NCBI GenBank assembly: GCA_001002135.1
Contig: LCLP01000001.1
Span: 485,368 to 549,367 of the forward strand
Reading direction: 5' to 3'
Length of the DNA stretch: 64,000 bases
From: Candidatus Pacebacteria bacterium GW2011_GWA1_46_10
GTDB lineage: Bacteria; Patescibacteriota; Microgenomatia; UBA1400; PJMF01
Shown: positions 1 through 64,000 of the stretch, one piece after another
Position numbering within the stretch: the first letter of the stretch is position 1
How the letters are laid out: the number at the start of each line of letters is the position of its first letter
Program-made: the position numbers and the translations under genes
The notes under the pieces: generated by a model
Seen by the model: only the letters and a program-made list of their open reading frames with translations
What the model was told of the DNA's origin: nothing
Database searches by the model: none

Positions 1-144
1 CAAGCTCTTGGCTGCTTGATCATCTGGCGCGGTAAACAGCAGTGTTCGTTCATTAAGTTTTTCCACTGAATCACCCATCACGGCTGCTGCTTCATAGCGT
101 GAAAGTGACGGGGTATTGCCGGCTTGCAGGAGATACTGAGGCAT
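1..144 (-). CDS. hypothetical protein, N-terminal fragment (continues beyond window start); translationally coupled to rplU
   Basis: ATG at 144-142 lies 3 nt after the rplU stop; minus-strand translation MPQYLLQAGNTPSLSRYEAAAVMGDSVEKLNERTLLFTAPDDQAAKSL runs open to position 1; not L27-like, no family recognised. Confidence 0.35.
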   Translation of the reverse strand, partial: MPQYLLQAGNTPSLSRYEAAAVMGDSVEKLNERTLLFTAPDDQAAKSL

Positions 145-147
145 GGC

Positions 148-465
148 TTACGCCGAAATTTTCTCGACCACCACGGTAGATTGTGCTTGGCGGTGTCCTT
201 TGACTCGGCGATATCGGGACTTTGCTTTGTATTTGGCCACCCGGATTTTTTCACCACGCTGGTGTGATTGCACTACAAAAGTGACTTTTGCTTTGGCCAC
301 GGTTGGCTGACCAATCGTGACTGTGTCACCATTAACCACCAACAGCACATCAGTAACATCAAACTTCGTTTTTTCTTTGGCCGGCACCCGATCAAGAACC
401 AGGATATCACCCTGAGCCACTCGATATTGTTTGCCCTGTAATTGAACTACAGCGTATTGAGACAT
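148..465 (-). CDS. rplU: 50S ribosomal protein L21
   Basis: MSQYAVVQLQGKQYRVAQGDIL... matches the L21 N-terminal signature (xYAVIxxGGKQYRV); start taken at second in-frame ATG (465) because a consensus TATAAT sits 7 nt upstream. Confidence 0.9.
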   Translation of the reverse strand: MSQYAVVQLQGKQYRVAQGDILVLDRVPAKEKTKFDVTDVLLVVNGDTVTIGQPTVAKAKVTFVVQSHQRGEKIRVAKYKAKSRYRRVKGHRQAQSTVVVEKISA

Positions 466-472
466 GGCGTGC

Positions 473-478
473 ATTATA
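473..478 (-). promoter_or_regulatory. -10 box TATAAT 7 nt upstream of rplU ATG (leaderless-type promoter)
   Basis: minus-strand sequence tcatgaTATAATgcacgccATG. Confidence 0.5.
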
Positions 479-492
479 TCATGAGGTAAGCG

Positions 493-1563
493 TCATGAAA
501 TGCGTTTGCCGAAGTGTTCGCGAGTGTGCATCACTAGCTGCTGTGCCACCGCTAAAAGGATCATGGTTGCCAACAGTGAACTCCCACCGTAAGAGACTAG
601 TGGTAAAGTAATGCCAGTAATTGGCAGTAGACCCACATTCATCCCGATGTTCACAAAAACTTGGGAGAGAAAATAGACAGCCGCTATCAAAAGAAAGAGG
701 GTATGACTGATTTGGTCCGTCTTACCAGCCTGATTGAGTAAAAACCCTATCAGGAGTGTGTACAGCAGGATGACCGCCACCGAGCCCACCAATCCCCATT
801 CTTCAGCCAATGAAGCAAAAATAAAGTCAGTTTGACGCTCCGGTAAAAACCGCAACTGCGACTGCGTGCCATGCCCTAAGCCACGGCCAAAGAGTTGCCC
901 GGCACCGACCGCAATCAGCGCTTGGCGGGCATTGTACCCCGTGTTACTTTGGTCAGCCTTACTCCCAGCCATAAAACTGGTAATCCGCTCTTGCTGGTAC
1001 GGTTCCAGCACCACCGCCCAACCAACCGCCATCAGTGCCACTATCCCAATAAAAAACCACCGCCAATACACTCGAGGAATTTTTTGCCAAATCAAGAGGG
1101 GAGCGACAGCGAGAGTATACAAAAACACCGTTCCAAAATCCGGCTGGAATAAAATAAGTAGTGCTGGAGTACCCAATAAAACCAACAGTTCAATCAGTTC
1201 GCGCTCACGCAGCATTCTTTGCTGAGTGAATCGTGCCAAAACGGCAAAAGTGGTCATCAGCACGGCAAACTGTGAAGGTTGAAAACGCAACCCCCACCCA
1301 AGGTCAATCCAGGCTGTCGCTCCCCGAGTGGCCCGACCAAAAATCAATAAGCCAACCAATATAATCACTAGGCCTTTCCAAGCCCAATCTCCCCATTTTA
1401 ACCACGCGCGAAGTGGTATCTGTGAAACAAACCAAAAGAGCGAAAAACTGGCCAACCAAAAAAACAGCTGACGGCGCATAAGATCAGGAGAAACGCTCGA
1501 CAGAGTCGCCAAACTCAGTAAGCTTAACGCCAAAGCAATCAGGGGAATAAACCATTTTTTCAC
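493..1563 (-). CDS. SEDS-family peptidoglycan glycosyltransferase (RodA/FtsW/SpoVE family), probably RodA
   Basis: 10-TM profile, conserved SEDS C-terminal region (...PLVSYGGSSLLATMILLAVAQ...); a second SEDS paralog sits inside the division cluster (9245-10396), so this one is the likely elongation paralog. Confidence 0.8.
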   Translation of the reverse strand: MKKWFIPLIALALSLLSLATLSSVSPDLMRRQLFFWLASFSLFWFVSQIPLRAWLKWGDWAWKGLVIILVGLLIFGRATRGATAWIDLGWGLRFQPSQFAVLMTTFAVLARFTQQRMLRERELIELLVLLGTPALLILFQPDFGTVFLYTLAVAPLLIWQKIPRVYWRWFFIGIVALMAVGWAVVLEPYQQERITSFMAGSKADQSNTGYNARQALIAVGAGQLFGRGLGHGTQSQLRFLPERQTDFIFASLAEEWGLVGSVAVILLYTLLIGFLLNQAGKTDQISHTLFLLIAAVYFLSQVFVNIGMNVGLLPITGITLPLVSYGGSSLLATMILLAVAQQLVMHTREHFGKRIS

Positions 1564-1580
1564 CCTGTTATCGTATCATC

Positions 1581-4415
1581 TTACTCAAGTAAAAGCGGCC
1601 CTTCACCTTTCACCAACTGCGTGCGGGTTTTTGTCTCAATCTCCGCTTGCCACCGGTCAGGCCAGTCAGGCAACTGCATTTTCGCCCGGTCACTGGCGGC
1701 CAAACCGGCCTCACGTCGCAGGTTTTGGATGGCACGGATGAGCTCTCGAGCCTCACCCTCTTCCTTTAACTCATTAGTGAGTTTCACATCCAACAAAACA
1801 GTCAGCGGTACATCCTGGGTAACTTTTCGCCATACTACTTTTTTGACATTGAGTTCCTGTCCAATCAGCGTCTGGAATCGTTCCACAGCGCGGGGAAGTT
1901 GGTTCTCTGAGACTGCTATGGTGACCGTAGTCAATGGTTGACGAACACGCACCCCATGTTCTTTGCGAGCAGCACGCCCAAGTTCTACCACTTTTCTAAC
2001 CATCGCCATCTCAGTTTCCAGTTGAGTGTCTCGCAGCGCTTGATCAACCGACGGCCAATCAGTTAAATGAATGGAAGTTTGATCGTCAACTAAATTGTGG
2101 TGAATGAGTTCGGCAAAGAAAGGCGCGAATGGCGCGAAGAGTTGGGCCAGTGTATACAGCACATAGCCCAACACTTGGCTTGGCTCTTGGTTATTCTCAG
2201 CCTTCAGCCGCTCTCGACTCAACCTGAGATACCAGTTTGAAAGATCGCTGACAAATTCCATGAGAGTGCGACTCGCACGTACCAAATCATAGCTGTCCAT
2301 GAAGTCAGTGGTTTGTTGTATTAACGTTTCCAGTCGACTGAGTATCCATCGATCAAGGATGTGCTCTGGTTTATTAGGTTGAGTCGGCTGGGTTTGCTTG
2401 GCAAAGGTTTGATAGAAACTGACCACGTTCCACCAAATAACAAAAACTTTTCGGCGAATATCGGCCACCTCTTTTTGGTTAAAATTGATGTTTTCTGCCT
2501 TCATCACCGCTGAACTCATCAGGTACAGTCGCAAGCTGTCCGAGCCGTATTGGTCAATCAATTTCAGCGGATCGGGGAAGTTTTTCTTAGACTTGCTCAT
2601 CTTGGAACCGTCCTCAGCCAAGATAGTGCCTGTCGTCAGTGCATTATTAAATGCATGAGTCCCAAAAATTCCCACAGAGATAACATGCATCGTATAAAAC
2701 CATGCTCGAGTTTGGGCAATATATTCACTGATAAAATCCGCCGGGTAATTGCTGTCGAATTCGGCCACATTTTCAAATGGATAATGTCTTGAAGCAAACG
2801 GCATTGAGCCAGACTCAATCCAACAATCAAAGACTTCAGGGATGCGTTTTCCCTTAATTGTTTTGCCATCGTCAACCCAGAGTTCAATCTCATCAAGAAA
2901 TTCACGATGTAAATCAATCAATTTACTAACTTGTTTGGGATCGACTGCCCACTCTTTCAATTCATCCATTGAGCCAACAATCCGTCGTGCGAGTTCGCCG
3001 CTTTTATCTTTACCAACCCAGATCGGCATCGGTGTCCCCCAATAACGGGAGCGGGAAATGTTCCAATCAGGCGCATTCTCCAAACCGTAGAGGAAACGGC
3101 CATACTTGAGGTGTTCCGGCACCCAGTTGATATCTTCATTGTGGTCAATCAACTGCTCCTTGATTTGTTGGATATTAATAAACCAAGCGGGGAGGGGAGC
3201 ATGATAAAGCCGAGTGCCGCAGCGATAACAGACTGGTACACTGTGAGTTAGTGGTTCTTCTTTATAAATCAACCCACGCTGTTTAAGCTCTTCATTGATT
3301 AGGGGGTTGGCCTCCAAAATATTCATGCCCGCCCATGGCTTGACTGCCGCCTTGAGGTTGCCTTCGTCGTCAACGTGTTCGGCCAACTGCACGTCATGAG
3401 CCTTCATTACTCGGTAGTCATCCTCGCCATAGACGGCCAAAGTGACAATACCCGTGCCTTCTTGCCCCGTCACAAACTCATCAGCAATTACCACTCCCAC
3501 TTTATCTTGCGGACTACGCTCACCTTCATAAAAATCATAGTGTGGAGCAAATTGTAGTTTCTCTAAATCTCTGCCCTGATATCTTTCGACAATCTTAAAA
3601 TCACCCCGCAGCATCGTCAGCCGCTCTTGGGCTAAGATATAAAACTCATCATCCTGCTGGACTTTCACGTAATCCAGGGTTGGGCTTACCGCCAACGCTG
3701 GGGTGGCTAACTTATTCCAAGGAGTGGTTGACCACGCCAGTAAAAAAGTCTTGGGTTCACCAACTACTGGGTATTTATAGACTGTCGAAGTTTCAGCCAC
3801 GTCGGTGTAACTGTTATCCATGGCAATCTCAAAATTGGAGAGAGGAGTAGCGCAACGCGGACAATACAAAATGACTTTTTTGCCTTCATAGACCAAGCCT
3901 TTTTCCCAAAGTTGTTGAAAGCCCCACCAGACTGATTCCATGAAAGTTTGATCCATCGTCTTGTAGCTATGCTCAAAATCCACCCAGCGACCCAGTCGGC
4001 CAATCACTCGTTCCCATTCTTTATCCAAGCGCAGCACTTCCGTTCGACAAGCAGCGTTAAAGACATCAATCCCAAGCTTTTCAATTCCTTTCTTCCCACC
4101 TTTGATGTCCAGCTTTTGTTCGATGATGTTCTCAATCGGCAGACCATGACAGTCCCACCCCCACACTCGTTCCACCCGTTTCCCACGCATGGTTTGATAC
4201 CGTGGTACGACATCTTTTGTCGTTGAGGCCAACAAATGACCATAGTGAGGCATGCCAGTGGCAAACGGTGGGCCGTCATAAAAAACGTAGCTGTTGTCAG
4301 CCGGACGCGCTTTGACCGATTTTTCAAACGTCTTGTCTTGCCGCCAAAACGCCAACACTGCCTCTTCCAGTTTTGGTAAATCTGGTGGTTGATGAAAATG
4401 CGGTATCTTTGGCAT
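1581..4415 (-). CDS. ileS: isoleucyl-tRNA synthetase (type 2, eukaryote-like)
   Basis: class I HIGH motif PPFATGMPHYGHLL, KMSKS motif KMSKSKKN, about 945 aa; ATG at 4415-4413 preferred over the TTG at 4430 used by the ORF track; SD-like GAAAGG 7 nt upstream. Confidence 0.93.
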   Translation of the reverse strand: MPKIPHFHQPPDLPKLEEAVLAFWRQDKTFEKSVKARPADNSYVFYDGPPFATGMPHYGHLLASTTKDVVPRYQTMRGKRVERVWGWDCHGLPIENIIEQKLDIKGGKKGIEKLGIDVFNAACRTEVLRLDKEWERVIGRLGRWVDFEHSYKTMDQTFMESVWWGFQQLWEKGLVYEGKKVILYCPRCATPLSNFEIAMDNSYTDVAETSTVYKYPVVGEPKTFLLAWSTTPWNKLATPALAVSPTLDYVKVQQDDEFYILAQERLTMLRGDFKIVERYQGRDLEKLQFAPHYDFYEGERSPQDKVGVVIADEFVTGQEGTGIVTLAVYGEDDYRVMKAHDVQLAEHVDDEGNLKAAVKPWAGMNILEANPLINEELKQRGLIYKEEPLTHSVPVCYRCGTRLYHAPLPAWFINIQQIKEQLIDHNEDINWVPEHLKYGRFLYGLENAPDWNISRSRYWGTPMPIWVGKDKSGELARRIVGSMDELKEWAVDPKQVSKLIDLHREFLDEIELWVDDGKTIKGKRIPEVFDCWIESGSMPFASRHYPFENVAEFDSNYPADFISEYIAQTRAWFYTMHVISVGIFGTHAFNNALTTGTILAEDGSKMSKSKKNFPDPLKLIDQYGSDSLRLYLMSSAVMKAENINFNQKEVADIRRKVFVIWWNVVSFYQTFAKQTQPTQPNKPEHILDRWILSRLETLIQQTTDFMDSYDLVRASRTLMEFVSDLSNWYLRLSRERLKAENNQEPSQVLGYVLYTLAQLFAPFAPFFAELIHHNLVDDQTSIHLTDWPSVDQALRDTQLETEMAMVRKVVELGRAARKEHGVRVRQPLTTVTIAVSENQLPRAVERFQTLIGQELNVKKVVWRKVTQDVPLTVLLDVKLTNELKEEGEARELIRAIQNLRREAGLAASDRAKMQLPDWPDRWQAEIETKTRTQLVKGEGPLLLE

Positions 4416-4609
4416 CAAAAAACCTTTCAAGCTATCTCACGCTATGCAAGATAACTTGAAAGGCTTCTCTGATTGAGAAAGGTACCAGCCTTTCCGTACT
4501 CGTTGGCTGCTATTACGGGCAAACCCGGTTGACTCTACTCTCCCTTTAAGGATTTCCTCCAACACCTTGCTTGGTGATTACCAAGCTCAAACGGCTTTAC
4601 TCAATGAGA
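4416..4609 (-). promoter_or_regulatory. T-box riboswitch leader, Ile-specific, with ultrashort Stem I (Actinobacteria-ileS-like architecture)
   Basis: read as RNA on the minus strand: specifier hairpin GCUUGG-UAAUCA-CCAAGC (plus 4569-4586) with AUC (Ile codon) followed by A in the terminal loop; antiterminator with helix A1 GAAAGG/CCUUUC, bulge containing UGGU (complementary to tRNA 3'-ACCA; T-box core ...GGCUGGUACC...) and helix A2 UUCUC/GAGAA; mutually exclusive hairpin CCUUUCAAGUUAUCU...AGAUAGCUUGAAAGG (plus 4423-4463) followed by UUUUUUG and then the AUG; this hairpin sequesters the SD GAAAGG. Confidence 0.7.
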
Positions 4610-4615
4610 ATTATA
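4610..4615 (-). promoter_or_regulatory. -10 box TATAAT driving the ileS T-box leader
   Basis: minus-strand TAGGGTATAATTCTCATTGAG immediately after the ftsZ stop codon. Confidence 0.45.
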
Positions 4616-4617
4616 CC

Positions 4618-5952
4618 CTATTTGCGTTGTCGTAAAAAAGCGGGGATTTCAAACTCGTCATCAAAGTCATCGCTCGGGAGTTCAGGAGGAGTTTCATCGT
4701 CTTGATCTTTATCGCTCTTTTTAGCTTTTTTAGTTTGTTTCGTATCATCCTGGGTGGAGTCATCAAACGCTGCTGACTGGATAAAAGGACTTGTCGCATC
4801 ATCAACCTGTTGTGTTTGGCCGCCAGTCACTTGCGACTTAGTCATGGGCTGTACCCACCCTTCGGGTGCACGATCGATTCGATCCTCTTTCTCTTCAGCT
4901 TCTATTTCATCGGTTTTACCAGTCCGATCACTGCCAACATGTTTCATGGCACTCCGACCATAGGCGCCAAACATACTGCGCTGGTTGTAGGCCATCTTGT
5001 CAGCAAAACCAGTGGCAATGACACTCACCTTTACTTTATTATTCATGCTCTCGTCAATTGTGGCACCAAAAATGATGTTGGCATCAGGATCGGCCGCATC
5101 GGCAATAATGGCGGAAGCATCCGCCACTTCTGCCATCGTCATGTCTTGACCACCAGTAATAGTGTAGAGAATCCCCTTAGCCCCACTGACCGAAATTTCC
5201 AAGAGTGGGGAAGAAGTGGCCATTCGAGCCGCTGAAACTGCCCGATTTTCACCGAAAGCTTCACCAATTCCCATCAGGGCACTGCCGGAATCTGTCATCA
5301 CTGCTCTGACATCAGCAAAATCAACATTGATTAACCCTGGCACGGTGATCAGATCAGAAATCCCTTTCACGCCCTGACCAAGTACATTATCGGCCAACCG
5401 GAAAGCATCCAAAAAAGTCATCTTCTTATCCACCACCTCCATCAACCGCTGGTTGGGAATCACAATGAGCGTGTCAACCGAGTCTGCTAAGATCTCAATC
5501 CCTTCCTCAGCCGTCTGCATTCGGCGAATGCCCTCGAAAGCAAACGGTTTGGTAACGACCGCCACAGTCAGTGCACCCGCTTCCTTAGCAATCTCAGCGA
5601 TGATGGGGGAAGCACCCGTGCCAGTACCGCCACCCATGCCGGCCGTGATAAACACCATGTCGGTATCAAACAACAAGTCTTTCAGTTTTTCTCGGCTTTC
5701 ATCAGCCGCCGTACGACCAATTTCTGGATCCGCCCCAGCCCCCAAGCCACGAGTAAAATTACTGCCGATCTGCAGTTTGGTGTCCGCTTTGGAGGTCAAA
5801 AGCACCTGAGCATCAGTGTTAATGGTAATAAACTCCACCCCTTGAATCTGCTTGGACTCCACCATGGAGTTGATGGCGTTACCACCCCCGCCACCGATCC
5901 CAATCACTTTAATCTTGGCAAAAGTAGTATTTGCAGGTTTAACCAATCCCAT
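4618..5952 (-). CDS. ftsZ: cell division GTPase FtsZ
   Basis: tubulin signature [13 protein letters not shown]; T7 loop region; C-terminal FtsA/ZipA-binding peptide [13 protein letters not shown] after a long acidic linker. Confidence 0.95.
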
Positions 5953-6038
5953 ATGTTTATATTCTAAGTATTTGTTTGTCAGTCAAAGTATAACATCCCA
6001 CCATAATTGATTTTTATTTTAAAGGCAACAACCACTTT

Positions 6039-7343
6039 TCAAGGCAAGATTGACTTAATAATACCCCGGATTTTTTCTCCCACTCCTTTTAAATTCACGC
6101 TTTCCAAAATCGAGCCAAAACTGGCCGTTGGCACTGGCGCCGCGCCGCGAGTCCTGCCATATTCTAAAAGACCAATATTGACAGCGTACGCCGGGCCATG
6201 GATATCACTAACCAAACCCTTGAGTGGTGAGGGAGTGCCAGTCCGAACTGGTAAATTAAAAACCCGCTTAGCCACTTCCACAATCCCAATAGTTTGCGCT
6301 CCGCCGCCACACAAGATTAAACCGGCCGGCACTTTTCCCAGCACGTCATGTTTTTCTAGATCAGCGGCAATCAGTTCAAAAATCTCCTTCATACGCGGCA
6401 CCATAATCCCTTCGATGACAGTCCTTCTGGAAAGAGTGTCGACACTTTCGTGAATGCCGTGGGTGGCCAAGTCGATTTTATCGGCACGCTTGCGGCGTTT
6501 CATCAATTCTTCCTTTGTCTCGCCGGGTTGAGGTTTTAAAGTTGCTTCATCGGTTTTGGAAAGCAACAGTTTAACTTTTTCAGCATTATCCAAACTAATC
6601 CGACAGCCCAAGGCGATGTCTTGCGTAATATGCCTGGCGCCCACCGGCACCGAGCCAGAGTATTCCAACGAACCATCAATAAAAGCCGAGAGTGAAGTGG
6701 TGCCAGCTCCCATATCGACCACTACTGCTCCCAGTTCTTTTTCTGTTTCCGATAACACCACCTCTGAGGCGGCTAAACCAGCAAACACAAAGCCGTCAAC
6801 TTCCAAACCAAGGTCATTGACTACTTTTTCCAGATTTTTAAGCGAGGTAGTCATCCCAGTAATAATATGTGCTTCTGATTCCAGCCTGACACCAGTCATC
6901 CCCACTGGATCTTTAATGCCTTCTTGCGAGTCAACCTTAAAATCACGCGGAATGACGTGTATGATGCGCTGATCGGCGGGCAGTGAAATGGCGCGAGCCG
7001 CTTCAATCACCCGTTCGACATCACTGGCGGTAATTTCTTGATCTGGGGCGGCCACCGCTACTACTCCCTTGGAGTTTTTAGAAGTAATATGCGTGCCGGA
7101 AACAGCCAAATACACGCTGCGCACATCAAAACCAGCCATGCGCTCAGCGGCATCCAAACTTTGACTCATCGTGGCCAAAACTTGATCAAGGTCAACAATC
7201 ACACTGCGTTTCATACCTTTAGCAGGCACTACCGAAACTCCCACTACCTTCAGCTCACCAGTTTCTTCATCCACGACCGCAATAATCGTGACACACTTTT
7301 CTGTCCCAAGATCAATAGCAGTAATTACCCTCTTTTTTGGCAT
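6039..7343 (-). CDS. ftsA: cell division protein FtsA (actin-like ATPase)
   Basis: N-terminal VITAIDLGTEKCVTIIAVV phosphate-1 motif; 434 aa; located between ftsQ and ftsZ. Confidence 0.93.
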   Translation of the reverse strand: MPKKRVITAIDLGTEKCVTIIAVVDEETGELKVVGVSVVPAKGMKRSVIVDLDQVLATMSQSLDAAERMAGFDVRSVYLAVSGTHITSKNSKGVVAVAAPDQEITASDVERVIEAARAISLPADQRIIHVIPRDFKVDSQEGIKDPVGMTGVRLESEAHIITGMTTSLKNLEKVVNDLGLEVDGFVFAGLAASEVVLSETEKELGAVVVDMGAGTTSLSAFIDGSLEYSGSVPVGARHITQDIALGCRISLDNAEKVKLLLSKTDEATLKPQPGETKEELMKRRKRADKIDLATHGIHESVDTLSRRTVIEGIMVPRMKEIFELIAADLEKHDVLGKVPAGLILCGGGAQTIGIVEVAKRVFNLPVRTGTPSPLKGLVSDIHGPAYAVNIGLLEYGRTRGAAPVPTASFGSILESVNLKGVGEKIRGIIKSILP

Positions 7344-7384
7344 AGATCACTTACACGTGGCTTATCAGTTCACTATAACAAACT

Positions 7385-8122
7385 TTACTCCTGGCTGTCG
7401 ATGAGAACTTGCCCAGAATCAGTACTCACCGTCGTCCGCAGCACCGGCAATTCAAAACGCAGGTCAAGCTCACGAATCGCCACATCGATCTCTCGCGGCC
7501 GCAACTGTTTGATAATAATGACCAGTCGCGCCGCCGCCAGTTTCGGGTCTTGCTGTAATTCTCCCACCACCAGCGGAAAACCCGGAATACGAACCTCTAT
7601 TCGCTCAACTGAAACAAGTGTGATTTGTGTCACCAGCGACCGATTTTCTCCCAAGGCATTGAGAAACTCGGTCAAAAACTGGTGCGTTGCCGGCTGTTCG
7701 TAGAGTTGGGCTTGATCAACTATCAATGGCACTCTTACTTGCTCATTATTTTCCCGGAAAACTCCTGATGCTGAGACGAGCCCAAGTTTTTCCCCCTGTT
7801 GAATTCTAAAAAGTGGTGGTTGATCAGAGAGGTAAAAAGTGACTCTGCCAGCCAGTGATTTTTCTAAGCGAATTAAGGTAAAAGTTTCTTTTGTCTCTGG
7901 TTCGTAAAGCAATGAGGCTATCATTTCATCTTGGTAAAAATCTCGAAAAAGGAGTCTCGTCCCAATGACTGCCTGCAACCTGGCACACACCCGAAAATCA
8001 TCATTCACTGTTTGATCATTAACCACACACTCCACCCGCCTAATGGTTGCTCCTTGGATGATGAGTGCCAAAAAAGCCACCACTATTCCCAATAAACTTG
8101 CCCAAAAAAGCAGTTTTTTCAC
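7385..8122 (-). CDS. ftsQ: cell division protein FtsQ/DivIB (POTRA-domain)
   Basis: single N-terminal TM helix then periplasmic domain; position between murG and ftsA; overlaps murG stop by 4 nt. Confidence 0.65.
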   Translation of the reverse strand: MKKLLFWASLLGIVVAFLALIIQGATIRRVECVVNDQTVNDDFRVCARLQAVIGTRLLFRDFYQDEMIASLLYEPETKETFTLIRLEKSLAGRVTFYLSDQPPLFRIQQGEKLGLVSASGVFRENNEQVRVPLIVDQAQLYEQPATHQFLTEFLNALGENRSLVTQITLVSVERIEVRIPGFPLVVGELQQDPKLAAARLVIIIKQLRPREIDVAIRELDLRFELPVLRTTVSTDSGQVLIDSQE

Positions 8123-9243
8123 GGTTTGAGGAGCGCGTCCACCACCACTTGATACAATCGCTCACCGGCGTTTTCCGGCAAACGGACATGCGCTAAACTT
8201 TCACGCATTGACTGTTCAAAAGTCTGCATTTTTTTGAGGGCCGCCAAAAGAGTAGTGGTATTCAGTGCTGTTTGTTCCAGTATCATCGCTCCACCTACTT
8301 TGACAAGCCATCGAGCATTTTTACGCTGCTCATCAAGCCGAGCGGTGGGTAGTGGAATCAAAATCGAGGGCAACCCCGCCGCCGCTAGCTCTTGAGTGGC
8401 GTTCGCGCCAGCACGTGAAATGGCACAAAAAGCATGACGATACAACCAAAATAAATCATGGTCATCAATCCACTCACGAATGTAGTATCGTTCTTGCAGT
8501 TTGACCGGCAATCGTTGTTGGCGTCGTGCCAAGATTTCTCGAGCATTATATCCAGCAGTCGGCCTACCACACTGATGCACTACCACCCAGTCACTCAACA
8601 ATTCTGACAGTGATGTTTCAATCACGTTATTGAGCGTCCGTGAACCCTGATTACCCCCCAACACGATGATAATTGGTTGGTTTATTCTTGGTTTGAGCCA
8701 AGTCGGTTGGGGATGACGTTGTCGAAAAACCCCGGCGCGCAACGGATTGCCGGTCACCACCGTTTTAGCTGCCAAAAACCTTGATGTGCTTTCCGGAAAA
8801 GTAACGGCAACTGAGTAAGCCACCAAACCAATAAATTTATTAGCAAAACCACTGACAATTGTCTGTTCATGTGTCACGACCGGAATACGAGCAAATTTAG
8901 CCGCCAGGGCAAAGGGGACGGCGACATAGCCCCCAAAACTCAAGACTACTGTTGGTCGCTCACGACGTAAAATCTCTCCTGCCTGGCGAAAACTTCTGAT
9001 GAAATGAGTCAAACGTGGGATAAAACGCCGAAAAAACCCAAGGTTGATCCGGACAGCCTGAAAGGGGACAAACCGAATACCCCGTTTTTCCACCTCATAC
9101 TGCTCAATTGCTTTTTGACCCGTAGTGTCTTGACTAAACTCTCTGCCAACAAAGACTAATTTATCTTTGGGATGATGAGCTTGAACAAAATCAATAAAAG
9201 AAAGCGCTGGAGTAAGATGTCCCCCTGTAATCAAGATCTTCAT
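8119..9243 (-). CDS. murG: UDP-N-acetylglucosamine--N-acetylmuramyl-(pentapeptide) pyrophosphoryl-undecaprenol N-acetylglucosamine transferase MurG
   Basis: MKILITGGHLTPALS (G-loop GGxGGH-like), GT28 C-terminal region; start placed at ATG 9243 (MKIL...), the track's 17-aa upstream extension overlaps ftsW. Confidence 0.88.
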   Translation of the reverse strand: MKILITGGHLTPALSFIDFVQAHHPKDKLVFVGREFSQDTTGQKAIEQYEVEKRGIRFVPFQAVRINLGFFRRFIPRLTHFIRSFRQAGEILRRERPTVVLSFGGYVAVPFALAAKFARIPVVTHEQTIVSGFANKFIGLVAYSVAVTFPESTSRFLAAKTVVTGNPLRAGVFRQRHPQPTWLKPRINQPIIIVLGGNQGSRTLNNVIETSLSELLSDWVVVHQCGRPTAGYNAREILARRQQRLPVKLQERYYIREWIDDHDLFWLYRHAFCAISRAGANATQELAAAGLPSILIPLPTARLDEQRKNARWLVKVGGAMILEQTALNTTTLLAALKKMQTFEQSMRESLAHVRLPENAGERLYQVVVDALLKP

Positions 9244-9244
9244 A

Positions 9245-10396
9245 CTATGATTGTACCTTTTTTCGACTTGAGGCGGAACGAGCTGATGTGTCAAGAAAAA
9301 TCTTCAAAACTAAGCCGGTAGTAAATAGTATGGTGAACAAAGCAGTCCCCCCGGAAGAAAAGAAAGGCAAAGGCAAACCAGTCAGTGGCACCAGCACCGC
9401 CACCGCAGCCAGATTTAATAGTATCTGACCGCTCATCCAGAGAAAAACACCCAAGACAAAAAGCTGCTCAAAACTCCGCTCTGGCAGTAGAGTGGCAATT
9501 CTGTAAAGTGTGATCAGATACCCCACAAATAACCCTATCACCACTAGAGCACCCACAAAACCAATTTCCTCAGCCACGATCGCAAAGATCGAGTCACTAC
9601 TCACTTCTGGAATATACGAGTATTTTTGCTGCGAATTCCCCAGCCCCACTCCAAACCACCCACCGTTCGCCAGCGCCAGAGTAATTTGCCGAACATGAAA
9701 CCCACTCCCGAGTGGATCAGTGTTTGGATCAAGGTAAGTTTGTAAGCGGGCCGCCCGATAAGGTGAGGCCACAATCAACAACAATAACCCCACCACACCC
9801 AGTACTCCCAGCCCACTGAGTAGTAGTAACTTTCCTCCCGCCAAGAAAAACAAACCAAATATCACCCACAATAACACTAAGAGTGAACCCATATCAGGTT
9901 GCAGCAAAAGCAGGAGTGAAAAAAGAGCAGTCAAAAAAAGAAACGTTGGCAGTTTGAGCTGACGAGACATCCACACAGCTGAAAAGAGGACGAGCGCCAA
10001 CTTAAAAAACTCTACTGGCTGAAATATCACTCCCTGAAAAGCAAACCACCGGCGCGCGCCGTTCAGTTCCACCCCAAAACCGGGCACCAACACCAAAATC
10101 AATAATACTAACCCTACCCCAAACCAGATCTGGGCGGTTTTCGCCCAAAACTTGGTCGGTAAAAGCAGGGCTACCACAAACGCGCCGCTGCCAAGGAATA
10201 AAGAAATGGCTTGCTGACGTAAAAAGTAATATTGATGACCAACCAGGTTGTAGCTTTCAGCGCTTGACGCCTCAAAAACAAACAATAACCCTAATACACT
10301 CAGTAACAGTGTAAACCCGACGAGCAGTAAACTGAGGGTCGGACGAAACCTGCCCGTTACATTTTTTTTGATCAGTCTACTCGCACTGCGCAACAT
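9245..10396 (-). CDS. ftsW: SEDS-family peptidoglycan glycosyltransferase FtsW
   Basis: 10-TM SEDS profile; located between mraY and murG as in canonical dcw clusters. Confidence 0.85.
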   Translation of the reverse strand: MLRSASRLIKKNVTGRFRPTLSLLLVGFTLLLSVLGLLFVFEASSAESYNLVGHQYYFLRQQAISLFLGSGAFVVALLLPTKFWAKTAQIWFGVGLVLLILVLVPGFGVELNGARRWFAFQGVIFQPVEFFKLALVLFSAVWMSRQLKLPTFLFLTALFSLLLLLQPDMGSLLVLLWVIFGLFFLAGGKLLLLSGLGVLGVVGLLLLIVASPYRAARLQTYLDPNTDPLGSGFHVRQITLALANGGWFGVGLGNSQQKYSYIPEVSSDSIFAIVAEEIGFVGALVVIGLFVGYLITLYRIATLLPERSFEQLFVLGVFLWMSGQILLNLAAVAVLVPLTGLPLPFFSSGGTALFTILFTTGLVLKIFLDTSARSASSRKKVQS

Positions 10397-10406
10397 GATG
10401 AAGGTA

Positions 10407-11450
10407 TTAAATCACGGCCAACCACACCCCAAACAGAGTCAACATGATCTGCATCAACCAGACTCGCTGGACAATCTTTGGCTCTTCCCAACCATGGGCC
10501 TGCAAAGTCAGGTGAATCGGCGCCGCCGGAAAAAGCTTTTTACCAGTTACCCGCTTGCTGATAAGCTGCAAGAGAGAACTGAAAATTTCAAAAACAAACA
10601 CGAAACCAATCACAATCAAGGCTGGTACTTTCCCCAGCAGTAAACCAACCACTGCTAAGGTTGCTCCAAAAGAGAGCGCGCCAACATCACCGAGAAACAG
10701 CCGCGCCGGAAAAACATTAAAGTAAAGAAATGATACCAGTGATCCGATCCACAACGAAAGAAAAAGTGAGAGAGGAACGTCTAAAATCGAGGCTGACAAA
10801 AACCACAAACCAAACAATGAGATCATCAATACTCCGGAAGCCAAGCCATCCAAACCATCGGTGATATTAACCGCATTGGCAAATGAAACAATTGCTAAAG
10901 CGGCAAACGGCACATACCAGCTTCCTAATTCAAAAGTGCCAATAAAGGGAATATGCAGAATAGAGATTCCGAGCTGAAGGTGCAGCATCAACGCCACGAT
11001 CACCGCCAAGACCAGCTGTAAAAACAGTTTAAATGGCGCTCTCAAACCAAAAAATTTGGCTTTTTGAAAACCAAAAAACTTTTTAATATCGTCGTACAAC
11101 CCTAGGATGCCAAAGGCCAAAAAAGTGAAAAACAAGACATTAATCTCTGCTGTATTGTGGGTATACACACTGGTTACCTCAATCCCAAACATCCCCAGCA
11201 AGGGGAGTAACGCTATAAAGAGCAGTGAAACTACCAAGATAACCAGCAAACCGCCGCCGACCGGCACACCAGCTTTTTTCTTGTGAAAACGATCAAAGAT
11301 CGGTGTTAGCCTCCCAAATAAATCACGGGTAATTTGGCGAGCACGCTGAAACTTCAGATGATACAACACATCAATAAACGGCACGATCGCCACACTGGTC
11401 ACAATAAACGAAAAAATTAATAAGCCTAAAAAAAGTGCCAAAGAGCCCAT
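10407..11450 (-). CDS. mraY: phospho-N-acetylmuramoyl-pentapeptide transferase MraY
   Basis: 347 aa polytopic membrane protein with MraY conserved blocks (…NAVNITDGLDGLA…, …HHH-like C-terminal region). Confidence 0.93.
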   Translation of the reverse strand: MGSLALFLGLLIFSFIVTSVAIVPFIDVLYHLKFQRARQITRDLFGRLTPIFDRFHKKKAGVPVGGGLLVILVVSLLFIALLPLLGMFGIEVTSVYTHNTAEINVLFFTFLAFGILGLYDDIKKFFGFQKAKFFGLRAPFKLFLQLVLAVIVALMLHLQLGISILHIPFIGTFELGSWYVPFAALAIVSFANAVNITDGLDGLASGVLMISLFGLWFLSASILDVPLSLFLSLWIGSLVSFLYFNVFPARLFLGDVGALSFGATLAVVGLLLGKVPALIVIGFVFVFEIFSSLLQLISKRVTGKKLFPAAPIHLTLQAHGWEEPKIVQRVWLMQIMLTLFGVWLAVI

Positions 11451-11514
11451 ATTTTCTTTCTTGTCTGGTTATTGTAGCGCTTACAGCCAGTCAGATTCAA
11501 CCTGAACCAGTCTT

Positions 11515-12852
11515 TTAGGCTGTCACTCGTTGAATACGCGCTCCTAGAGAAGTGAGTTTTTCATCAATCTGAGAGTACCCACGCTCAATCTGACTAATGT
11601 TATGTAAAATGGTTTGACCAGTGCCGCTCACCGCGGCAATCAGAATAATGGCTCCTGCCCGCAAGTCAGGAGCAGTAAACTCACCCCCTCGAAATTGAGT
11701 AGGCCCAGTAATTTGAATAGCGTGAACATCAGCCGCGTGACTATCGACCCAATTGAAGTTATAAACTTGCTCTGGCTCCGCTGTTAACTGAGGTTGAACA
11801 ACCTTGATGGTCGCCCCCATCGCTCGCAAAACATCAATATATTGAAAACGATTCTGCATCACGGTCTCATGAATAGTACTTTGACCTTGAGCGTGACACA
11901 TTAACACTGCCCACAACGGTTGCCAATCAGTCATAAAACCAGGATGGATGGCTGTCTCCACATCAGTGGCTTGGAGCGGTCCTTGGTAAAAAAAACGGAT
12001 GCCATCAGCAGTGATTTCAAAACCCGCCCCAATCTCAGTTAGTTTGGCCAGAAAAGCCGCCAAATCGGTCGGACGCGCGTCAGTAACCACAATGTCTCCT
12101 CGAGTAGCTAAAGCCGCGCAAGCATAACTGACAGCCTCATTGCGGTCTGGCATCACGGTGTGATTAGCGCCCTCAAGGCTTGCTACTCCTTCAATCTCAA
12201 TGGTGCGCGCACGTGTGCGGACAATTCTTGCCCCCATTGTGTTGAGAAATAAAATCAAGTCATCTACTTCTGGTTCGGCAGCGGCGTTAGCCAAAACTGT
12301 TTTTCCTTTAGCCAGCACTGCCGCCATAATCATCGTCTCAGTGCCGGTGTGGGTATTTTTAGCAAAACGATAATGAGTGCCAACTAATTTTTCAGCTTGA
12401 ACCACCAAACTGTTTCCTTCTTGACCAAACACTGCCCCCATTTTCCTGAGACCCTCAAAATGCCGCTCCAATGGCCGCTTCCCGATTTTGTCACCACCAG
12501 GCAACGGCACCCTTGCTTCACCAAAGCGAGCCAAAAGAGGAGCGATAAAAAGCGTTGAGGCCCGGGAAATCTCACCGTATTGTTCATCAATGGCAAAACT
12601 TTCTAGGCCTTGTGGGTTAATGGTTTGCGTACCATGATCCAGGGTAGAAGTTTGTCCACCCAGTGAACGGATGATTTCAGCCACCATCATCACATCAGAG
12701 ATCTCCGGCAAATTATTGATGGTAGAGGCAGTAGTCCCCAAAAGGCTAGCAATCATGAGTTTATACGACGCATTTTTGGCGCCACTCAACCTCACCTTGC
12801 CTTGTAATGGAGTACCGCCAGTAATAATGAAGGAGGTTGGTGAGGTGTTCAT
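11515..12852 (-). CDS. murA: UDP-N-acetylglucosamine 1-carboxyvinyltransferase MurA
   Basis: ITGGTPLQGKVRLSGAKNASYKLMIASLL N-terminal EPT signature; 445 aa. Confidence 0.93.
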   Translation of the reverse strand: MNTSPTSFIITGGTPLQGKVRLSGAKNASYKLMIASLLGTTASTINNLPEISDVMMVAEIIRSLGGQTSTLDHGTQTINPQGLESFAIDEQYGEISRASTLFIAPLLARFGEARVPLPGGDKIGKRPLERHFEGLRKMGAVFGQEGNSLVVQAEKLVGTHYRFAKNTHTGTETMIMAAVLAKGKTVLANAAAEPEVDDLILFLNTMGARIVRTRARTIEIEGVASLEGANHTVMPDRNEAVSYACAALATRGDIVVTDARPTDLAAFLAKLTEIGAGFEITADGIRFFYQGPLQATDVETAIHPGFMTDWQPLWAVLMCHAQGQSTIHETVMQNRFQYIDVLRAMGATIKVVQPQLTAEPEQVYNFNWVDSHAADVHAIQITGPTQFRGGEFTAPDLRAGAIILIAAVSGTGQTILHNISQIERGYSQIDEKLTSLGARIQRVTA

Positions 12853-12864
12853 GGTGATACAAAC

Positions 12865-13836
12865 TTATGGCCTGCCGAGCCAAAAAACTTCTTCTTGCAA
12901 ACTAGCCCCAAATTTTTCCTTGACCGTAGTCTTCACCCGTTTGATGAGTTTTTTAATGTCGGCTGCTGTCCCACTACCTGTATTCACAAAAAAAGCGGCG
13001 TGTTTCTCACTGACCTTGATGTCGCCCTCCTGAGCCCCTTTCAGGCCTGCTTGATCGATCAGAAATCCACCGGGAACGTATTTTTTATCGGCAAATTGGG
13101 GAAATTGTTTCTTTAGTTCCGGAGTGTTGGGGGTGTTTTGAAAAATACACCCAGAGCTAGGCATACCTAACGGCTGAGTTTGAGCTCGATATAAGGTAGC
13201 GCGCCGAATAAGTTCTTGAGACATTTCTTTGGTGCCACTTTTTAAATGAAACTCCGCCTGCAAAATGATTTCTTTGGTTTTCTGGAAACGAGACGAGTCA
13301 TAGCCAAACTGACATTCTTCCCAAGTCAACCAAGTTACTTCACCATGTTCTTGAATCACTTCTACTCGATAAATGTGTTCACTGAGTAAGTCCTCCAAAT
13401 AGTGTGCGTTATTATAGATCGCTCCACCAACGTTCCCGGGCACTCCTAGAAAAAATTCCAAACCTGTTAAACCTGCATCAACCGTTTGCTTGACGAGTAA
13501 GGCTGTTTTCAAACCGGCGCCAGCTCTAATGAGAGTTTTTTCACCCTGTTTCCCAACCACTGTAAATTCATCGTTTACTAATTTGAGGACCAGCCCCGGA
13601 ATACCTTGATCAGAGACAATGACATTACTCGCGCCACCAAGCACGGTCAGGGGGATGTTTTTTTCATGACAATAGCGGACCAAAGTAATAATCTGTTCTC
13701 GCTGACCTAGCTCAAGGTATGTTTCGGCCGGGCCGCCAACCTTAAAATACGTCAGAGTAGACAGCGGAAAATCGGCTTGAAATGAGAAGTCAGCAAAAGC
13801 TGTCTGCAGCTGTTGAGTGAGAGTATTCATGATCAA
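12865..13836 (-). CDS. murB: UDP-N-acetylenolpyruvoylglucosamine reductase MurB
   Basis: FAD-binding block YFKVGGPAETYLE...LGGASNVIVSDQGIPGLVLKL; about 320 aa. Confidence 0.9.
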   Translation of the reverse strand: MIMNTLTQQLQTAFADFSFQADFPLSTLTYFKVGGPAETYLELGQREQIITLVRYCHEKNIPLTVLGGASNVIVSDQGIPGLVLKLVNDEFTVVGKQGEKTLIRAGAGLKTALLVKQTVDAGLTGLEFFLGVPGNVGGAIYNNAHYLEDLLSEHIYRVEVIQEHGEVTWLTWEECQFGYDSSRFQKTKEIILQAEFHLKSGTKEMSQELIRRATLYRAQTQPLGMPSSGCIFQNTPNTPELKKQFPQFADKKYVPGGFLIDQAGLKGAQEGDIKVSEKHAAFFVNTGSGTAADIKKLIKRVKTTVKEKFGASLQEEVFWLGRP

Positions 13837-13839
13837 CTC

Positions 13840-14466
13840 TTAAAAACTATATGTCGCCCCTTGGATGGAACCTACATCATCAAGCGGCCAATAGCGAAAA
13901 AAGGCTTTGCCAACAATTTCATTTTCCTTGACTGGCCCCCAGCTGCGAGAATCACTGGAGTGAGGTCGGTTGTCGCCCACCGCAAAGTACTCATCGGCTT
14001 CCAAAGTAATGGCCCCATTTTGGGTGTACAACCCAGGCAGAGTTTCAAGGTCAGCAGGCAGATATGGCTCGGCGAGTGGTTGACCATCCACATAAATAGT
14101 CTCGTCCTTCACCTCGATGGTTTCACCCGGTAATCCTAAAATTCGTTTAATAAAATCACAACCCGTGCCTTTGGCACAATTCGCTGCTGGCGGCGCGTGA
14201 AACACAATAATATCGCCTCGCTGCGGCTCGCCGAGCTTGTAGCTGATCTTGTCGGTCAAAACATAATCACCACTGTGGAAATTAGGCACCATGGATTGTC
14301 CATTGACTTGATGCGGCTGCATAAAAAAAAGGTAAACCACCAAAAAAATCGATAGGGAAATAACGATCGTTTCCATTAAGTCGGTGAAAAAGGCACTGAT
14401 CCGTTTCATAAACAAGCTTTCATTATGCCACTTTTCATGAGAATACAAAATTGCTAGATAAACCAC
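13840..14466 (-). CDS. lepB: signal peptidase I
   Basis: catalytic Ser box GQSMVPNF, Lys box, GDNRPHSSDSRSWG box; N-terminal TM anchor. Confidence 0.9.
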   Translation of the reverse strand: MVYLAILYSHEKWHNESLFMKRISAFFTDLMETIVISLSIFLVVYLFFMQPHQVNGQSMVPNFHSGDYVLTDKISYKLGEPQRGDIIVFHAPPAANCAKGTGCDFIKRILGLPGETIEVKDETIYVDGQPLAEPYLPADLETLPGLYTQNGAITLEADEYFAVGDNRPHSSDSRSWGPVKENEIVGKAFFRYWPLDDVGSIQGATYSF

Positions 14467-14557
14467 CAGAACATAGTTATACTAATCCAGGTGACAGAAA
14501 ATACGTTAAACAATCTTGCCCCTCTTTGGCAACGTACCCTCGAAGAGACTTTAGCAG

Positions 14558-15796
14558 ATGTCTAACCCACTAAACTTCACTCGTAGTGCTCTGGCTGGTT
14601 TCGGCTGGCAAACCATTTACAAGGGGATCTTAGCGCTGATCGCCATGGCCAAGATCGCAGTACTAGCTCGACTGCTCACTCCAGAAGCATTTGGCCTCTT
14701 CTCTCTTACGCTGATTGCTCTTGGTATAACTGAGAGCTTGACTCAAACCGGAGTGAACATCACCCTGCTACAAGCTCAACGACCGGTGAAATATTACCTT
14801 GATAGTGCTTGGGTTATCGCCATCATTAGGGGGTTTCTGATTGGCAGCATCATGCTGGTGATGGGGCTCTTGCTGCAAAACTACTACCAAGAACCACAAC
14901 TATTGGCGCTGATTGCGGTCGCCGCACTTGTCCCAGTCATCAAGGGATTCATTAATCCCTATATTGTGGTCTTGCATAAAGACTTACGCTTTTTCCAAGA
15001 TAGCGTTTATCGATTTTCACTGGTTTTTGTCGAAAGTGTGGCCGCCGTAGTCTTGGGGTTTTTGACTCACTCTGTTTGGGCTCTGGTTTGGGCGTTGTTG
15101 ATCAGTGCGTTGTTTGAGGTGGTGGTTTCTTTTTTCTTTTTCAGAACTCGGCCACACTTCGCGTACCTGCACTCAAGAGGGAAAACCATTCTTGAAAATG
15201 CGAAATGGTTGAGCGTCTCAACTTTGTTTAATTACCTCAATGAAAACGCTGATGACTTTTTGTTGGGAAAAATCGTAGGCACACGATTCTTGGGAATCTA
15301 TCACAACGCCTATGCCTTAAGTCACAAACCAAACTATGATTTTTCCAAATCCGCTCACCACAGCACTATTCCGGTGTTTACCAAACTGGCTGACAAACCA
15401 ACCCGGCTGACAGGCGCTTTTCTCCGGTCGCTGGTGGCGCTCACCAGTTTTATCACCATCGTTTCACTGCCTTTATTACTGTTTCCCCGATTCTTCGTTG
15501 AGTTACTCCTCGGCCAACAATGGCTTGACGCCATTCCATTGGTCCGACCGCTTGTTTTGGCAGGCATTATCCAGAGTGTAAGCCAGTTAAGTTATGCTTT
15601 GTTTCTGGCTCGCAAACAATACCGTATTCTCAATCTTCACTTGAGTACTGCTTTTGGCCTGATGGTTGTTCTTGTTTTCTGGTGGGGCAGCCAAGCACAC
15701 TTATTGGGGGCAGTGATGGGAGTACTCACTGCCCGTCTGGTTACCATTCCTCTCATTTTGATTGGTATACTGCAAACGCTTAAACAAAAATCATGA
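14558..15796 (+). CDS. polysaccharide biosynthesis protein / oligosaccharide flippase (Wzx-like, MOP superfamily)
   Basis: 412 aa, about 12 TM, N-terminal region typical of PST-family flippases (…GFGWQTIYKGILALIAMAKIAVLARLLTPEAFG…). Confidence 0.75.
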   Translation: MSNPLNFTRSALAGFGWQTIYKGILALIAMAKIAVLARLLTPEAFGLFSLTLIALGITESLTQTGVNITLLQAQRPVKYYLDSAWVIAIIRGFLIGSIMLVMGLLLQNYYQEPQLLALIAVAALVPVIKGFINPYIVVLHKDLRFFQDSVYRFSLVFVESVAAVVLGFLTHSVWALVWALLISALFEVVVSFFFFRTRPHFAYLHSRGKTILENAKWLSVSTLFNYLNENADDFLLGKIVGTRFLGIYHNAYALSHKPNYDFSKSAHHSTIPVFTKLADKPTRLTGAFLRSLVALTSFITIVSLPLLLFPRFFVELLLGQQWLDAIPLVRPLVLAGIIQSVSQLSYALFLARKQYRILNLHLSTAFGLMVVLVFWWGSQAHLLGAVMGVLTARLVTIPLILIGILQTLKQKS

Positions 15797-16554
15797 AAAC
15801 CAGCAGTGTTCCTGTCAGCGTCATTATTCTCACGCACCGCAGTGATGAGCGGTTCGTGCGCGCGCTTGCCTCGGCTCAACCGGCCAAAGAGGTACTGATC
15901 GTCGATTTCAACAGCAACAATGACTGGCATCAGTTACAAAAACAATTTCATTTCAAATATACCAATCAACCCACGCAGATCCGCAATTTTTCTACTGAAC
16001 GCAACCGCGCTTTACAACGAGCGCATCATGAGTGGGTATTTTTTTTGGACAGCGATGAAGTCATTAGAGGGGATAGTTGGGGTGAGATCGAACATATTAT
16101 TCGCAGTTCAGAGTTTGACGGGGTGTACGTGCGTCGAAGAGATTTGTTTCACGGTAAAATGCTCCGTCATGGTGAAACAGGGAGTACGTGGGTGCTCCGA
16201 CTGATGAAAAAGAGCGCGAGTCAATTTACCCGCCCAGTCCACGAAATAGCTCAAGTCAAAGGAAAAACTGCTCGTTCAAAAATCGTCCTTCTCCACAACG
16301 CTCACCTTTCACTAACCGAGTTTTTAACTGATATTACTCAATACGCCAAACTCGAGGCAGAGTATCAAACCGACGCCAAACTCCCTCTCTCACTCTTGGG
16401 CGTCAAGACTGTTCTTTATCCCAAGTTAAAATTTCTCGTTAATTACTTTTTAAAACTTGGTTTTCTTGATGGCTGGCGGGGAGTGGCCTACGCTGTCATG
16501 ATGAGCCTGCATTCTCTCTTTGTCAGAGTTTTTGCCTATGAAAATCGTCAGTAA
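15793..16554 (+). CDS. family-2 glycosyltransferase
   Basis: VSVIILTHRSDE (GT-A N-terminal), DxD-type motif FFLDSDEV; start overlaps flippase stop (ATGA). Confidence 0.8.
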   Translation: MKTSSVPVSVIILTHRSDERFVRALASAQPAKEVLIVDFNSNNDWHQLQKQFHFKYTNQPTQIRNFSTERNRALQRAHHEWVFFLDSDEVIRGDSWGEIEHIIRSSEFDGVYVRRRDLFHGKMLRHGETGSTWVLRLMKKSASQFTRPVHEIAQVKGKTARSKIVLLHNAHLSLTEFLTDITQYAKLEAEYQTDAKLPLSLLGVKTVLYPKLKFLVNYFLKLGFLDGWRGVAYAVMMSLHSLFVRVFAYENRQ

Positions 16555-17704
16555 GCTGTTTGTTCATCCTGAAACTCTCCTTTTTACTGGCTTTTTAGTG
16601 CTTTTCTCATTTGGCCAACTACAACGTATTCAACTCACCAAAGACATCGCCATCTATGGGCACGACATCTTGATTACTTACTTCGTCCTATGGCAATTAC
16701 TGACCAACAGCAAACTTCGCCAAGTAATAGTCAACACCTTTCACATGACAAAAAAAATAATCTTGACTCATCAACTTGAGGCTGCTTGGGTAACGTGGGT
16801 GATCGGTGGCATGATCGCGGGGGGTTTGACCGGCCGAGTGACAGTCCGCGGTTGGTTGTACCTTGGGCGTTTACTGATGTACCTTGCTTTCATTGTTTTG
16901 ATCAAACAAAATAAGCGCACACGATATTCGCCAAGAATTGGCTTGGCTGTGGTCAGTGTACTGATTGCCGGCTGGGGCTTACTACAATACGCCCTGATGC
17001 CTGATGTCCGGTGGCTGAATATTTTTGGCTGGGATAACCACTACTACCGATTGATCAGCACCTTATTTGATCCTGCTTTTACTGGCATACTGTTGGTCAT
17101 TGGCTTTGGGCTGTGGCAACTGCCGACCGTATTACCTCAACTCTCCGTCCAACTCAAACGGGCCATTCAACTGATACTCACTGTCGCCCTGGCCGCTACC
17201 TTTTCACGCGCCAGTTACCTCGGGTTTTTGGTTCTTAATGGGTTTTTCTTGCTCACCAAAAAAATAAAACTCTCGTTCGTGGCGATAGTGATCACAGTAT
17301 TTTGGGCAACCCTCTTTTTACTCCCCAAACCTGGTGGGGAGGGGGTTAATTTAGCCCGTACCAGCACCGGTGAGGCGCGGCTAATCAATGCTCAGGAAAA
17401 CTTGATTAAGCTCAACGGCGCGCAGTGGCTTTGGGGCAGGGGACTGTTTAACACCGATGCCGCACAAGCCTATCAAACTCCCAGCCACGCCCAGCTGCCG
17501 GACAGTCTCCCAGTGTTATTGACTAACTCACTTGGGCTTGGTGGGGTGTGGCTGACACTCACGGTACTCATCAAGTGGCTTAAAAACTGGTGGCAAACCA
17601 AGCCTGTTTGGACCGGTCTTTTACTGACTGTTCTGATCCACAGTCTCTTTAATAATACCTTTTTCCAGCCATTTGTTTTTCTGGCTCTTTGGCTGGCGTT
17701 TTGA
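16520..17704 (+). CDS. O-antigen ligase/polymerase-like membrane protein (Wzy/WaaL family)
   Basis: about 10 TM plus one larger loop containing ...TFSRASYLGFLVL... (O-antigen-ligase-type motif); follows GT2 in the same orientation. Confidence 0.55.
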   Translation: MSEFLPMKIVSKLFVHPETLLFTGFLVLFSFGQLQRIQLTKDIAIYGHDILITYFVLWQLLTNSKLRQVIVNTFHMTKKIILTHQLEAAWVTWVIGGMIAGGLTGRVTVRGWLYLGRLLMYLAFIVLIKQNKRTRYSPRIGLAVVSVLIAGWGLLQYALMPDVRWLNIFGWDNHYYRLISTLFDPAFTGILLVIGFGLWQLPTVLPQLSVQLKRAIQLILTVALAATFSRASYLGFLVLNGFFLLTKKIKLSFVAIVITVFWATLFLLPKPGGEGVNLARTSTGEARLINAQENLIKLNGAQWLWGRGLFNTDAAQAYQTPSHAQLPDSLPVLLTNSLGLGGVWLTLTVLIKWLKNWWQTKPVWTGLLLTVLIHSLFNNTFFQPFVFLALWLAF

Positions 17705-17714
17705 AAACCAAGAT

Positions 17715-18428
17715 TTAATAGCGGAAATTGATGGTAACTGTCCGTTCAGTTCGATTTCCAGCCTTGTCAGTGACCACAAACCGTAAAGTATTGTTGCCTT
17801 CTTGAAGATAATAGGAAGCACTAAACGTGCCATCACTACTGACATAGACGCTGCGGTCATTAAGGGTGAGTTGTGAATCAGGTTCTGTCTCACCTCTGAT
17901 TTGGAGGGTCTGGTTTTCCCTCAAAGTAATTTGTTTGCCATCTGCTAAATCCTCAAAACTCAAGCTTGGAGTTTGAGTATCACGGATAATCAGCACTGTT
18001 CGACTATTTGACTGATTGCCAGTTTCATCCACACCATACACATCAATGGTGTTATCGCCATCCATTAACTCGAGCGTGTAAGAAAATTGACCATCACTTT
18101 TCACTTTTGTTTTACCAACTTCATCACCATTGCGCACGACCACCACCTGACTGTCTGGCTCACCATAACCCGCCATTTCCAGTGTTGCCTCTTTCGTCGC
18201 CTCGGGTAAGGTTGATAAAACCGGTACTTGAGGGGGCACAGTGTCACTGGTAAGAGGACTCAAATCACCGGTGCCAAAAAGGCGGAAAAAGAGCTGTACT
18301 ACCTGAGGCATGATCACAAAAATAAACAAAATCACCCCGAGAATGGCCAAAATGATCATTCTGGTTGACTGGCGGATAATTTTTTTACCTTGGCGGCGCG
18401 CCAGGCGAGAAGTGTATTGCCTTTGCAT
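17715..18428 (-). CDS. exported/membrane-anchored protein with two tandem Ig-like (Big-type) repeats
   Basis: basic N-terminus plus TM anchor, then two repeats of about 80 aa (…DSQVVVVRNGDEVGKTKVKSDGQFSYTLEL…NTIDV… / …DSQLTLNDRSVYVSSDGTFSASYYLQEGNNTLRFVV…). Confidence 0.5.
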   Translation of the reverse strand: MQRQYTSRLARRQGKKIIRQSTRMIILAILGVILFIFVIMPQVVQLFFRLFGTGDLSPLTSDTVPPQVPVLSTLPEATKEATLEMAGYGEPDSQVVVVRNGDEVGKTKVKSDGQFSYTLELMDGDNTIDVYGVDETGNQSNSRTVLIIRDTQTPSLSFEDLADGKQITLRENQTLQIRGETEPDSQLTLNDRSVYVSSDGTFSASYYLQEGNNTLRFVVTDKAGNRTERTVTINFRY

Positions 18429-18436
18429 AAATGCTG

Positions 18437-18509
18437 AGCCAGAACTGGGATTCGAACCCAGGACCTACGGTTTACGATACCGCCGCTCTACCAACTGAGC
18501 TATTCTGGC
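18437..18509 (-). tRNA. tRNA-Thr (anticodon CGU)
   Basis: cloverleaf GCCAGAA/TTCTGGC acceptor, anticodon loop AUCGUAA, T-loop GGTTCGAATCC; no encoded CCA. Confidence 0.9.
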
Positions 18510-18526
18510 TATCAGTGTACCACTTG

Positions 18527-18599
18527 AGCGGCGAACGGGGCTTGAACCCGCGACCTTCTGCTTGGGAAGCAGACGCTCTACCAACTGAGCTATCACCGC
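18527..18599 (-). tRNA. tRNA-Gly (anticodon CCC)
   Basis: acceptor GCGGTGA/TCGCCGC (one G-U), anticodon loop UUCCCAA, T-loop GGTTCAAGCCC. Confidence 0.9.
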
Positions 18600-18610
18600 A
18601 AACAAACCGA

Positions 18611-18616
18611 TTATAG
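18611..18616 (-). promoter_or_regulatory. -10 box TATAAT 8 nt upstream of the tRNA-Gly(CCC)/tRNA-Thr transcription unit
   Basis: minus strand aaactgcTATAATcggtttgtt followed by the tRNA 5' end. Confidence 0.5.
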
Positions 18617-18649
18617 CAGTTTTTACTCTGGTACTACCTCATCCTTTGC

Positions 18650-18678
18650 ATTGACATTATAGGACATAAATGCTACGA
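18650..18678 (+). promoter_or_regulatory. sigma70-like promoter (TTGACA-17 nt-TACGAT) heading a leader of about 180 nt
   Basis: TTGACAttataggacataaatgcTACGAT; its -35 overlaps a minus-strand TATAAT (divergent overlapping promoters). Confidence 0.45.
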
Positions 18679-18686
18679 TTTGATCC

Positions 18687-18860
18687 TGTTTATGACACAA
18701 TGACCCGACAAAATGCGTTGGGTTTTCTTGTTTCATAAACCGCACATTAACATGTGGTTTAAGAGCGAAATTTTCTCCTTAATTTGATCCGCTCAGGTTG
18801 CCCATTAACTTTGTGAGCAGCCCGAGCGGAATCAAATTAAGTTCAACGGAGGTTGAAATA
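18687..18860 (+). promoter_or_regulatory. long structured 5' leader (candidate riboswitch / cis-regulatory RNA, class unknown)
   Basis: about 175 nt untranslated leader before a small transporter-like gene; 14-bp inverted repeat AATTTGATCCGCTC(18781-18794)/GAGCGGAATCAAATT(18824-18838) with internal alternative pairing GCUCA/UGAGC; second hairpin AAACCGCACAU-UAAC-AUGUGGUUU at 18738-18760; RBS GGAGG at 18848-18852. Confidence 0.35.
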
Positions 18861-19370
18861 ATGAACACGCAGTTGAAAAATTTGTTTCGGTGGCTTTCCA
18901 CCGCGGCACTCTATGTGCTCTCCACTGTCGGCCTATCGGCCGGCATTGGAGCCACATTATCGTACGGCGTTAGCGGAGTTCCTGTGGACGCTTTTACGAT
19001 AAAGCCAGAGTTCGCCTGGTTCCTTGGTTTTCTCATTAGTTTAGTCATTCAATGGTGGGAGACGGATTGGTTCCTTCACCCGCAAGAAATGACCGAACTA
19101 GAGAAAATTCTGGTGCCAATCTTTTTGTTGGTGGATGCACAAATGATTTTTACTGCCCTGGGGGGCCATCTTAACATCCTTTGGATGTTAGAGAATGGTG
19201 ACAATACACCTGGGATGATTGTCCATACCCTCGGTTTGGTTGGACAACTCATCGGAGCCTTCCTCGGGAGTATCGGTGCCGAACTGTCACTTAAGAAAGC
19301 TTTGGGGGTCAACACTCCCGAACTCTGGCGATACCTGTTTGGCAAAGTCAAGGTCAACTCCATACATTAA
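18861..19370 (+). CDS. small polytopic membrane protein (4-5 TM, about 170 aa), possibly an ECF-type/QueT-like substrate-capture component
   Basis: ATG 18861 preceded by GGAGG; hydrophobic segments LSTAALYVLSTVGLSAGIGATL, FAWFLGFLISLVIQWW, ILVPIFLLVDAQMIFTALGG, MIVHTLGLVGQLIGAFLGSIGA; family assignment is a guess. Confidence 0.6.
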   Translation: MNTQLKNLFRWLSTAALYVLSTVGLSAGIGATLSYGVSGVPVDAFTIKPEFAWFLGFLISLVIQWWETDWFLHPQEMTELEKILVPIFLLVDAQMIFTALGGHLNILWMLENGDNTPGMIVHTLGLVGQLIGAFLGSIGAELSLKKALGVNTPELWRYLFGKVKVNSIH

Positions 19371-19402
19371 GGAGAAGAAAAATCAAAACCACACGCAATA
19401 AG

Positions 19403-19446
19403 GGCAGGGATCCACCCGCTCCGGTCGAAAGACTGGGATCTCTGCC
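19403..19446 (+). other. stable hairpin with GAAA tetraloop in the intergenic region (possible terminator/processing site)
   Basis: outer stem GGCAGGGATCC/GGATCTCTGCC (one mismatch), inner stem CCGGTC-GAAA-GACTGG; no T-tract follows. Confidence 0.3.
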
Positions 19447-19471
19447 TGCAACACCTGAGAATATTCCTTTA

Positions 19472-19477
19472 TATAAT
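19472..19477 (+). promoter_or_regulatory. -10 box TATAAT 6 nt upstream of dus ATG (leaderless-type promoter)
   Basis: cctttaTATAATatctttATG. Confidence 0.5.
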
Positions 19478-19483
19478 ATCTTT

Positions 19484-20551
19484 ATGAAAAATCTAGGCTT
19501 TTGGCACGAGCTGAAAAAACCAATCGTCGGCCTCTCACCGATGGACGGTGTGACAGATTATCCTTACCGGCATATTCAGAAAAAATACGGCCATCCTGAT
19601 GTGGTCTATACCGAGTTTGCCACGGTGGAGGGGTTTTGCCGTGGTGTGGAGAAAGTGTTGGATGATTTTCTTTATGACGAAGCGCAGCGACCGATCGTGG
19701 CCCAGATTTACGGTACCACTCCAAAGTTTTTCCGCGAAACAGCCACCGCTTTGTGTCAGTTAGGCTTTGATGGCATTGATATCAATATGGGTTGTCCGGC
19801 TAAAAGTGTGGCACACAGTGGGGCGGGAGCAGCTTTGATCCTTACCCCGAAGTTAGCTCAGCAAATCTTGAAAGCGACCAAGGCTGGGGTGGGGGATTGG
19901 CAAAACGGGAAAACCGTTCGTGATTGCTCACATATCACTCAGAAACTGACTCAAGAAATCGAGAGACGTCATCAACAACTGCCCAAAAAATATCAACAAC
20001 ATGATCGACCAATCCCCGTGACCGTCAAGACTCGCGTGGGCTTTGACATTAAGGTCATCCAAAACTGGATCAAGACGTTACTGGAAATCGAGCCTGTGGC
20101 CATTGCCATTCATGGTCGAACACTTAAACAAGGATATGGCGGTACAGCCGATTGGGAAGAAATCGGCAAGGCCGTGCAAACCGCCAAAGGCTCAAATACG
20201 ATGATTTTTGGTAATGGTGATGTGCATAGTCGTCAACAAGCACTTGAAAAGGTCAAACAGTATAGCGTTGACGGTGTTTTAATTGGCCGGAGTACCTTTG
20301 GCAACCCTTGGGTCTTTCAGGACCAGGAAGTTGACATTCACACCAGCGCCGGTGTAGCCGTTGAACATAGCCAGTTTTTCGAAGACATTTTTAAACACCG
20401 GGAAAACTACCGTTTTTTACCCATGCGCAAACACCTCGGTTGGTATATCAAAGGCATTCCCAATGCCACCGATATCAGGGTGCAGCTAGTCCAAGCCGAT
20501 AGCGCTCAACAAGTGCACGATATTTTGAAAAGTCACCAATTAATTTCATAA
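19484..20551 (+). CDS. dus: tRNA-dihydrouridine synthase (Dus family, FMN TIM-barrel)
   Basis: IVGLSPMDGVTDYPYRHI (Dus N-terminal signature), conserved Cys/Lys region, about 355 aa. Confidence 0.88.
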   Translation: MKNLGFWHELKKPIVGLSPMDGVTDYPYRHIQKKYGHPDVVYTEFATVEGFCRGVEKVLDDFLYDEAQRPIVAQIYGTTPKFFRETATALCQLGFDGIDINMGCPAKSVAHSGAGAALILTPKLAQQILKATKAGVGDWQNGKTVRDCSHITQKLTQEIERRHQQLPKKYQQHDRPIPVTVKTRVGFDIKVIQNWIKTLLEIEPVAIAIHGRTLKQGYGGTADWEEIGKAVQTAKGSNTMIFGNGDVHSRQQALEKVKQYSVDGVLIGRSTFGNPWVFQDQEVDIHTSAGVAVEHSQFFEDIFKHRENYRFLPMRKHLGWYIKGIPNATDIRVQLVQADSAQQVHDILKSHQLIS

Positions 20552-20559
20552 AAGAAAAA

Positions 20560-20583
20560 GCCCCGCCGAAGCGGGGCTTTTTT
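20560..20583. terminator. bidirectional intrinsic terminator
   Basis: AAAAA-GCCCCGC-CGAA-GCGGGGC-TTTTTTT; lies between convergent dus (+) and a minus-strand gene; a second small hairpin GATAGC-CGAA-GCTATC follows at 20584-20599. Confidence 0.8.
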
Positions 20584-20610
20584 GATAGCCGAAGCTATCA
20601 GAGAAACGGG

Positions 20611-20973
20611 TTAAGGTAATTCAACAGGCAGTTGAGCAGCTAACATGATCTGGCTAATCTTTTTTACCACTTTCTCGGCCTTTTCCATAGTGGTTGACAC
20701 CAAGTGCCTTTCAAAGTAGGTTCGAAAAACCAGATAGGCTACTCGCTCTTCGTTGCGTTCAGAGCCAAGCTCAACGACGAAAGATTCAATTACTTCGTAC
20801 CCCAATAACTCCGCAGCACGATGAGCTTCAAAAGAGACCTCGATGAGGATTCCTTCTACCACCGTTTGCTCTAGAGTCCGGGTAAGCGCTCGGCCGTTCA
20901 AAACTTGGGCGTCCTGTCCTTCCTTTAACTTAGCCACGTTTCCATCTCCTTTTGATCCTCTAGAAAGTCCCAC
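20611..20973 (-). CDS. hypothetical protein (120 aa)
   Basis: ORF only; no recognisable motif; divergent from the 21202 gene. Confidence 0.4.
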   Translation of the reverse strand: MGLSRGSKGDGNVAKLKEGQDAQVLNGRALTRTLEQTVVEGILIEVSFEAHRAAELLGYEVIESFVVELGSERNEERVAYLVFRTYFERHLVSTTMEKAEKVVKKISQIMLAAQLPVELP

Positions 20974-21041
20974 GCAGCCGCAATGGCTGAGTTTCCAGAT
21001 TAGATCAGAAAGTTTTTTTGGTCAAATGTGGGACTAACAAA

Positions 21042-21068
21042 CTCGACTGAATCGAGACTGATAGTCTC
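21042..21068. promoter_or_regulatory. two abutting palindromes (candidate operator) in divergent intergenic region
   Basis: CTCGA-CTGAA-TCGAG (21042-21056) overlapping GAGACT-GAT-AGTCTC (21054-21068). Confidence 0.35.
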
Positions 21069-21187
21069 ACACTTTTCCTTTTGTTAAGGAGCTCAGATAT
21101 TATATCAATATATATCAATTATAGGCTAAATAGTGTTTTTTCTGTTGTACTTCCACCAAAAACTTCGTCAAACCAATCAAGTTACGG

Positions 21188-21193
21188 TATAAT
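21188..21193 (+). promoter_or_regulatory. -10 box TATAAT 8 nt upstream of ATG 21202 (leaderless-type promoter)
   Basis: ttacggTATAATacactttgATG. Confidence 0.5.
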
Positions 21194-21201
21194 ACACTTT
21201 G

Positions 21202-21735
21202 ATGCCAAAACCAGCCGAACTTCACTACGAACGGGTGCGGACCCTGATGCGTGACGGCGAATTTCCTCAGGTCAAAATCCCGATTTTATTAAAAAATGGT
21301 GATCAGCTTAACGACGTCATTCCGTACACCATTGCCCGCACCAAGATCGATGGTAAAGAAACACTGGCCATGTCTTTCCTCGATAGTAACAAAAAAGCTT
21401 TTAAAGTTGGAGTTGACGAAATTGCTGGCTTAGAAGTAGTTCCAGGAGAAGGGGAGTACGCTGGCAAAATGTTAGTTAGTTTTACCTACTATAAGCCAAC
21501 GTCAGAAACACAATACTTGGAAAACAAGCCTAGACATGTCTTAATTTTTGAAATTCGCCATGGGGTCAATGAGGCACATTATGGTTTTGGTGAAAACTAT
21601 GCCTTTTACTTAGTGGGACAAGACGTGCAATACAAAGATGCTCCTCCAGATGAACGTACTCGACAGTTTCCCGAATGGCGAGTGGGTATGATGGGCGATC
21701 CTCAAGCCGTCGAGCCACATTTCAAACGAGATTAA
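21202..21735 (+). CDS. hypothetical protein (177 aa)
   Basis: ORF; ATG 21202 preferred over TTG 21199; no recognisable family. Confidence 0.5.
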   Translation: MPKPAELHYERVRTLMRDGEFPQVKIPILLKNGDQLNDVIPYTIARTKIDGKETLAMSFLDSNKKAFKVGVDEIAGLEVVPGEGEYAGKMLVSFTYYKPTSETQYLENKPRHVLIFEIRHGVNEAHYGFGENYAFYLVGQDVQYKDAPPDERTRQFPEWRVGMMGDPQAVEPHFKRD

Positions 21736-21772
21736 TTAGTAGAGTAATTACATCAGGTATAATGACCAATTG

Positions 21773-24700
21773 ATGCCTGGAAAATCTGATTTTGCTCAAG
21801 TTTTTGCCCGTTTGAACCCTGCCCAAAAAAAGGCCGTCGAGACAATCGAGGGTCCGGTAATGGTGCTGGCCGGTCCGGGCACCGGCAAAACCCAGGTCTT
21901 AACCGCCAGAATCGCCCAAATTCTCAAGAAAACCGATACCCAGCCCAACGCCATCCTGGCCCTGACTTTCACTGAGAGCGCCGCCAAAAACATGCGCGAA
22001 CGCTTAGTACAGCTGATCGGCAAGACCGGCTATTACGTTCAAATCAGCACCTTTCACGCTTTTTGTCAGGACGTCATTACCACTCACCCCGAGTACTTTC
22101 CGATCCAGCGGGAAAGTGAGCCATTATCAGATCTGGAACGCTATGAATTGTTTGAGCAGATCTTTACTAGCCTAGATTTGGAATATATCCGACCGATGAA
22201 CATGCCGTTTCATTATGTCAAAGACGCCATCGGCGCCATTTCTGACCTCAAGCGTGAAGGGGTTAACGTCAAGGAATACCAACAACTAGTCAAAAACTGG
22301 GCCAAACAACTAACCAGCGAAAAACCTGACATGAAAAAAACCGCTTGGGAACAGGAAAACAAAATGCTTCAGCGCAATCAAGAACTCACCAAGGTTTACG
22401 GCGAATACGAAGCCAGACTGCGCACCGACCGGCGCTACGACTTTGATGACATGATCGCCTTAGTGGTTGAAGCGTTTGAAAACCACGACTTACTCTTACG
22501 GGAATATCAAGAAAACTTGCAGTATTTCTTAGTTGACGAATACCAAGATACTAACGCCGCCCAAAACTCAGTGGTAGACTTACTGGCCAGTTACTGGCAA
22601 CAAGAAACCGGCCAGCCAAATATCTTCGTGGTTGGCGACCCGAACCAGGCCATTTTCCGTTTCCAGGGCGCCTCAGTGGAAAACATGCTCGGCTTTTTGA
22701 AGCGCTACCACAGCGCCCAGGTCATCAAGCTTGATACCGGTTATCGTTCACCGCAAAAACTTTACTCCCTGGCTGACCAACTGATCGCTGAAAACCATCT
22801 CAAGTTGGACATAGAAAATGCTCAATTGAAAGTGGCAAAGCAGTTGAAGAGTTTACACGGCGCTGGCCAGCCGATCGAACTCTCACCGGCACCATCACCG
22901 GTGTTAGAGGCAGTCCAAGTGACAGAGCAAGTTAAAAAACTCCTAGCCAACAAAGTCCCTGTCCACGAAATCGCCGTGCTATACCGCCACAACGCAGACC
23001 GCACCACCCTTGCCGAAACCTTTGATAGCTGGGGGATTCCGTATGAAATCGAGGGTGGAGGAGATGCACTACAAGAAGACTCAATCCGCCAACTGTTAAC
23101 CTTTTTCCGAGTGATTTACCACATTCGCGATGCCAGCGAAAATGAAGAACTCTATGAGATTTTGCATTATGAATGGCTCAAACAAAAGTTTGGTCTGGAC
23201 GCCTTGGCGGTAATGAAAGTGGCTCGCGCGGCGGGGAAAGCGCGGATATCAATCCTGGAACTAATTGAGAGTGGCACCAAAGCCATTAATGGTCACAACA
23301 GTGGTTACCCCATCACTTCGTTAGAGCTCGAACCGATCCGTGAATGTATCCAAAAATTGAAAGACTGGAGTGGCTTGGACGCCACCACTACTTTTGGCAA
23401 GTGGTTTGAGACCGTCATTAAAGAATCAGGTTATCTTGATTGGTTATTCAAACACGATGGCAAGATTTACCTCATCACCGTGCTTAACTCTGTCTTTGGC
23501 GAGATTAAAAAGTTGATTGCCCACAATCATCATTTCAAGTTGGCCGACTTTCTACGCGCCATTGAGCTGATTGAAAACCACCGCTTACAAATCACCATCG
23601 AAGACCTTACTGTCCGTCGGCAAGCAGTCCATCTCTCCACCGTCCATAAGGCCAAAGGCAGAGAGTGGGATCACGTGTTTGTGGTACAGGTAGTTGACCG
23701 CAAGTGGGGCAATAATCGTGAGCATAATTTGATTCAACTGCCCGAAGCAATCCTGCAAAACACAGACTTAGACGCCAAAGAACGTAATGAGGATGAGCGG
23801 CGGTTATTTTACGTGGCGATCACGCGAGCAAAACAACGGGTATATGTATCATATCCCGAAACGTTAGTCAGCGATGGTCAGTCGCGCGACGCGGTGCCGA
23901 GCATGTTTTTGACGGAAATTGAATCGTTTGATCCACGAGGCAAATTAATGAAGCGCGCGGACCAATCAGCGATTTACGATAAAGCAGATGAATACCTAGT
24001 TAAACTCTTGAAACCGTCACAAGTCCTGATTACCCAAGACACTCAAAAAGCCTATCTCAAATGGCTTTTGGATCACTTCCGCTGGTCCACCACGGCGCTG
24101 GATACGTATCTTAAAGATCCAGCGGAGTTTCTTCACTACACGCTGCTGCGAGTGCCGCGAGCCAAGGCAATTCAGTTCGCCTTTGGCACCGCCATTCACA
24201 CTGCTTTGGAAAAATACTACTCAGCGCTCCAACAAACAGGTGAGTACTTACCTCTGCCCGCCCTCCAACAAACCTTTGAGCGAGCTCTCAAACAAGAAGT
24301 GTTGACCGAGCAAGAGTTCAGAGATCGACTGCGCTTCGGCAAAAAAATTCTGGAACAATATGCCAAATTTTACCAAAACCAATCAGTCAACCCTTTTTTG
24401 ATTGAGCGCTTCTTTGGTGGCGGCAGACAGCGAGTGGTGCTTGACGATATCCTGCTGACCGGCCGCATCGACCGGGTGGACTGGGTCGATCAAAAACAAC
24501 AGCTGGTGAAAGTGATCGATTACAAAACCGGCCAGGTGAAAAGCGAAAATGAAATTGAGGGGAAATCAGGCAAGCTCTCGCCACGTGAGCAGACTCTTCC
24601 AGCAAGTATTCGCGGTTCGTACAAACGACAACTATTATTTTATAAACTGCTCACCCAACTCGACCGGACTTTTCCTTACGAAGTAGTAGAGGGAGAGTTT

Positions 24701-24829
24701 GATTTTATTCAGCCCAACCAGAGTGGTAAACTGGTGCGCCGAAGTTTTCAACTACATCAGCAAGATGTGGAAGAGCTTAAAAAACTGCTCAAAACGGTCG
24801 TGGCAGAGCTCAGAGCTGAGTGGAAATAA
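21773..24829 (+). CDS. UvrD/PcrA-family SF1 helicase fused to a C-terminal RecB-like PD-(D/E)xK nuclease domain (AddA-like single-chain helicase-nuclease)
   Basis: helicase motif I VLAGPGTGKTQVL, motif II FLVDEYQDTN, motif VI-like VAITRAKQRVYV; C-terminal nuclease motif GRIDRVDW...VKVIDYKTGQ; TATAAT at 21758-21763, 9 nt before the ATG. Confidence 0.85.
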   Translation: MPGKSDFAQVFARLNPAQKKAVETIEGPVMVLAGPGTGKTQVLTARIAQILKKTDTQPNAILALTFTESAAKNMRERLVQLIGKTGYYVQISTFHAFCQDVITTHPEYFPIQRESEPLSDLERYELFEQIFTSLDLEYIRPMNMPFHYVKDAIGAISDLKREGVNVKEYQQLVKNWAKQLTSEKPDMKKTAWEQENKMLQRNQELTKVYGEYEARLRTDRRYDFDDMIALVVEAFENHDLLLREYQENLQYFLVDEYQDTNAAQNSVVDLLASYWQQETGQPNIFVVGDPNQAIFRFQGASVENMLGFLKRYHSAQVIKLDTGYRSPQKLYSLADQLIAENHLKLDIENAQLKVAKQLKSLHGAGQPIELSPAPSPVLEAVQVTEQVKKLLANKVPVHEIAVLYRHNADRTTLAETFDSWGIPYEIEGGGDALQEDSIRQLLTFFRVIYHIRDASENEELYEILHYEWLKQKFGLDALAVMKVARAAGKARISILELIESGTKAINGHNSGYPITSLELEPIRECIQKLKDWSGLDATTTFGKWFETVIKESGYLDWLFKHDGKIYLITVLNSVFGEIKKLIAHNHHFKLADFLRAIELIENHRLQITIEDLTVRRQAVHLSTVHKAKGREWDHVFVVQVVDRKWGNNREHNLIQLPEAILQNTDLDAKERNEDERRLFYVAITRAKQRVYVSYPETLVSDGQSRDAVPSMFLTEIESFDPRGKLMKRADQSAIYDKADEYLVKLLKPSQVLITQDTQKAYLKWLLDHFRWSTTALDTYLKDPAEFLHYTLLRVPRAKAIQFAFGTAIHTALEKYYSALQQTGEYLPLPALQQTFERALKQEVLTEQEFRDRLRFGKKILEQYAKFYQNQSVNPFLIERFFGGGRQRVVLDDILLTGRIDRVDWVDQKQQLVKVIDYKTGQVKSENEIEGKSGKLSPREQTLPASIRGSYKRQLLFYKLLTQLDRTFPYEVVEGEFDFIQPNQSGKLVRRSFQLHQQDVEELKKLLKTVVAELRAEWK

Positions 24830-24946
24830 CAATTTTTCTCTGACAGTTTCCTCAAGAAAAATCCCATAACTATTGAAAAAGTGATTATTTTGTGTTACAG
24901 TATTTCCCTGGCTTAGACACAAAGAAGAGTGTTGACGAAGGATGGT

Positions 24947-25495
24947 ATGAAAGTTGCTTTTGTGGCATCACTGCAAGAAAAGAAAAATCACCAATTTCAT
25001 TATTTGGCGATCATTGACCTCCTTGAAGGTTTGGGACATACCGTTTTTTACCGCCATATCACTCAATTTAACATCGACGACATCAGCCAATCAGAAAACC
25101 TTAATATTAAGTTTTATAAAAAAGTGTTTCAGGCTCTCAAAGCAGCCGACCTAGTAGTAGCTGAAATCAGCTGTCAAAGCATCAGTATCGGCTACATCAT
25201 TTCAGAAACCCTAAAAATTGGCAAACCGGTTGTGGCCCTCACTACTGCCACCGTGCCGCCGGTGACTACCTATCTTGAGGAGCAGATGCCATTGATCGTC
25301 CACCAGTACGTCTCAATCAGAGCCTTGGAAGAAGAACTGCCATTACTTATTTCTCAAGTAGAACCAAAAAAAGAGAAAAAGTTTAATTTTTTTTTGCCTC
25401 CAGAACTGGATGAGTACCTTTTGAAGGCCGCCAGTGAAAAGCGGCTCTCGAAGTCTGAGTATCTAAGGCAATTGTTGGCAAAAGACCAACATTAA
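24947..25495 (+). CDS. nucleoside 2-deoxyribosyltransferase/LOG-like Rossmannoid domain fused to a C-terminal ribbon-helix-helix (CopG-like) domain
   Basis: MKVAFVASL... then ADLVVAEISCQSISIGYIISETLKIGKPVVAL (NDT/LOG-type motif); C-terminal FNFFLPPELDEYLLKAASEKRLSKSEYLRQLL fits an RHH beta-strand plus two helices; the start could also be 24929. Confidence 0.45.
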   Translation: MKVAFVASLQEKKNHQFHYLAIIDLLEGLGHTVFYRHITQFNIDDISQSENLNIKFYKKVFQALKAADLVVAEISCQSISIGYIISETLKIGKPVVALTTATVPPVTTYLEEQMPLIVHQYVSIRALEEELPLLISQVEPKKEKKFNFFLPPELDEYLLKAASEKRLSKSEYLRQLLAKDQH

Positions 25496-25538
25496 CCCCA
25501 TCTAGCCAAACATTCATTTCATCCTCTATACTATCAGT

Positions 25539-26555
25539 ATGCTCGATTGGTTTTCGACCAAAGACAAAACAAGAGTCACTATTTCCCCTAGTATCGTGGT
25601 TTTTAGCACTGCTTTCCTTGGCTTGATTTACTTCCTTTTTCTGACTCGTAAAATCCTGATTTTACTTTTTTTATCATTCATTTTGATGGTGGCCCTCAAC
25701 CCGGCCGTCAATCGACTCCAAAAGACCCTCCGTCTGCCAAGGGGAGTGAGTATTGCTATCGTGTACGTCCTGTTTTTCTTACTGATCGCCGCTGTCACCG
25801 CCCTGGTGCTGCCGCCATTAACTTCTGAAATTGTGCGCCTGATTAAAACCATTGACTTGCCATACATTCAAGACCAGCTCAATGGTTTTTTCCAGTTTTC
25901 CAATATGGAGTTGGGAACACTCGCCACCCAATTCACCAGTTCGATCAATTTCCTGGTCAGTGCGGTGACTGGCACGGTAACCAGCATCTTTACTTTTATC
26001 ACTTTGCTGATTTTGTCTTTTTACCTGATGCTTGACCGGCCGAACCTGCACCAAAAAATTGTCTGGTTCACCGATGACCGTAAACACCTTTCGCGGGCTG
26101 AACAATTTGTTGATGATTTGGAAATCCAGCTTGGCGGCTGGGTGAGAGGAGAGATTATTCTGATGACCGCGATCGCCTTAATGACATACTTTGGATTAAC
26201 GCTTTTAAAAATCCCATTCGCCTTGCCATTGGCGATTCTGGCTGGTTTTTTGGAAATTTTACCCAACCTGGGCCCTTTTATCTCTGCTATTCCCGCGGTT
26301 ATCTTGGCTTACATCAGCCAAGGCTCTGGCCTGGCTTTAGCAGTGACTGGTTTATACTTAGTCATCCAACAACTAGAAAATAGTCTATTAGTTCCCAAAA
26401 TCATGCGTGTTAACGCGCATGTCAACCCTCTGATTGCTATTCTGAGCATTTTGATTGGGTTGCAGTTATACAGCATTGTGGGAGGGTTGTTGGCCATCCC
26501 GGTCTACATCACCCTACGAGCTATTTACTCCAACTGGCGCAAATACGCACTTTAA
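25539..26555 (+). CDS. AI-2E family transporter (UPF0118/PerM-like)
   Basis: 338 aa, 7-8 TM with topology and C-terminal conserved region typical of the AI-2E family. Confidence 0.75.
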   Translation: MLDWFSTKDKTRVTISPSIVVFSTAFLGLIYFLFLTRKILILLFLSFILMVALNPAVNRLQKTLRLPRGVSIAIVYVLFFLLIAAVTALVLPPLTSEIVRLIKTIDLPYIQDQLNGFFQFSNMELGTLATQFTSSINFLVSAVTGTVTSIFTFITLLILSFYLMLDRPNLHQKIVWFTDDRKHLSRAEQFVDDLEIQLGGWVRGEIILMTAIALMTYFGLTLLKIPFALPLAILAGFLEILPNLGPFISAIPAVILAYISQGSGLALAVTGLYLVIQQLENSLLVPKIMRVNAHVNPLIAILSILIGLQLYSIVGGLLAIPVYITLRAIYSNWRKYAL

Positions 26556-26590
26556 ACTAGCCTCCCTGCTAAATACGTTATAATCTGCCT

Positions 26591-27715
26591 ATGGCAACCC
26601 AAGGCCTAGTCGTTTACGCATTCTCTGGTGATCCAATTACCTATGGTCACCTTGATCTCATCAAGCGCGCTCAACAGTTATTTCCCAAAATCATCGTCGC
26701 CATCGGCACCAATCCCGATAAAAACTATACCTTTACTCACCGAGAAAGAACGCGACTGGCTCAACAAGCCCTCGCACACCTCAGGGATGTTACAGTCGAA
26801 GGGTTTGAGGGGTTGATAGTGGATTTTGCCTACGAACAAGGCGCTCAAGCCATTATTAAAGGAGTTCGTGATCCACAAGACTTTCAATATGAACAAACCT
26901 TAAACAGCATCAGCCAAAGCCAACACCACGGCATCGAGACCGTCATTCTCTTTGCTAAACCAGAGTTGGCTCACGTTAGTTCCAGTGCGGTCAAGGCTCT
27001 GCAAACTTCTCAAGGCTTAGTGCACGACTATGTCCCGCTTAATGTTAAAGTGGCGCTCGAAAAAAAACTGTCACACCAAGTATTAATTGGTATCACCGGC
27101 GAAATCGCCAGTGGTAAAAGTTATGTGGCAGAACAACTGGTGATCTGGGGCCAGGCGCAAGGGCAAATCATTCACAATATCGAGTTAGATCACTTGGCAC
27201 ACCAAATTCAAAGTGAGCGAAAAGAGCCACAGTACCAAGCAATCAGAAGTGAAATCGTCAAAAACTTCGGTAAAAGCGTGCAAAACAACGATGGCACTAT
27301 CAACCGCAAAGCGTTGGGCGAAAAAGTTTTTGCCGACCCCCAAAAATTGGCACTGCTCAATCAAATCATGTGGCCGCCAGTATTGGTGCGACTGCGCCGA
27401 GAACTGCGTAATAAACCAGGGATTGTGTTCATTAACAGTGCGCTCCTGGCCGAAGCTGACTTGATGCCGGTCTGTAACAACCGAGTAATCGTGATATCAA
27501 GCACCCAATCAGCCCAAAAAAAACGCTTGCAGGAACGCGGCTTTTCTGATGAACAAATTAACCGTCGTCTCAAATCACAATTTTCAACCAAGAAAAAGCT
27601 TGATTTGATTCAGCAGTCGATCAACCAGTATCACTTTGGTACAATTTGGCAGGTGGGGGATCAGACTGATCTTACTCAGTTCGCCAAAACTTTTTTTAAG
27701 GAAATCACCTCATAA
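26591..27715 (+). CDS. coaDE: bifunctional phosphopantetheine adenylyltransferase / dephospho-CoA kinase (CoaD-CoaE fusion)
   Basis: N-terminal half VVYAFSGDPITYGHLDLI (CoaD H/TxGH nucleotidyltransferase motif) plus ...SSAVKAL; C-terminal half IGITGEIASGKSYVAEQL (CoaE P-loop) plus ...LLNQIMWPPVL...RVIVISSTQSAQKKRLQERGFSDEQ (CoaE lid/C-terminal blocks). Confidence 0.85.
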   Translation: MATQGLVVYAFSGDPITYGHLDLIKRAQQLFPKIIVAIGTNPDKNYTFTHRERTRLAQQALAHLRDVTVEGFEGLIVDFAYEQGAQAIIKGVRDPQDFQYEQTLNSISQSQHHGIETVILFAKPELAHVSSSAVKALQTSQGLVHDYVPLNVKVALEKKLSHQVLIGITGEIASGKSYVAEQLVIWGQAQGQIIHNIELDHLAHQIQSERKEPQYQAIRSEIVKNFGKSVQNNDGTINRKALGEKVFADPQKLALLNQIMWPPVLVRLRRELRNKPGIVFINSALLAEADLMPVCNNRVIVISSTQSAQKKRLQERGFSDEQINRRLKSQFSTKKKLDLIQQSINQYHFGTIWQVGDQTDLTQFAKTFFKEITS

Positions 27716-27719
27716 AAAA

Positions 27720-27878
27720 ATGACCGACAATCAATACCAACAAACTCTCCAGCGCAATAAGATGATTGCCCAAACTTCGGAACGGGCGGCCACGTACATC
27801 GTTCGCTTCGCCGTCGATGCTTTCCGAGCCGTCGTTAAATTTATCCAAGAACTGGTTGCCCAAGCCTTGGGAAAATAA
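27720..27878 (+). CDS. small hypothetical protein (52 aa, helical)
   Basis: ATG 27720 five nt after the coaDE stop; MTDNQYQQTLQRNKMIAQTSERAATYIVRFAVDAFRAVVKFIQELVAQALGK; no family recognised. Confidence 0.25.
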   Translation: MTDNQYQQTLQRNKMIAQTSERAATYIVRFAVDAFRAVVKFIQELVAQALGK

Positions 27879-27903
27879 TCTACCTTTATTAAATACTAAA
27901 AAG

Positions 27904-27976
27904 TGCCAAGCTGAAGAATCGAACTTCAATCTCATGTTTTTCAGACATGCGCCGTGACCACCTTGGCTAGCTTGGC
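27904..27976 (-). tRNA. tRNA-Phe (anticodon GAA)
   Basis: acceptor GCCAAGC/GCTTGGC, anticodon loop CUGAAAA, T-loop TTCGATTC. Confidence 0.85.
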
Positions 27977-28006
27977 ATCCTCAAACGTCTGGTTTTCAAA
28001 AAACCG

Positions 28007-28080
28007 TGGACTCGAGAGGGCTCGAACCTCTGACCTTCCGGATGTAAACCGGACGCTCTAACCAACTGAGCTACGAGTCC
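28007..28080 (-). tRNA. tRNA-Val (anticodon UAC)
   Basis: acceptor GGACTCG/CGAGTCC, D-arm GCTCAGTTGGTTAGAGC, anticodon loop UUUACAU, T-loop GGTTCGAGCCC. Confidence 0.9.
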
Positions 28081-28098
28081 GCATCAAGTCACTTTCCG

Positions 28099-28180
28099 TG
28101 CCCAGGAGAGGAGTTGAACCTCCAAGGATTGCTCCACAGCCACCTCAAGACTGCGCGTCTACCAGTTTCGCCACCTGGGC
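28099..28180 (-). tRNA. tRNA-Leu (anticodon GAG), class II with long variable arm
   Basis: acceptor GCCCAGG/CCTGGGC, anticodon loop UUGAGGU, long variable arm, T-loop GGTTCAACTCC. Confidence 0.85.
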
Positions 28181-28204
28181 ATTCAGCCTCTCCATGAGAG
28201 TGTG

Positions 28205-28278
28205 AGCGAGAAACGGGACTTGAACCCGCGACCTTCTCCTTGGCAAGGAGACGCTCTAGCCAACTGAGCTATTCTCGC
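28205..28278 (-). tRNA. tRNA-Gly (anticodon GCC)
   Basis: acceptor GCGAGAA/TTCTCGC, anticodon loop UUGCCAA, T-loop GGTTCAAGTCC. Confidence 0.9.
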
Positions 28279-28348
28279 GCTAGACAGTCAATTATATCGT
28301 AAAAAAACTAACTATTAACTTTTAGCTTTTCACTGTCAACTATCCTTG

Positions 28349-28431
28349 TGCCAGAGGAGGGAGTCGAACCCTCACACCCTTGCGAGCACTAGTTCCTGAA
28401 ACTAGCCTGTCTACCATTCCAGCACTCTGGC
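28349..28431 (-). tRNA. tRNA-Leu (anticodon CAG), class II
   Basis: acceptor GCCAGAG/CTCTGGC, anticodon loop UUCAGGA, long variable arm, T-loop GGTTCGACTCC; TATAAT -10 at 28443-28448 on the minus strand. Confidence 0.88.
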
Positions 28432-28460
28432 GTGAGTGAAATATTATATCAGGGGAATTG

Positions 28461-29180
28461 TCAAGGAAGTAAGGTGGCCCTTAACCGCTGGAAAGCCGGA
28501 AACTTGCGGCGAAAGGCCATCATAATCACATCAGTGGCTTCATTAATCGAATAATGGGTGGTATTAAGGGTAATATCGTACGCGTTGCGGCTGTTGAGAT
28601 CTTTTTTGAAGTATGTCTTCACAAAGTCGTCTCGTTCTTTCTCTACTTGAGCTATCACTTCCTGAGCTGTTTCTTCATCAAAGCCTTCATACTGCATGGC
28701 CCGCTGCACCCGCACGTCATAGGGAGCAACAATATTGACGTGTAAACCTCTGGCAAAAGGCGTAATAAAGTTGGCCCCACGCCCCAAAATGACACAGTTG
28801 CCTTGGTGAGCAAAGTTCAAAACCACTCGACTTAACGCCCTTGCGTATCTACTTTCCTCAACGTATTCCGGATTCAAAACCGAGTGAATAATATTGTCTA
28901 CATAGGTACGACCCTTTTCGTCAATTTCCTTGATAGCTGCTTTGTGCTTTTTGGTTGATTTGGCCAACTCATCAACAATCGCCTCGTCATGTAAGGTGAA
29001 ACTCAATCTTGTTGCTAAACGCCGAGCAATCGGGGCGCCACCACTGCCTGGTTCACGAGCCACGGTAATAAACGGCCGTTCAAAAAAATGCTCTTCCTTG
29101 GGGACTTGCTTTTCCAAAGTATCCCTGATCTTCAAGGTCGAAACAATCCGGTTAATCAGCGGATAGTAGTCAATTGGCAT
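28461..29180 (-). CDS. cytidylate-kinase-like family P-loop protein
   Basis: ITVAREPGSGGAPIARRLATRL P-loop context resembling the CMP kinase N-terminus; about 240 aa; start at ATG 29180 (MPIDYY...) preceded by GAAGGAG. Confidence 0.6.
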   Translation of the reverse strand: MPIDYYPLINRIVSTLKIRDTLEKQVPKEEHFFERPFITVAREPGSGGAPIARRLATRLSFTLHDEAIVDELAKSTKKHKAAIKEIDEKGRTYVDNIIHSVLNPEYVEESRYARALSRVVLNFAHQGNCVILGRGANFITPFARGLHVNIVAPYDVRVQRAMQYEGFDEETAQEVIAQVEKERDDFVKTYFKKDLNSRNAYDITLNTTHYSINEATDVIMMAFRRKFPAFQRLRATLLP

Positions 29181-29277
29181 ACAGGGTGAAGTATAGCGCA
29201 CTCCTTCTCATTTTTTAATGTTAAATTCGGGAAATGTTAGTAATTCCAGGCAGGCAGTAATGTTATAATCTGGGTGC

Positions 29278-29351
29278 TGCCTCAGTAGCTCAGTGGATTA
29301 GAGCGCAGGTCTTCGGAACCTGGCGTCGGGGGTTCGAATCCCTCCTGAGGC
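29278..29351 (+). tRNA. tRNA-Arg (anticodon UCG)
   Basis: acceptor GCCTCAG/CTGAGGC, anticodon loop CUUCGGA, T-loop GGTTCGAATCC; TATAAT at 29263-29268. Confidence 0.9.
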
Positions 29352-29358
29352 ACAACAA

Positions 29359-30216
29359 CTATCGCCTCTTTTTCATTCTATATAACAGTTTATCTACATC
29401 TTTTTCCATGTTTCGAACAGTCAATTCGCCGATCATTTTACTAGCCACAATTAGCCCCGAACTCGCAGATAAATCAAACATCAGGGATCCTGTATCTCGT
29501 TGATTTTTCGTGTTTCTATTAAGTTGTTCAAGATTTTTAAACACTCGGTTAACAATAGTTTGAGCCACTGTTTCATTTACCGGCAGTAAAAGAGTAAACT
29601 CATCTCCTCCCCAACGATAGGCCAAGTCTCCCACGTCGGCGCGAATACTGTTCGTCAAAACTTTGGCAAAGTATCTTAATACATCATCACCAACAGGATG
29701 GCCGTATGTATCATTAACTGTTTTAAGTCCGTCCACATCAAATAACACTAGGCAAAAATCTTTCCTTTCCATTTCATATCTGTTGATAAAAACCTGAAGG
29801 TCTTGATTAAATTTCCGACGATTAAAAAGACCAGTTAAAACATCTCTCACTGCTGCTGCTTCTGCTGCCACTGCTCGGTTCTCTGTTTCATTAAGTTGCT
29901 TGATAATTTCAGTCATCCCTAGCAAAAATTCATCTCCAATTTCTGGTTGATGTTGGCGGTAATAATCAAGCCATAGTTCTCTAAGGTTTTTAGTGTGATC
30001 TTCAGCTTGGATATTTTTCCATAACTGCTTGAGCGCTGCCAAAAGTCCAATCCGAAAAAAGTCAGCCTCCTTTGTTCTGCCTTGATCCTCCAACTTCTGC
30101 ATAATACCCAATATCGTGGAACGAAATCCCTCATTTTCCTGAGAAAGTGTCGAACGATCACCTTGTTCTATTTTGTCAGGCTGGAACACTGCTTTTTCCC
30201 TATCCAGATCACTCAT
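29359..30216 (-). CDS. GGDEF-domain diguanylate cyclase with about 115-aa N-terminal helical domain of unknown function
   Basis: VLTGLFNRRKF...DVDGLKTVNDTYGHPVGDDVL...RWGGDEFTLLLP (intact GGDEF active site). Confidence 0.85.
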   Translation of the reverse strand: MSDLDREKAVFQPDKIEQGDRSTLSQENEGFRSTILGIMQKLEDQGRTKEADFFRIGLLAALKQLWKNIQAEDHTKNLRELWLDYYRQHQPEIGDEFLLGMTEIIKQLNETENRAVAAEAAAVRDVLTGLFNRRKFNQDLQVFINRYEMERKDFCLVLFDVDGLKTVNDTYGHPVGDDVLRYFAKVLTNSIRADVGDLAYRWGGDEFTLLLPVNETVAQTIVNRVFKNLEQLNRNTKNQRDTGSLMFDLSASSGLIVASKMIGELTVRNMEKDVDKLLYRMKKRR

Positions 30217-30309
30217 AACTATTTATTTTATAATAAGCTACCTTTTTTAAACACCGTCGCAGATTTGCTAGCAATCTCTCGGGAAAAAAAGTACAATACT
30301 TCCGTTCAC

Positions 30310-30386
30310 GGGCCAGTAGCTCAGTCGGTTAGAGCACCTGCCTCTTAAGCAGGGTGTCCTGGGTTCGAGTCCCAGCTGGCTCACCA
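30310..30386 (+). tRNA. tRNA-Lys (anticodon CUU), CCA encoded
   Basis: acceptor GGGCCAG/CTGGCTC, anticodon loop CUCUUAA, T-loop GGTTCGAGTCC, 3' ACCA present in the DNA. Confidence 0.9.
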
Positions 30387-31535
30387 TTGCCTGATGTTCA
30401 TCAGTGATTGTTTGGAGTGTGTGGTTTGGATCACGTGATAATGAGACATAATGTGCCGCATCGCCATAATCATTTGACTAACTGCGTCTTTCTCAGTTCT
30501 AAATGATTTAACTTCAATAACGGTATATGGATTTTGTCCATTCTCTACCTGATCAGTGGAAATCAGCATTTTCTTCGGAATATGTGCATAGGCTCTGGTG
30601 ACTGTGACTTCTTGCTTTTCGCTGGATAAAGTCATTTCTTGAAGATACTGACGAGACTCATCATCAAGCACGCGTTGAAATTTATCTCTGGCAACGGGGA
30701 AATAATTGTACTGTTCCGGTTTGCGGCGCTTTAGTTCAGAAGCGCGATTGTAAATCAACTGAATTTCCTCTGGCCCAACTGCTTCCCCATTTTCAAATCT
30801 TTTTCGCAACCTCAGTTGTGGTTGCCGACCATTATAATATTTGAGCGAAGGCTGAAAATATATGTCGTGGTAAGTCCCAGTGTGAATTTCGCCCAATTGA
30901 AAATAATCGGCCAACTCCGCCAAAATATGTTCTGAGTTTATTTCCTTGACAATAAAACGCGATTCCAACTGTTTTTCTAGGGAAAACCCGCGCCGCATCA
31001 ATCGATGAGTTTGCATTTTATAGAGTGCTTCCTTCAGTGAAACTTCAGCAGCCGAAACACCGCCAACTGAAATCATGAAAGCAATAACCGATAGCATCCA
31101 AGCGGGCGTTTCCGGAAATTGCTTTAACTCAAGGAGTAATAAACCCATATACAATGGATCAGCGGCCACTAAATCCTTTAGAAAATTCGGGAAACCAGTT
31201 CGTAGCGCATCGGTCACATACTCGTTTTTCTTTTTTCGCTCAACCGGTGGTGTAGTTCGGTAGACGTCAAAGGCTTTTTTGGAAGAGGCAGTAAAAAAAC
31301 CGATCTTTTCCAACACTGGTCCCACCAATGATATAAAAACGCTGTTGTCAGAGACCATCGATAGAGCAAAAACGCCAGCCGTATTAATCCCCAGAGCCAC
31401 TAATTCATCCCTGCCAAAATCTCGTAAAATTTGCCAAAATGGACTCTCAGGTAACAGGATTGGTTGTTCGTTTAATGTTTGCGCCACTAAATTTTCATTG
31501 GTGCGTACAGTAGTTTCCTCAGTCATACCTAACAA
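30381..31535 (-). CDS. membrane protein with C-terminal CYTH-like (triphosphate-tunnel) domain, tentative
   Basis: N-terminal half with 3-4 TM helices; C-terminal half FIVKEINSEH...RLRKRFENGE...YTVIEVKSF is compatible with CYTH/CyaB-type motifs but not certain; stop codon overlaps the 3' end of tRNA-Lys by 6 nt. Confidence 0.4.
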   Translation of the reverse strand: MLGMTEETTVRTNENLVAQTLNEQPILLPESPFWQILRDFGRDELVALGINTAGVFALSMVSDNSVFISLVGPVLEKIGFFTASSKKAFDVYRTTPPVERKKKNEYVTDALRTGFPNFLKDLVAADPLYMGLLLLELKQFPETPAWMLSVIAFMISVGGVSAAEVSLKEALYKMQTHRLMRRGFSLEKQLESRFIVKEINSEHILAELADYFQLGEIHTGTYHDIYFQPSLKYYNGRQPQLRLRKRFENGEAVGPEEIQLIYNRASELKRRKPEQYNYFPVARDKFQRVLDDESRQYLQEMTLSSEKQEVTVTRAYAHIPKKMLISTDQVENGQNPYTVIEVKSFRTEKDAVSQMIMAMRHIMSHYHVIQTTHSKQSLMNIRQW

Positions 31536-31555
31536 GATTGTAACAAATAGTACGC

Positions 31556-31561
31556 TATAAT
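31556..31561 (+). promoter_or_regulatory. -10 box TATAAT 7 nt upstream of prs ATG (leaderless-type promoter)
   Basis: gtacgcTATAATgactgtcATGaaa. Confidence 0.5.
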
Positions 31562-31568
31562 GACTGTC

Positions 31569-32453
31569 ATGAAAATCGTGGCAGGTTCATCAAATCACGA
31601 CCTGGCAATTAAACTGGCCAAACAACTCAAAACCGAATTGATTCCCTGTAAAATCGATAAATTTGCTAACGGCGAGAAACGGATTCAAGTTGATCGGTCT
31701 GCCAAAGGGCAAGAGATTCTCCTGGTTCAATCATTTTCCAATCCGGTTGATGAACATATTATTGAAACCTTGCTCATTGCTGATGCGCTGGAGCGGCTTG
31801 GCGCCCGCAGTGTGGAACTGTTTGTGCCATGGTTTGGCTATTCATTCCAAGACAAAGTTTTTTTACCAGGGGAGCCACTGTCTGCTAAAGCCATTGCCCG
31901 CGCAGTAGAGAGTACGGCTATCAGAAAAGTCTATTTGCTTGATTTACACAACATTAGTATTCCGGGGTTTTTTTCAATTCCCACCTATCACTTAAGCGCC
32001 ATTGATGTATTTGTACATTACAGCCAGGAACACTTTGACTTTAATCAAGCCATTGTCGTCAGTCCAGACTTTGGCGGCTTAAAACGGGCAAAGACTTTTG
32101 CCGACGAGCTTGGTCTTGATCTCGCCAGTGTCGAAAAACACCGCAACTTGAAAACCGGCGAAATCACAACCAGCAAACTTGATGGCAATGTCAAAGGTAA
32201 AATTGCGCTGATTTTTGACGATGCCATTCTTTCCGGCAGTACAACTATCGAGGTATCCAAGTTGCTCAAACAGCAAGGCGCCAAGCAAGTCCATTTCTTT
32301 GCCACTCATGGCGTGTTCACCGGTACGGCCCTAAAAGATCTGCAGCAATCCGGAGTAAATAGCGTGGTGGTGACTAATTCCATCGCCCAAGCAAAACTAC
32401 CGTCCAAAATCAAGATGCTGGATATTTCACCTATCCTGGTAGAAAATATCTAA
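31569..32453 (+). CDS. prs: ribose-phosphate pyrophosphokinase (PRPP synthetase)
   Basis: MKIVAGSSNHDLAIKLAKQL... Prs N-terminus, PRPP-binding loop DDAILSGSTT; start at 31569 rather than 31560, which overlaps the -10 box. Confidence 0.9.
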   Translation: MKIVAGSSNHDLAIKLAKQLKTELIPCKIDKFANGEKRIQVDRSAKGQEILLVQSFSNPVDEHIIETLLIADALERLGARSVELFVPWFGYSFQDKVFLPGEPLSAKAIARAVESTAIRKVYLLDLHNISIPGFFSIPTYHLSAIDVFVHYSQEHFDFNQAIVVSPDFGGLKRAKTFADELGLDLASVEKHRNLKTGEITTSKLDGNVKGKIALIFDDAILSGSTTIEVSKLLKQQGAKQVHFFATHGVFTGTALKDLQQSGVNSVVVTNSIAQAKLPSKIKMLDISPILVENI

Positions 32454-32496
32454 GGATAGATCTATAATCGCCCTTTCCTCATCAAAAAGGAATGAT

Positions 32497-34302
32497 ATGA
32501 ATCAAACGCAACTGCGTAATATCGCTATTATCGCCCATGTCGACCACGGCAAAACCACGCTCGTGGATGCGATGTTGAAGCAAACCAAAACCTTTGCCAC
32601 TCATCAAAAGGAGAATCAGGCGACGACCATTATGGATTCCAACGAACTGGAACGGGAAAAAGGCGTGACGATTTTGTCTAAAAACACCGCCGTCTTTTGG
32701 CGCGATTACAAAATTAATATTCTGGATACTCCGGGTCACGCGGACTTCTCCGGTGAAGTCGAGCGAGTGCTGAATATGGCTGATGGTTGTATTCTTTTGG
32801 TTGACGCCGCGGAAGGCGTCTTATCGCAAACCCGGTTTGTGTTGCGGCTGGCGCTTGAACTCGGCTTAATTCCAATTGTGCTGATTAATAAAGTGGATCG
32901 CAAAGATCAGCAAGTAAAACTAGTTGAAAAAGAAATTGGTGATTTGTTTTTGGAACTGGCTACTCAAGATTGGCAGTTGAATTTCCCAATTCTTTACGGT
33001 CGTGGCATTGAAGGCATTGTCGGCACACAACTGGCTGAAAACAAAGATTATTCCCAGACCATTATTAACAGCACTAATTTAGATCCGCTGTTTCAAACCA
33101 TCGTCGAAACAATTCCCGCGCCAGACGGTGATTCAGCTGCACCGCTCCAACTACAAGTCAATTCACTGGATTGGGACCAACATAAAGGGCGCATTGCTAT
33201 TGGCCGGATTTTCCAAGGCACGATAAAAAAAGGTCAAACGATTAAACTCCTTCATACCAACGGTAAAGAAACGAAAGGCACTATTGTTTATCTTTATAAC
33301 CATTTCGGACTAGACCGGAAAGAAGTTGGTGAAGCGAGCGCCGGTGAGATTGTGGCCGTAGCTGGTTTGGCTGACACTGGCATTGGCGATACCATTGCCG
33401 ACCCCGAACACCCAGTAGCTCTGCCAGCGATTATCATCACCGAACCAACGGTCAAAATACAACTGATGATCAATACCTCACCGTTTTCCGGGCAAGAAGC
33501 CGAATTTTCCACCGCCAGACAATTGCGCAGTCGTTTGGATAAAGAACTGGAAACCAACGTCGGCTTACGTCTTCTGCTGGGAACTTCCAGTGAAAGCATG
33601 ACGATCGTCGGGCGGGGAGAACTTCATTTGGCTATTCTGATTGAAACCATGCGCCGCGAGGGATATGAGTTCGCCTTGTCCAGACCAGAAGTGGTGTTAA
33701 AAGAGCAAGCCGGACAAACCACTGAACCTTGGGAATACGTCACCATTGACGTGCCAGAAAAACACACCGGTACGATCACCGCTGGCATGGCTCGGCGCCG
33801 GGGACAGTTGAAAAACATGCGTCAGACTAAGGTTGGCGTACGGTTTGAATACGAAATCTCGACCGCCAATCTCATCGGCTATCGCAACGAACTGCTCACC
33901 GCCACTTCCGGCGAAGGTGTGGTGCACAACATCTTTTTGGAATACCGACCGCTGTCGGAGCAAGCGGAATTTCACCGCGGCGGTGCGATGATTGCCCATG
34001 AAACCGGTATAGTTACTGCTTACGCCTTGGAGAAAGCGCAGCAGCGCGGCACGCTGTTCGTCGATCCAGGTGATAAAGTCTACGCTAGCCAGGTGGTTGG
34101 TATCCAGAAACGACCAGAGGATATGACGATGAATGTGGTCAAAGGTAAAAAACTGACTAACTTCCGAGCCGCTAGTGCTGATACGCTGATTGTCCTGGCC
34201 CCAGGCTGGAAACCATCACTGGAACAGTTTCTGACTTTAATCGGCGAGCATGAAGTATTGGAAGTGACGCCAAAGAGTTTACGCTTGAGAAGCCTTTCAT
34301 AA
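32497..34302 (+). CDS. typA: translational GTPase TypA/BipA
   Basis: IRNIAIIAHVDHGKTTLVD G1, DTPGHADF G3, NKVD G4; 601 aa with BipA-type C-terminal domain. Confidence 0.93.
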   Translation: MNQTQLRNIAIIAHVDHGKTTLVDAMLKQTKTFATHQKENQATTIMDSNELEREKGVTILSKNTAVFWRDYKINILDTPGHADFSGEVERVLNMADGCILLVDAAEGVLSQTRFVLRLALELGLIPIVLINKVDRKDQQVKLVEKEIGDLFLELATQDWQLNFPILYGRGIEGIVGTQLAENKDYSQTIINSTNLDPLFQTIVETIPAPDGDSAAPLQLQVNSLDWDQHKGRIAIGRIFQGTIKKGQTIKLLHTNGKETKGTIVYLYNHFGLDRKEVGEASAGEIVAVAGLADTGIGDTIADPEHPVALPAIIITEPTVKIQLMINTSPFSGQEAEFSTARQLRSRLDKELETNVGLRLLLGTSSESMTIVGRGELHLAILIETMRREGYEFALSRPEVVLKEQAGQTTEPWEYVTIDVPEKHTGTITAGMARRRGQLKNMRQTKVGVRFEYEISTANLIGYRNELLTATSGEGVVHNIFLEYRPLSEQAEFHRGGAMIAHETGIVTAYALEKAQQRGTLFVDPGDKVYASQVVGIQKRPEDMTMNVVKGKKLTNFRAASADTLIVLAPGWKPSLEQFLTLIGEHEVLEVTPKSLRLRSLS

Positions 34303-34354
34303 CTCATCCTCTCCCTAAATGAAGAGTTTTTTTGTATGATGATAGGAGAAAAGC

Positions 34355-36034
34355 ATGAAATATTCGGCTAACTTCGGTAAAACCCATTACGGCGCACAAG
34401 GTGGTTCTGATTTAATCAGCCACCAATTACTCTTGAAAGGTGGTTTCATCGAGGAATCGGCCGCCGGGCGTTATTTCTTCTTACCATTGGGTTGGCGCGT
34501 GCACGAGAAAATCAAACAGGTGATTAAAGAAGAAATGGATGCTATTGGCGGGCAGGAAATGATCGTGCCGGTCTTGCACCCAATTGAGTTGTGGGAAGAA
34601 ACCAATCGCACTAACTCCGTTGGCTTTGAACTGATGAGTGTTAAAGATCGGCGCGGCGCTAAATTTGCCCTGGGCGGGACCGCCGAAGAGATGTTCGTTG
34701 ATGTCGCCCGCAAACTTCACTTAACCTACCGCGATTTACCTTTCAATATTTATCAATTCTCCACCAAGTTTCGCGATGAACTGCGGGCGCGGGGCGGCTT
34801 GCTGCGCGTGCGTGAATTCATCATGAAAGATGCTTATTCTTTTCACGCCGATGAAAAAGATTTCAAAAAAGAGTACGAAAAAATGGCTCGAGTGTATGCA
34901 AAAATTTTTTCCCGCTTAGGGCTTAAGACGTTGCGCGTTGAGGCTGATAACGGTTACATCGGTGGTGAATACTGTCACGAGTTCCAAGTGGAGTCACCAA
35001 TCGGTGAGGGGAGATTCTTTCAGGCCAAAGACAAATCGTACTGTGCTCATGAAGATGTCGCCATCTTTTACAAGCAGAATAAAAATGTCAAAGAAAAAAT
35101 GAAACCCTACAAAACCGTGAAAGCCGTGCGCGGTAAAACGATGGCAGATGGAGTAAAACTACACAAACTCCCACTCTGGCAACAGATTAAAGACGTTTTG
35201 TACGTCAACGAAAAAGGGGGGTTCATTCTCGCTGTTATTCGCGGTGATTTTGACGTGAATGAAACCAAGCTCCTGCATGTCTCCAAATCCTACCAATTGC
35301 GGCCAGCCACTGATGAAGAAGTAAGAAAACTTGGGAGTTACCCCGGTTTCATTTCACCCGTTGGCTTGGAAAAGAAAGTGATGATCGTGGCCGACGACTC
35401 GCTCCACACGGTACGCAATTGTTATGGCAGTGCTAACAAAAAACACTTGGATGCGATGAATATTAATATTGACCGCGATTTCAAGGCCCATCTTGAGGGT
35501 GACATCGCCATGGCCCAAGACGGTTTTCTTTCCGGTAAAACTCACAGCCCGTTGCAAGAAAAGCGGGGGATTGAGGTCGGCAATATTTTCCAACTGGGCT
35601 ACCATTACAGTAAGCGGATGAAGAACGCCACCTTCATTGATCAGGACGGCAAGGCCAAGCCGTATTACATGGGTTGCTATGGTATTGGTCTCGGTCGAAC
35701 TATGGCCACCGTCGTCGAAAAGTATCACGACGACAAAGGGATTGTTTGGCCAAAAGTCGTCGCTCCTTTCCAAGTTCACTTCATTTCACTCAAAGGCGCT
35801 GAAAAACAGGCACAGGCACTCTACGACCGGTTATTAAAATTCAAGATTGAAGTACTGTGGGATGACCGTGAAGAATCGCCCGGCAAAAAATTTGCTGACG
35901 CTGATCTCATCGGCATTCCCGTGCGCTTGGTCATCTCTACCCGTACAGGCACCAAAGTGGAATGGAAGAACCGTGCCAGCGATAAAACCGAATTACTAAC
36001 CATAGCCCAAGTAATTAATAAGTTAACCGGCTAA
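34355..36034 (+). CDS. proS: prolyl-tRNA synthetase (class II, bacterial type)
   Basis: class II motifs (…FRDELRARGGLLRVREFIMKDAYSF… motif 2; …GCYGIGLGR… motif 3); 559 aa. Confidence 0.93.
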   Translation: MKYSANFGKTHYGAQGGSDLISHQLLLKGGFIEESAAGRYFFLPLGWRVHEKIKQVIKEEMDAIGGQEMIVPVLHPIELWEETNRTNSVGFELMSVKDRRGAKFALGGTAEEMFVDVARKLHLTYRDLPFNIYQFSTKFRDELRARGGLLRVREFIMKDAYSFHADEKDFKKEYEKMARVYAKIFSRLGLKTLRVEADNGYIGGEYCHEFQVESPIGEGRFFQAKDKSYCAHEDVAIFYKQNKNVKEKMKPYKTVKAVRGKTMADGVKLHKLPLWQQIKDVLYVNEKGGFILAVIRGDFDVNETKLLHVSKSYQLRPATDEEVRKLGSYPGFISPVGLEKKVMIVADDSLHTVRNCYGSANKKHLDAMNINIDRDFKAHLEGDIAMAQDGFLSGKTHSPLQEKRGIEVGNIFQLGYHYSKRMKNATFIDQDGKAKPYYMGCYGIGLGRTMATVVEKYHDDKGIVWPKVVAPFQVHFISLKGAEKQAQALYDRLLKFKIEVLWDDREESPGKKFADADLIGIPVRLVISTRTGTKVEWKNRASDKTELLTIAQVINKLTG

Positions 36035-36037
36035 CCG

Positions 36038-36373
36038 ATGGATCGCACCTACAAAAACCTGGTTTTCACCAAACACGCGCTGGAGCGCACCAGTGGGCGA
36101 GTGCTGACCCAAGACGCCATTTATCAAACCGTCACTGCACCTGACAAAACATTTCTAAGCCACGGTAATACCAAATTCATTCGCACAGTCAACAACCGGC
36201 TGATTCATGTGGTGGCAACACCAATTGAAAACCACCAATGGTTGGTGGTGTCTGCCTGGGTAAGAGGGGAAGAGGATCGCGAATCACTCGTGTGGCAACT
36301 GCTGTCATTGCCATTCAAGTTGACTTGGCGCGGCTTACTCGTGATATGGAAATACTTTAAAAAACGAATATAG
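36038..36373 (+). CDS. small protein, DUF4258-like N-terminal fold with hydrophobic C-terminal tail
   Basis: VFTKHALERTSGRVLTQDAIYQTV...RLIHVVATPIENHQWLVVSAWV resembles the DUF4258 pattern; starts 4 nt after the proS stop. Confidence 0.4.
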   Translation: MDRTYKNLVFTKHALERTSGRVLTQDAIYQTVTAPDKTFLSHGNTKFIRTVNNRLIHVVATPIENHQWLVVSAWVRGEEDRESLVWQLLSLPFKLTWRGLLVIWKYFKKRI

Positions 36374-36395
36374 CAAATTTGCTATATTCGTTTTT
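36365..36395 (+). terminator. intrinsic terminator after the typA-proS-DUF4258 unit
   Basis: CGAATATAGCAAA/TTTGCTATATTCG 13-bp stem followed by TTTTT; the stop codon lies inside the stem. Confidence 0.75.
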
Positions 36396-36560
36396 AATAT
36401 ATAAGAAGTTTTAATTCTCCGCAAAAATTGCTGGAAAAAACATAACCTATAACGAAATATTTTTTATAGAGACAAAAAAATTATAGATTTATTCACCAAT
36501 CCTTTTTGCCTATATTTTTTTAGTGAATCACATCATATAGTTCTATCACATCCCGGTGAG

Positions 36561-36595
36561 CCCACTACAACAATCCAAAAGGACGTTGTGGTGGG
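36561..36595 (+). other. 11-bp hairpin (13-nt loop) just upstream of the DHH-gene promoter
   Basis: CCCACTACAAC-aatccaaaaggac-GTTGTGGTGGG; no T-tract follows; sits in a 240-nt AT-rich non-coding stretch. Confidence 0.35.
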
Positions 36596-36616
36596 TACCT
36601 ATTCCCCCACTTCTTG

Positions 36617-36622
36617 TATAAT
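36617..36622 (+). promoter_or_regulatory. -10 box TATAAT 6 nt upstream of ATG 36629 (leaderless-type promoter)
   Basis: cttcttgTATAATgcctgtATGgaa. Confidence 0.5.
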
Positions 36623-36628
36623 GCCTGT

Positions 36629-37504
36629 ATGGAATCCCGTCCGCTGATTGTGACGCATCATGCACCCGACCTCGACGCTGTCACAGCCACTTGGCTGCTG
36701 AAACGCTTTGACGCGCAGCACTTTGCTGATTCTAAAATTGGGTTCGTCAATCCCGGTGAGAAAATGGATCTGAGCGACGCCGAAGAATTGGGCAGTCAAC
36801 TCCATGAAATCGTCTATGTTGATACCGGCTACGGGAAATTTGATCACCATCAACCAAATAAAGCCTTGCAAAAAATTTGCGCCGCCAGCTTAGTTTTTGA
36901 CTATATCTGCGAACAGCATCCCGACAAAAAAACAGACCAGGCCTTGCAAACCATCGTTAAGTTCGCCAACCAAATCGATCATTTTGAAGAAATTACCTGG
37001 CCAGAACCGGAATCGGAGCGAAACTTATTCATGATCCAGGAACTTATCCGCGGCCACGAATACACCGATCCGCACAATGATGACTCCCAAATGCATTTTG
37101 GTTTTCAGTGTTTGGACAATGTCTACGCCACCCTCACCCAACACTACAAAGCGCTCGATATCATTCACAGCAAGGGCCAAGTAATCCCGCTCAAAGAAGG
37201 TCAGGCGTTAGTGCTCTTAACCCGTAATGACGACACTCTTAAAGTGGCCCAAAAACAGGGCTATCTAATGGTCGCCCGCAAAGACCCAAAACTTGGTCAC
37301 ATCAGAATTAAAGTCAGGCCTGACTCACTCTTAGATTTAACTACACTCTATAAACGAATCCTTGAAGTCGATAAAAAAGGGACCTGGTTCCTGCATGGCA
37401 GCGGCAAAATGCTGCTGAACGGTTCAACCAAAAACCGCGATCAAAAACCCAGCCCACTGACCTTGGAACAAATCATTGTTTTAATCAAGGAAACATATGG
37501 TTAA
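36629..37504 (+). CDS. DHH-family phosphoesterase (NrnA/oligoribonuclease-pAp phosphatase-like)
   Basis: motif I THHAPDLDAVTA, motif II VYVDTGY, motif III FDHHQ; start at ATG 36629 (the track's TTG 36614 overlaps the -10 box). Confidence 0.7.
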   Translation: MESRPLIVTHHAPDLDAVTATWLLKRFDAQHFADSKIGFVNPGEKMDLSDAEELGSQLHEIVYVDTGYGKFDHHQPNKALQKICAASLVFDYICEQHPDKKTDQALQTIVKFANQIDHFEEITWPEPESERNLFMIQELIRGHEYTDPHNDDSQMHFGFQCLDNVYATLTQHYKALDIIHSKGQVIPLKEGQALVLLTRNDDTLKVAQKQGYLMVARKDPKLGHIRIKVRPDSLLDLTTLYKRILEVDKKGTWFLHGSGKMLLNGSTKNRDQKPSPLTLEQIIVLIKETYG

Positions 37505-37982
37505 AGACTGTGTCTTCTGTCAGATCGCTGCTGGCCAACTGCCTGCCCACACTCTTTGGGAGGATGACGAGCATCTCGCCTTTTTATCCATTTTCCCCAA
37601 CACTAAAGGATTTAGTGTCGTTGCCACCAAAAAGCATTACGATAGTTACGCCTTTACCGCCGATGACCAAGTACTCAGCCGGTTAATCATCGCCACTAAA
37701 AAGGTCGCACAACTTTTGGATAGTTACTTTGAGGATGTTGTCCGTTGTGGCATGTTTTTTGAGGGGTGGGGGGTTAATCACCTGCACACCAAGCTTTTCC
37801 CGATGCACGGTACCGGCAACCTCAAACACTGGCAAATGATTGAGGACAAACGGATTGACACATACTTTGAGAAGTATCCTGGCTACCTGTCCTCCAACGA
37901 CTCTCACCGAGCTGATGACCAAGAGCTTGCCAAACTTGCTCGTAGTCTTCGCGAGCACGCCAAAAAACTGAAACTATCCTGA
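37497..37982 (+). CDS. HIT-family (histidine triad) nucleotide hydrolase
   Basis: N-terminal CVFCQIAAG...; histidine-triad-like NHLHTKLFP; overlaps the DHH gene stop by 8 nt. Confidence 0.75.
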   Translation: MVKDCVFCQIAAGQLPAHTLWEDDEHLAFLSIFPNTKGFSVVATKKHYDSYAFTADDQVLSRLIIATKKVAQLLDSYFEDVVRCGMFFEGWGVNHLHTKLFPMHGTGNLKHWQMIEDKRIDTYFEKYPGYLSSNDSHRADDQELAKLARSLREHAKKLKLS

Positions 37983-38016
37983 CAAGTAACAAAGAGTGGG
38001 GTACAATACACGCTCT

Positions 38017-38271
38017 ATGGCTATCGTGGTTAAAGCAAAAAAAGGCGAGTCCACCAGTGACCTTATTCGCAAGTTTAAAAAGGCGAGTGTCGCTTCTGGT
38101 TTGGTCCAAAAAACCAAAGATAATCGTTATTACCGCAAACCCTCTAAAATCAGAGCGGAAAAAACTGCCACCTTTAGTCGCCTCAAGCGGCGCGCCCGAT
38201 CACTGAAAAAGATGAAGAATATCCCACCACAAGTGCTGGTGCGCATTAATCAAAAACTGGGGAAAGCCTAA
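38017..38271 (+). CDS. rpsU: 30S ribosomal protein S21
   Basis: AIVVKAKKGESTSDLIRKFKKASVASGLVQKTKDNRYYRKPSKIRAEKTATFSRLKRRA fits the S21 pattern (…ALRRFKR…G…YEKPS…RK…); TACAAT -10 at 38002-38007. Confidence 0.75.
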   Translation: MAIVVKAKKGESTSDLIRKFKKASVASGLVQKTKDNRYYRKPSKIRAEKTATFSRLKRRARSLKKMKNIPPQVLVRINQKLGKA

Positions 38272-38813
38272 TTTTCCTGATGTTTTTTACGCGGCTTAAT
38301 TTTAGCCGTGATCGTAAACTCCCACTGATCACCATCACTGGTGTCAAAGCTATGGGAATGCGTCAATGAGTGATAATTAACCAAATGGTTGCTGAGCGTT
38401 TCCTCCAATTCTTTTTGTTGTTCCCGTAATTCACCAATCTTAGCCTTGAGTGACATTGCTGCCGGATTAGTTTGGAGTTGCGCCTTGCGTTCCTTGACCT
38501 TGAGGTTATGCGTTTCCATCTCAGCCTGCGCTTCGGACAAGGCTGGATCGTTTTCAAACACATCTTTGAGACTAGATCGACTATCCCGCAGTTTGCTCTT
38601 AATTTCTTCCAGTTCCAGCGCGTGCCGCTCAACCAAACTTTGCAAAGAGGTGAGTGTTTCTGCCATTTTATCTGAAGCTGCCAGTTCTTCTTCACTGGCC
38701 GTTTCAGCCGTTTCAGCTGACTGAGCTAATGCCTCCAAAGCTAAATCTTCGCCAGATTTTAAAGCCGCTGGCTTCTGACCGACTGGTAATTTCGCATTAT
38801 TTTTTGCCATCAC
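38268..38813 (-). CDS. coiled-coil protein, hypothetical
   Basis: Ala/Glu/Leu/Lys-rich heptad sequence, 181 aa; downstream of the GT-C glycosyltransferase in the same orientation. Confidence 0.45.
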   Translation of the reverse strand: MMAKNNAKLPVGQKPAALKSGEDLALEALAQSAETAETASEEELAASDKMAETLTSLQSLVERHALELEEIKSKLRDSRSSLKDVFENDPALSEAQAEMETHNLKVKERKAQLQTNPAAMSLKAKIGELREQQKELEETLSNHLVNYHSLTHSHSFDTSDGDQWEFTITAKIKPRKKHQEN

Positions 38814-38855
38814 CTATCCCTTTCTATTGGCTAGTCGCTGTTATAACAAGAGAAG

Positions 38856-40751
38856 TTACTGCGAATCAATGGGTGAAAATACCCGCAATGGATTAACATC
38901 TTTAATCCACAGTTCGCAGAATCGCTGATCAGCTAACTGTTCAACTGCCAACTCTGTCAAATGATTAACGTCAACAAAAGTAGTTAAAACAAAGTGTTGG
39001 CAAAGCGCATCATTGTAAATCCAGAAAATTTCACCGCTGTCCAGTGGTGAGGAAATACTCAATGAATTGCCAGGTTCCAAAGCAAGATCTAACAGCTTGA
39101 TTTCTGCTTCAGTCAACCCTGCCGGAGGACAGTGCGGTTGATTGCGCTCAGTAATTACTAAACCGGTTGTGTTGTTTATTTCAGGAACACACTCATTAGT
39201 AAAAGTGACATTATCATATCGGTATTGACCATGTTGTAGGTTTTGGCGAATATCCGGCAAACTATTGTTATCGACTAATCGATTGTAATTCAAATACGAA
39301 AAAAGCAAAAATTCAGGTTCACTGGTATAGACTGTGATTGATGTGTTAGCTGGTTGACGATGAAGATAGCTTGCCAGCACTCGCTGTTCAAAATACAAAC
39401 CATTAGTTGAGTAGAGCGGATAGCGATAGAAATAATCATAAGTAAAACGAGCAATAAACAAACCATACAAAGCAATGACTCCCCATTTCAACCATTGTTT
39501 TGGTTGCGTGAGTAGCGCAGTCAAACCGATCGCAATCGGGAACAGCATCAGCATATACCCGATCGAACCGCGAAAGATCATCCACTCATTGACCGTGGTC
39601 AACAATCGCGGCAACGGCATAATTAAAAATAAAATTCCCCAAATGAAAGCCGCACGATGCCATTTTTTCCGAGTAAACATCACCCATAAGCCATAAAACA
39701 ACAGTGGCAAATCGATCATATAAAAGAAACCATGCGACCATACCGAAAAAGGGCTTAAGTTCGGCTCACCTAAAATGAATAAAGTGGCAAAATCAAAATT
39801 GGAAACATACCGCTTAATCAAATACTCGCTTAGGGCCTGAAACTTATTGTGAGCAATTGGCTGTAATTGGTTATCCAAGCTTAAACGCCGATCAGTCATC
39901 ACATTACTCACAATTTGATCTTTAAAAGTTTGATCATAAAAAATGGTCTTCTGATTACGCTGGTTGGCGCCTTGTGATGGCAGTAAAACCGCGTACCAAA
40001 AAGTAAACAAACCAAAAGCAAAGATCGCAACAGTCCAGAACAGTTGTTTGGAAATTGTTTTTTGCCAGTGCCAAGCAAAATAAGACCATAGCACTACCCA
40101 CGGCACGATCAAAATCTTATAACCCTGATAATGAAAAAATGACAAAAAGGTAATCGGCAGCACAAGCCATTTATGAGAAAACTTTCTAGCTGTAATAATA
40201 GCTGCCGCTAAAAAAATGAGCCAAATCCCCGGTAAGGGATCAAAGCTCATTCGGCTTAACTGCCAAACCCAAGGATTAAAAGCCGCCACAAACACAGTCA
40301 CCCAACTTATTTTTCTTTCCCGCCAAAGGTTCCAAGCCAACCAGCCAGCCAAAAACGGGAAAGTGATACCTAACACAGCTGGCATAAATCGGCCGGCCAA
40401 TAGTGGATTAGCAAAGAGCCAAAAGCCAGGCAAAAGCGCCAATGTGGTTAATTCCGCATGTTGTGACGTCAGTGGCATTAGCCGCCAAGGATTCCAAGTG
40501 CCAATTAAGTCGCTCCCCGAGAGTAAAAATGCTTTCGCCTGAAGAACATAAACGAGCTCGTCGTAATGAATTCCTGTTGGGATCTGACTGAGTAAGAAAA
40601 AGCGTGAAACAATTAAAACCACCACGAATAATGAAAAGAGAGTTCTCTGAGTAAATGAAAGCGTGAGCCACCAAGTTTTTACTTGTTTTAGAAACACCAT
40701 TATTCCAGTATAAACCTTTGGCGAGCCTCGATCCCGATCATATCGGGACAA
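38856..40751 (-). CDS. GT-C-fold membrane glycosyltransferase (ArnT/PMT-like, GT39/GT83-type)
   Basis: 631 aa; about 11 N-terminal TM helices then a large C-terminal soluble domain; composition typical of dolichyl/undecaprenyl-phosphate-sugar-dependent transferases. Confidence 0.6.
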   Translation of the reverse strand: MSRYDRDRGSPKVYTGIMVFLKQVKTWWLTLSFTQRTLFSLFVVVLIVSRFFLLSQIPTGIHYDELVYVLQAKAFLLSGSDLIGTWNPWRLMPLTSQHAELTTLALLPGFWLFANPLLAGRFMPAVLGITFPFLAGWLAWNLWRERKISWVTVFVAAFNPWVWQLSRMSFDPLPGIWLIFLAAAIITARKFSHKWLVLPITFLSFFHYQGYKILIVPWVVLWSYFAWHWQKTISKQLFWTVAIFAFGLFTFWYAVLLPSQGANQRNQKTIFYDQTFKDQIVSNVMTDRRLSLDNQLQPIAHNKFQALSEYLIKRYVSNFDFATLFILGEPNLSPFSVWSHGFFYMIDLPLLFYGLWVMFTRKKWHRAAFIWGILFLIMPLPRLLTTVNEWMIFRGSIGYMLMLFPIAIGLTALLTQPKQWLKWGVIALYGLFIARFTYDYFYRYPLYSTNGLYFEQRVLASYLHRQPANTSITVYTSEPEFLLFSYLNYNRLVDNNSLPDIRQNLQHGQYRYDNVTFTNECVPEINNTTGLVITERNQPHCPPAGLTEAEIKLLDLALEPGNSLSISSPLDSGEIFWIYNDALCQHFVLTTFVDVNHLTELAVEQLADQRFCELWIKDVNPLRVFSPIDSQ

Positions 40752-40764
40752 TCTCTTCCGTTGC

Positions 40765-40837
40765 TGCGAGCCCGACCGGGATCGAACCGGCGATCTCTTC
40801 CGTGACAGGGAAGCATGTTAACCACTACACCACGGGC
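40765..40837 (-). tRNA. tRNA-Asp (anticodon GUC)
   Basis: acceptor GGGCCCG/CGGGCTC (one G-U), anticodon loop CUGUCAC, T-loop GGTTCGATCCC. Confidence 0.88.
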
Positions 40838-40968
40838 CCCACAGAGGCGCAATTATGCGCTGCGCTACAATGCTTGCGCATTATAGAAAGAAACCGCTGT
40901 TTTCGCCAGTGTTGGTGGAGCAGATTTGCTATACTAAAGCAGTAGTTATTTTTAACAAAGGAGTTTTT

Positions 40969-41556
40969 ATGCCTACGTATTTGTTGATCATTATTGCTTT
41001 GGCAGTGCTGTACGCCATTGGCGTTTACAATTCGCTGCAAACGCTACGGACACAGATCGTGGCCAGTATTCAAGAAATTGGCAACCAATTAAAGCGGCAG
41101 GCCGCTCTGATTCCCAGCTTGATGTCTTCGGTGAAAGGCTATCTAAAGCATGAAAAAGGCATTTTCAAGATGCTGACTGATGCCAGAACGGCCACCCAAA
41201 AAGCTGAAAAGTCAGGTAAGGGCAGTGACATCGAAAAAGCCTTGAGCAGTGTCCAAACCTTGATTCCGAAAATCCAAGTGGCGGTCGAAGATAATCCTGA
41301 ACTGAAGGCTGACAATACTGTCACCAAGTTCATGGACGAACTGACCGATACGGCTGACAAGTTAAGCTATGCTCGTCGCACGGTGATTGATTTGTCACAA
41401 ATGTACAACCAAAAATTGGTGGTCTTCCCTTCAAATATCATTGCTGGTTTATTTGGCTTTAAGCCTGAAAAGGGCTTAGAGACACCGATGTCCGGCGGAC
41501 ACGTGGCCGTCAGTCAACGTGAAACTGAAGACGTCAAAGTTGACCTCGAAAAGTAA
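40969..41556 (+). CDS. lemA: LemA-family membrane protein
   Basis: N-terminal TM, then ...YNSLQTLRTQIVASIQEIGNQLKRQAALIPSL... (LemA signature); start at ATG 40969 preceded by AAAGGAG; the track's longer ORF overlaps tRNA-Asp. Confidence 0.85.
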   Translation: MPTYLLIIIALAVLYAIGVYNSLQTLRTQIVASIQEIGNQLKRQAALIPSLMSSVKGYLKHEKGIFKMLTDARTATQKAEKSGKGSDIEKALSSVQTLIPKIQVAVEDNPELKADNTVTKFMDELTDTADKLSYARRTVIDLSQMYNQKLVVFPSNIIAGLFGFKPEKGLETPMSGGHVAVSQRETEDVKVDLEK

Positions 41557-42461
41557 TGACACACTACCAATTGGTGGCACACAATAAAACCAAATCCGTG
41601 GGGATTATCCTGGGGTTTGTGGTATTTGTCGTGGCAGCCGCCTACGTGATAGTACAGGGTCTGGGGTATGGACTAGATTTGGTCGGCTGGGCATTTATCT
41701 TGGCTGGGGTGACTTCATTCGGCAGTTATTATTTTTCCGACAAAATCATCTTGAGTCTTTCCAATGCTCGAGAAGCTACTCGAAATGAGTTTTTTGACTT
41801 TTACACTGTCACCGAAAACATTTGTCATAGTCAGAAAATACCACTCCCCAAACTCTATATCATTGATGACTCAGCGATGAACGCTTTTGCGACCGGCAGA
41901 GACCCAGAGCATGCCGTAGTGTGTGCCACTACCGGTCTCCTCAACCGACTTGAACGATCAGAGATCGAGGGAGTGATTGCCCACGAACTCTCTCACATCA
42001 AAAACTATGATATTCGTTTAATGTCAATCGTGACAGTCTTGGTTGGTTTATTATCACTGCTGGCTGACTGGGTGCTGCGCATGACTCGCTGGGGTGGGGG
42101 ACGCCGGGACAATCGAGAGAGTGGTCAAATTCAAATTATTCTATTTGTGGCGGGCCTCATCTTGGCTTTACTCTCACCGATCATTGCCCAACTGATTAAA
42201 CTAGCTATTTCCCGCAAGCGAGAGTTTCTGGCTGATGCTGCCGGGGTAGCTATAACTAAGAACCCACGGGGTTTGATCGATGCGCTGGAAAAACTTGGCG
42301 CAGACAGAGAACCGCTGGAAGTAGCCAATAAAGCCACTGCACACTTGTATATCACTAACCCCTTAAAAAATATTCATGGGGCTGTTGGCTTGTTTGCCAA
42401 TCTTTTTGCTACCCACCCACCGATCGACGAGCGCATCAAGGCACTCCAAAGCATAGCCTGA
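41556..42461 (+). CDS. htpX: zinc metalloprotease HtpX (M48 family)
   Basis: HEXXH motif HELSHIKNYD, 4 TM helices, ATG overlaps the lemA stop (TAATG); lemA-htpX pairing is common. Confidence 0.9.
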   Translation: MTHYQLVAHNKTKSVGIILGFVVFVVAAAYVIVQGLGYGLDLVGWAFILAGVTSFGSYYFSDKIILSLSNAREATRNEFFDFYTVTENICHSQKIPLPKLYIIDDSAMNAFATGRDPEHAVVCATTGLLNRLERSEIEGVIAHELSHIKNYDIRLMSIVTVLVGLLSLLADWVLRMTRWGGGRRDNRESGQIQIILFVAGLILALLSPIIAQLIKLAISRKREFLADAAGVAITKNPRGLIDALEKLGADREPLEVANKATAHLYITNPLKNIHGAVGLFANLFATHPPIDERIKALQSIA

Positions 42462-42480
42462 AAAACCTCGAGGCTTCTGC

Positions 42481-42486
42481 TATACT
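42481..42486 (+). promoter_or_regulatory. -10 box TATACT 7 nt upstream of gatC ATG (leaderless-type promoter)
   Basis: ggcttctgcTATACTgccagatATGgtg. Confidence 0.45.
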
Positions 42487-42493
42487 GCCAGAT

Positions 42494-42808
42494 ATGGTGA
42501 AATCTGTGGTGACTCCCAAAGATGTTGAACATATTGCCAAACTGGCAAAGATTCCCGTTTCACCAACAGAGAAAAGAAGCTTCGCCACTGCCTTTGAGGA
42601 AACACTTGGTGTGGTGAATCAACTACGTCAACTTGACGTTACTCAGACGCCAACCACTCATCAAGTAACCGGTCTAGAGAATGTCTGGCGCGATGATGAA
42701 GTCGACGAAACCAAGATGTTTAGTCAACAGCAAGCACTCGCTAACGGTACCAAAGTGCATGACGGTTACTTCATGGTGCCAAGAATCCTGGAGGAAAAAG
42801 ATGTCTAA
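42494..42808 (+). CDS. gatC: Asp-tRNA(Asn)/Glu-tRNA(Gln) amidotransferase subunit C
   Basis: about 100 aa; ...DVEHIAKLAKIPVSPTEKRSF... GatC pattern; precedes gatA. Confidence 0.85.
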   Translation: MVKSVVTPKDVEHIAKLAKIPVSPTEKRSFATAFEETLGVVNQLRQLDVTQTPTTHQVTGLENVWRDDEVDETKMFSQQQALANGTKVHDGYFMVPRILEEKDV

Positions 42809-44195
42809 ATCCTCCTTAAACACGCTTACTCTTACTCAAACAATCGAGGGCTTGAAGCAGAAAACTTTCTCGCTTCAAGAGTTGTACGGAGCCATCAATC
42901 AGGCAATTGAGCAAAACAACCAAAAACTCAATGCTTACTTAACTCTTGATGACAAAGCACTGGCAAAAGCAGAGAAAACTACTCACCTACCATTAATGGG
43001 CGTGCCAATAGCGGTCAAAGATAATTTCTGTACCAAAGATTTTCGTACCACCGCCGCCTCAAAAGTACTTGACCAATTCGTGCCGCAGTTTGACTCCACT
43101 GTTGCTAAAAAACTCAAAGAGGCTGGGGGGGTAATCATTGGTAAAACCAACCTTGATGCTTGGGCTCACGGTTCATCCACCGAAACCAGCGGTTACGGCC
43201 GAACACTCAATCCACGAAACCCCAATTACTTACCTGGCGGTTCGTCAGGTGGCAGTGCAGCGGCGATTGCCGCTGACATGACTATTGCCGCGGTCGGGAG
43301 TGAAACTGCCGGCTCAATCCGCCAGCCAGCAGCTTGGTGTGGGGTAGTGGGACTGAAACCAACGTATGGTCGAGTGAGTCGATATGGTGTGGCAGCCATG
43401 GCCTCATCCACTGACAGTCCCGGACCAATCACCAAAACCGTTGAGGATGCCGCACTGCTCCTCAATTTTCTGGCTGGGCACGACCCCAATGATGCTACTT
43501 CTTCACCGCAGCAAGCCCCAGATTTCACCGCCGTGCTTAATAAAAGTATTAAGGGTCTGAAAATCGGTGTTATCTATCAGGATATTCCTGGTCTGGAAAT
43601 GGTCAACGAAAAATTAAGCGAGCAGTTACAAGTATTCAAAGAACTCGGCGCTCAACTCGAAACTACTAAGGCGCTGGACCCAAGATACGCCATCGGCGTG
43701 TACACCGTCGTCCAGCGAGCGGAAGTGAGTAGCAACCTGGCTCGCTATGACGGTATCCGCTACGGTCATGATCGCTCGTATTTTGGACCAGAAGCGAAAC
43801 GGCGTCAGATGCTAGGCACATATACCCTGAGTAAGGGGTACGCCGAAAAATACTACGACCTGGCTCAAAAAGTTCGCACACTATTTTTAGAAGATAACAA
43901 TCAACTATTTAAAAAATATGACGTGCTGATCTCAGCTACTTCTCCTGGGTTTGCCAAAAAAATCGGGGCCACCGAAGGGGCAGCCATGTTTGGTGAACTG
44001 GAAGACATGCTGCTGGAACCAAGCTCCTTAACTGGTCAACCCGGTATCAGCGTACCCTACTATCGTGATCCTAAAACTCATCTGTTTTTGGGCATGAATA
44101 TCGTGGCGCCAATGTGGCAAGAACAGCGAGTGATTCAAGTGGCTGACGCTTTTGAGAAAAATACTCAGTGGAACACCTGGAGAAATCCATTATGA
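42801..44195 (+). CDS. gatA: Asp-tRNA(Asn)/Glu-tRNA(Gln) amidotransferase subunit A (amidase)
   Basis: amidase signature GGSSGGSAAAIAA, catalytic Ser/Lys region; ATG 42801 preceded by GGAGGAAAAAG; the track's longer ORF is an upstream extension. Confidence 0.92.
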   Translation: MSKSSLNTLTLTQTIEGLKQKTFSLQELYGAINQAIEQNNQKLNAYLTLDDKALAKAEKTTHLPLMGVPIAVKDNFCTKDFRTTAASKVLDQFVPQFDSTVAKKLKEAGGVIIGKTNLDAWAHGSSTETSGYGRTLNPRNPNYLPGGSSGGSAAAIAADMTIAAVGSETAGSIRQPAAWCGVVGLKPTYGRVSRYGVAAMASSTDSPGPITKTVEDAALLLNFLAGHDPNDATSSPQQAPDFTAVLNKSIKGLKIGVIYQDIPGLEMVNEKLSEQLQVFKELGAQLETTKALDPRYAIGVYTVVQRAEVSSNLARYDGIRYGHDRSYFGPEAKRRQMLGTYTLSKGYAEKYYDLAQKVRTLFLEDNNQLFKKYDVLISATSPGFAKKIGATEGAAMFGELEDMLLEPSSLTGQPGISVPYYRDPKTHLFLGMNIVAPMWQEQRVIQVADAFEKNTQWNTWRNPL

Positions 44196-45535
44196 GCTGG
44201 CAGGAAACATACGAACCAGTGATTGGCTTAGAAGTACACGTTGAACTTAAAACACAGTCCAAAATGTTCTGTGGTTGCGTCAATAACCCATTTCACGCCA
44301 AGAAACCTAATATCTATACCTGTCCGGTGTGCCTCGGCATGCCGGGCGGATTGCCAGTCCCAAATAAAAAAGCCATTGAGTGGACCGTGATGATTGGCTT
44401 GGCTACCAACTGTAAAACTAACACTTTCTCCAAATTTGACCGTAAACACTACTTTTACCCAGACTTAGCCAAGGGTTATCAGATCAGCCAGTATGACCTC
44501 CCGTTTTGCTACGAGGGCTCAGTCAATACTTCATTTGGTAAAGTTAGACTGAATCGAATTCATCTGGAAGAAGATACCGGCAAACTACTCCACACCACAA
44601 TTAAAGGGAAAAAGGTGAGCTTAGTTGACTTTAACCGTAGTGGTGTACCCCTGGTGGAAATAGTTACTGAACCGGATATCAAAAATGGCGCACAGGCTAA
44701 AGAATACGGCAAGAAACTGCGTCAGCTACTACGCTTCCTTAATGTCGCTGACTGTGATATGGAGCAGGGCGGCATGCGCTTGGAAGCCAATATCTCACTG
44801 CGCAAAAAGAGTGAGAAAAATTTGCCAAAATACAAAGTCGAAGTGAAAAATATCAACTCTTTCCGCTTCCTCGAACAAGCCATCAACTTCGAACTTGACC
44901 GTCAAGCCAAACTACTTGATAAAGGAGAGCAACCTAAACAAGAAACCCGCGGCTGGGACTCGATAAAAAACCAAACGGTTGCCCATCGGGGTAAAGAAGA
45001 AGCCGCCGATTACCGCTACTTTCCTGATCCGGACATTCCGCCCATCCATTTGACGAGAAAATTCATCCAGAACATTCAAGATGCTCTCCCAGAGTTACCT
45101 GAAACCATCGGTCAGCGGTGGCAGAAAGAGTACTCACTTCATCCCAAACAAGTGGCTATTCTGCTGGAATTTGATGAAAGCAAAGAGTTAGCGTGGCTCG
45201 ATCAGGTTTTTGCCCAGTTAAGCAAGCACTCGCTTCCTGTCTCACAATTCGTCAATGACTTCATTAACAAAAAACTCAAGCTACCCTCGAAAAACAGTGT
45301 GGCACAGACAATTCAAGCCTTTAAAAACCTGCATCAGGCAGAGACGATAGATACACGCGAACTAGCAACAGTTATCAAACAGGTTTTGGATGAAAACCAG
45401 GACGCTGTCAAAAAATACCAAGCCGGTGAACAGCCGGTATTCGGCTTTTTCATGGGCCAAGTGATGCGGCGACTGGGTAAAAAGGTTGATCCACAGGCAA
45501 TTCGACAAGCGCTCCAAGCTGCCCTTGAAGCCTAG
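44192..45535 (+). CDS. gatB: Asp-tRNA(Asn)/Glu-tRNA(Gln) amidotransferase subunit B
   Basis: MSWQETYEPVIGLEVHVEL... GatB N-terminus, C-terminal YqeY-like tail; ATG overlaps the gatA stop (ATGA). Confidence 0.92.
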   Translation: MSWQETYEPVIGLEVHVELKTQSKMFCGCVNNPFHAKKPNIYTCPVCLGMPGGLPVPNKKAIEWTVMIGLATNCKTNTFSKFDRKHYFYPDLAKGYQISQYDLPFCYEGSVNTSFGKVRLNRIHLEEDTGKLLHTTIKGKKVSLVDFNRSGVPLVEIVTEPDIKNGAQAKEYGKKLRQLLRFLNVADCDMEQGGMRLEANISLRKKSEKNLPKYKVEVKNINSFRFLEQAINFELDRQAKLLDKGEQPKQETRGWDSIKNQTVAHRGKEEAADYRYFPDPDIPPIHLTRKFIQNIQDALPELPETIGQRWQKEYSLHPKQVAILLEFDESKELAWLDQVFAQLSKHSLPVSQFVNDFINKKLKLPSKNSVAQTIQAFKNLHQAETIDTRELATVIKQVLDENQDAVKKYQAGEQPVFGFFMGQVMRRLGKKVDPQAIRQALQAALEA

Positions 45536-45561
45536 ACCAACCTGTGCCATTCTGTCAGCAT

Positions 45562-48500
45562 ATGTCTGAGTTTGTCCATCTTCATGTGCACTCTGAGTAC
45601 TCCATGCTGGATGGCCTGTCTAAAATTCCTCAACTACTGGCTAAAGTGAAGGCTCATGGACAAACCGCAGTGGCGCTGACTGATCACGGGGGAATGTACG
45701 GCGCTATTGCCTTTTATAACGCTTGCCGAGAGCAAGAAATTAAGCCAATTGTTGGATGTGAGTTGTACGTCGCTGCCAAATCTCGCTTTGATAAACAAAT
45801 CAAAGTTGGCCAAGACCAAGCACACCTGACCGTCATTGCCCAAAATTTCACCGGTTACAAAAATCTGATGAAACTGGTAACGCTCGGGAATTTAGAGGGC
45901 TTTTCCTACCGACCCAGAGTCGATGAGGAGCTACTCGAAAAGTATCACGAGGGCTTGATCGTGTTAAGCGGTTGTATGAATAGTGTCTTTAACAAACTGT
46001 TGCGTGAAAAAAAAGACAAAACCGCTCTCAAAAAATTCCAAAAATTTCAAAAAATCTTCGGCCAGCGTTTTTTTATCGAACTCCAACACCATCCTGGAGT
46101 TGAAGAACAGCAAACACTTAATAAAAAATTGATTAAGATTGCCCGCGAACTCAATATCGAGTTGGTCGCCACCAACGATGTTCACTATGTCGAAGCAGAA
46201 GAAGCCGAAGCACAAGACGCGCTGTTGTGCATTCAAACTCGTAAACTGATTGCCGACACAGATAGAATGAAAATGCTTGATACACCGCATTTTTACCTCA
46301 AATCAACCGAGGAAATGCAGGACTTATTTGCTGATTATCCTGAGGCGATCAAAAACACGGCCAAGATTGCCAAGATGGTTAATTTAGAGATTCCCACCGG
46401 ACAACTCATCTTTCCAGAATTTCATTTACCAAAAAACGAAACAGCTGAGTCGTGGCTTAAGAAAAAAGTTGATGAGGGATTGAAACAAAAATTTGGTCAG
46501 ACGAATGATGAGCTGAAAAAAAGACTCGATTATGAGTTAGGCGTTATTAATAAAAAAGGGTACGCCACCTATTTTCTCATCACCCAAGACTTCGTCAACT
46601 GGGCCAAAAACCAAGGTATCGGCGTCGGTCCTGGGAGAGGATCGGTGGCCGGCTCACTGGTGTCGTACTGTCTGAATATCACCACCCTCAATCCAATTGA
46701 GCATGGTTTGCCTTTCGAGCGATTTTTAAACCCTGAGCGTCCCACCCCGCCGGATATTGATATCGACTTTGCCGACGACCGACGCGAAGAAGTGATTCAG
46801 TACGCCGCCGACACTTATGGTCATGACCACTTGGCCCACGTCATTACCTTCGGAAAAATGGAGGCCCGGGTAGCAGTCCGTGACATTGGCCGAGTACTCG
46901 GTATGCCCTACGAAGAACCAGACCGTATTGCCAAACTGATCCCCAACGACCCGGGCAAAAAAACCACCATCGCGACCGCCATCAGAAATGTGCCGGAGTT
47001 AGGCGAATACTACAAACAACCTCGCTTCCGCAAACTCTTGGACCTGGCTCAACAAGTGGAAGGGACCATCCGCCACAGCAGTGTGCACGCCGCCGCCGTC
47101 ATCATCGCCGACAAACCACTCTCTGAATACACCCCACTACAAAAAGACAGTCGCACCGGCAAGATGATCACTCAATACGACATGTATTCGCTGGACTGTA
47201 ATATTGATGATGACGCCATCGGACTATTGAAGTTTGATTTTTTAGGTCTGCGAAACCTCTCTACCATTCAAACTACCGTCAACCTGATTGAGAAATACCA
47301 GCACAAAAAACTGGATATTGATACCCTGCCACTCACTGACAAAAAAACCTATCAACTGCTTTCATCAGGTGAAACTACTGGTATCTTTCAGCTGGAGTCT
47401 GGTGGGATGCGTCGGGTAGCCAAAACCCTAGAACCAACCCAATTCTCCGATATCACCGCTATGCTCGCGCTTTACCGGCCTGGCCCCATGGATCTGATTC
47501 CCCGTTTCATCGAAGGGAAACATAATCCCAAAAGCGTGACATATCCGCATGAATCATTGAAACCAATTTTAGAGGAAACCTATGGCATCATGGTCTACCA
47601 AGAGCAGGTCTTGGAAATTGTGCACCACATGGCCGGTTACACCATGGGAGAAGCGGATATCCTGCGCCGCGCGATTGGCAAGAAAAAGCGCAAGTTACTG
47701 ATCAAGAATCACGAACGATTCGTCAAGGAATCGGTCAAAAATGGCTACAGTAAAAGCGTTGCCGAAAAGGTTTGGGGATTTATCGAAGCGTTTGCCAATT
47801 ATGGTTTTAACAAAGCGCACGCCGCCAGCTACGCCATGATTGCTTACCAAACAGCGTATCTTAAGGCCAACTACCCAGTAGAGTACATGGCGGCGCTGAT
47901 GAGTGTCGAGGCCAACTCTTCATCAGCCACTCAAGATGAGCGCGTCTCGGTCGCCGTTGGGGCCAGTAAAGAGATGGGTATTAAAGTACTGCCACCTGAC
48001 ATTAATCTGTCAGACGACACGTTCAGTATCGAAAAAAACAAAACCTCTCTTGAGGGTAAGACGATCCGTTTCAGTCTCACCGCGGTTAAAAACGTCGGTA
48101 CGGCCGCAATTGAAAATATTTTAGAAACCAGAAAATCCCTCCCAGAAGGTTTCCATTCCTTCACGCAATTTGTCCATAAAACCGATGGCCGTAAAGTCAA
48201 TAAAAAAGTGCTGGAAAGTTTAATTAAGGTCGGCGCGATGGATCGCTTCGGCACCCGCGCCAGTATGCTGGAGAATCTCGACAGCATCCGTCAAACAGCC
48301 TCGCAGTTCCAGTCTGACGTGGATGGTCAGGACAATCTTTTTTCAAAAGTGACTGTTAAAGCAGCAGAAATCCAAGACACTTTTTCCAAAGTTGATGAAT
48401 ACCCGCTCAAAGAACTACTGTCATTTGAAAAAGAGTTGCTGGGCATGTATCTGACCGAAAATCCACTGGCCGATCAGCTGGAGGCAGTTAGTCAACGCGC

Positions 48501-49017
48501 CAACAAAAAAATCAACGAACTAGATCCTAATATCCACCAGGATAGGGTCTTTTTATTCGGCGGGATGCTCACCAAAGTCAAGTTAATCACCACCAAAAAA
48601 AGCAACTCTGAAATGGCGTTTGGCACTCTGCAAGATACCAACAGTAGTATTGAAGTGATTTTCTTTCCCAGGGTCTATAAAGAGGCCAAAGCCTTTATTC
48701 ACGAAGACAGCGTTGTTTTAGTCAAAGCCAAAGTTGATTACCGAGACGACGAACTGAAACTGATTGCCGAAAAGGTCACTGCCAACGATGCACTACAAGA
48801 GACACCAATTGAAATCAACACCAAAGAGATTTTCATTCCCAGAAAAACCGACAAAAAGACCCTGAAAAACCTCGGTACTTTTTTGAAAGCTCACCCCGGT
48901 GAAACCGCTGTGGCTGTACTCATTCCCAACGGCGGCAAGCCAGAACGCATGATGCTCCCCTACGGAGTAGAGTGGACCGAGGACTTGGAAAAAGAGATTC
49001 AACAAATCTTGGGTTAA
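45562..49017 (+). CDS. dnaE: DNA polymerase III alpha subunit (DnaE type)
   Basis: PHP domain VHLHVHSEYSMLDG, polymerase core, OB-fold region; about 1150 aa. Confidence 0.93.
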   Translation: MSEFVHLHVHSEYSMLDGLSKIPQLLAKVKAHGQTAVALTDHGGMYGAIAFYNACREQEIKPIVGCELYVAAKSRFDKQIKVGQDQAHLTVIAQNFTGYKNLMKLVTLGNLEGFSYRPRVDEELLEKYHEGLIVLSGCMNSVFNKLLREKKDKTALKKFQKFQKIFGQRFFIELQHHPGVEEQQTLNKKLIKIARELNIELVATNDVHYVEAEEAEAQDALLCIQTRKLIADTDRMKMLDTPHFYLKSTEEMQDLFADYPEAIKNTAKIAKMVNLEIPTGQLIFPEFHLPKNETAESWLKKKVDEGLKQKFGQTNDELKKRLDYELGVINKKGYATYFLITQDFVNWAKNQGIGVGPGRGSVAGSLVSYCLNITTLNPIEHGLPFERFLNPERPTPPDIDIDFADDRREEVIQYAADTYGHDHLAHVITFGKMEARVAVRDIGRVLGMPYEEPDRIAKLIPNDPGKKTTIATAIRNVPELGEYYKQPRFRKLLDLAQQVEGTIRHSSVHAAAVIIADKPLSEYTPLQKDSRTGKMITQYDMYSLDCNIDDDAIGLLKFDFLGLRNLSTIQTTVNLIEKYQHKKLDIDTLPLTDKKTYQLLSSGETTGIFQLESGGMRRVAKTLEPTQFSDITAMLALYRPGPMDLIPRFIEGKHNPKSVTYPHESLKPILEETYGIMVYQEQVLEIVHHMAGYTMGEADILRRAIGKKKRKLLIKNHERFVKESVKNGYSKSVAEKVWGFIEAFANYGFNKAHAASYAMIAYQTAYLKANYPVEYMAALMSVEANSSSATQDERVSVAVGASKEMGIKVLPPDINLSDDTFSIEKNKTSLEGKTIRFSLTAVKNVGTAAIENILETRKSLPEGFHSFTQFVHKTDGRKVNKKVLESLIKVGAMDRFGTRASMLENLDSIRQTASQFQSDVDGQDNLFSKVTVKAAEIQDTFSKVDEYPLKELLSFEKELLGMYLTENPLADQLEAVSQRANKKINELDPNIHQDRVFLFGGMLTKVKLITTKKSNSEMAFGTLQDTNSSIEVIFFPRVYKEAKAFIHEDSVVLVKAKVDYRDDELKLIAEKVTANDALQETPIEINTKEIFIPRKTDKKTLKNLGTFLKAHPGETAVAVLIPNGGKPERMMLPYGVEWTEDLEKEIQQILG

Positions 49018-49052
49018 CCGCCTGATCATTGAATCAAAGCCCCGATAAGCGC

Positions 49053-49058
49053 TACAAT
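49053..49058 (+). promoter_or_regulatory. -10 box TACAAT 6 nt upstream of a GTG start for ldh (leaderless-type promoter)
   Basis: gcgCTACAATgatgatGTGaaactgccc. Confidence 0.4.
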
Positions 49059-49064
49059 GATGAT

Positions 49065-49994
49065 GTGAAACTGCCCAAATACGACACAAATAAAATTGCC
49101 ATTATTGGTTGTGGTAAAGTCGGCATGTCCACTGCCTTTGCCCTGCTTTTAGAAGAAATTCCCAACGAATTGCTGTTGATTGGCCGCGACGAGAGTAAAA
49201 TTAAGGGAGAAGAACTCGATCTTGAACATGGTTTGTCATTCTTGGGCGCTGCTCAGGTTCATGCTTCCACTAATTACGAGGATCTCAAAGATACTGACAT
49301 TGTTATTATCACCGCTGGTGCGGCTCAAAAACCGGGTGACACTCGGCTGGACCTGATTAAAGATAACAAAGCGATCATTCACGAGATGATTCCCAAAATC
49401 GTGACCTATGCGCCGGAAGCCGTGATTATTTTAATTACCAACCCAGTTGATATCCTGACCTTTGAAGCAGCCAAGTTGTCAGGTTGGCCAATTGGTCGAG
49501 TGTTTGGCACTGGTACGACGCTTGATACCTCACGTTTCCGTTTTCATCTTTCCGAATACTTAAACGTTAATCCAAAAAGCATTCATGCTTTCATCCTAGG
49601 TGAACACGGTGACTCCTCTTTTCCTGCGCTCACTGGGGCCGTAGTTGGTGGCCAAAGCCTGCTTTCAATGCCGAAGATGACTCAGGCTAAAGCAGAAAAT
49701 GCTTACAAAAAAACCCGCGACGCTGCTTATAAAATTATTGAGTCAAAGGGGGCTACCTTTTATGCCATCGCCGTAGCAATCGTTGAATTGGTGAGGGCTG
49801 TACTTCGTGACAGCAAACAAATCTTTCCCGTGTCAATCCCGCTCCAAAATTATCACGGTGTGAGTAATGTTGCTTTAAGTGTACCGTGTGTCGTTGGCCG
49901 CGCTGGTGTCGAGCAAACCATCGAAATCAAGCTCTCTTGGGAAGAAAAACAACTGCTGGAAAAATCAGCCGATACACTGAAAAAATTTTTGTGA
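49065..49994 (+). CDS. ldh: L-lactate dehydrogenase
   Basis: KIAIIGCGKVGMSTAFALL (NAD Rossmann), ITAGAAQKPGDTRLDL with Gln at the LDH/MDH discriminating position, catalytic His region; no in-frame ATG, so GTG 49065 preferred (TTG 49029 alternative). Confidence 0.85.
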   Translation: MKLPKYDTNKIAIIGCGKVGMSTAFALLLEEIPNELLLIGRDESKIKGEELDLEHGLSFLGAAQVHASTNYEDLKDTDIVIITAGAAQKPGDTRLDLIKDNKAIIHEMIPKIVTYAPEAVIILITNPVDILTFEAAKLSGWPIGRVFGTGTTLDTSRFRFHLSEYLNVNPKSIHAFILGEHGDSSFPALTGAVVGGQSLLSMPKMTQAKAENAYKKTRDAAYKIIESKGATFYAIAVAIVELVRAVLRDSKQIFPVSIPLQNYHGVSNVALSVPCVVGRAGVEQTIEIKLSWEEKQLLEKSADTLKKFL

Positions 49995-50843
49995 TTATTT
50001 TTGACAATGAGGACAATATTGCGTTCCTCGCCCGCCGATCTTCATTTTTTGGATAATCGTGCCACAACGCGGGCAGGATTTGCCAGCCCGGCCGTAAACC
50101 TTTAGTTTCTCCTGATATTTTCCAGCTAAACCGCTAACATCTACGAATTTGCCATCAAAAGTCGTCCCCCCAGCTTTTATGCCATCGTCAATGACCTTTT
50201 TAGTTGCCTGAAAAACATTTTTCCATTCCTTGCTAGTCAATGAATTGGCCGGTCGAGCTGGATGAACGCGAGCAATAAAAAGTGCTTCATTGGCATAGAT
50301 ATTCCCCACACCCGACAAAACTGAATTATTCATCAGTGCCAATTTAATGGGCATTTTTCGGTTGGCAAAGACTTTTTTGAAATATTCCACTGTCACTTCT
50401 TCAATATTCACGTCTGGCCCATACTTGCCGTATTCCACAGCCAATTGCGCGTCATCAACTAGTTTCAGCCAGCCAAAAACTCTCATGTCGTTGAAAAAAA
50501 GCGTTGATTTGTCCGTAAACTCGACAATCACTCGAGTGTGCTTACTGGGCAAATCGTTGGTCCAGTCGCCAGTCGGGTGCCCGCCACCGATTTTCTTCTC
50601 GCCATTCATAAAGATTAATTGGCCAGTCATTTTTAAGTGAATCAGCATGTCACGCTTGCCGGTGATATGCAGACGGATCATTTTCGCGCGACGGGAAACA
50701 TTTTCTATCTTTTTACCACTCAACCAAACTGGTTTACCCTGAAAACTTTTATTTCGTAATACCTTGACACTCTTGATCGTTCGACCAGGCAACACTTGGG
50801 CTAATCTGCGGGCAACAGTTTCAACCTCTGGTAATTCCGGCAT
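49995..50843 (-). CDS. mutM: formamidopyrimidine-DNA glycosylase (Fpg/MutM)
   Basis: MPELPEVE N-terminal catalytic Pro/Glu, C-terminal zinc finger CPRCGTIIQKMKIGGRGTQYCPHCQ. Confidence 0.9.
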   Translation of the reverse strand: MPELPEVETVARRLAQVLPGRTIKSVKVLRNKSFQGKPVWLSGKKIENVSRRAKMIRLHITGKRDMLIHLKMTGQLIFMNGEKKIGGGHPTGDWTNDLPSKHTRVIVEFTDKSTLFFNDMRVFGWLKLVDDAQLAVEYGKYGPDVNIEEVTVEYFKKVFANRKMPIKLALMNNSVLSGVGNIYANEALFIARVHPARPANSLTSKEWKNVFQATKKVIDDGIKAGGTTFDGKFVDVSGLAGKYQEKLKVYGRAGKSCPRCGTIIQKMKIGGRGTQYCPHCQK

Positions 50844-51771
50844 TGTCAGCTTTCTTATTTTTATCCGTCGTCACTAACCACGCTCCAATCAACGCTGCCA
50901 CCGCACCAATTACCACTCCGGTAATTAATTTTTCTTTTAAAAAAATGAGTCCTGATATATAGGCAGAAATTGGCTGGATAAATAAGTTCATTGAAGCTAT
51001 GACTGGAGAGGCCTTCTGAATAACTTTCTGATACAACAAGTAGAAAATTGCGCCTCCTAAAATACCAACATAGCCAACTGATAAGAGAGTTAAGCTATTA
51101 ACTTGGCCTATCCAGCCCGGATGAGCATACCAATCAATAATTACAAACGGCAGTAAAACAACACTGGCAGTTACGGCAAATACGAATGCCATAACCGGTG
51201 CCGAAAAACGTGCTTGGTAGCGTTTAGAAAATACGATATAAAGCACAAAACATATCACCGCTAGCAGCACTGTTACATTTCCAAAAAGTGTCCCTGAAAA
51301 ATCGGCTCCCTTTGAAAAAACTGGCAAGATAACTAAGTAAGCAACGCCCAAAAAGCCCAATAATATTCCAAGCGTTTTCCTCAGCGAAAAACGTTCTTTC
51401 AACCAAAAATACGAGAGTAAGGCGATCATCAGTGGACCAGTGGCATACATCAATGAAGAAATGACCGCCGTGGTATGACGAACCCCAAAAGCGAAAATAA
51501 CCACGTTGGCTACAGCCAACAATGATATGCCAATTGCACCTGATAGTTGGTGAAAACCTTGTTGACGAATTTCTTTTGAAATAAAAGGCAACATACACAG
51601 CGCAGCCACAAAAAAACGCAGAAAGGTAAATGTTAATGGTGGAATCACCACTACGCCGAGTTTCACAAAAGTAGCGATACTGCCGCCAATCGCAGCCAGA
51701 ACCAAAACGGCTATCAATATTTTATTTTGTGTGGTCACAGTTTTTTCTGAATTAAATAATTGTGATATCAA
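50821..51771 (-). CDS. DMT-superfamily (EamA-like) transporter
   Basis: 10 TM helices in two EamA-like halves, 316 aa. Confidence 0.7.
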   Translation of the reverse strand: MISQLFNSEKTVTTQNKILIAVLVLAAIGGSIATFVKLGVVVIPPLTFTFLRFFVAALCMLPFISKEIRQQGFHQLSGAIGISLLAVANVVIFAFGVRHTTAVISSLMYATGPLMIALLSYFWLKERFSLRKTLGILLGFLGVAYLVILPVFSKGADFSGTLFGNVTVLLAVICFVLYIVFSKRYQARFSAPVMAFVFAVTASVVLLPFVIIDWYAHPGWIGQVNSLTLLSVGYVGILGGAIFYLLYQKVIQKASPVIASMNLFIQPISAYISGLIFLKEKLITGVVIGAVAALIGAWLVTTDKNKKADNAGITRG

Positions 51772-51773
51772 GC

Positions 51774-52361
51774 TTATTTTTTATCAGTTCCGTCAATAGA
51801 GCTTCTTGTATATCTAAGTTCTAAAAGTTTTTCAAGTAATGGGAATTTGGTATACGGCTGATTGTATGTCTCTGTGCCCATATGGCCTTCTCCCTCCCGA
51901 AGAATTAATGTACCACCCAAGTGTTCCCACATATACAAACCTTCTTTATGATCACAGCCCCACGGATCATTGTCAGAGTTTATAAAAATAAGGTCTTTAA
52001 CATTATTTTTAATTTCTTCCCAATTATATTTTTTTTGAAGAATGTGCTCAGCATCTTTCTTCTCACCTTTAGGGCGGGCATATCCTGCCACTAGAATAGC
52101 TTTGTGAATTTGGGTATTAATATTTTCCAAAACACTCAATACTAATGGGCTACCTGCAGAATGGCCAATGAGAATTGATTCTTCATTAAAAGCAAAATCC
52201 AACGCAACAGGAAGCCATTTTTCTAAATCGGGGGTATCAGCTTCAGGCAGCTGGGGAACTATTACTTCGTAACCTTTTGATTCCAGAAAACTTTTAATAC
52301 TTGGTTGCCAAAAAGACTGCGGGGTACAAGATGTTCCGTGAAGAATCAATGCATTTTTCAT
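51774..52361 (-). CDS. alpha/beta hydrolase (YdeN/RBBP9-like serine hydrolase)
   Basis: nucleophile elbow GHSAG, about 195 aa single-domain hydrolase. Confidence 0.6.
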   Translation of the reverse strand: MKNALILHGTSCTPQSFWQPSIKSFLESKGYEVIVPQLPEADTPDLEKWLPVALDFAFNEESILIGHSAGSPLVLSVLENINTQIHKAILVAGYARPKGEKKDAEHILQKKYNWEEIKNNVKDLIFINSDNDPWGCDHKEGLYMWEHLGGTLILREGEGHMGTETYNQPYTKFPLLEKLLELRYTRSSIDGTDKK

Positions 52362-52376
52362 AAATAAATTGTACTT

Positions 52377-55340
52377 CTATCCTCGGTGTTCAGGTGCATT
52401 AATCAAGCCGCATTTCTTGTATTTCAGGCCACTGCCACAGGGGCAGGGGTCGTTGCGGCCGATTTTGACCTGTTTAGAACCTGGGTTAGGCATAGCGCCA
52501 CCCTTGGCGGTACCCAAGGCTTTGGCCAAATCACCCAAAGACCCACTGGTTTTTTGTGGTGCTTTGCCAGGAGAGGGTGGGGTAGCGTCAGCCACTTCTT
52601 TGGCCAGACTCTCATGGATGTCTTCTTTCTCCAGCTTAACGTTAGTGGGCACAATCGGTTGGGTGGGCAAGCGAGCGGGTTGAACGCGGAAAATGCGATG
52701 AGCAATGGTGGAATCAATCGTTTGAATGAGGTTTTCGAATAAACCAAAAGCCTCCTTTTTGTATTCAGACAAGACCGTTCGCTTATCACCCCGCAGCCAA
52801 ATCCCTTCTCGCAGACTCTCCACTTCATCTAAGTGGTCCATCCATTTTTCATCAACAGTCGAAAGAACCACCAGTCTTTCGATCTGACGCAGTTGAATCT
52901 TACCCAACACTTCCTCCCTCGACTGATAGGTTTTCGTCACTACCCCGTTCAATCGATCAATAATAGTAGTTTCATTTTCCAGCTTTTTTAAATCACTCAA
53001 CAGTTTTTTCTGTGAATTTTCATCAAACGGAATAATAGTCACAAATTCTTTAACCAAACCGTCATACATTTCATCCGAAAAACCTTCGGCCGTTTTACTC
53101 GTCACCAATGAGCGTACTTCATTCTCCAAGAAGCCTAAGATTTGCTCTTTGAGCGACTCACCATTAACCTCTTCACCTTCCGCCTCAGCTTCGGCCTGTT
53201 CCAGTAACCGACGGCGGCGCTGGTAGATAATCTCTCTGTGTTTGTTCATCACATCATCAAACTCCACCAGTCTTTTGCGCTGATCAAAGAAAAAGCCTTC
53301 AACCTTAACCTGTGCCGACTCGATTGATTTCCCGACCATGGCATGCTCGATCGGCTGATCTTCCTCAATCTTGAGAAAATCCATCACCTTAGCAATCTGT
53401 TCGCCACCAAAAATGCGCATAATCTCATCATCCAGGGCAATAAAGAACTGTGAAGAACCCGGGTCACCCTGACGACCGGAGCGCCCCCGCAGCTGATTGT
53501 CAATCCGGCGAGATTCATGCCGCTCAGTGCCAATGATATGCAAACCGCCAAGCCTCACCACTTCTTCGTGCGCCTTTTGCCATCTATCAATCGCTGAGGC
53601 GTACTCGCTTAATTTATAGTTGGCAGGATTAATGTTAGTAGGCAGTTGAAGGTGAGCTAATTTCTTTGGTAAAGTCATTTTTTTCTTGGTCAAGGTTTTT
53701 TTGCGAAACTCTTTGAGTTCCGGCTGTGCACCCCCCAAGACAATATCCACCCCGCGGCCGGCGATGTTGGTGGCGACCGTAATCGCTCCTTTCTTCCCAG
53801 CGTCAGCAATAATAAAAGCCTCTTTTTCATTATTTTTGGCGTTCAAGATTTGATGGGGGATTTTCTTGCGGCTCAAAAAATTAGCAATAATCTGGTTATT
53901 TTCAATTGAGCGGGTACCGAGCAAAACTGGTCGCCCTTTGGCATGCAAGCGCTCAATTTCCTTGACAATCGCCGAGTACTTGGCCGCGGTAGTCTTGTAC
54001 ACCACGTCTGGCCGATCTTCACGGATACCCGGCACATTGGTGGGAATGACCAAAACATCCACTTCGTAAATCTTATTGAACTCTTCTGCTTCGGTGGCCG
54101 CCGTACCGGTCATACCAGCCAATTTGTCATATAACCGGAAATAATTCTGAATAGAGATCGTGGCCAGTGTACGCGACTCTTGCTGGATCGGCACGTTTTC
54201 CTTGGCTTCAATCGCTTGATGTAAACCATCCGAGTAGCGGCGGCCATACATTAATCGGCCCGTGTGTTCATCCACAATCACCACTTGATTCTCGCGAACA
54301 ATGTACTCCTTATCGCGATGATAAAGCGTCATGGCTTTGAGCGCCGACTCCACTTGGTGGATCGTGTCGAAACTCTCCTCATAGAGATTTTTCACATTGA
54401 GTTTCTGTTCAATCCGTTTTACACCCAAGTCGGTCAAGGTGGCCGCTTTGGCCTTTTCATCAACTTTATAGTCTTGATCTTTCACCAGTGATTTCACCAT
54501 GTGAGCCGAGTCGTAGTATTTCTGCGTCGGTTCACTATCAGGTGCGGAGATAATCAGTGGGGTACGGGCTTCGTCAATCAGAATCGAGTCGGCCTCATCA
54601 ACAATGGCGAAATGATGAGTGTTGTTCTGGCGTTGGACCATGCGATCTAGCGATTGGACCATGTTATCGCGCAGATAATCAAAGCCGAATTCATTATTGG
54701 TGCCATACGTAATATCAGCTAAATAGGCGTCCTTGCGCGGAATTTCCACAAAGTGTTCCAAGCGTTCGTCACCCCGGTCTTCACTGTCCACACTGGGATC
54801 ATAGAGTTTGGCATGATCATGAATAATCACCGATGTCTTCAAGCCGAGGAAATGATAGATTGGTCCCATCCAACCAACGCCTACTTCCGCCAAGTAGTCA
54901 TTGACGGTTACTAGGTGCACACCTTTGCTCAACAGAGCGTTGAGATAGAGTGGAGCGGTGACAGTGAGCGTCTTTCCCTCACCCGTTTTCTGCTCAGTGA
55001 TATTGCTTTTATGCAGGGCAATACCCGCTAAAAGCTGGACATCATACGGCCGTAAACCCAAGACACGCCGAGAAACCTCACGTACTGTGGCAAAGGCCTC
55101 CGGCAATAGTTCATCGAGCATATTCTGCTCGGCGAGTCTCAAGGCTTGCGGATCAACCTCGATAATTTGTTTCCGGGCTTCATCAATTGCTCGACGGAAT
55201 TTTTCCGTCTGGGCGGCGAGCTGTGTATCAGTGAGTTTTTTGATGGTCGGCTCAAGCGCATTGATTTGCTCAACGATTTTTTGGTACAAGCCCAGTTTCT
55301 TTTTGTTCTCATCAAAAAGGCCGGCCAGAAACTTAAACAT
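52377..55340 (-). CDS. secA: preprotein translocase ATPase SecA
   Basis: 987 aa; DEAD-like motor (Walker A within NBD1), C-terminal zinc-binding tail DPCPCGSGLKYKKCG; TATAAT 8 nt before the ATG. Confidence 0.95.
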   Translation of the reverse strand: MFKFLAGLFDENKKKLGLYQKIVEQINALEPTIKKLTDTQLAAQTEKFRRAIDEARKQIIEVDPQALRLAEQNMLDELLPEAFATVREVSRRVLGLRPYDVQLLAGIALHKSNITEQKTGEGKTLTVTAPLYLNALLSKGVHLVTVNDYLAEVGVGWMGPIYHFLGLKTSVIIHDHAKLYDPSVDSEDRGDERLEHFVEIPRKDAYLADITYGTNNEFGFDYLRDNMVQSLDRMVQRQNNTHHFAIVDEADSILIDEARTPLIISAPDSEPTQKYYDSAHMVKSLVKDQDYKVDEKAKAATLTDLGVKRIEQKLNVKNLYEESFDTIHQVESALKAMTLYHRDKEYIVRENQVVIVDEHTGRLMYGRRYSDGLHQAIEAKENVPIQQESRTLATISIQNYFRLYDKLAGMTGTAATEAEEFNKIYEVDVLVIPTNVPGIREDRPDVVYKTTAAKYSAIVKEIERLHAKGRPVLLGTRSIENNQIIANFLSRKKIPHQILNAKNNEKEAFIIADAGKKGAITVATNIAGRGVDIVLGGAQPELKEFRKKTLTKKKMTLPKKLAHLQLPTNINPANYKLSEYASAIDRWQKAHEEVVRLGGLHIIGTERHESRRIDNQLRGRSGRQGDPGSSQFFIALDDEIMRIFGGEQIAKVMDFLKIEEDQPIEHAMVGKSIESAQVKVEGFFFDQRKRLVEFDDVMNKHREIIYQRRRRLLEQAEAEAEGEEVNGESLKEQILGFLENEVRSLVTSKTAEGFSDEMYDGLVKEFVTIIPFDENSQKKLLSDLKKLENETTIIDRLNGVVTKTYQSREEVLGKIQLRQIERLVVLSTVDEKWMDHLDEVESLREGIWLRGDKRTVLSEYKKEAFGLFENLIQTIDSTIAHRIFRVQPARLPTQPIVPTNVKLEKEDIHESLAKEVADATPPSPGKAPQKTSGSLGDLAKALGTAKGGAMPNPGSKQVKIGRNDPCPCGSGLKYKKCGLINAPEHRG

Positions 55341-55348
55341 AGGGGTTT

Positions 55349-55354
55349 ATTATA
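55349..55354 (-). promoter_or_regulatory. -10 box TATAAT 8 nt upstream of secA ATG (leaderless-type promoter)
   Basis: minus strand gggcTATAATaaacccctATG. Confidence 0.45.
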
Positions 55355-55388
55355 GCCCAAGCCAGGATGTTTTTCTCTGCAAGACAAC

Positions 55389-56663
55389 TTACAAACTGAT
55401 TTTTTCTTTGCCTAAGTAAGACTGAAGTGTTTTCGGCACTGCAATCGACCCATCAGCTTGCTGATAGTTCTCGACAATGGCAGCCAACAAGCGAGGAGAC
55501 GCGCCCACGGTGTTATTGAGCGTATAAACATACTTCAGACTACCATCAGCCGCTTGGTAGCGAATATTGAGCCGTCGGGTTTGAAAATCATTAAAATAAC
55601 TGGCTGAATGGGTCTCTCGATATTTATTTTGGGCTGGAAACCAGGTTTCCAAGTCATATTTTTTGCGCTGCCCAGCCCCCATATCACCAGTACACATCAG
55701 CACTACTTGATACGGTAGATCAAGACTTTTGAGTAACTCCTCTGAGTAACCGACCATTTTCTCGTGCCATTCCCGAGTCACTTTTTCATCGGCCACAGTG
55801 TAGACCATTTGTTCGACTTTATTAAATTGATGAACACGAATCACCCCTTGAGTATCTTTGCCATAAGAACCGACTTCGCGGCGGAAACAAGTTGAGATGC
55901 CGGTTAACTTGATTGGCAGGTCTTTCTCGGCCAAGGTTTCACCCATGTGGTAGGCAGTCAAAGCCACTTCCGAAGTGCCTGTCAAGATTAAATCATCTTG
56001 GGTAATGTAGTGATCTTCTTCGCCCCAAGGAAAATAACCAGTACCAACCAAGGCCTCACGTTTAGCCAAAACCGGCGTACCAACCGGAGTAAAACCATGC
56101 TTGACCATCAGATCGAGCGCGTAAGCCATCAGCGCTCGTTCTAGTAATAAACCGTCATTTTTCAGGAAATAGGCTCTGAAACCGGAAATCTTGACTGCCC
56201 GTTTGGTGTCGAGCATAGCCAAAGCTTCCATCAGTTCATGATGAGGTTTAATTGGAAAATCAAACTTTGGTAATTTGCCCTCGGTGCGGATGACTTTGTT
56301 GCCCGTTTCATCTTTCCCCACCGGCACATCTTCTGCCGGCACATTAGGCACTAAGAGTAAAGCCATATTCAATTTTTCCTCGACCTCTTTCAGTTGTGGT
56401 TCTAATTCTTTGAGCTGAGTCTTAATTTTCTTACCCTTAGTCAACGCCTCTTGACTCGGCTTTTTACCACTGCGAACCGCTTGTTTTACTTCATCAGCAT
56501 TGGTGTTACTTTGTTGGCGTAGCTCTTGCACTTTGGCAATCAAACCGCGGCGATCCTCATCCAACTTCAGCACTGTCTTTACCACTGCCGGGTCAAGCTG
56601 TTTATTTTTACAAGCTTGCTCCACCACTGCTGCATTTTCACGGATGTAGCCAATATCTAACAT
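55389..56663 (-). CDS. serS: seryl-tRNA synthetase
   Basis: N-terminal coiled-coil arm, class II motifs; 424 aa. Confidence 0.93.
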   Translation of the reverse strand: MLDIGYIRENAAVVEQACKNKQLDPAVVKTVLKLDEDRRGLIAKVQELRQQSNTNADEVKQAVRSGKKPSQEALTKGKKIKTQLKELEPQLKEVEEKLNMALLLVPNVPAEDVPVGKDETGNKVIRTEGKLPKFDFPIKPHHELMEALAMLDTKRAVKISGFRAYFLKNDGLLLERALMAYALDLMVKHGFTPVGTPVLAKREALVGTGYFPWGEEDHYITQDDLILTGTSEVALTAYHMGETLAEKDLPIKLTGISTCFRREVGSYGKDTQGVIRVHQFNKVEQMVYTVADEKVTREWHEKMVGYSEELLKSLDLPYQVVLMCTGDMGAGQRKKYDLETWFPAQNKYRETHSASYFNDFQTRRLNIRYQAADGSLKYVYTLNNTVGASPRLLAAIVENYQQADGSIAVPKTLQSYLGKEKISL

Positions 56664-57200
56664 TTACGTTTCCTTTTTAAATACTTCAATTAAGAATGAT
56701 ATATGCTCGTCTGGGGTTTTGCCAATGAGTGTAAACCCTTTGTTAATCTCTTCTCGATCAACATTGGCCGCAAACGAAACGTCTTTGAGTTTCTTTTTGA
56801 CCGATTTTGGCTTCATATCAGCAAATTTATTTGGCCGCATCAATGACACCGCGTGCATAAAGCCAGAGAGTTCATCACAAGCAAAGAGATATTTGTCTAA
56901 TAATGTCTCTGGTTCTTGTCCAGTTCTCATCGTCGCATGAGCGCGGATTGCCCTCAATAATTCAGCTGGGTAGTCAACCAAAATCTCATTGACCGCTTTA
57001 TTGGGGTGTTCATCCGGATACATTTCCCAATCCAGGTCATGGAGTAACCCGGTTTGGTACCACAGTTCAGCGTCTTCACCAAGCTCCTTGGCATAGACCT
57101 CCATCGCCCGGGCCACCATTCGGCAGTGATGCCGCAGCGCTTCGTTCTTGACGTATTTTTCCAACAACTGTGCTGATTGCTGCCGAGCGGGGAGTGTCAT
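56664..57200 (-). CDS. HD-domain phosphohydrolase
   Basis: H...HD...D metal-binding signature (…LLHDLDWEMYPDEH…); 178 aa; abuts the serS start. Confidence 0.7.
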   Translation of the reverse strand: MTLPARQQSAQLLEKYVKNEALRHHCRMVARAMEVYAKELGEDAELWYQTGLLHDLDWEMYPDEHPNKAVNEILVDYPAELLRAIRAHATMRTGQEPETLLDKYLFACDELSGFMHAVSLMRPNKFADMKPKSVKKKLKDVSFAANVDREEINKGFTLIGKTPDEHISFLIEVFKKET

Positions 57201-57207
57201 CCTGTTG

Positions 57208-58866
57208 CTACTTTCCTGTCAACTCTTTTACTCGAGCTTGACGTTCTTTCACTGGGATATTCAGTAAAAACCAAGCTGCTCGAGGACCAGCGGTTTTTCC
57301 CAAAAAAGCTTTATAAATTGCCTGAAAACCCTGCTTTGCCCCAAGTGAACTTTTAGCCAAGTCAAACAAGGCTTGTTGCAAGGCTTCGGGCTGCCAGGAC
57401 TGACGATTGATCAACTTCTCAACCGCCTGCAGATACTGTTTCTCTTCAGTAGTGAGTTCAAGAGTGGGTGTTTGGTCAGGTCTAAAGGTCAATTGAAACT
57501 CTGCCGGCGCATACTGATCAACCCAGATCTGAGCGTATCGACGGCGTTCTTCAAGCAGAGCTTGCTCCGTTTTAGTCAACAGTGAGCCCTTAAGCTCAGT
57601 AAATTGTTTGAGTAAATCAAGCTCTGGATGTTGCATCCACAGTGCCACATCCCGAAAACGAGGTAAAAAGTGAGCTTTCGGCACTTTCCCCCCGGATTGG
57701 GACAGTTCAAACGCCCTGGCCATTCGCTGGTCTCCCTCTTCTTGTTGCCAATAGATTCTGGCCGCTTGGTCGTACTCATCAAACAAGTCCGGCATGGCCA
57801 TGCCACCTGGATCGAAATCAATCACTTGATTGTAGTGTTTGTTTAAGAAAAGGAAGCGACCGATTTGTGGCGGGAAAAGCCGCACAAACTCTCTGGCGGA
57901 AGTGCCAACCCCTTTGCTGGAACTCATTTTCGCCCCTCGGACCAAAATAAACTCATAGGGAATATCAAATGGATTTGGTCGCTCAAACACTTGCTCAATA
58001 ATCGCTCGACCCATGTCCCGTGAACCACCGGCTGAACTATGATCTTTGCCTGCACCCTCCACCGTCACCCCCATCACTTGCCAATGGGCCGGCCAGTCAA
58101 CTTTCCACAACAGCTTGCCGGTGCCGCCAAATGGACTGATCTTGCCTTGATAGCCGCACCCCTCGGCCCAAACCACTTTATGCGGCTGACACTCAAACGT
58201 CACCTGCTTGCCATCCCAGTCAGTTGTCAAAGTGGTACCAATCTTACCGCACTGCGGACAAATAACTTGAAAAGGATACCATTTGGCCGGCAGTTCGTAG
58301 TCAGCTACCTCTTTGTAGATTTTCTTGATTTTATCGACGTTATCCAAAGACAGTCGAATTACCTCATCCATTTGACCTGACTCATACAGTTCATGGCTCC
58401 AGACAATTGCCTGGTCGCAATCAAGTTTCCTGAAAGCATTGATAAAATCCTGGGCATAAAACTGGGCCATGGTCTTGGCGGCTTGAAATCGCTTTTTTTC
58501 TTCGTCCGAAGTCTTTGCCAACTCCATTCCTGACTGTTCTAGTGGGGGAGCCGGAATGCGATGAAGTGGTTTGCCCATTTGTGGCTCGTACTCGACTCGA
58601 TCAAGGTAGTGAGGCAGCCCATCCAACGGATCCATATCGTTGAAAACATACGTACTGATTATCTTTTGGTTGGAGCTTTTTTGGAGTACCTTGGCAATCA
58701 CATCATGCAACACCACTCCCCGCAATGACCCGGTGTGTACCCTCCCTGAGGGAGTTTTCATGTCATCGACATGCAACTGATCGATTTTTTTGCCCAGCTT
58801 CTTCTGCCAGGCAAAAACGTCTTTGGCTGCTTTGTCAGCCCAGTGAAGTGATTGATTATCAGTCAT
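57208..58866 (-). CDS. lysK: lysyl-tRNA synthetase, class I (archaeal/spirochaete type)
   Basis: N-terminal SLHWADKAA...MKTPSGRVHTGSLRG (class I LysRS HIGH-region pattern ...PSGxxHxGNxRE), KMSKS-type motif KMSSSKG; 552 aa. Confidence 0.8.
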   Translation of the reverse strand: MTDNQSLHWADKAAKDVFAWQKKLGKKIDQLHVDDMKTPSGRVHTGSLRGVVLHDVIAKVLQKSSNQKIISTYVFNDMDPLDGLPHYLDRVEYEPQMGKPLHRIPAPPLEQSGMELAKTSDEEKKRFQAAKTMAQFYAQDFINAFRKLDCDQAIVWSHELYESGQMDEVIRLSLDNVDKIKKIYKEVADYELPAKWYPFQVICPQCGKIGTTLTTDWDGKQVTFECQPHKVVWAEGCGYQGKISPFGGTGKLLWKVDWPAHWQVMGVTVEGAGKDHSSAGGSRDMGRAIIEQVFERPNPFDIPYEFILVRGAKMSSSKGVGTSAREFVRLFPPQIGRFLFLNKHYNQVIDFDPGGMAMPDLFDEYDQAARIYWQQEEGDQRMARAFELSQSGGKVPKAHFLPRFRDVALWMQHPELDLLKQFTELKGSLLTKTEQALLEERRRYAQIWVDQYAPAEFQLTFRPDQTPTLELTTEEKQYLQAVEKLINRQSWQPEALQQALFDLAKSSLGAKQGFQAIYKAFLGKTAGPRAAWFLLNIPVKERQARVKELTGK

Positions 58867-58894
58867 ATTTCCTCTGATTTCTTATTATAAACGT

Positions 58895-58917
58895 AAAAAC
58901 CCCGCCTTGTGGCGGGG
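58895..58917 (-). terminator. intrinsic terminator downstream of greA
   Basis: minus strand CCCCGCC-ACAA-GGCGGGG followed by TTTTT. Confidence 0.8.
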
Positions 58918-58939
58918 ATTCAGCTTGAGTGTTTCTTTT

Positions 58940-59410
58940 TTACTTAATATTTTTAATGACGTACACTACTTTACCCGCCGGCGCTTCGACCGTAACTTTG
59001 TCACCCTTCTTCTTGCCAAGCAAAGCCTTACCCAAAGGCGAAACAGCCGAAACCTTCCCTTCCTCTGGGTCAGCCTCAAACTCACCGACGATTTCATAAG
59101 TAAAGGTTTTGCCAACCTTGCCCTCGATATAAACTTCTACTCGAGAACCAATCCCAACCTGTGAGTGAGTGTTGGTATTCTTGACCACGGTGGCGTGAGC
59201 CAAAATATCTTCGATCTCACTGATTCTGGCCTCGATAAAACTCTGCTCTTCTTTACCCGCGTGATAGTCGGCGTTTTCAGATAGATCGCCCTGTTCACGA
59301 GCAGCCGACACCCGTTCGATTACCTGAGGGAGTTTTTCTTTTTTGAGTTGTTGGAGTTCACTCTTTAGCTCCTCCAAACCCTCTTGCGTCAACTGGACTT
59401 TGTCCATCAT
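58940..59410 (-). CDS. greA: transcription elongation factor GreA
   Basis: N-terminal coiled-coil with acidic tip ...REQGDLSENADY..., C-terminal FKBP-like domain; 156 aa. Confidence 0.92.
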   Translation of the reverse strand: MMDKVQLTQEGLEELKSELQQLKKEKLPQVIERVSAAREQGDLSENADYHAGKEEQSFIEARISEIEDILAHATVVKNTNTHSQVGIGSRVEVYIEGKVGKTFTYEIVGEFEADPEEGKVSAVSPLGKALLGKKKGDKVTVEAPAGKVVYVIKNIK

Positions 59411-59430
59411 TGCCCCTTTATTTGTGCTTA

Positions 59431-59465
59431 CAAAAGAATATCCTCCGACACAAAAACTGGAGGAT
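59431..59465 (-). terminator. probable intrinsic terminator downstream of atpC
   Basis: minus strand ATCCTCC-agtttttgtgtc-GGAGGAT followed by AUUCUUUUG. Confidence 0.5.
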
Positions 59466-59527
59466 GGGGTTAGTATAGAGGGTTTTTGACGACAGGCAAG
59501 GGGAAATTACTTGAGAAAATCCAGAGG

Positions 59528-59947
59528 TCAAATGCGGGTTTTACGGGTCTTTTGGGCCACTTTGACCTCCATCATTGCTTGTCTGAGCGAGGCCTCAGCT
59601 AACAATAGTTCGCGTTGATCACGAGTTTTCTTCATCGTTTCATGAGCGGCTTGAATAGCGGCTTCCGCTTTTTCCACACTGATATCGCGAGCCAAGACAC
59701 CACTGTCAACCAACACCGTCACCGCTCCTGATGGGGCCACATTGGCAAACCCATTGGAAACAACCACTGATACTTCTTCACCACTCGTGCGATATACCAA
59801 CTGACCGGTAGTTACTTTGGTAAAGAGTGGTACATGTTTATACAACACAGTAATCTCACCCTCACCGGTGGGAATAGTGACCGACTCAACCTCAGTCGAC
59901 AGCACTTCTTTGTCTTGAGAGACGATGTGCAACGGGAATGATCTCAT
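59528..59947 (-). CDS. atpC: F0F1 ATP synthase subunit epsilon
   Basis: beta-sandwich N-terminal domain ...LHIVSQDKEVLSTEVESVTIPTGEGEITVL..., helical C-terminus; 139 aa. Confidence 0.9.
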   Translation of the reverse strand: MRSFPLHIVSQDKEVLSTEVESVTIPTGEGEITVLYKHVPLFTKVTTGQLVYRTSGEEVSVVVSNGFANVAPSGAVTVLVDSGVLARDISVEKAEAAIQAAHETMKKTRDQRELLLAEASLRQAMMEVKVAQKTRKTRI

Positions 59948-59950
59948 AGT

Positions 59951-61428
<1,478 letters not shown>

Positions 61429-61446
61429 TATTAACTTTTAATTTCT

Positions 61447-62319
61447 CTAATTAAGCGCCATGGTGGCCGAAACAATATCCAATAGCTCGCTCGTAATACT
61501 TTGCTGACGAGTTTTGTTGTAAATCAAACGTAACTCGTCGACTAGTTCAGCTGCGTTGTCACTGGCGTTCTTCATGGCCACCATCCGAGCACTATGTTCA
61601 CTCGCCTTCGCTTCTAGAAAAGCGTGGAACAACGTATTTTCCAGGTAGAAGGGGAGTAAATACTCCAAGATTTGTTTGGCGCCCGGTTCAAATACATAGG
61701 GTTTTGGCGGCAGTGTCACCTGTTTTTCTTTGGTCAAAGTAGCTTGCAATGCTTGGGTGAGCGGTAACAAAATTGCTTGCTTTGGTCGCTGCGACAAGGT
61801 GTTAATAAAATCGGTGTACAACACTTCCACCGAGCGGAAATGCTGTTCTTTAAAACCATTCAAGATCAGCGTCACCACTGGCAAAATATCTTTAAAAGTC
61901 AAATGGTCGGGTAAGTCAGTAAACTGCGCATGCACCGTCATACCGAGATTGCGGGCCAACAAGACCGCTTTTTTACCCACCGCCACTACTTGGCCGTCCC
62001 GATGCTCGTTGCGCCAAGTAAGTAGGGTTTTGGCCAGATTGGTATTCAGCGCCCCACACAAACCTTTATCAGTGCCGATCACACACATGACTGGAAAACC
62101 GATGGTATGGACTGAAAGGAGAGGGTGGTCACTGACACCGGAAACTTGCGCCACGGTCACGATTGAATCATACAATGCCCGGGAGTAGGGACGCGCGGCG
62201 ATAGCTTGATCTTGAGCTCGCTTCATCTTGCTGGCCGCTACCATCTCCATCGCCTTAGTAATCTTGGCGATGTTTTGAGCAGTGTTGATGCGGCGTTTAA
62301 CTTGGCGTTCACTTGACAT
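61447..62319 (-). CDS. atpG: F0F1 ATP synthase subunit gamma
   Basis: N-terminal ...RRINTAQNIAKITKAMEMVAASKMKRAQ... gamma signature; 290 aa. Confidence 0.9.
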   Translation of the reverse strand: MSSERQVKRRINTAQNIAKITKAMEMVAASKMKRAQDQAIAARPYSRALYDSIVTVAQVSGVSDHPLLSVHTIGFPVMCVIGTDKGLCGALNTNLAKTLLTWRNEHRDGQVVAVGKKAVLLARNLGMTVHAQFTDLPDHLTFKDILPVVTLILNGFKEQHFRSVEVLYTDFINTLSQRPKQAILLPLTQALQATLTKEKQVTLPPKPYVFEPGAKQILEYLLPFYLENTLFHAFLEAKASEHSARMVAMKNASDNAAELVDELRLIYNKTRQQSITSELLDIVSATMALN

Positions 62320-63922
62320 TGGCGGTTTCTTTCTCTTCTTCGGTCTTGATCATCAAATCACTCTTCAGAGCGTTAAAGCTTGTGACTGCTTTATGTAACT
62401 GTTCGATATGCTGATCGCTCAGTTTCTGCTCGGCAATAATTTCATTAAGGAGTGGTTGTTTGGCCACGTGCATGTATTCCAAATAAGCCTCTTCCCATTG
62501 TTGGATGGCCTCTTCGCGCACAGCATCTAAATGGCCGTTGACAGCGGCAAAGATCACCACCACTTGTTCTTCAAAACCCAATGGTTTGTCCCAACCTTGT
62601 TTCAACACCGCGTTTACTCGAGTACCACGATCTAAAGTTTTCTTGGTGCGTTCATCAAGGTCAGAACTAAATTGAGCAAAAGCTTGCAGTTCGCGAAACT
62701 GAGCTAAATCGAGTTTCATCGTACCGGCTACCTGTTTGACAGCCTTCAGCTGAGCGGAGCTACCGACCCGAGAAACCGACAAACCAACGTTAATGGCCGG
62801 CTTCATGCCGGCGTTAAACAGGTCAGCTTCCAAGTAAATCTGACCGTCGGTAATGGAAATGACGTTCGTGGGAATATAGGCGGAAACGTCGTTGGCTTGG
62901 GTTTCAATAATTGGCAGCGCCGTAATCGACCCGCCGCCATAATCTTTATTCAGCCGACACGCCCGCTCCAAGAGACGAGAGTGCAGATAGAAGATATCAC
63001 CCGGATACGCTTCACGACCACTGGGACGTTTCAATAGGAGCGAGATTTCCCGATAGGCTTGGGCATGTTTTGATAAGTCATCATAAATAATCAAGACATC
63101 TTTGCCTTTGTCCAAAAAGTATTCGCTGACAGCCAAACCGGTATAGGGGGCGAGGAATTGCTCGGCAGCACTGACTGAAGCACTAGCCGAAACAATAATG
63201 GTGTAATCCATCGCGCCATTGTCTTCTAAAATTTTCATGGTTTGAGCAATGGCTGCCCGTTTCTGACCAACCGCTACATAAACACAAATGACGTTCTCTT
63301 TTTTTTGATTGAGAATCGTGCCTAAAGCAATGGCGGTTTTCCCGGTCGAACGATCACCAATGATCAATTCACGCTGACCACGGCCAATCGGAATCATGGC
63401 ATCAATCGCCTTAATTCCAGTTTGGAGTGGCACCGTCACTGATTGACGAGTAATCACCCCTGGCGCAATCTTCTCCAGTGGCATGTATCTATCAACTAAC
63501 ACTGGCTCACGGCCATCCAACGATTCACCTAAACTGCCAACCACTCGACCAACAATGGCGTCACTCACCCCCACGGAGAGCACACGACCAGTGCGGGCCA
63601 CACTGTCACCAACCCTGATATCCATCGGGTCGCCCAACACCACAATCCCCACTGAGGTTTCACCCAAGTTCAAAGCCAAACCAAAACGTTTCCCGCCAAC
63701 ATCGACGATCTCACCAGCTTGTAAATCATCCAGTCCCGAAGCTTGGACCACGCCGTCTGCATAAGCCATGATCTCACCGACTGATTCAACTGATGTTGCC
63801 AGTTTCACTGATCGAACGAGTGAGGGAAGCTCAAATAAAGCCGGTGTTGCTTTGCGTGCAGCTGGTTTTTTGGCCGACGCGGCTTTTTGGCTGGTTTTTT
63901 GCACTACTTTCTTTTTTGCCAT
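62309..63922 (-). CDS. atpA: F0F1 ATP synthase subunit alpha (with about 23-aa Lys/Ala-rich N-terminal extension)
   Basis: Walker A GDRSTGKTA, conserved alpha blocks; the ATG is 2 nt after the atpH stop, and the N-terminus MAKKKVVQKTSQKAASAKKPAARKATPA precedes the conserved ...LFELPSLVRSVKL... region. Confidence 0.93.
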   Translation of the reverse strand: MAKKKVVQKTSQKAASAKKPAARKATPALFELPSLVRSVKLATSVESVGEIMAYADGVVQASGLDDLQAGEIVDVGGKRFGLALNLGETSVGIVVLGDPMDIRVGDSVARTGRVLSVGVSDAIVGRVVGSLGESLDGREPVLVDRYMPLEKIAPGVITRQSVTVPLQTGIKAIDAMIPIGRGQRELIIGDRSTGKTAIALGTILNQKKENVICVYVAVGQKRAAIAQTMKILEDNGAMDYTIIVSASASVSAAEQFLAPYTGLAVSEYFLDKGKDVLIIYDDLSKHAQAYREISLLLKRPSGREAYPGDIFYLHSRLLERACRLNKDYGGGSITALPIIETQANDVSAYIPTNVISITDGQIYLEADLFNAGMKPAINVGLSVSRVGSSAQLKAVKQVAGTMKLDLAQFRELQAFAQFSSDLDERTKKTLDRGTRVNAVLKQGWDKPLGFEEQVVVIFAAVNGHLDAVREEAIQQWEEAYLEYMHVAKQPLLNEIIAEQKLSDQHIEQLHKAVTSFNALKSDLMIKTEEEKETANVK

Positions 63923-63924
63923 AC

Positions 63925-64000
63925 TTACTTCTCAAGTTGAGCCAATAATTGTTTGCGAACCTGGGCCAATTTACCGGCCACCGTCGCGTCAACTGCCTTC
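63925..64000 (-). CDS. atpH: F0F1 ATP synthase subunit delta, C-terminal fragment (gene continues beyond window end)
   Basis: minus-strand frame ...KAVDATVAGKLAQVRKQLLAQLEK* ends 2 nt before atpA; position and sequence consistent with the delta C-terminus. Confidence 0.55.
   Translation of the reverse strand, partial: KAVDATVAGKLAQVRKQLLAQLEK

Follow-up and report, generated by a model that had tools for sequence, protein, structure and literature searches.

T-boxes, the textbook example of riboswitches that sense tRNA, are candidate antibiotic targets. An ileS T-box with an ultrashort Stem I was reportedly described in the actinobacteria M. smegmatis, M. tuberculosis and N. farcinica by Sherwood and colleagues in 2015. 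The IleS of M. tuberculosis is a type 2, eukaryote-like enzyme. Known T-boxes come from Firmicutes, Actinobacteria and a small number of further phyla, and the ultrashort class was searched by TBDB inside Actinobacteria only. In this class, as defined in a review (PMC7583486), the specifier is located in the apical loop and the Stem II domain compensates for the missing platform. A structure of the actinobacterial ileS T-box is available (PDB 6UFG, as cited in PMC12647780).

When the 64,000-nucleotide stretch of Candidatus Pacebacteria DNA analyzed here (the window) was compared with these systems, the leader of its ileS gene was found to carry most of their elements. Judged from sequence, it is very probably an isoleucine-specific T-box riboswitch that would act by tRNA-Ile-dependent antitermination and would belong to a compact class common in Patescibacteria (CPR). 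All features given below lie on the minus strand. The upstream gene is ftsZ (4618-5952; Pfam Tubulin and FtsZ_C), with its TAG stop codon at 4620-4618 by sequence. The regulated gene, ileS (1581-4415), begins at an AUG at 4415-4413 and encodes a type-2-like isoleucyl-tRNA synthetase of 944 aa (Pfam tRNA-synt_1, Anticodon_1 and DUF5915), whose homologs in Microgenomates-type CPR share 62-80 % identity. Further downstream are ftsW/rodA (493-1563) and rplU (148-474), separated by gaps of 17-18 nt, and synteny comparison showed that the gene order around ileS is conserved among relatives. A TATAAT box (4610-4615), 2 nt past the ftsZ stop, is probably the -10 element of an ileS leader promoter. It occurs at the same location in five related loci (L081 and L083-L086), mostly as TGTTATAAT, and it is this conservation of the -10 that suggests promoter use; a consensus promoter scan matched no full -35/-10 pair at the leader.

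The leader is unusually stable, with a minimum free energy of -72.4 kcal/mol compared with -49.2 ± 4.2 kcal/mol for shuffled sequences (z = -5.6; 0 of 200 shuffles as stable). At its 5' side is the Stem I module (4564-4595), in which a putative K-turn/GA motif (GCC-GUU-UGA ... AA-GGU) forms the base of a 6-bp ultrashort Stem I, GCUUGG (4586-4581) paired with CCAAGC (4574-4569). A long Stem I with the distal platform (interdigitated T-loops, stacking on the tRNA elbow) is absent and the 6-bp hairpin stands in its place. Its 6-nt apical loop UAAUCA (4580-4575) contains the isoleucine codon AUC (4576-4578), the putative specifier, followed by the purine A at 4575. AUC occurs without exception in the Stem I loops that were read (about 50 of the 53 leaders), amid variable neighbouring loop positions and above a variable stem. 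In the 53 leaders Stem I is 95.4 % paired (83.9 % on a structure-blind alignment), and all six of its pairs show double-sided changes. The K-turn pattern CC-GUU-UGA ... (G/A)A-GG is conserved with a register shift of 1 nt between subgroups; its C-stem is 81.9 % paired in the same 53 leaders, with double changes, and the sheared pairs lie outside the reach of covariation.

Stem II (4528-4563) consists of a basal helix GUUGG/UCAAC, an S-turn in which GAA (4556-4554) faces AGUA (4539-4536), and an apical UCC/GGA. The basal helix was found unaided by RNAalifold, with 0 of 23 sequences broken and three to five pair types per pair, and is 98.1 % paired in the 53 leaders. It is followed by a proposed Stem IIA/B pseudoknot (4508-4527) that would comprise IIA, CGG(G)/(C)CCG, the F-box-like CCCGUAA (4519-4513) and IIB, UGC (4521-4519) with GCA (4510-4508). 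Both GAA/AGUA and CGGG..CCCGUAA are conserved among relatives. All 23 sequences examined have an identical IIA. In the case of IIB, the two inner pairs are invariant and the third is paired in 10 of 23 (AU in six, UA in four). Because these bases are invariant, the pseudoknot is beyond proof by covariation. For the decoding domain as a whole, 88.8 % of positions were paired on a structure-blind MAFFT alignment compared with 68.9 % in shuffles and 30-48 % when the partners were slid, and 17 of the 22 pairs show double changes. Among the 53 leaders the figure rises to 94.9 % of cells paired (62.9 % in shuffles).

A single-stranded linker (4495-4507) then carries a conserved GAG (4501-4499), a nearly invariant RAG motif in the family; a 'GAG linker' has been reported for the M. 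tuberculosis ileS T-box (PMC12647780). No Stem III, which in T-boxes generally is a hairpin directly 5' to the T-box sequence and belongs to the discriminator core, was found in the window, where the 21 nt from the F-box to A1 have no predicted hairpin (ΔG 0.0). A CG-AGUA-CG mini-hairpin was considered as a vestigial Stem III and rejected, as the subfamily does not conserve it. Stem III is present in 26 of 50 family leaders and absent in 24, the short linker class to which the window belongs.

The antiterminator (4458-4494) is composed of helix A1, GAAAGGC (4494-4488) with GCCUUUC (4464-4458), and helix A2, UUCUC (4479-4475) with GAGAA (4469-4465), closed by the loop AAUCA. Between them lies the T-box bulge UGGUACC(U) at 4487-4480 (UGGUACC at 4487-4481). 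In the window's subfamily the bulge has 8 nt (UGGUACCU), one U more than the 7-nt UGGNACC. The U of UGGU would be expected to face a discriminator A73 in tRNA-Ile. In L008, L091 and L117 the bulge reads UGGA, for which U73 would be expected. Among 28 general-family leaders aligned with MAFFT, A1 and A2 are 86.8 % paired compared with 67.7 % in shuffles, with double changes in nine of ten pairs. In the window's own nine-member subfamily they are 91.5 % paired and hardly vary, so covariation has little power there. UGGNACC adjoins A1 in about 50 leaders, and the closing pair that we added to A1 is C:G, U:A or U.G across relatives. According to the review cited above (PMC7583486), UGGN abuts A1 in all known T-boxes. 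An alternative pairing from the minimum free energy fold, CAGCC/GGCUG, would sequester UGG; it fits L081 and L085 and not L084, L088 or L108, and was rejected as a conserved element.

The competing structure was detected by a terminator scan at 4417-4465 as a 20-bp hairpin (4465-4421) followed by U6 (4422-4417), after which a single G precedes the ileS AUG. Its 5' arm reuses the 3' strand of A1, GCCUUUC, and the two folds are therefore mutually exclusive. The constrained energies are -27.6 kcal/mol for the terminator and -11.4 kcal/mol for the antiterminator, both within the ranges reported by TBDB. In ten subfamily leaders 16 pairs of this hairpin were predicted and 12 of them show compensatory changes. 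The 3' arm contains GAAAGG (4423-4428), the only SD-like motif of the leader, which may act as an SD and is separated from the AUG by 7 nt (UUUUUUG).

Most of what the first-pass annotation had read from the letters of the stretch held up. It had placed the leader between the ftsZ stop and the ATG of a type-2 ileS, and Pfam confirmed both FtsZ and a type-2-like IleS. The TATAAT box, the hairpin with AUC followed by A in its terminal loop, and the hairpin and U-tract ending at the AUG, said to be terminator-like, were all located at the coordinates that it had given. Its comparison with the actinobacterial ultrashort Stem I is likewise supported by the apical position of the specifier, the Stem II domain and the missing platform. 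Some points needed revision or addition. All elements on its list were located, and it had overlooked the putative K-turn, Stem II with the S-turn, the proposed IIA/B pseudoknot with the F-box and the GAG linker. In its antiterminator, A1, A2 and the UGGU bulge are present, A1 and A2 covary, and A1 is better drawn as GAAAGGC/GCCUUUC, which brings UGGU next to A1. Finally, its SD-like motif is indeed inside the hairpin; the claim that the only SD is sequestered there is weaker than it had stated because SD use in this genome appears low (a crude count gave an SD motif in 5 of 42 ORFs, with a background of 0.10).

When Rfam was searched, the T-box model RF00230 gave no match on the window, whether the gathering score was required or E ≤ 10 was allowed (301 nt, 151 nt), and these scans returned only chance miRNA and snoRNA matches on the long hairpin. 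A gathering-score scan of 20 related loci returned one tRNA and nothing else. One relative, L057, was matched by RF00230 with 72.6 bits (E = 4e-16) over model positions 1-219. Its score is under the gathering threshold of 93 bits solely because 76 distal Stem I positions are deleted, with a 6-nt loop instead. RF00230 places GCGAUGA...GAGC of L057 on the K-turn positions, its GAA/AGUA on the matching Stem II positions and its CGG...CCGUUA on the IIA/F-box positions. At the level of sequence alignment, this match ties the leader family to T-boxes. The best match of our own model among relatives, L100, reached 10.1 bits with RF00230. RF00230 misses the compact CPR class, and its blindness to the window leader counts against the T-box reading.

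A covariance model (R1) was built in this analysis, and leader features were placed by covariance-model alignment with strict anchoring. On the 64-kb window R1 gave a single match, with 105 bits and an E-value of about 1e-21, which is among the best scores of the family; nhmmer also recovered the window leader as homologous to those of relatives (E = 4e-6). When R1 was applied to CPR ileS loci, 54 of 166 were matched (30 of 86 and 24 of 80), each match lying 5' of ileS and on its strand, and about 32 of the 54 matches lay outside the seed. Carriers of the element include Saccharimonadales relatives, for example L069 and L070. A T-box in a CPR-like genome, which the first-pass annotation had regarded as noteworthy, is hence not a one-off, as about one third of the sampled CPR ileS loci carry the element. 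It had also held that a missing Rfam match joined to unconserved A1, A2 and AUC would speak against a T-box. Only the missing match was observed; the helices A1, A2 and Stem I covary and, like AUC, are conserved. The GTDB matches listed in the IleS alignment scan included many distant CPR and DPANN loci, and of the archaeal-labelled ones 0 of 18 have the element. Another point against the T-box reading is that the window, with its 10 tRNAs, yielded no tRNA-Ile gene, and neither did 60 related loci.

We propose that the element would work as follows. Transcription would start a few bases past TATAAT, and the leader may also be reached by polymerases reading through from ftsZ. The decoding module is expected to fold first, with the K-turn, the 6-bp Stem I showing AUC-A, the IIA/B pseudoknot and a Stem II that contains the S-turn, and could then capture the GAU anticodon of tRNA-Ile. 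Binding of uncharged tRNA would stabilise the weak antiterminator (A1 and A2, -11 kcal/mol), and the polymerase would read into ileS and probably also into ftsW/rodA and rplU. With charged tRNA, or with none, the 3' strand of A1 would be taken over by the 20-bp hairpin (-28 kcal/mol), which together with U6 should end transcription 1 nt before the AUG. The same hairpin would bury GAAAGG, such that a read-through transcript that refolds may be poorly translated. The primary action is thus most likely tRNA-Ile-dependent transcription antitermination, to which translational occlusion is possibly added.

An alternative is that the element is purely translational as in Actinobacteria, the hairpin being an SD sequestrator and the U-tract a spacer between SD and AUG, without termination. 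The ultrashort Stem I has so far been linked with translational ileS T-boxes, and the placement of an SD-like motif within the hairpin's 3' arm is not peculiar to the window: 13 leaders including the window share a layout in which the U-run ends 0-3 nt before the AUG. Two leaders (L153 and L090) have no U-run and resemble SD sequestrators. In addition, the first 20 kb of the window contain only slightly more hairpins followed by a U-run than expected (34 compared with 22.7 ± 5.7), and the use of intrinsic terminators by this organism therefore lacks independent support. However, a hairpin followed by at least six U is found in 49 of 51 family leaders, irrespective of the distance to the AUG. 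In more than 25 of them the AUG is 15-1184 nt beyond the U-run, several with an SD-like motif of their own, so the U-run there cannot be a mere SD-AUG spacer. The near relatives L084 and L087 have the same hairpin and U-run and a separate AAAGGA SD 19-27 nt downstream, and the low count of SD motifs also argues against control by sequestration. We argue from the family-wide U-run that transcription termination is the primary mechanism, and we consider a purely translational switch unlikely.

Termination of the upstream genes could also account for the hairpin, which is the only terminator between ftsZ and ileS and would end ftsZ transcripts as well; together with the absence of an Rfam match, this would allow a simple ftsAZ operon terminator with T-box-like motifs arising by chance. 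Yet ileS is essential, and a terminator placed 1 nt ahead of its start codon would have to be bypassed; this reading also leaves the conserved 140 nt upstream, with five covarying helices and invariant AUC and UGGNACC, unaccounted for. Moreover, the element stays with ileS where ftsZ is not the upstream neighbour (L087, L005, L021 and L042), and RF00230 recognizes L057. Covariation effectively refutes this reading, which is scarcely credible in view of the homology found by nhmmer and R1. It is more conceivable, and still very improbable, that the leader is a decaying T-box, constitutively ON or OFF and unresponsive to tRNA. Two canonical modules (distal Stem I and Stem III) are missing, L086 is a clear remnant (Stem II through A2 deleted, loop AUU) and the element has disappeared altogether from further close relatives, among them L001 and L004. 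Against decay, the window leader scores among the best R1 matches, and its remaining modules are intact, with purifying selection and compensatory changes in the subfamily. As about half of the family has no Stem III, its absence looks like a stable architecture and not like erosion.

Returning to tRNA-Ile-dependent antitermination, we put forward a broader proposal tentatively, with slightly less than even confidence. The CPR leaders may form a clade-wide, previously unannotated class of minimal T-boxes whose co-transcriptional action requires neither an elbow platform nor Stem III. The window hairpin would then serve as terminator, SD sequestrator and ftsZ operon terminator, ftsW/rodA and rplU may be under tRNA-Ile control, and there could be an evolutionary link between the translational T-boxes of Actinobacteria and the transcriptional ones of Firmicutes. 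Such a link is suggested because CPR and Actinobacteria share type-2 IleS.

With about one third of sampled Patescibacteria ileS genes carrying a compact T-box, the T-box family would be extended to a vast, mostly uncultivated radiation of tiny genomes with few known regulators. The sensing core of about 140 nt would represent a natural minimal design useful for structural and synthetic work. In transcriptional T-boxes rapid capture of tRNA is said to depend on the platform, and its absence from the window counts against antitermination here. The CPR class offers a direct test case for this kinetic argument, by which the Stem I platform is indispensable for transcriptional control; a co-transcriptional CPR class, if true, would contradict this requirement as well as an invariant discriminator core. 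A 2024 perspective (PMC11665869) stated that an inducible expression system is needed for Patescibacteria and proposed riboswitches as candidates, and the leader described here could provide a native regulatory element for genetics in this group.

By published descriptions, the window leader resembles the actinobacterial ileS T-box in its regulated gene and type-2 form of IleS, in AUC plus a purine atop a short Stem I without the elbow platform, and in Stem II with the S-turn, the IIA/B pseudoknot and the F-box (CCGUCA in N. farcinica, CCCGUAA in the window). The GAG linker, the UGGN adjoining A1 and an alternative hairpin over an SD-like sequence are also shared. It differs in its Patescibacteria host, in having no Stem III and in the 8-nt bulge of its subfamily. 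Unlike the actinobacterial SD sequestrator, moreover, its hairpin is followed by U6, which together with the U-run of the family has the form of an intrinsic terminator. The combination of an ultrashort Stem I and a transcription terminator in one leader is thought unusual.

With the transcriptional T-boxes of Firmicutes (RF00230; tyrS and ileS of B. subtilis), the leader shares the predicted logic of specifier-anticodon and UGGN-NCCA pairing and of an antiterminator competing with a U-run terminator, as well as a putative K-turn and the S-turn, F-box and T-box sequence, as RF00230 aligned them in L057. In contrast to them, the distal Stem I (the AG bulge and distal loop platform, 76 positions) is replaced by a 6-nt loop, the window has neither Stem III nor a match to RF00230, and the T-box sequence has diverged from the Firmicutes canonical one (GGCUGGUACCUUUC compared with AGGGUGGNACCGCG). 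Most non-glycine T-boxes have a Stem II with an S-turn and a IIA/B pseudoknot bearing the F-box. Glycine T-boxes are without Stem II and IIA/B (PMC7583486). The CPR element is like these glyQS-type minimal T-boxes in having a naturally reduced architecture that would act via transcription termination. The reduction is, however, the opposite one: glyQS has dispensed with Stem II and retains Stem III and the long Stem I platform, both of which are missing from the CPR element, where Stem II and IIA/B are retained.

The leader lies in the 202-nt gap between ftsZ (4618-5952) and ileS (1581-4415), with ftsA (6039-7343) upstream and ftsW/rodA (493-1563) and rplU (148-474) following ileS, all on the minus strand. 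The window IleS shows a type-2 architecture (domains tRNA-synt_1, Anticodon_1 and DUF5915), and its nearest homologs (62-80% identical) are found in Pacebacteria, Woesebacteria and Microgenomates MAGs, which places the window in a Patescibacteria genome. Close relatives keep the order ftsA-ftsZ-(190-240 nt)-ileS-ftsW-rplU together with the entire leader architecture.

All strings quoted in the first-pass annotation, which read this leader as an Ile-specific T-box, were found in place. On the minus strand, TATAAT (4615-4610) is located 2 nt past the ftsZ stop and is followed by the specifier hairpin GCUUGG-UAAUCA-CCAAGC (4586-4569), the antiterminator GAAAGG ... UGGUACC ... UUCUC-AAUCA-GAGAA ... 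CCUUUC (4494-4458) and the terminator, a 20-bp hairpin with U6, G and the AUG behind it (4465-4421). The leader folds at -72.4 kcal/mol compared with -49.2 ± 4.2 for shuffled sequences (z = -5.6). At about 140 nt, the sensing core (4458-4598) is shorter than the M. tuberculosis ileS T-box core construct, which has 166 nt (PMC12647780).

Related ileS loci (L-numbers) were collected as 80 GTDB loci among the matches listed, with an IleS alignment as the query, six close relatives found by exact protein sequence, and 80 metagenome loci found with the IleS N-terminus, RNA playing no part in the choice. Using nhmmer, the window leader was tied to more distant ones (L021, E = 4e-6; L042, 3e-4; and others). 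When 23 compact leaders were aligned with MAFFT without regard to structure, the conserved elements were a K-turn-like GA motif, a short hairpin always carrying AUC in its loop, an S-turn (GAA facing AGUA), CGGG-NNNG-CCCG-UAA (stem IIA and then an F-box-like sequence), a RAG linker and UGGNACC. RNAalifold found the basal helix of Stem II unaided, broken in 0/23 sequences and with 3-5 pair types per pair. When the structure derived from the window row was imposed on this alignment, 88.8% of the decoding-domain cells were paired, compared with 68.9% in shuffles and 30-48% with partners slid by 1-3 columns, and 17 of the 22 pairs showed two-sided changes among the 23 leaders.

A covariance model (R1) built from the same alignment gave a single match in the whole 64-kb window (4481-4598, minus strand, 105 bits, E ~1e-21). 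It was significant in 30/86 (the GTDB part being among the matches listed) and 24/80 related loci, every match being on the ileS strand and 5' of ileS, with about 32 outside the seed; a search of 18 archaeal-labelled loci gave no R1 match. The resulting 53-leader alignment was 94.9% paired versus 62.9% in shuffles, but it was fitted to R1, so the structure-blind count is the cleaner test. All leaders that could be read (about 50 of 53) had AUC in the Stem I loop.

In about 50 leaders, UGGNACC directly adjoins helix A1 and the A2 3' strand continues straight into the A1 3' strand. Among 28 general-family antiterminators aligned structure-blind, A1/A2 was 86.8% paired (67.7% in shuffles, 29-56% with slid partners), with double changes in 9 of 10 pairs. 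The nine-member subfamily to which the window leader belongs reached 91.5%; being near-invariant, it adds little power. A1 had been proposed as GAAAGG/CCUUUC; these strands do pair, but in this subfamily the helix is better drawn as GAAAGGY/RCCUUUC, which leaves an 8-nt bulge, UGGUACCU. The closing Y:R pair is C:G in the window and L018, U:A in L081, L083, L085, L088 and L108, and U.G in L084, L087 and L111.

The MFE fold offers another pairing, of CAGCC (4505-4501) with GGCUG (4490-4486) on the minus strand, by which the UG of UGGU would be sequestered. An equivalent (CAAUC/GGUUG) is possible in L081 and L085. However, L084, L088 and L108 cannot form it, and a functional role is probably to be dismissed; the C/U change, which also falls in the A1 closing pair, is ambiguous.

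A73 is the discriminator base expected in bacterial tRNA-Ile, and the window's N of UGGN, a U, is predicted to pair with it. A search of 60 related loci found no tRNA-Ile gene, and none is present among the 10 tRNAs of the 64-kb window, which include a five-tRNA cluster (27903-28431, minus strand; Phe-GAA, Val-TAC, Leu-GAG, Gly-GCC and Leu-CAG). Variant bulges were also observed: UGGAACC (L008:2422-2428, L091:1144-1150 and L117), where UGGA would pair with U73 and not A73, and AGGUACC (L067, ~1945-1951), where AGGU would mismatch A76.

The scan with the Rfam T-box leader model RF00230 proposed in the first-pass annotation gave no match to the window leader, either at the gathering score (93 bits) or at E<=10 on 301 nt or 151 nt, and the question was thus left to comparative analysis. 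That annotation had held that a missing Rfam match together with unconserved helices and AUC loop would speak against a T-box; RF00230 is silent on the window, whereas A1/A2, the Stem I pairing and AUC are conserved. The related locus L057 provides the tie to known T-boxes, as it scores 66 bits against R1 and, against positions 1-219 of RF00230, 72.6 bits (E = 4e-16). The latter alignment takes in the K-turn, S-turn, CGG...CCGUUA, Stem III and AGGGUGGUACCGCG, with 76 distal Stem I positions deleted and 6 nt instead, and it is solely because this platform is missing that L057 stays under 93 bits. L100, the highest R1 match among the relatives, also lacks Stem III and scores 10 bits against RF00230. 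Taken together, L057, L100 and the silent window indicate a genuine T-box lineage that is beyond the reach of RF00230. With the corrections noted, covariation, AUC, UGGNACC and the L057 alignment uphold the Ile T-box reading, and we regard the leader as almost certainly an Ile T-box.

Stem III, the hairpin usually just 5' of the T-box sequence, is absent from the window leader and from 24/50 family leaders; the remaining 26 carry a hairpin at this very position. In five loci (L147:869-940, L007:2105-2180, L006:1776-1850, L130:805-880 and L119:857-920), AUAUC(A/G) is preceded by an extra short distal hairpin and the specifier is a side bulge with AUC kept, so that Stem I in the family grades continuously from an intermediate to an ultrashort form. 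The T-box is patchy, having been lost from the close relatives L001 and L004. A decayed T-box is seen in L086 (2413-2503; IleS 74% identical; R1 score just 20.7 bits), which retains the K-turn and a Stem I with the loop AUU; Stem II through A2 is deleted, and the terminator with U5 is still directly 5' of the ileS AUG.

Terminator hairpin and antiterminator both use the strand GCCUUUC, and their energies, -27.6 and -11.4 kcal/mol, are within the ranges of the T-box database TBDB (-19.5 ± 7.9 and -7.4 ± 4.2 kcal/mol, respectively). Compensatory changes affect 12/16 hairpin pairs in ten subfamily leaders, and in 49/51 family leaders a hairpin is followed by a run of U residues, about 5-6 or more in length (nearly always at least 6). 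This family-wide U-run argues for transcription termination as the primary mechanism. In many of the leaders the AUG lies 15 to >1000 nt past the U-run, several having their own SD-like motif, so the U-run is no spacer there. We consider it likely that the leader acts mainly via transcription antitermination. In 13 leaders including that of the window, just 0-3 nt separate the end of the U-run from the AUG, and nearly all of them (L154 being the exception) have an SD-like motif within the hairpin 3' arm, which in the window is GAAAGG with a 7-nt spacer to the AUG. This placement makes a second, translational layer plausible, and from the sequence we tentatively suggest that it may be added to antitermination.

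Two related loci, L153 (1106-1188) and L090 (1126-1203), have a T-box core without a U-run and a strong SD (AAAGGGGG; GGAG) covered by an alternative hairpin or adjacent sequence. These look like translational (sequestrator) variants inside a terminator-type family.

In the window, SD-like motifs were found for 5/42 long ORFs against a background of 0.10 (a crude count with crude start calls), and a TATAAT-like box precedes the start codon of many long ORFs by 7-12 nt (starts 19484, 21770, 25539, 26591 and 31560 on the plus strand; 55340 and 5952, the latter ftsZ, on the minus strand). Together these suggest that leaderless or very short-leader mRNAs are frequent in this genome, and the low SD count tempers the case for the translational layer. 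Terminator-like sites in the first 20 kb are mildly enriched (34 versus 22.7 ± 5.7), the T-box hairpin being the strongest by far.

The leader hairpin could double as the ftsAZ terminator. Spacers between ileS, ftsW/rodA and rplU (148-4415, minus strand) are just 17-18 nt, and this order is kept in L081, L083, L084 and L086. The three genes are probably co-transcribed, which would place a SEDS cell-wall/division protein and ribosomal protein L21 under tRNA-Ile control as well. Some lineages have an additional ORF that separates ileS from the T-box terminator and would be the first gene under the T-box: a membrane-like protein of 367 aa (L054:1321-2424), proteins of 117-126 aa that are four-helix-bundle-like by eye (L032:2089-2442; L036:1912-2292), or proteins of ~140 aa (L006:2064-2489; L067:2027-2440).

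A search of part of the literature, which is not proof of absence, found no paper linking T-boxes with Patescibacteria or the candidate phyla radiation (CPR), nor did a wider one adding Saccharibacteria, Parcubacteria and Microgenomates find any among the papers listed. TBDB scans used RF00230 and an ileS translational model, the latter on Actinobacteria only, and a 2024 Patescibacteria perspective names riboswitches solely as prospective tools (PMC11665869). That the element is a T-box is clear; its host radiation is new and the way its modules are combined is unusual. Ultrashort Stem I is documented in the translational actinobacterial ileS T-boxes (PMC7583486), whereas the CPR element couples ultrashort Stem I to a terminator.

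Follow-up and report, generated by a model that had tools for sequence, protein, structure and literature searches.

What does the leader of about 180 nucleotides in front of a small membrane-protein gene in Candidatus Pacebacteria bacterium GW2011_GWA1_46_10 do, and is it a riboswitch? The locus lies in a 64,000-nt stretch of forward-strand DNA, the whole of which is called the window here. A sequence-only reading had proposed a structured leader, possibly a new riboswitch, upstream of an ECF-S/QueT-like transporter, with a palindromic protein operator as the fallback. The leader interval is placed between two minus-strand tRNA genes, tRNA-Thr (18436-18509) and tRNA-Gly (18526-18599), and a plus-strand ORF of 169 amino acids (18861-19370). 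The gene for the tRNA-dihydrouridine synthase Dus (19484-20551) lies 3′ of this ORF. The ORF product is 100% identical to the hypothetical protein UY13_C0002G0377 of Candidatus Pacebacteria bacterium GW2011_GWB1_47_8.

The promoter that had been claimed, TTGACA-17-TACGAT, is present on the plus strand at 18651-18679, one base off the original 18650-18678. Its -10 element is of the extended type (TG-n-TACGAT), it scores 10/12 with the TG in our scan, and it is among the best promoter matches in 20 kb. All eight loci that carry the cassette described below keep this promoter, retaining TTG and TAnnnT, and the motif TATAGG in its spacer is likewise conserved. From the end of the -10 element to the ATG at 18861 the distance is 181 nt, in agreement with the leader length first estimated. 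A Shine-Dalgarno sequence (SD), GGAGG, occupies 18848-18852 on the plus strand and precedes, as described, a membrane-protein ORF with four hydrophobic, helical segments. In the window alone, the SD sits in the loop of a small hairpin. This hairpin is absent from relatives, and the ribosome-binding region is the least conserved part of the leader. A repeat, ATTTGATCC, shared by the -10/start-site region and the long hairpin P3 was considered as an element and dropped; it is not conserved in L003, L016 and L018.

Orthologous loci were found both via the ORF and via the Dus neighbours. Six close loci form what we call the W-clade: the window, L001, L003 (which represents the near-identical L004-L007 too), L008, L016 (grouped with L017) and L018. 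Together with L023 and L026 they make up the eight cassette loci. Across the W-clade the leader has a mean column identity of about 75%, with long invariant blocks; this extends to L016 and L018, although the ORFs of both share no more than 39-43% identity with that of the window. Four-fold degenerate sites between the orthologous genomes are saturated, with an identity of 0.24-0.44. The third codon positions of the ORF are also saturated (0.25-0.54 along the whole gene), while its amino acids are conserved. Because neutral sites are saturated and the leader is still about 75% identical, the leader is under stronger purifying selection than the protein. Its invariant positions are the inner stem of a first hairpin, P1, the base of P3, and a segment between the two hairpins, box 3; the loops and the apical part of P3 vary.

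The predicted fold of 18686-18870 reaches -70.7 kcal/mol (z = -7.5), and none of 200 shuffled sequences folds as well, consistent with the original claim of a structured leader. Covariation was assessed in two alignments, one of the six W-clade sequences and a second, model-based one that adds L023 (seven sequences). In the smaller alignment 95% of the P1 cells are paired, and the covariation score is reached by 0/500 shuffles. The larger alignment has 91% of cells paired in P1 and P3, against 31-44% when partners are slid. Pairs changing on both sides number 18 of 46, and no measure is reached by shuffling (0/500). That alignment was fitted to a model; an independent MAFFT alignment of P1 agrees with it. 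G-U pairs are frequent on the plus strand in P1, P3 and a 3′ hairpin, P4, and on the opposite strand they become A-C mismatches, which argues for a plus-strand RNA and not a DNA operator. The fallback explanation of the palindrome as a protein operator is disfavoured on these grounds, and also because the sequence between its arms covaries as a hairpin.

Scans with Rfam 15 of the window (at gathering thresholds and at E <= 10) and of four orthologous loci (E <= 1) gave no match to the leader. Only tRNAs and chance matches were recovered, in line with the view that the leader belongs to no known class. A covariance-model search of the window returned no further copy, and the motif was seen only with this cassette. 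A metagenome pattern scan for the P3 base gave an orthologous locus plus chance matches in coding sequence and nothing else, and a collection of genome contigs searched by DNA pattern and by protein yielded nothing. Judged by comparison of the loci, the leader is a real, strongly conserved and previously undescribed structured RNA of the plus strand.

P1, recognized from its fold and its covariation, is a two-tier hairpin at the 5′ terminus (18688-18740) that begins about 2 nt past the expected transcription start. Its outer stem pairs 18688-18700 with 18728-18740, and 6 of its 12 pairs change on both sides in the seven-sequence alignment. Immediately 3′ of the inner GC-rich stem-loop (18702-18724) comes UUUUCUUGUUU; in anatomy P1 matches an intrinsic terminator or attenuator. 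The genome has canonical terminators, and our terminator scan flagged P1 as terminator-like. It has the expected parts of one, in that a U run directly abuts a GC-rich stem of 5 bp or more with a short loop. The inner hairpin has a predicted energy of -10 kcal/mol in the window and of -6.7 to -10 across loci, and a run of at least four unpaired U residues 3′ of the inner stem is kept in 8/8 loci. The inner stem is near-invariant, and the loop is the variable part. No conserved competing helix that could act as an antiterminator in cis was found, there being only the A-rich outer arm upstream, so regulated read-through would need a trans factor. From this anatomy we infer a transcription start just ahead of P1 and a degree of termination at it.

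Promoter-proximal hairpins of comparable position include the ompA 5′ hairpin and the IS200 left-end terminator hairpin. Like promoter-proximal terminators and 5′ stabiliser hairpins, P1 is stable, lies at the extreme 5′ end, and combines a GC-rich stem with a U run. In contrast to these, it comes without a competing antiterminator, leader peptide or aptamer upstream. It also has a conserved second tier, in which the U-rich tail pairs with the A-rich 5′ arm. We also considered an integron attC site; the P1 stem fits RYYYAAC/GTTRRRY, but the arms are 6-7 nt apart and there is no integrase, and the idea was rejected.

Box 3, TTAACATGTGGTTT (18747-18760), is identical in the six close loci save for its last base in L016. 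It supplies the 3′ arm of an optional local hairpin, P2 (18736-18761, plus strand; UAAACCGCA / UGUGGUUUA), which is the second hairpin of the sequence-only reading. P2 exists in the window and folds in L016 and L018 and partly in L003; the sequences of L001 and L008 do not allow it. Both the lower outer stem of P1 and a long-range helix compete with P2; the 5′ strand of that helix lies within box 3 (18753-18760) and is complementary to 19386-19393. Two other readings of box 3 were set aside. An upstream ORF from its AUG would have differing lengths and a peptide that is not conserved, and L023 has no AUG there. A T-box is at odds with L023, which lacks the UGG, and with the terminator, which precedes the box. 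Further downstream lies an anti-SD-like spacer segment, TTCTCCTTAAT (18773-18783), the putative 5′ strand of a second long-range helix. A 20-nt leader spacer is deleted in L016 and L018.

The long hairpin P3 (18778-18841) forms a duplex of about 27 bp. The inverted repeat reported previously, AATTTGATCCGCTC / GAGCGGAATCAAATT, is present and constitutes the base of this 64-nt hairpin. The base, GATCCGCTC / GAGCGGAWTC, is nearly invariant. The apical part differs completely between sub-clades yet always pairs, and 12 of 26 pairs change on both sides in the seven-sequence alignment. P3 is remodelled in L026. The elements of the alternative pairing GCUCA/UGAGC can be found at 18791-18795 (GCTCA) and 18814-18818 (TGAGC), and the pairing itself occurs in the window only. 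Relatives do not conserve the mutually exclusive helices beside the ribosome-binding site on which the riboswitch proposal rested.

The conserved structure does not end with the leader. The 113-nt spacer between the ORF and dus is conserved to the same degree as the leader, and it holds the hairpin P4 (19402-19447, plus strand), with a 12-bp stem, an internal loop and a stem of 4-5 bp with a tetraloop. Four P4 pairs change on both sides across seven loci, and the asymmetric internal loop ACCCGCUC is invariant. Following P4 is TGCAACACC (19447-19455), whose GCAACAC part does not vary across the six W-clade loci. L023, in which a U run comes after P4, does not have this sequence, and neither do relatives that lack the cassette. 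A pairing of the P4 loop with the 3′ arm of either P3 or P1 was rejected, as it amounts to only 5-6 bp without independent covariation. A match to the P4-loop motif at position 8032 of the window falls within coding sequence and is put down to chance. Pairing does not account for why the sequences stay so fixed in the inner stem of P1, the base of P3, the P4 loop and the UUAAC of box 3. Such invariance of stems and of the P4 loop suggests an additional partner, which may be a protein or a further pairing.

Just past the stop codon, AAACCACA(T/C)G is the reverse complement of box 3. The 3′ box proper, AAACCACA (AAACCACATG in relatives; 19386-19393, plus strand), would supply the 3′ side of the long-range helix. 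This helix (CATGTGGTTT / AAACCACATG) spans 8-14 bp among the six close loci and reaches 14 bp in L018. The window has the weakest version, with 8 bp followed by an A-C mismatch. L023 has complementary boxes of a different sequence: the leader box reads AGTAGTTGATA, and TATCAACTACT, directly ahead of the L023 P4, is complementary to it over 11 nt without a mismatch. L026 has ATGTTGGGT / ACCCAACAT and, in addition, a 16-bp duplex between leader and 3′ UTR next to the SD; pairing of the 3′ UTR near the SD was seen in L026 only. The 5′-3′ complementarity has thus changed compensatorily in three lineages, leaving three natural versions of the helix. Depending on the locus, the longest Watson-Crick run was matched by 0-118 of 5000 shuffles. 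A second helix would extend the first one, joining the leader spacer segment to ATTAAGGAGAA, which spans the stop codon (19366-19376, plus strand). The two strands, 18773-18783 and 19366-19376, are perfect 11-nt complements, a length reached by 2/5000 shuffles, and the second helix is found in the window, L001 and L003 only. RNAduplex applied to whole UTRs gave unrealistic stretched duplexes with non-significant scores; restricted segments worked.

In predicted folds of full-length transcripts (about 740-1090 nt) P1, P3 and P4 are formed alongside the long-range helix. The helix is part of the minimum free energy structure in 7 of 8 loci and has a pair probability of 0.85-0.98 (0.85 in the window). 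End-to-end helices are also predicted for random pieces of the window, each 765 nt long, in 7 of 16 trials. The thermodynamic prediction is therefore weak taken alone, and it is the covariation, in only three lineages, that carries the case. We infer from this covariation that the helix probably forms in vivo. In the W-clade it lies about 95 nt upstream of the SD and leaves the SD uncovered. Predicted accessibility of the SD and AUG with and without the 3′ region is inconsistent across loci; the 3′ region is predicted to open the SD in L001 and the AUG in L026, and neither in the other loci. An arrangement in which only full-length mRNA is translatable, the anti-SD being freed by the 3′ end, was given up as a general scheme on account of this inconsistency and of the restriction of the spacer to the window, L001 and L003, and is kept as an addition confined to that sub-clade.

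We then asked how leader, ORF and 3′ element are distributed among relatives. L023 is a close relative by its Dus, and its leader was found by a covariance model of P1, box 3 and P3 (54.8 bits, E = 2.8e-9). There, the whole cassette is inverted between tRNA-Gly and dus. It encloses an ORF of 183 aa that also has four helices; by hhalign (probability 5%), homology between this ORF and that of the window is not detectable. L026 carries a distant homologue of the ORF (24% identity). It is not significant by the leader model (13.4 bits, E = 0.85), and the layout recurs: an extended -10 promoter, a hairpin with a U run, TTTAACATGTTGGGT, and another, long hairpin whose base is GGAATCA. In L024 and L021/L022 tRNA-Gly abuts dus at 33-60 nt, and promoter, leader, ORF and 3′ element are all missing. 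L020 has other genes at the position of the cassette. Being present, missing or inverted as a whole, frame and ORF behave as one accessory module in a variable spot next to tRNA genes.

The protein gives little indication of function. It is a four-helix orphan membrane protein under selection at the protein level, and the cassette ORFs across loci encode 169-225 aa with four helices. Residues E67, D92 and E141 are invariant, and conserved charged residues, including H103, lie in predicted helices. Searches of Pfam (cut-off E <= 0.1), NCBIfam, PHROGs, PADLOC and PDB gave no match for the ORF, so the assignment as ECF-S/QueT-like finds no backing, and profile searches placed the protein in neither family. 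A weak Pfam GtrA signal appeared in relatives only (E = 0.02, below cut-off). The family comprises only 10 clusters among 1.84 billion representatives. An AlphaFold2 model of the ORF has a pLDDT of 52, too poor for a fold search.

Taken together, our results point to an RNA frame that acts in cis, is self-contained and encloses a small membrane-protein gene; the leader would be its 5′ half, and control would be exerted on the RNA without ligand sensing. We give this interpretation about an even chance of being right. Its foundations are what the comparison of loci shows: conservation far above neutral expectation, the plus-strand hairpins P1, P3 and P4 with their covariation, and the covarying 5′-3′ complementarity. 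A strong, constitutive-looking promoter would start transcription about 2 nt ahead of P1, whose inner stem and U run may act as a moderate intrinsic terminator or attenuator. In transcripts that read through, P1 would serve as a 5′ cap. Box 3, between P1 and P3, would pair with the 3′ box past the stop codon and cyclise the mRNA. This would bring P1 beside P4 at the outer end of the helix and the stop codon beside the P3-SD-start region at its inner end, and P4 would be the 3′ cap. In sum, a membrane protein that may be harmful could be kept under tight control at the levels of stability and translation, in the manner of icaR or hok/aapA1-type mRNAs.

A new class of metabolite or ion riboswitch, with P1, box 3 and P3 as the aptamer controlling a transporter-like gene, was the original proposal. 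What the leader has in common with riboswitches is that a long 5′ UTR, both structured and conserved, precedes a membrane-protein gene. It has no Rfam match, as a new class would have it, and the charged residues E67, D92, E141 and H103 in predicted helices could suit a transporter or channel. Riboswitches are expected to have their invariant nucleotides in junctions and loops, which form the ligand pocket, with stems free to covary. Conservation here is the opposite of a typical aptamer: it lies in the stems, while loops and junctions vary. The terminator-like P1 comes first and leaves about 2 nt upstream for a sensor. The leader also has no conserved expression platform, as neither the proposed switching helices nor the SD context is kept. 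The 20-nt spacer is dispensable in L016 and L018, and L026 has a remodelled P3. The motif was found with this cassette only, a single gene context, and the same frame flanks the L023 ORF in spite of the lack of detectable homology. We therefore regard a riboswitch as quite unlikely. About equally improbable, in our estimation, is that the promoter and P1 constitute a separate small RNA gene of about 50 nt, with the ORF expressed by read-through or from another start. A near-consensus promoter followed by a terminator-shaped hairpin with a conserved stem and U run is what such a gene would look like. However, the promoter scan and the locus comparison found no second conserved promoter between P1 and the ORF. 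P1 is always accompanied by box 3, P3 and the ORF and never found alone, and its variable part is the loop, the usual seed of a small RNA.

The invariance of stem sequences despite saturated neutral sites raises the possibility that the leader is recognized by a protein or an RNase, for instance through an RNase III site in P3 or through an RNA-binding regulator that reads the invariant P1 stem, P3 base and P4 loop, the 5′-3′ complementarity then being incidental or secondary. The P3 duplex of about 27 bp is of the right size for RNase III, and the 5′ arm of P3 (GATCC-GCTC) and a strand of P4 (GATCCACCCGCTC) have a direct motif in common, which a single protein could recognize. On the other hand, the conserved neighbourhood contains no gene for an RNA-binding protein, and protein binding alone would not explain complementarity that covaries at homologous positions in three lineages. 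We consider this account possible, if rather unlikely. A reading at the level of DNA, in which the boxes are inverted repeats that serve the recombination or inversion of a mobile cassette, or else paired operators, and the palindromes function as DNA, draws on the presence, absence and inversion of the cassette at one tRNA-adjacent locus in close relatives. The ORF is indeed flanked by inverted repeats, and the long-range helix is almost devoid of the G-U pairs that would assign a strand. Nevertheless, the neighbourhood includes no gene for a recombinase or regulator. Although the repeats do not enclose the promoter, P1 or P4, these move with the cassette, and the orientation of the ORF relative to the promoter is the same in 8/8 loci. 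The plus-strand G-U pairs and covarying stems of P1, P3 and P4 are an RNA signature, and a helix that varies between 8 and 14 bp, with extra helices in some loci, fits RNA better than a fixed protein site. We find the DNA-level reading very improbable.

For the cis-acting RNA frame, known systems offer partial parallels. To our knowledge, only a handful of bacterial mRNAs with pairing between 5′ and 3′ UTRs have been studied experimentally, and outside type I toxin systems such pairing seldom has phylogenetic covariation behind it. In hok/sok, the type I toxin mRNA is locked by a long-distance 5′-3′ interaction. The same holds for the mRNA of aapA1/IsoA1 (PMC5416894). The cassette resembles these mRNAs in that the ends pair, the mRNA architecture is better conserved than the membrane protein it encodes, and the whole is accessory and variably present. 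It differs in its cargo: type I toxins have 30-50 aa, whereas the cassette ORFs have 169-225 aa, four helices and clear selection at the protein level. Moreover, a minus-strand scan of 18300-19600, limited to a sigma-70-like consensus, found no promoter-like site for an antisense antitoxin, and the ORF has no conserved block able to hide an antisense RNA. In the icaR mRNA of Staphylococcus aureus, a 3′ UTR motif base-pairs with the very SD, which produces a site for RNase III (PMC3868564). As with icaR, an mRNA's own 5′ UTR is complementary to its 3′ UTR, and the pairing is proposed as control of translation and stability in cis. In the cassette, by contrast, the helix lies well upstream of the SD with no consistent predicted effect on it, and the proposed pairing is supported by covariation. 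Finally, neither icaR nor the hok/aapA1 type has a promoter-proximal terminator-shaped hairpin as an integral part, as the cassette does.

That the RNA architecture outlasts its protein cargo argues for a modular cassette rather than an ordinary gene leader. We tentatively suggest, as an idea that more probably fails than holds, that CPR bacteria have a portable expression frame of RNA, made of the promoter, a 5′ terminator-hairpin, cyclising boxes, P3 and a 3′ hairpin. The frame would be more conserved than its cargo, small four-helix membrane proteins without detectable homology to one another, and would lie in either orientation at a tRNA-adjacent hot spot. The locus also carries a caution: a structured leader before a small membrane protein need not be a riboswitch. 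At about 770 nt, it is a compact, testable example that comes with three natural compensatory versions of its helix, from an uncultivated lineage with reduced genomes whose gene regulation is almost unknown. If the portable frame is real, the logic of locked mRNAs would reach beyond type I toxins to full-size membrane proteins. The frame could then be a new accessory, addiction or defence cassette, or a closed-loop device that joins stop and start codons.

The site between tRNA-Gly and dus, the gene for the Dus tRNA-dihydrouridine synthase, is polymorphic for the cassette. In relatives with 71-77% Dus identity, the cassette is present, absent or inverted at this position. It is inverted in locus L023 (584-1330, minus strand), where the ORF has no detectable homology, and absent from L024 (1494-1710) and L021 (1-170); in L020 (380-1306), other small genes take its place. 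The region upstream of the cassette (window 14558-17704 and 17715-18428) contains a polysaccharide-synthesis-type gene set, consisting of a Polysacc_synt-like protein, a glycosyltransferase family 2 protein and a Wzy_C-like protein, together with a secreted Big/Glucodextranase_B-domain protein. Synteny of this region is conserved in relatives.

On the other side of the cassette, only 6 nt separate a TATAAT (window 19472-19477) from the start codon of dus (ATG at 19484), and this TATAAT is invariant across all orthologues. The arrangement TTTAAT/TACAAT-N6-ATG is also kept at dus in relatives that lack the cassette, and the dus ATG is not preceded by an SD. The gene appears to be leaderless (19472-19486). 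The intrinsic terminator between dus and the convergent ORF 20611-20973, AAAAAGCCCCGC-TTCG-GCGGGGCTTTTT (20555-20582, -20.6 kcal/mol), is canonical and bidirectional, and standard terminators are therefore in use in this CPR genome.

Two promoter-like motifs were found on the minus strand near the tRNA genes. The extended -10 TGCTATAAT (18610-18618), approximately 10 nt upstream of tRNA-Gly, is likely the promoter of tRNA-Gly/tRNA-Thr, and its ATTATA is invariant in orthologues. The window holds eight further tRNA genes, five of them clustered at 27904-28431 (minus strand) and the others at 29279-29352, 30310-30383 and 40767-40839. A second minus-strand TATAAT (18659-18664) falls within the spacer of the cassette promoter. 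The spacer motif TATA(G/A)G is also retained in the inverted cassette of L023 and at the distant ORF homologue L026, neither of which has a tRNA gene on that side, and therefore it may belong to the cassette promoter itself.

The 3' element, which follows the ORF, resembles parts of the leader. The 5' arm of leader hairpin P3, GATCC-GCTC-AGGT (18786-18794), and the 5' strand of the 3' hairpin P4, GATCC-ACCC-GCTC-CGGT (19409-19421), are direct near-repeats, and the 3' box AAACCACACG is similar to AAACCGCACA, the 5' arm of local hairpin P2. Thus, the 3' element mimics the 5' arms of the leader hairpins, which could reflect strand displacement, one protein common to both or an ancient duplication. 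At L026, a perfect 16-bp complement joins the leader (3072-3087, GTTGGGTTCACCTGGC) to the 3' UTR (3880-3895, GCCAGGTGAACCCAAC), with its leader arm 17 nt upstream of the SD. This complement is predicted to compete with the 9-bp helix that leader box 3 forms with the 3' box. When the L026 leader is folded alone, a CUCCUUU farther upstream is predicted to sequester the SD.

Some homologues of the cassette ORF give a GtrA-like signal. The signal is weak and sub-threshold, and it might be a hint that the four-helix protein has a function in the cell envelope.

Follow-up and report, generated by a model that had tools for sequence, protein, structure and literature searches.

The window, a stretch of 64,000 nucleotides from Candidatus Pacebacteria bacterium GW2011_GWA1_46_10, an ultrasmall member of the candidate phyla radiation (CPR, Patescibacteria; Microgenomatia) represented by a metagenome-assembled genome, carries hexamers of the -10 type directly in front of many start codons. 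The gap counts the bases that separate the hexamer from the start codon. On the minus strand, rplU (463-478) has TATAAT at 478-473 and, after a gap of 7, ATG 465; the first ATG of its open reading frame (474) lies inside the hexamer (TATAATG). ftsZ (5950-5966, minus strand; Pfam Tubulin/FtsZ_C) has TAGAAT at 5966-5961, gap 8 and ATG 5952, and murG (9241-9255, minus strand; Pfam Glyco_transf_28) has TACAAT at 9255-9250, gap 6 and ATG 9243. The murG box is ambiguous: it sits within the 3' end of ftsW and is either an internal promoter or chance. Five plus-strand genes follow. These are dus, encoding tRNA-dihydrouridine synthase (19472-19486; TATAAT 19472-19477, gap 6, ATG 19484), a hypothetical gene of 177 amino acids without a family match in NCBIfam or Pfam (21188-21204; TATAAT 21188-21193, gap 8, ATG 21202), a UvrD/PD-(D/E)XK helicase-nuclease gene (21758-21775; TATAAT 21758-21763, gap 9, ATG 21773), an AI-2E transporter gene (25527-25541; TATACT 25527-25532, gap 6, ATG 25539) and a coaD/coaE fusion (26579-26593; TATAAT 26579-26584, gap 6, ATG 26591).

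Two minus-strand genes are a cytidylate-kinase-like gene (29178-29195; TATACT 29195-29190, gap 9, ATG 29180), whose mRNA probably has a leader of 2-3 nt, and a GGDEF gene with a weaker box (30214-30230; TAAAAT 30230-30225, gap 8, ATG 30216). A divergent spacer of 42 bp (31524-31571, both strands) holds two boxes back to back: TACAAT at 31542-31537, gap 10, for a minus-strand gene with ATG 31526, and TATAAT at 31556-31561, gap 7, for plus-strand prs with ATG 31569. Further plus-strand cases are a gene of 291 amino acids with a weak DHH likeness (36617-36631; TATAAT 36617-36622, gap 6, ATG 36629), rpsU (38002-38019; TACAAT 38002-38007, gap 9, ATG 38017), gatC, which heads gatCAB-dnaE (42481-42496; TATACT 42481-42486, gap 7, ATG 42494), and ldh, the sole non-ATG case (49053-49067; TACAAT 49053-49058, gap 6, GTG 49065). 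On the minus strand, an unknown gene of 614 amino acids (40698-40712; TATACT 40712-40707, gap 6, ATG 40700), a serine-hydrolase gene 15 nt after secA (52359-52373; TACAAT 52373-52368, gap 6, ATG 52361; Pfam Ser_hydrolase) and secA itself (55338-55354; TATAAT 55354-55349, gap 8, ATG 55340) complete the set.

The curated count for the 64-kb window is thus 19 of about 56 genes (34%) with a -10 hexamer 6-9 nt before ATG or GTG; a motif-blind estimate gives 24% of long ORFs. An earlier note had cited ten of these genes. TATAAT, TACAAT or TATACT was present at each of them as described, with gaps of 6-9 nt and no Shine-Dalgarno (SD) core in any gap. Nine cases were added (ftsZ 5952, murG 9243, AI-2E 25539, coaD/coaE 26591, cytidylate-kinase-like 29180, GGDEF 30216, 31526, 40700 and 52361). 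A GGAG, GAGG or AGGA core is absent from the 6-10-nt gaps of all 19. The gene names of the earlier note agreed with NCBIfam and Pfam, except that the DHH label of the 36629 gene is weak (PF01368, E=0.0017, below the cut-off).

Other genes of the window have ordinary leaders, as the note had stated. SD motifs precede the gene at 18861 (GGAGG), gatA 42801 (GGAGG), lemA 40969 (AGGAG), proS 34355 (AGGAG), typA (AGGA) and lysK (GAGG), and also gatB and serS. In contrast to the cases above, typA (32463-32499, plus strand) has TATAAT at 32463-32468, a 28-nt leader with AAGGA and ATG 32497; lysK (58864-58889, minus strand) has TATAAT at 58889-58884, a 17-nt leader with GAGG and ATG 58866. The box is absent from the tightly coupled operon-internal genes murB, murA, ftsW, gatA and gatB. 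With the predicted operon boundaries, this is a dual system: the motif marks the gene that opens a transcription unit, and SD sites serve the others.

The position of the hexamer is highly specific. TATAAT lies 5-9 nt ahead of a long-ORF start in 7 of 27 copies, compared with 3 of 693 copies of the other A3T3 hexamers (Fisher p=5e-9). The gap histogram of the window has no cases at gaps 0-5, a sharp peak at 6-9 and scattered cases beyond. The peak is at the identical position in 1.2 Mb of relatives, where control hexamers are flat. The modal hexamer position is -12..-7 relative to the A of ATG (gap 6), with shoulders at gaps 7-9, so that ATG begins at the canonical +1. In a motif-blind scan, TATACT, TATAAT and TACAAT were among the hexamers with the highest enrichment. 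Enrichment was 50-105-fold, and 70-105-fold for TATACT and TATAAT at -16..-10 relative to a long ORF's first ATG. The same scan of non-CPR loci yielded AAGGAG in place of -10-like hexamers. A pyrimidine occupies -1 in 39/56 and 41/53 cases (about 70%); of the start codons, 49/56 (88%) are ATG.

The list of 19 was compiled with the motif already known, and the pattern used, TAnnnT with one mismatch allowed, is permissive. The peak might then be an artefact of A/T-rich intergenic composition and of start codons chosen to fit the motif. This has a very small probability: start-blind and motif-blind tests yield one sharp peak, control hexamers matched in composition show none, the signal is missing from control lineages whose GC is similar or lower, and the boxes are conserved in orthologs.

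Conservation was followed in relatives whose Dus protein is 67-80% identical. In six orthologous promoters compared with two syntenic relatives (L087 and L088), 72 of 72 hexamer positions are identical, TATACT variants included. The flanks diverged to 38% identity in the 25 nt upstream and 47% in the 5 nt downstream. The dus hexamer and its spacing are kept in these two and in L089 and L090. TATACT and gap 6 of the AI-2E gene are unchanged in L087 and L088, which also retain the boxes of coaD/coaE and prs. The gap of the helicase-nuclease gene is 9 in the window, 8 in L087 and 7 in L088, with a conserved N-terminus MPGK. TATACT of the cytidylate-kinase-like gene is conserved, at gap 8 in L087 and gap 11 in L088. 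The exact conservation of hexamer and spacing indicates selection on the promoter and on its distance to the ATG. About 20 of 30 gatC orthologs have TAnnnT 6-9 nt upstream. Across some 20-30 relatives the initiation mode is kept per gene: lemA stays SD-led and gatC stays -10-adjacent. This bears out the use of both modes in one organism.

The boxes also occur in front of genes that are not translated. Five tRNA genes of the window have -10-type hexamers 9-12 nt before the mature 5' ends, for example TATAAT at 29264-29269 for tRNA-Arg (29264-29279, plus strand), whose mature 5' end at 29279 follows after 9 nt. In the window and relatives pooled, 27 of 58 first-in-cluster tRNAs have a hexamer at a gap of 8-12 nt. 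Identical hexamers ahead of tRNA genes identify promoters, not ribosome sites. This weighs against a reading in which UAUAAU serves translation on mRNAs with leaders, namely as an A/U-rich non-SD element bound by the ribosome or S1, as in GeneMarkS-2 group B of the Bacteroidetes type. Such a signal would suit an A/U-rich motif placed where an SD would be, and also the unusual ribosomes of CPR bacteria, in which bS1 is shortened and proteins are missing (PMC9297842). The motif, however, equals the sigma-70 -10 consensus and tolerates variation only at positions 3-5, and other A3T3 hexamers, identical in composition, give no peak in position. In lysK and typA, both SD-led, the same hexamer lies 17-28 nt upstream, and SD-led genes indicate that the canonical anti-SD is in use. 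A group B motif would be expected ahead of every gene, operon-internal ones included; here the coupled internal genes lack it and tRNA genes have it. A translation signal is therefore quite improbable. In favour of a -10 box, all computational tests that separate a promoter from chance or a translation signal (spacing, conservation, tRNA genes and start codons) agree with the interpretation of the earlier note.

The promoters lack a -35 consensus among the 19 cases; the only shared feature is G at -14 in 12 of 19. They look -10-only or partly extended -10. A scan for two hexamers, with TTGACA as the -35 element 16-18 nt upstream of the -10, gave 30 matches compared with 25.2 +/- 5.8 in shuffles. 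A classical two-element sigma-70 promoter was rejected, the -35 hexamer being not above shuffles. At the gathering threshold of Rfam, tRNAs were the only matches in the window; with permissive settings, neither the ileS leader nor the sequence upstream of dus matched a meaningful Rfam family.

The choice of start codons supports the short forms of the proteins. NCBIfam profiles begin within residues 1-13 of these forms. The DusB profile aligns from residue 9 of dus, and the SecA profile position 6 with residue 9 of secA. The earlier note had proposed corrected starts for rplU and prs, and both are supported: the L21 profile begins at residue 4 of the short form of rplU, and position 1 of the Prs profile aligns with residue 1 of prs. 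For rpsU, position 3 of the S21 profile aligns with residue 5. Position 5 of the L-LDH profile aligns with residue 7 of ldh, and the next ATG of ldh (49125) already lies within the Rossmann motif. The weak DHH match of the 36629 gene starts at residue 6. A DnaE metagenome search recovered good gatCAB-dnaE synteny. Orthologs of ldh, secA and rpsU were few in it, and the 36629 gene had none. The corrected starts proposed for these four genes are therefore drawn from profile alignment and motif. The upstream candidates TTG 21199, TTG 21770, GTG 37996, TTG 36614, ATG 474 and ATG 31560 were rejected, as they overlap the box or are unconserved; TTG 21770 of the helicase-nuclease gene and ATG 31560 of prs (TATAATG) belong to the unconserved ones. 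Upstream TTG, GTG and ATG picks are absent in relatives or fall within TATAAT, in line with the note, which took TTG and GTG picks overlapping the -10 box as artefacts.

It is likely that the -10 boxes drive transcripts that start at the start codon and are read by a leaderless route; the transcription starts and the translation route are deduced from the sequence. The hexamers would be the -10 elements of housekeeping-sigma promoters with little or no -35 and often G at -14. RNA polymerase would begin with the first base of the initiation codon (A or G) or 1-4 nt ahead of it. The resulting mRNAs would have no 5' UTR and no SD, and the ribosome with the initiator tRNA would bind the 5'-terminal AUG. 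The remaining genes would have ordinary leaders with an SD of the AGAAAGGAGG family. About one third of the window's genes have this layout, and they probably account for over half of its transcription units. In seven of the 19 the gap is 8-10 nt, and their mRNAs may have a leader of 1-4 nt rather than none; such mRNAs would be short-leadered and not strictly leaderless.

Read-through polycistronic transcripts, in which these genes are internal and without SD, probably also exist. Of the 19 boxes, ten are found in spacers of 15-48 nt behind a gene on the same strand. Terminator-like hairpins between same-strand genes are not enriched (21 compared with 22 expected), and only one convincing terminator was found in 20 kb. 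The promoters could thus be real but secondary, with the main expression from read-through, a minor leaderless fraction, and translation starting without SD by coupling, re-initiation or at an unstructured A/U-rich site. This is unlikely, though less so than a translation signal. A minor promoter would not need an exactly conserved hexamer and spacing, and dus, prs and the genes at 31526, 36629 and 40700, in divergent or post-tRNA positions, have no same-strand gene upstream.

In Mycobacterium and Deinococcus, experiments have established that genes with a Pribnow box 6-8 nt ahead of the start codon are transcribed without a leader (PMC6028130, PMC3898074, PMC12340547). The layout in the window shares the sequence features of GeneMarkS-2 group C: a peaked box, no SD in the gap, a dual system and putative promoter function. 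Actinobacterial leaderless genes of this group (M. tuberculosis, M. smegmatis, Corynebacterium, Streptomyces) similarly have TANNNT 6-8 nt before operon-first starts, no SD, a weak or absent -35 and coexisting SD-led genes, and about 25-50% of transcripts are leaderless (PMC6028130, PMC3898074). The present case differs in the host, a CPR bacterium with a small genome of 46% GC, and in the box, which is near the full TATAAT, whereas the actinobacterial one is a degenerate TANNNT. A further difference is the start codon, which is ATG in about 88% of cases here. GTG is common in mycobacterial leaderless genes.

The Deinococcus-Thermus group has a '-10 region adjacent to ORFs', likewise directly before the ORFs with strict spacing and alongside a GGAG class (PMC12340547). 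About 30% of its ORFs carry the motif (PMC12340547; D. deserti dRNA-seq as cited in PMC6028130), compared with 24% (motif-blind) and 34% (curated) in the window. Deinococcus belongs to a different phylum, and promoter function and spacing were shown there by mutagenesis and reporters (PMC12340547), whereas here they are predicted. Archaeal leaderless transcripts (GeneMarkS-2 group D) resemble the present ones in beginning at the start codon, with SD at internal genes. Their box, however, lies about 22-26 nt upstream; here, the position at -12 is the bacterial sigma-70 geometry, and the hexamer profile has no peak at -30..-20. Single leaderless mRNAs are known from E. coli systems. Lambda cI from PRM and Tn1721 tetR have a 5'-terminal AUG and depend strongly on it; these are isolated cases, unlike the genome-wide design here.

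The architecture itself is thus already known from Actinobacteria and Deinococcus, and the host lineage appears to be new for it: literature searches on CPR/Patescibacteria lineages, which covered papers outside subscription, found no report of leaderless genes in CPR. The signal is strong in loci labelled Woese-, Shapiro- and Roizmanbacteria, and absent from the sampled Gracilibacteria-type, other CPR and non-CPR loci. These labels are record titles, of which many are wrong, and class-level statements are therefore provisional. In the contig search for relatives, Dus identity was at most 59-61% among the matches listed, and many records were mislabelled. A wider proposal is that leaderless -10-only promoters are a conserved, class-wide major mode in Microgenomatia (Woese-, Shapiro-, Roizman- and Pacebacteria-type), at a frequency matching Deinococcus-Thermus, the highest reported, and absent from sister CPR classes (Gracilibacteria/Peregrinibacteria and Parcubacteria/Dojkabacteria type). 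The chances for and against it are about even.

If true class-wide, Microgenomatia would be the third large bacterial lineage in the leaderless group. The initiation mode could be linked to the reduced CPR ribosome, and a systematic mis-annotation of CPR start codons would be explained. Leaderless initiation of at least a third of the genes would bear on how reduced ribosomes initiate and on the idea of leaderless initiation as an ancestral mode. Leaderless genes cannot use 5'-UTR regulation; control would therefore be exerted at the promoter or at a step after initiation. For genetics in these uncultured bacteria, GnTATAAT, 6 nt and ATG would make up a minimal design of promoter and start. 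Gene callers without a leaderless model extend such genes upstream, sometimes to an ATG made by the box (TATAATG), and these mis-calls affect CPR N-termini, signal peptides and intergenic features. Upstream-extended starts were found for rplU and prs of the window and for dus, the helicase and the AI-2E gene of L088.

The ten gene starts that the earlier note had described as lying just behind a -10 hexamer (rplU, dus, the hypothetical gene at 21202, the helicase-nuclease, prs, the gene at 36629, rpsU, gatC, ldh and secA) were found at the claimed coordinates. A TATAAT, TACAAT or TATACT ends 6–9 nt before the ATG (GTG in ldh), and no Shine-Dalgarno (SD) core lies between hexamer and start codon. 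The genes cited in contrast as SD-led, 18861, gatA, lemA, proS, typA and lysK, are genuine. Gene names were supported by family scans except for 'DHH' at 36629, which has a sub-threshold match only. Systematic screening of every long ORF in the window added nine box-adjacent genes: ftsZ, murG, an AI-2E transporter, a coaD/coaE fusion, a cytidylate-kinase-like gene, a GGDEF gene and the genes with starts at 31526, 40700 and 52361. This brings the total to 19 among about 56 protein genes. The gene at 31526 (minus strand) and prs (plus strand) diverge from a 42-bp spacer (31527–31568) with two back-to-back -10 boxes, each 7–10 nt from its own ATG. Judged by its sequence, this spacer is a putative bidirectional promoter region of extreme compactness.

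TATAAT is under-represented in the window, with 27 copies on both strands versus about 48 expected from composition. Seven of these copies are located 5–9 nt before an ATG or GTG that starts an ORF of ≥100 aa close to its 5' boundary. The 19 other A3T3 permutations have this placement in 3/693 cases (Fisher p=5e-9). Hexamer-to-start distances counted on the window bore out the proposed spacing, with none at 0–5 nt, a block at 6–9 nt and scattered values beyond; composition-matched hexamers had a flat gap distribution. A motif-blind scan ranked all hexamers at -16 to -10 of the first ATG of each long ORF against their genome frequency. TATACT, CTATAC and TATAAT came out on top in the window (70–105-fold) and, together with TACAAT, led the ranking in the pooled set of the window and close relatives. 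The peak had the hexamer start at -12. Counted from the A of ATG, the hexamer then covers -12 to -7, where textbooks place a -10 element with respect to +1. Counted in this motif-blind way, a box (≤1 mismatch) with a 6–9 nt gap precedes 24% of all the window's long ORFs.

Conservation was examined in two syntenic loci from other genomes, L087 (Dus 80% identical) and L088 (77%), and for dus only also in the non-syntenic L089 (67%) and L090 (65%). The nearest named Dus homologs belong to 'Patescibacteria group', 'Candidatus Pacebacteria' and 'Microgenomates group' bacteria; Woesebacteria-type MAGs are the nearest species representatives by Dus among the matches listed. An identical Dus protein is encoded on DQGQ01000009.1 (GCA_003524865.1) and several metagenome contigs. 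On this basis the window belongs to a bacterium of the candidate phyla radiation (CPR), most probably of class Microgenomatia. Across all comparisons for dus, helicase-nuclease, AI-2E, coaD/E, prs and the cytidylate-kinase-like gene, 72/72 hexamer positions were identical, including unchanged non-consensus TATACT variants. The flanks were 38% (25 nt upstream) and 47% (5 nt downstream) identical. Spacing stayed at 6–9 nt with a single exception at 11. A wider set comprised 80 metagenome loci anchored on DnaE (42–70% identical). About 20 of 30 gatC orthologs in it retain TAnnnT 6–9 nt before the start, and lemA orthologs retain the SD AAGGAGGTG, so each gene conserves its own mode of initiation. 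In 1.2 Mb of sequence from these relatives, the distance from TATAAT to the start has its peak at 5–8 nt; 49/56 of the starts are ATG and 39/56 have a pyrimidine at -1. The latter fits the preference of RNA polymerase for a pyrimidine(-1)/purine(+1) start site. In mraY (window 11450, minus strand), a TACAAT is located 22 nt upstream with a purine-rich leader, likewise in L087 (1613); in L088 (2185), 8 nt separate this TACAAT from the ATG. The gene thus appears to have changed between a leadered and a leaderless-type start among close relatives.

The same boxes precede tRNAs. At five tRNA genes or clusters of the window, a TATAAT or TACAAT lies 9–12 nt before the mature 5' end of the first tRNA (18610–18615, 28291–28296 and 28443–28448, minus strand; 29264–29269 and 30292–30297, plus strand), which implies pre-tRNA leaders of about 2–6 nt. 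In the pooled set, a box with an 8–12 nt gap precedes 27 of 58 first-in-cluster tRNAs. Compared with protein genes, the offset is some 4 nt larger, as expected if tRNAs keep a short RNase P leader and protein genes are placed with +1 at the start codon. Two SD-led genes, lysK and typA, also have a TATAAT, at 17 and 28 nt upstream respectively. A two-hexamer scan (-35 plus -10) gave no enrichment over shuffles, and the sole feature common to the 19 promoters is G(-14), present in 12/19. In appearance they match the -10-only or partly extended -10 promoters of other leaderless-rich lineages. Upstream of SD-led genes in the window and L087–L089, AGAAAG, GAAAGG, AAGGAA, AAAGGA and AAGGAG are enriched, which suggests pairing into the extreme 3' tail of the 16S rRNA.

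The box-adjacent starts are defined by sequence architecture, statistics and conservation, and the known bacterial leaderless design is their best explanation; from it we infer start sites and translation route. RNA polymerase would start at the start codon or 1–4 nt before it. The resulting mRNA would have neither 5' UTR nor SD, and its 5'-terminal AUG would be engaged by the ribosome with initiator tRNA. The design is experimentally established in Mycobacterium and Deinococcus with a Pribnow box 6–8 nt from the start, and is modelled by GeneMarkS-2 as 'group C' (PMC6028130, PMC3898074, PMC12340547, PMC3160421); the boxes of the window, known from sequence, are mostly at 6–9 nt. The main caveat is read-through: many boxes lie within very short same-strand spacers and terminators were not enriched in the window. 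Transcripts reading through from upstream genes probably accompany the leaderless ones.

The view that upstream start codons are artefacts held, as the alternatives are not conserved in relatives; the helicase TTG is CTG in L087. The 'ATG' opening the longest prs and rplU ORFs (31560, 474) was rejected, consisting of the last two bases of TATAAT plus G. Public calls in L088 for dus (384 aa), helicase and AI-2E were stretched over the box (10001, 11213, 14967). Public or mechanical ORF extension across the -10 box, sometimes from a TATAAT+G ATG, is an artefact that affects the annotation of these genomes systematically. The immediate practical value lies in start-codon annotation in CPR genomes.

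Taxa were assigned provisionally by record titles. The share of TATAAT copies with a long-ORF start (ATG/GTG) 6–9 nt downstream was 26/176 in Woese-/Shapiro-/Roizmanbacteria-labelled loci (control hexamers 0.8%, p 1e-22). The counts were not significant in Gracilibacteria/Peregrinibacteria/Peribacteria (5/244, 0.9%), Dojka-/Magasanik-/Doudna-/Parcubacteria (1/65, 1.2%) and Chloroflexota, Nitrospira and other non-CPR loci (1/63, 0.8%). At non-CPR loci, the motif-blind scan returned SD hexamers in place of the -10 box. In Peregrinibacteria/Peribacteria/Abawacabacteria-labelled loci (L019, L024, L026–L031, L033, L035, L040, L063), TTAACC, TAACCA and ATAACC are most enriched 10–16 nt before starts; they match neither an SD nor a -10 box and might represent another kind of start signal, not of SD type. 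Among the matches listed, the closest Dus relatives come from several records whose titles read 'uncultured Pseudomonadales' or 'Gammaproteobacteria' (L007–L009, L011, L017, L058, L062, L070, L073). L058, L062, L070 and L073 have the CPR-type start signal, and the titles look like mislabels. The leaderless mechanism itself is already known. A search of the accessible literature found no report of leaderless genes for CPR/Patescibacteria; a survey of CPR ribosomes discusses anti-SD loss for some Parcubacteria only and leaves leaderless initiation unmentioned (PMC9297842). In Deinococcus, about 30% of ORFs are reported to have an adjacent -10 motif, the highest share among the phyla studied there (PMC12340547), versus 24% (motif-blind) to 34% (curated) in the window.

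Downstream of TATAAT 4615–4610 in the ileS region (4395–4615, minus strand; ATG 4415) is a leader of 194 nt with strong structure (MFE -72.7 kcal/mol, z=-5.2). Its GGCUGGUACC resembles the conserved T-box sequence, and a long hairpin followed by U6 adjoins the AUG, hiding an AAAGG ribosome site. The leader had no Rfam T-box match at E≤1 and may represent a divergent form of T-box attenuator. The interval separating the membrane gene from the dus promoter contains a single-copy element (window 19385–19458, plus strand; L087 9908–9980; L088 9993–10066). A role as -35 element was ruled out by its variable distance to the -10 box, and Rfam gave no match. The dus upstream region including the element is 83% identical in the three genomes versus about 38% at other promoter flanks. 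The element's hairpin has 17 bp, an internal loop of 8 nt and a loop of sequence GAAA; the conserved AAAACCACAYGCA and GCAACACCU flank it, and one stem pair varies between G-U, A-U and G-C.

Follow-up and report, generated by a model that had tools for sequence, protein, structure and literature searches.

The gene at positions 24,947 to 25,495 of the window (the whole 64-kb stretch of DNA analysed here) encodes a protein that joins a nucleoside 2-deoxyribosyltransferase (NDT)-type pocket to a C-terminal ribbon-helix-helix (RHH) domain. This architecture is undescribed, and it defines a large, so far unnamed family that is almost confined to CPR bacteria. The N-terminal domain is related to DNPH1, and in the window protein its sequence looks like that of a ligand-binding pseudoenzyme that is catalytically dead. 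With moderate confidence, we read the whole protein as a ligand-responsive regulator, in which a DNPH1-derived pseudoenzyme sensor is coupled to an RHH domain by a logic like that of NikR and MetJ. We suggest the annotation 'DNPH1-like (catalytically inactive) RHH-domain putative transcriptional regulator'. CPR bacteria (Patescibacteria) have tiny genomes with few recognisable regulators, and the family is a candidate lineage-specific regulatory or metabolic system in them.

The gene, its two domains and its family

The ORF is a real gene and not a chance reading frame. It is uninterrupted on the plus strand, it can start at GTG 24929 or at ATG 24947, and it ends at 25495. Gene callers sometimes pick the GTG, which gives 188 aa, and the ATG gives 182 aa. 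The ATG is favoured because the homologues and the family HMM all start there (MK[VI]...), because an AAGGA Shine-Dalgarno sequence lies 4 nt 5' of it, and because the upstream GTG is not kept in relative L001. The initial annotation had placed a 188-aa product at 24947-25495; the ORF stands, but this span encodes 182 aa, and the longer product needs GTG 24929. The two peptides quoted there are both found in the translation, ADLVVAEISCQSISIGYIISETLKIGKPVVAL at aa 67-98 and FNFFLPPELDEYLLKAASEKRLSKSEYLRQLL at aa 146-177. The family HMM matches the window protein at E=4.7e-60 in an alignment that begins at the ATG, and it finds a single copy in the 64-kb window. A word-indexed homologue search returned eight close homologues of 55-100% identity, with 58 invariant columns. 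The coordinates of the gene, its domains and its surroundings are collected in the table.

Features of the window at and around the DNPH1-like/RHH gene, with the basis of each assignment
Feature	Position	Strand	Basis and remarks
UvrD-type helicase with C-terminal PD-(D/E)XK nuclease, 1019 aa	21770-24829	+	Pfam; syntenic, functional link putative
Conserved block CC(C/T)ATAAC(T/C)ATTG(C/A)AA(A/G)(A/G)G	24863-24884	+	Footprint alignment of six relatives; overlaps the -35 element
Sigma-70-like promoter, TTGAAA, 17 nt, TG-extended TACAGT	24873-24901	+	Match in consensus scan only; hexamers kept in relatives
CDS of the DNPH1-like/RHH protein	24947-25495	+	182 aa and stop; ORF list, family HMM, homologue alignment
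N-terminal NDT-superfamily domain, aa 1-138	24947-25360	+	Nearest to DNPH1/Rcl and MilB
Core motif, aa 67-98, ADLVVAEISCQSISIGYIISETLKIGKPVVAL	25145-25240	+	Ungapped HMM alignments to the DNPH1 core
Lys/Glu-rich linker, aa 139-144, EPKKEK	25361-25378	+	AF2 secondary structure; pLDDT dips to 82
C-terminal RHH domain, aa 145-182	25379-25492	+	Pfam, C-terminal-only profile, AF2 helices
-10-like box TATACT	25527-25532	+	Consensus scan; ends 6 nt before the permease ATG
AI-2E/PerM-family permease	25539-26555	+	Pfam PF01594, 4e-55; synteny; possible regulatory target
CoaD-CoaE fusion (phosphopantetheine adenylyltransferase and dephospho-CoA kinase)	26591-27715	+	Pfam PF01467 and PF01121

The N-terminal domain belongs to the nucleoside-5'-monophosphate (NMP) N-glycosidase branch of the NDT superfamily and is not LOG-like. 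Single-sequence scans of the window protein (Pfam, NCBIfam, PADLOC, PHROGs) gave sub-threshold matches or none, and the domain assignment needed homologue profiles, the single sequence being too weak. PF05014, which had been proposed as a check, was matched below threshold by the window sequence alone (E=0.017) and by 93 of 130 family members. Against PDB sequences, the window protein alone found DNPH1/Rcl at 1.9e-5; the match rises to 1.3e-11 with a 9-sequence profile and to 4.6e-24, across aa 3-137, with a 130-sequence profile. Comparison with known folds gave 17.4 for MilB, 14.3 for Rcl and 12-14 for classical NDTs, while TIR, receiver and LOG-like folds stayed below MilB at about 10-11. 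The domain is thus a Rossmann-like member of the NDT fold by significant profile and structure similarity, and its closest structural relatives are all NMP N-glycosidases. A search of a viral fold library returned single-domain NDT-like matches only. The marks of LOG/SLOG membership, a PGGxGTxxE motif and LOG proteins as top hits by profile or fold, were not found for the window protein. Of the NDT/LOG Rossmannoid call in the initial annotation, the NDT part holds and narrows to the DNPH1/MilB branch, and the LOG part falls. The core motif ADLVVAEISCQSISIGYIISETLKIGKPVVAL matches the strand-loop-helix of the DNPH1 core, ADVVVAEVTQPSLGVGYELGRAVALGKPILCL, with Ile84 at the place of the nucleophilic Glu; the motif reported earlier as conserved is indeed the NDT core, but it lacks the catalytic Glu.

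The C-terminal RHH fold had been proposed from the letters of the tail, and both profiles and a predicted structure bear it out. The window sequence alone gave sub-threshold Pfam matches to NikA-like and HicB families on aa 141-177. Among family members, there were 33 member-matches to RHH families of Pfam (RHH_3 19, RHH_1 11, and one each to RHH_9, Arc and RHH_5). When the last ~45 residues were used as a profile against the PDB, only RHH proteins were found (CopG at 0.002, NikR at 0.02, Arc and ORF56). The strand K145-F-N147-F-F149-L is followed by helix A (aa 152-164) and helix B (aa 169-181), the latter with the N-cap S168-K-S170, and an AF2 model of the monomer places helices at the same residues after an extended segment. 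The tail therefore has the strand, helix A, helix B topology of an RHH in about 40 aa, together with profile similarity, and a short basic linker connects it to the N-terminal domain. It also has the polar strand (K145, N147) and the Ser/Thr-rich N-cap (S168-K169-S170) of the fold. It aligns in register with the beta-ribbon of CopG, with K145, N147 and F149 at R4, T6 and T8, and K169-S170 at the helix-B N-cap K28-S29.

This two-domain design is a conserved architecture in a large family. With clusters made at 50% identity, an exhaustive profile search matched 1431 representatives at a cut-off of E<=1e-3 and 513 at the stricter E<=1e-10. The architecture can be called conserved because nearly all of these representatives are 180-200 aa long and are matched end to end. 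All members that were looked up are annotated as "hypothetical protein", and nothing relevant on a fusion of NDT/DNPH1 with RHH, or on an NDT family of CPR bacteria, turned up in the literature searched. An alignment scan centred on the central subfamily found 190 relatives in species-representative genomes, overwhelmingly Patescibacteria/CPR MAGs, and the lineages include Paceibacterota, Woese-, Shapiro-, Beckwith-, Collier- and Chisholmbacteria. Many other records go under the title "Pseudomonadales", apparently a placeholder. A close-alignment scan of 185k species genomes found no member of the window's own sub-clade.

Catalytic residues, putative ligand pocket and paralogue groups

In DNPH1, the nucleophile Glu104 is essential, and Tyr24 and Asp80 (human numbering) are also catalytic (PMC10483697). 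Replacement of the Tyr by Phe in rat DNPH1 lowers kcat/KM 280-fold, and the 5'-phosphate is bound through Ser98, the partner subunit's Ser128', and backbone NH groups in the Ile29-Gly31 loop and at Gly100 (PMC10483697). Human numbering is rat numbering plus 11, and Y13, D69 and E93 of rat Rcl are Y24, D80 and E104 of the human protein. Residues of the window protein were mapped from HMM alignments that run without gaps through the motif. In these, Tyr24 becomes Ala4, Asp80 becomes Val60, and Glu104 (Glu93 in rat, Glu98 in NDT) becomes Ile84, so that GYE reads GYI. The helix that follows the GxG(Y/T) loop thus has no nucleophilic Glu at its N-terminal end, and the catalytic Tyr and Asp are missing as well.

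The phosphate-binding Ser98 is kept as Ser78, Ser28 of the Gly27-Gly31 loop as Ser8, and Asp88 and Glu93 of the conserved core as Asp68 and Glu73. The window protein further keeps Ser75, Gly82, Lys93 and Pro94. The place of the DNPH1 lid Arg is taken by Gln10, and the equivalent of Ser128' (~T108) is not conserved. In the sub-clade of the window protein, the loop A7-S8-L9..K12..H15-Q16-F17 is invariant. With other residues in place of the catalytic Tyr, Asp and Glu, but with the phosphate serines and other core and pocket positions kept, the domain reads as a ligand-binding pseudoenzyme. Its sequence predicts that it is inactive as an N-glycosidase or transferase, and most likely it would bind, without hydrolysing, a nucleoside-5'-phosphate-like ligand. 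The initial annotation had described such domains as nucleotide-processing or nucleotide-signal-binding; the loss of Tyr, Asp and Glu makes processing unlikely for the window protein, and signal binding is plausible.

Within the family, position 84 is Glu in ~48% of members and Leu or Ile in ~37%, position 4 is Tyr in 43% and Phe in 27%, and the Asp80-equivalent position is hydrophobic throughout. A neighbour-joining tree separates three old paralogue groups. Group G1, which includes the window protein, consistently has neither Tyr nor Glu; G2 has the Tyr and no Glu; G3 has the Glu together with Tyr, His or Phe. In the Glu-less groups G1 and G2, several core and pocket positions are nonetheless kept: S8 in 86-88%, D68 in >=90%, E73 in 90-100%, S75 in 77-90%, S78 in 88-95%, G82 in 100%, K93 in 80-95% and P94 in 90-93%. 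The lid Arg10 is commoner in G1 (43%) and G2 (76%) than in the Glu-bearing G3. This pattern fits the binding of a phosphorylated ligand without catalysis. The three groups on one scaffold form a natural enzyme-to-pseudoenzyme series, which could reveal how an N-glycosidase is turned into a ligand sensor. As drugs are at present being sought against DNPH1, its divergent ligand-binding relatives may be informative structurally.

An active enzyme is the first alternative to be weighed. The protein could be a bifunctional nucleotide N-glycosidase for sanitising or salvage, acting on dNMPs or modified NMPs and carrying an autoregulatory RHH in the manner of PutA, with catalysis relocated to Glu87 or Glu73. 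This would suit the reliance of CPR bacteria on nucleotide salvage; moreover, the closest structural relatives are NMP N-glycosidases without exception, and the wider family keeps the canonical Glu in about half of its members and the Tyr in about 43%. Glu87 lies one helical turn past position 84 and is invariant in the sub-clade, and Glu73 is universal, which leaves a small chance of relocated catalysis. Against this, non-polar residues (A4, V60, I84) stand at all three defining positions in ungapped alignments, Glu is essential in DNPH1 (PMC10483697), and G1 as a whole lacks Tyr and Glu, with Glu87 present in only ~16% of G1. We therefore regard an active enzyme as unlikely in the case of the window protein.

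The genomic arrangement of the paralogues points to a division of labour. Two to six tandem paralogues are found at 30 of 78 family loci, and copies typically lie behind a variable enzyme gene that encodes a radical-SAM protein, a PfkB kinase, one of several class-I methyltransferases, or c19, a 300-aa protein of no assigned family. Among same-strand copies, those directly downstream of a radical-SAM gene have the Glu in 10 of 11 cases, and those downstream of a PfkB kinase gene have both Tyr and Glu in five of five. All nine same-strand copies directly downstream of c19 have no Tyr and have Leu84. Where the helicase-nuclease gene is directly upstream, as it is in the window, position 4 is Ala or Phe and position 84 is Ile, Leu or Trp. 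A cassette of a Glu-less copy, a methyltransferase and a Glu-bearing copy recurs at at least seven loci. The upstream partner tracks the catalytic state, and this suggests a split of enzymatic and non-enzymatic roles. For c19 itself, a guess by eye that it is UPRTase-like was withdrawn, there being no Pfam match and no significant PDB profile match.

A broader reading, which we hold tentatively and think possible rather than probable, would make the family a CPR-wide multi-paralogue network that deals with scavenged or modified nucleotides. In such a network, it is the Glu-bearing paralogues, with their methyltransferase, PfkB-kinase and radical-SAM partners, that would act as NMP N-glycosidases. 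The Glu-less paralogues would be derived from them and bind the same ligands, possibly in hetero-oligomers, and they would be sensors that switch transcription through the RHH. If so, these proteins would form a class of one-component regulators of enzyme origin that had gone unrecognised, and the sensor in the window may be wired to the pair of permease and CoA-salvage (CoaD-CoaE) genes.

Neighbourhood, promoter and possible roles

The genes of the window run in the order Dus, a 120-aa ORF on the minus strand, a 178-aa ORF, the helicase-nuclease, the DNPH1-like/RHH gene, the permease, CoaD-CoaE and tRNAs, the last being a cluster of five on the minus strand. The run from the 120-aa ORF to the DNPH1-like/RHH gene is as it had first been described. 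It had been asked whether the quartet of genes at 20.6-25.5 kb is syntenic. Two of the four, the 120- and 178-aa ORFs, are ORFans, so the quartet does not form a unit. Neither ORFan has a homologue in L001, although the helicase and Dus are 74% and 80% identical there. What is conserved is the order Dus, helicase, a variable enzyme, family gene. The Dus-helicase-...-family gene order is found at ~19 of 78 loci, with helicase orthologues of ~50% identity in other CPR lineages, and many lineages have helicase and family gene separated by an inserted enzyme gene. At locus L088, an unrelated gene on the other strand takes the helicase's place and the adjacency is lost. On the other side, the permease lies directly downstream in all six close relatives sampled, and CoaD-CoaE is third in the row wherever the contig of the relative reaches. 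The surroundings in L001 are of a housekeeping kind (tRNAs, CoA, PRPP synthetase, BipA, ProRS).

These neighbours raise the question of a conflict system. The protein could be a subunit of a defence system that works with the upstream helicase-nuclease, for example in a signal-sensing or regulatory part. The adjacency of the two genes at ~19 loci, some in distant relatives, the match of the helicase to PADLOC GajB models, and the variation in copy number and the tandem arrays with variable enzymes, which resemble variable islands, would agree with this. But the GajB match reflects generic UvrD similarity (NCBIfam PcrA, 3.7e-100), neither the window protein nor the two ORFans have a PADLOC match, and no GajA or other effector partner is found. 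The helicase is a positional orthologue amid Dus, tRNA, CoA, PRPP-synthetase and translation genes, enzyme genes come between it and the family gene, and the link is lost in L088. Searches of 50k phage records, 72k plasmids and IMG/VR found no relatives of the window protein. We consider a defence role very unlikely, and the nucleotide-centred conflict system that the initial annotation had in mind finds no backing in the PADLOC, phage, plasmid and IMG/VR searches or in the housekeeping context.

The same annotation also likened the protein to antitoxin-like autoregulators. A globular domain followed by a C-terminal RHH is indeed the layout of HicB-type antitoxins, and the weak HicB and NikA-like matches in Pfam fall on the tail. 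The neighbours, however, are a 1019-aa helicase and a permease, in relatives as well as in the window, and neither side holds a small toxin gene. The location is chromosomal, syntenic and housekeeping, and none of the plasmids or phages searched carries a relative. That the gene encodes the RHH autoregulator of a toxin-antitoxin module is hardly credible on this evidence.

A candidate regulatory signal lies in the 117-nt region upstream of the DNPH1-like/RHH gene. The 22-nt conserved block at 24863-24884 is invariant in six relatives, where the flanks have diverged; each locus has a single copy, in every case 5' of this gene, and the block is only weakly palindromic. The 64-kb window has no second good copy, the best match being at chance level with three mismatches. 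It is plausible that the block is a promoter with a candidate auto-operator; it may also be no more than a promoter or UP element, or be bound by some other factor. A family-wide search for an upstream operator by 8-mer enrichment recovered only start-codon context and -10 boxes. The idea of a riboswitch was dropped, as the 5' leader carries no RNA-structure signal (z=0.10). After the DNPH1-like/RHH gene no terminator was found. The box CCT(C/T)TATACT is present in all six relatives and ends 6-9 nt before the permease ATG, which suggests that the permease has a near-leaderless promoter of its own that overlaps the 3' end of the DNPH1-like/RHH gene. Because of this conserved -10-like box, co-regulation of the two genes is uncertain.

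The tail itself also supplies an argument against a regulator. Across the family, R/K is found at position 145 in 99% of members, N/T at 147 in 98% and Ser at 170 in 69%, and the strand and N-cap residues R/K145, N/T147, K/R169, S170 and R174 are nearly invariant. Near-invariant base-contacting residues in hundreds of paralogues would be unusual for regulators with distinct targets, and this speaks against the regulator reading. The RHH could instead be a non-specific DNA or nucleoid tether or a dimerisation module in a protein of structural or scaffold role, perhaps in a heteromer with Glu-bearing paralogues. The failure to find a family-wide operator and the recurrent cassette in which Glu-less and Glu-bearing copies co-occur with a methyltransferase would suit such a role. 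We nevertheless think it improbable for the window protein, given that it is present in single copy in the window, that its promoter bears a sharply conserved block specific to the sub-clade, and that the kept pocket positions argue for ligand binding.

We return to the ligand-responsive regulator. In its favour are the near-invariant strand and N-cap residues of the RHH, the conserved block on the -35 element in six relatives, a 5' region free of RNA-structure signal, and the split that the upstream partners suggest between Glu-bearing and Glu-less copies. DNPH1 itself is a dimer with its active site at the interface. In the window protein, the RHH tails would pair to form DNA-binding dimers, and the DNPH1-like domains would offer a second surface for oligomerisation and ligand sensing. 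Occupancy of the pocket may then alter operator binding, the scheme by which effector-controlled RHH repressors such as NikR and MetJ work. Of possible DNA targets, the conserved block on the gene's own -35 element would be the most probable, which would amount to autoregulation, and the adjoining AI-2E permease and CoaD-CoaE genes would be a possible further target. The putative link to the permease and CoaD-CoaE is a conserved adjacency in one sub-clade, so that a CoA-related ligand is speculation.

Comparison with known systems

The N-terminal domain is best compared with DNPH1/Rcl and with the CMP N-glycosidases MilB and BcmB. These have the catalytic residues Tyr24, Asp80 and Glu104, whereas the window protein has Ala, Val and Ile, and the partner-subunit phosphate contact Ser128' of DNPH1 is likewise without a conserved equivalent. 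The window protein also differs from DNPH1 in being a member of a CPR-bacterial, multi-paralogue family. We know of no characterised DNPH1, MilB or NDT with a C-terminal RHH.

For the tail, CopG is the best sequence match in the PDB (E=0.002) and it aligns in register. CopG, Arc and Mnt are stand-alone proteins of ~45-80 aa from mobile elements, whereas the RHH of the window protein is part of a chromosomal two-domain protein. HicB-type antitoxins share the domain order and a weak Pfam match on the tail, but their N-terminal domain has an unrelated fold, and the gene in the window comes without HicA or another toxin partner.

For the proposed logic, the parallels are NikR, MetJ and PutA. In these, an RHH works together with a domain for small-molecule binding or oligomerisation, to which it is linked either within one polypeptide or functionally. 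Their sequence relationship to the window protein is confined to the RHH. This domain is N-terminal in NikR and PutA and C-terminal in the window protein, and the sensor is ACT-like in NikR, a flavoenzyme in PutA, and of the NDT/DNPH1 fold here. By analogy with NikR and MetJ, the window protein would be expected to bind its operator in a ligand-dependent manner, possibly as a dimer of dimers.

Paralogue arrays and a partner family

The DNPH1-like/RHH family is arrayed in tandem, as two to six paralogues, in 30 of the 78 CPR loci. Genes for class-I methyltransferases, PfkB kinases and radical-SAM proteins are interspersed within these arrays, which contain copies that keep the DNPH1 nucleophile Glu as well as copies in which it is replaced. 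The group-1 paralogues, which have neither this Glu nor the Tyr at position 4, are always preceded by c19, a conserved 300-aa protein that matched nothing in Pfam or among PDB sequences. c19 is an unassigned family that partners these paralogues. The family also includes an alternative architecture: P0018, a relative of 401 aa, carries two NDT-like domains in tandem, both Glu-bearing, and no RHH tail.

Many of the MAG records behind loci L008-L083 are titled 'uncultured Pseudomonadales' or 'Gammaproteobacteria'. Their gene neighbourhoods are of the CPR type, as in named Patescibacteria MAGs, and the titles are probably placeholders or wrong taxonomy.

Genes flanking the RHH gene

The two hypothetical ORFs between Dus and the helicase gene had no match in Pfam, NCBIfam, PADLOC or PHROG. 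Homologues of both are absent from the close relative L001, where the slot is occupied by unrelated ORFs of 99, 109 and 70 aa. The slot is either fast-evolving or non-coding DNA. In a second relative, L088 (59% identity), helicase and RHH genes are not adjacent; the ORF upstream of the latter is unrelated and cysteine-rich near its C-terminus (CKLCPWYKSCKKWC).

On the downstream side, the -10-like box CCT(C/T)TATACT is conserved in all six relatives, its 3' end lying 6-9 nt ahead of the ATG of the AI-2E permease. The box suggests a near-leaderless permease promoter that would overlap the RHH gene at its 3' end. The CoaD-CoaE fusion gene is always preceded by an AI-2E permease, and the two are possibly a CoA-salvage pair. 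Mechanically listed ORFs at 27636-27957 overlap the tRNA cluster and were rejected as spurious.

Coordinates of features in the window and in relatives' loci
Feature	Position	Strand	Remark
tRNA entry, further coordinates	18436-18599, 29279-29353, 30310-30386		
120-aa hypothetical	20611-20973	-	
178-aa hypothetical	21199-21735	+	
UvrD + PD-(D/E)XK helicase-nuclease	21770-24829		
CCT(C/T)TATACT box region	25503-25541		
CoaD-CoaE fusion	26591-27715		single gene; phosphopantetheine adenylyltransferase + dephospho-CoA kinase
Five-tRNA cluster	27903-28431	-	Phe, Val, Leu, Gly, Leu; directly past CoaD-CoaE
c19, example	L048:5084-5989		
Tandem arrays, examples	L032:1-12552, L030:1-12570, L051:1-8618, L057, L058		from the 78-locus set
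ORF upstream of RHH gene	L088:3-839	-	opposite to RHH gene

The helicase-nuclease and Gabija GajB

The helicase-nuclease matches the PADLOC GajB models at 1.8e-78. It is nonetheless a positional orthologue with about 50% identity across CPR lineages, and no GajA lies near it. GajB-type matches can thus mislead.
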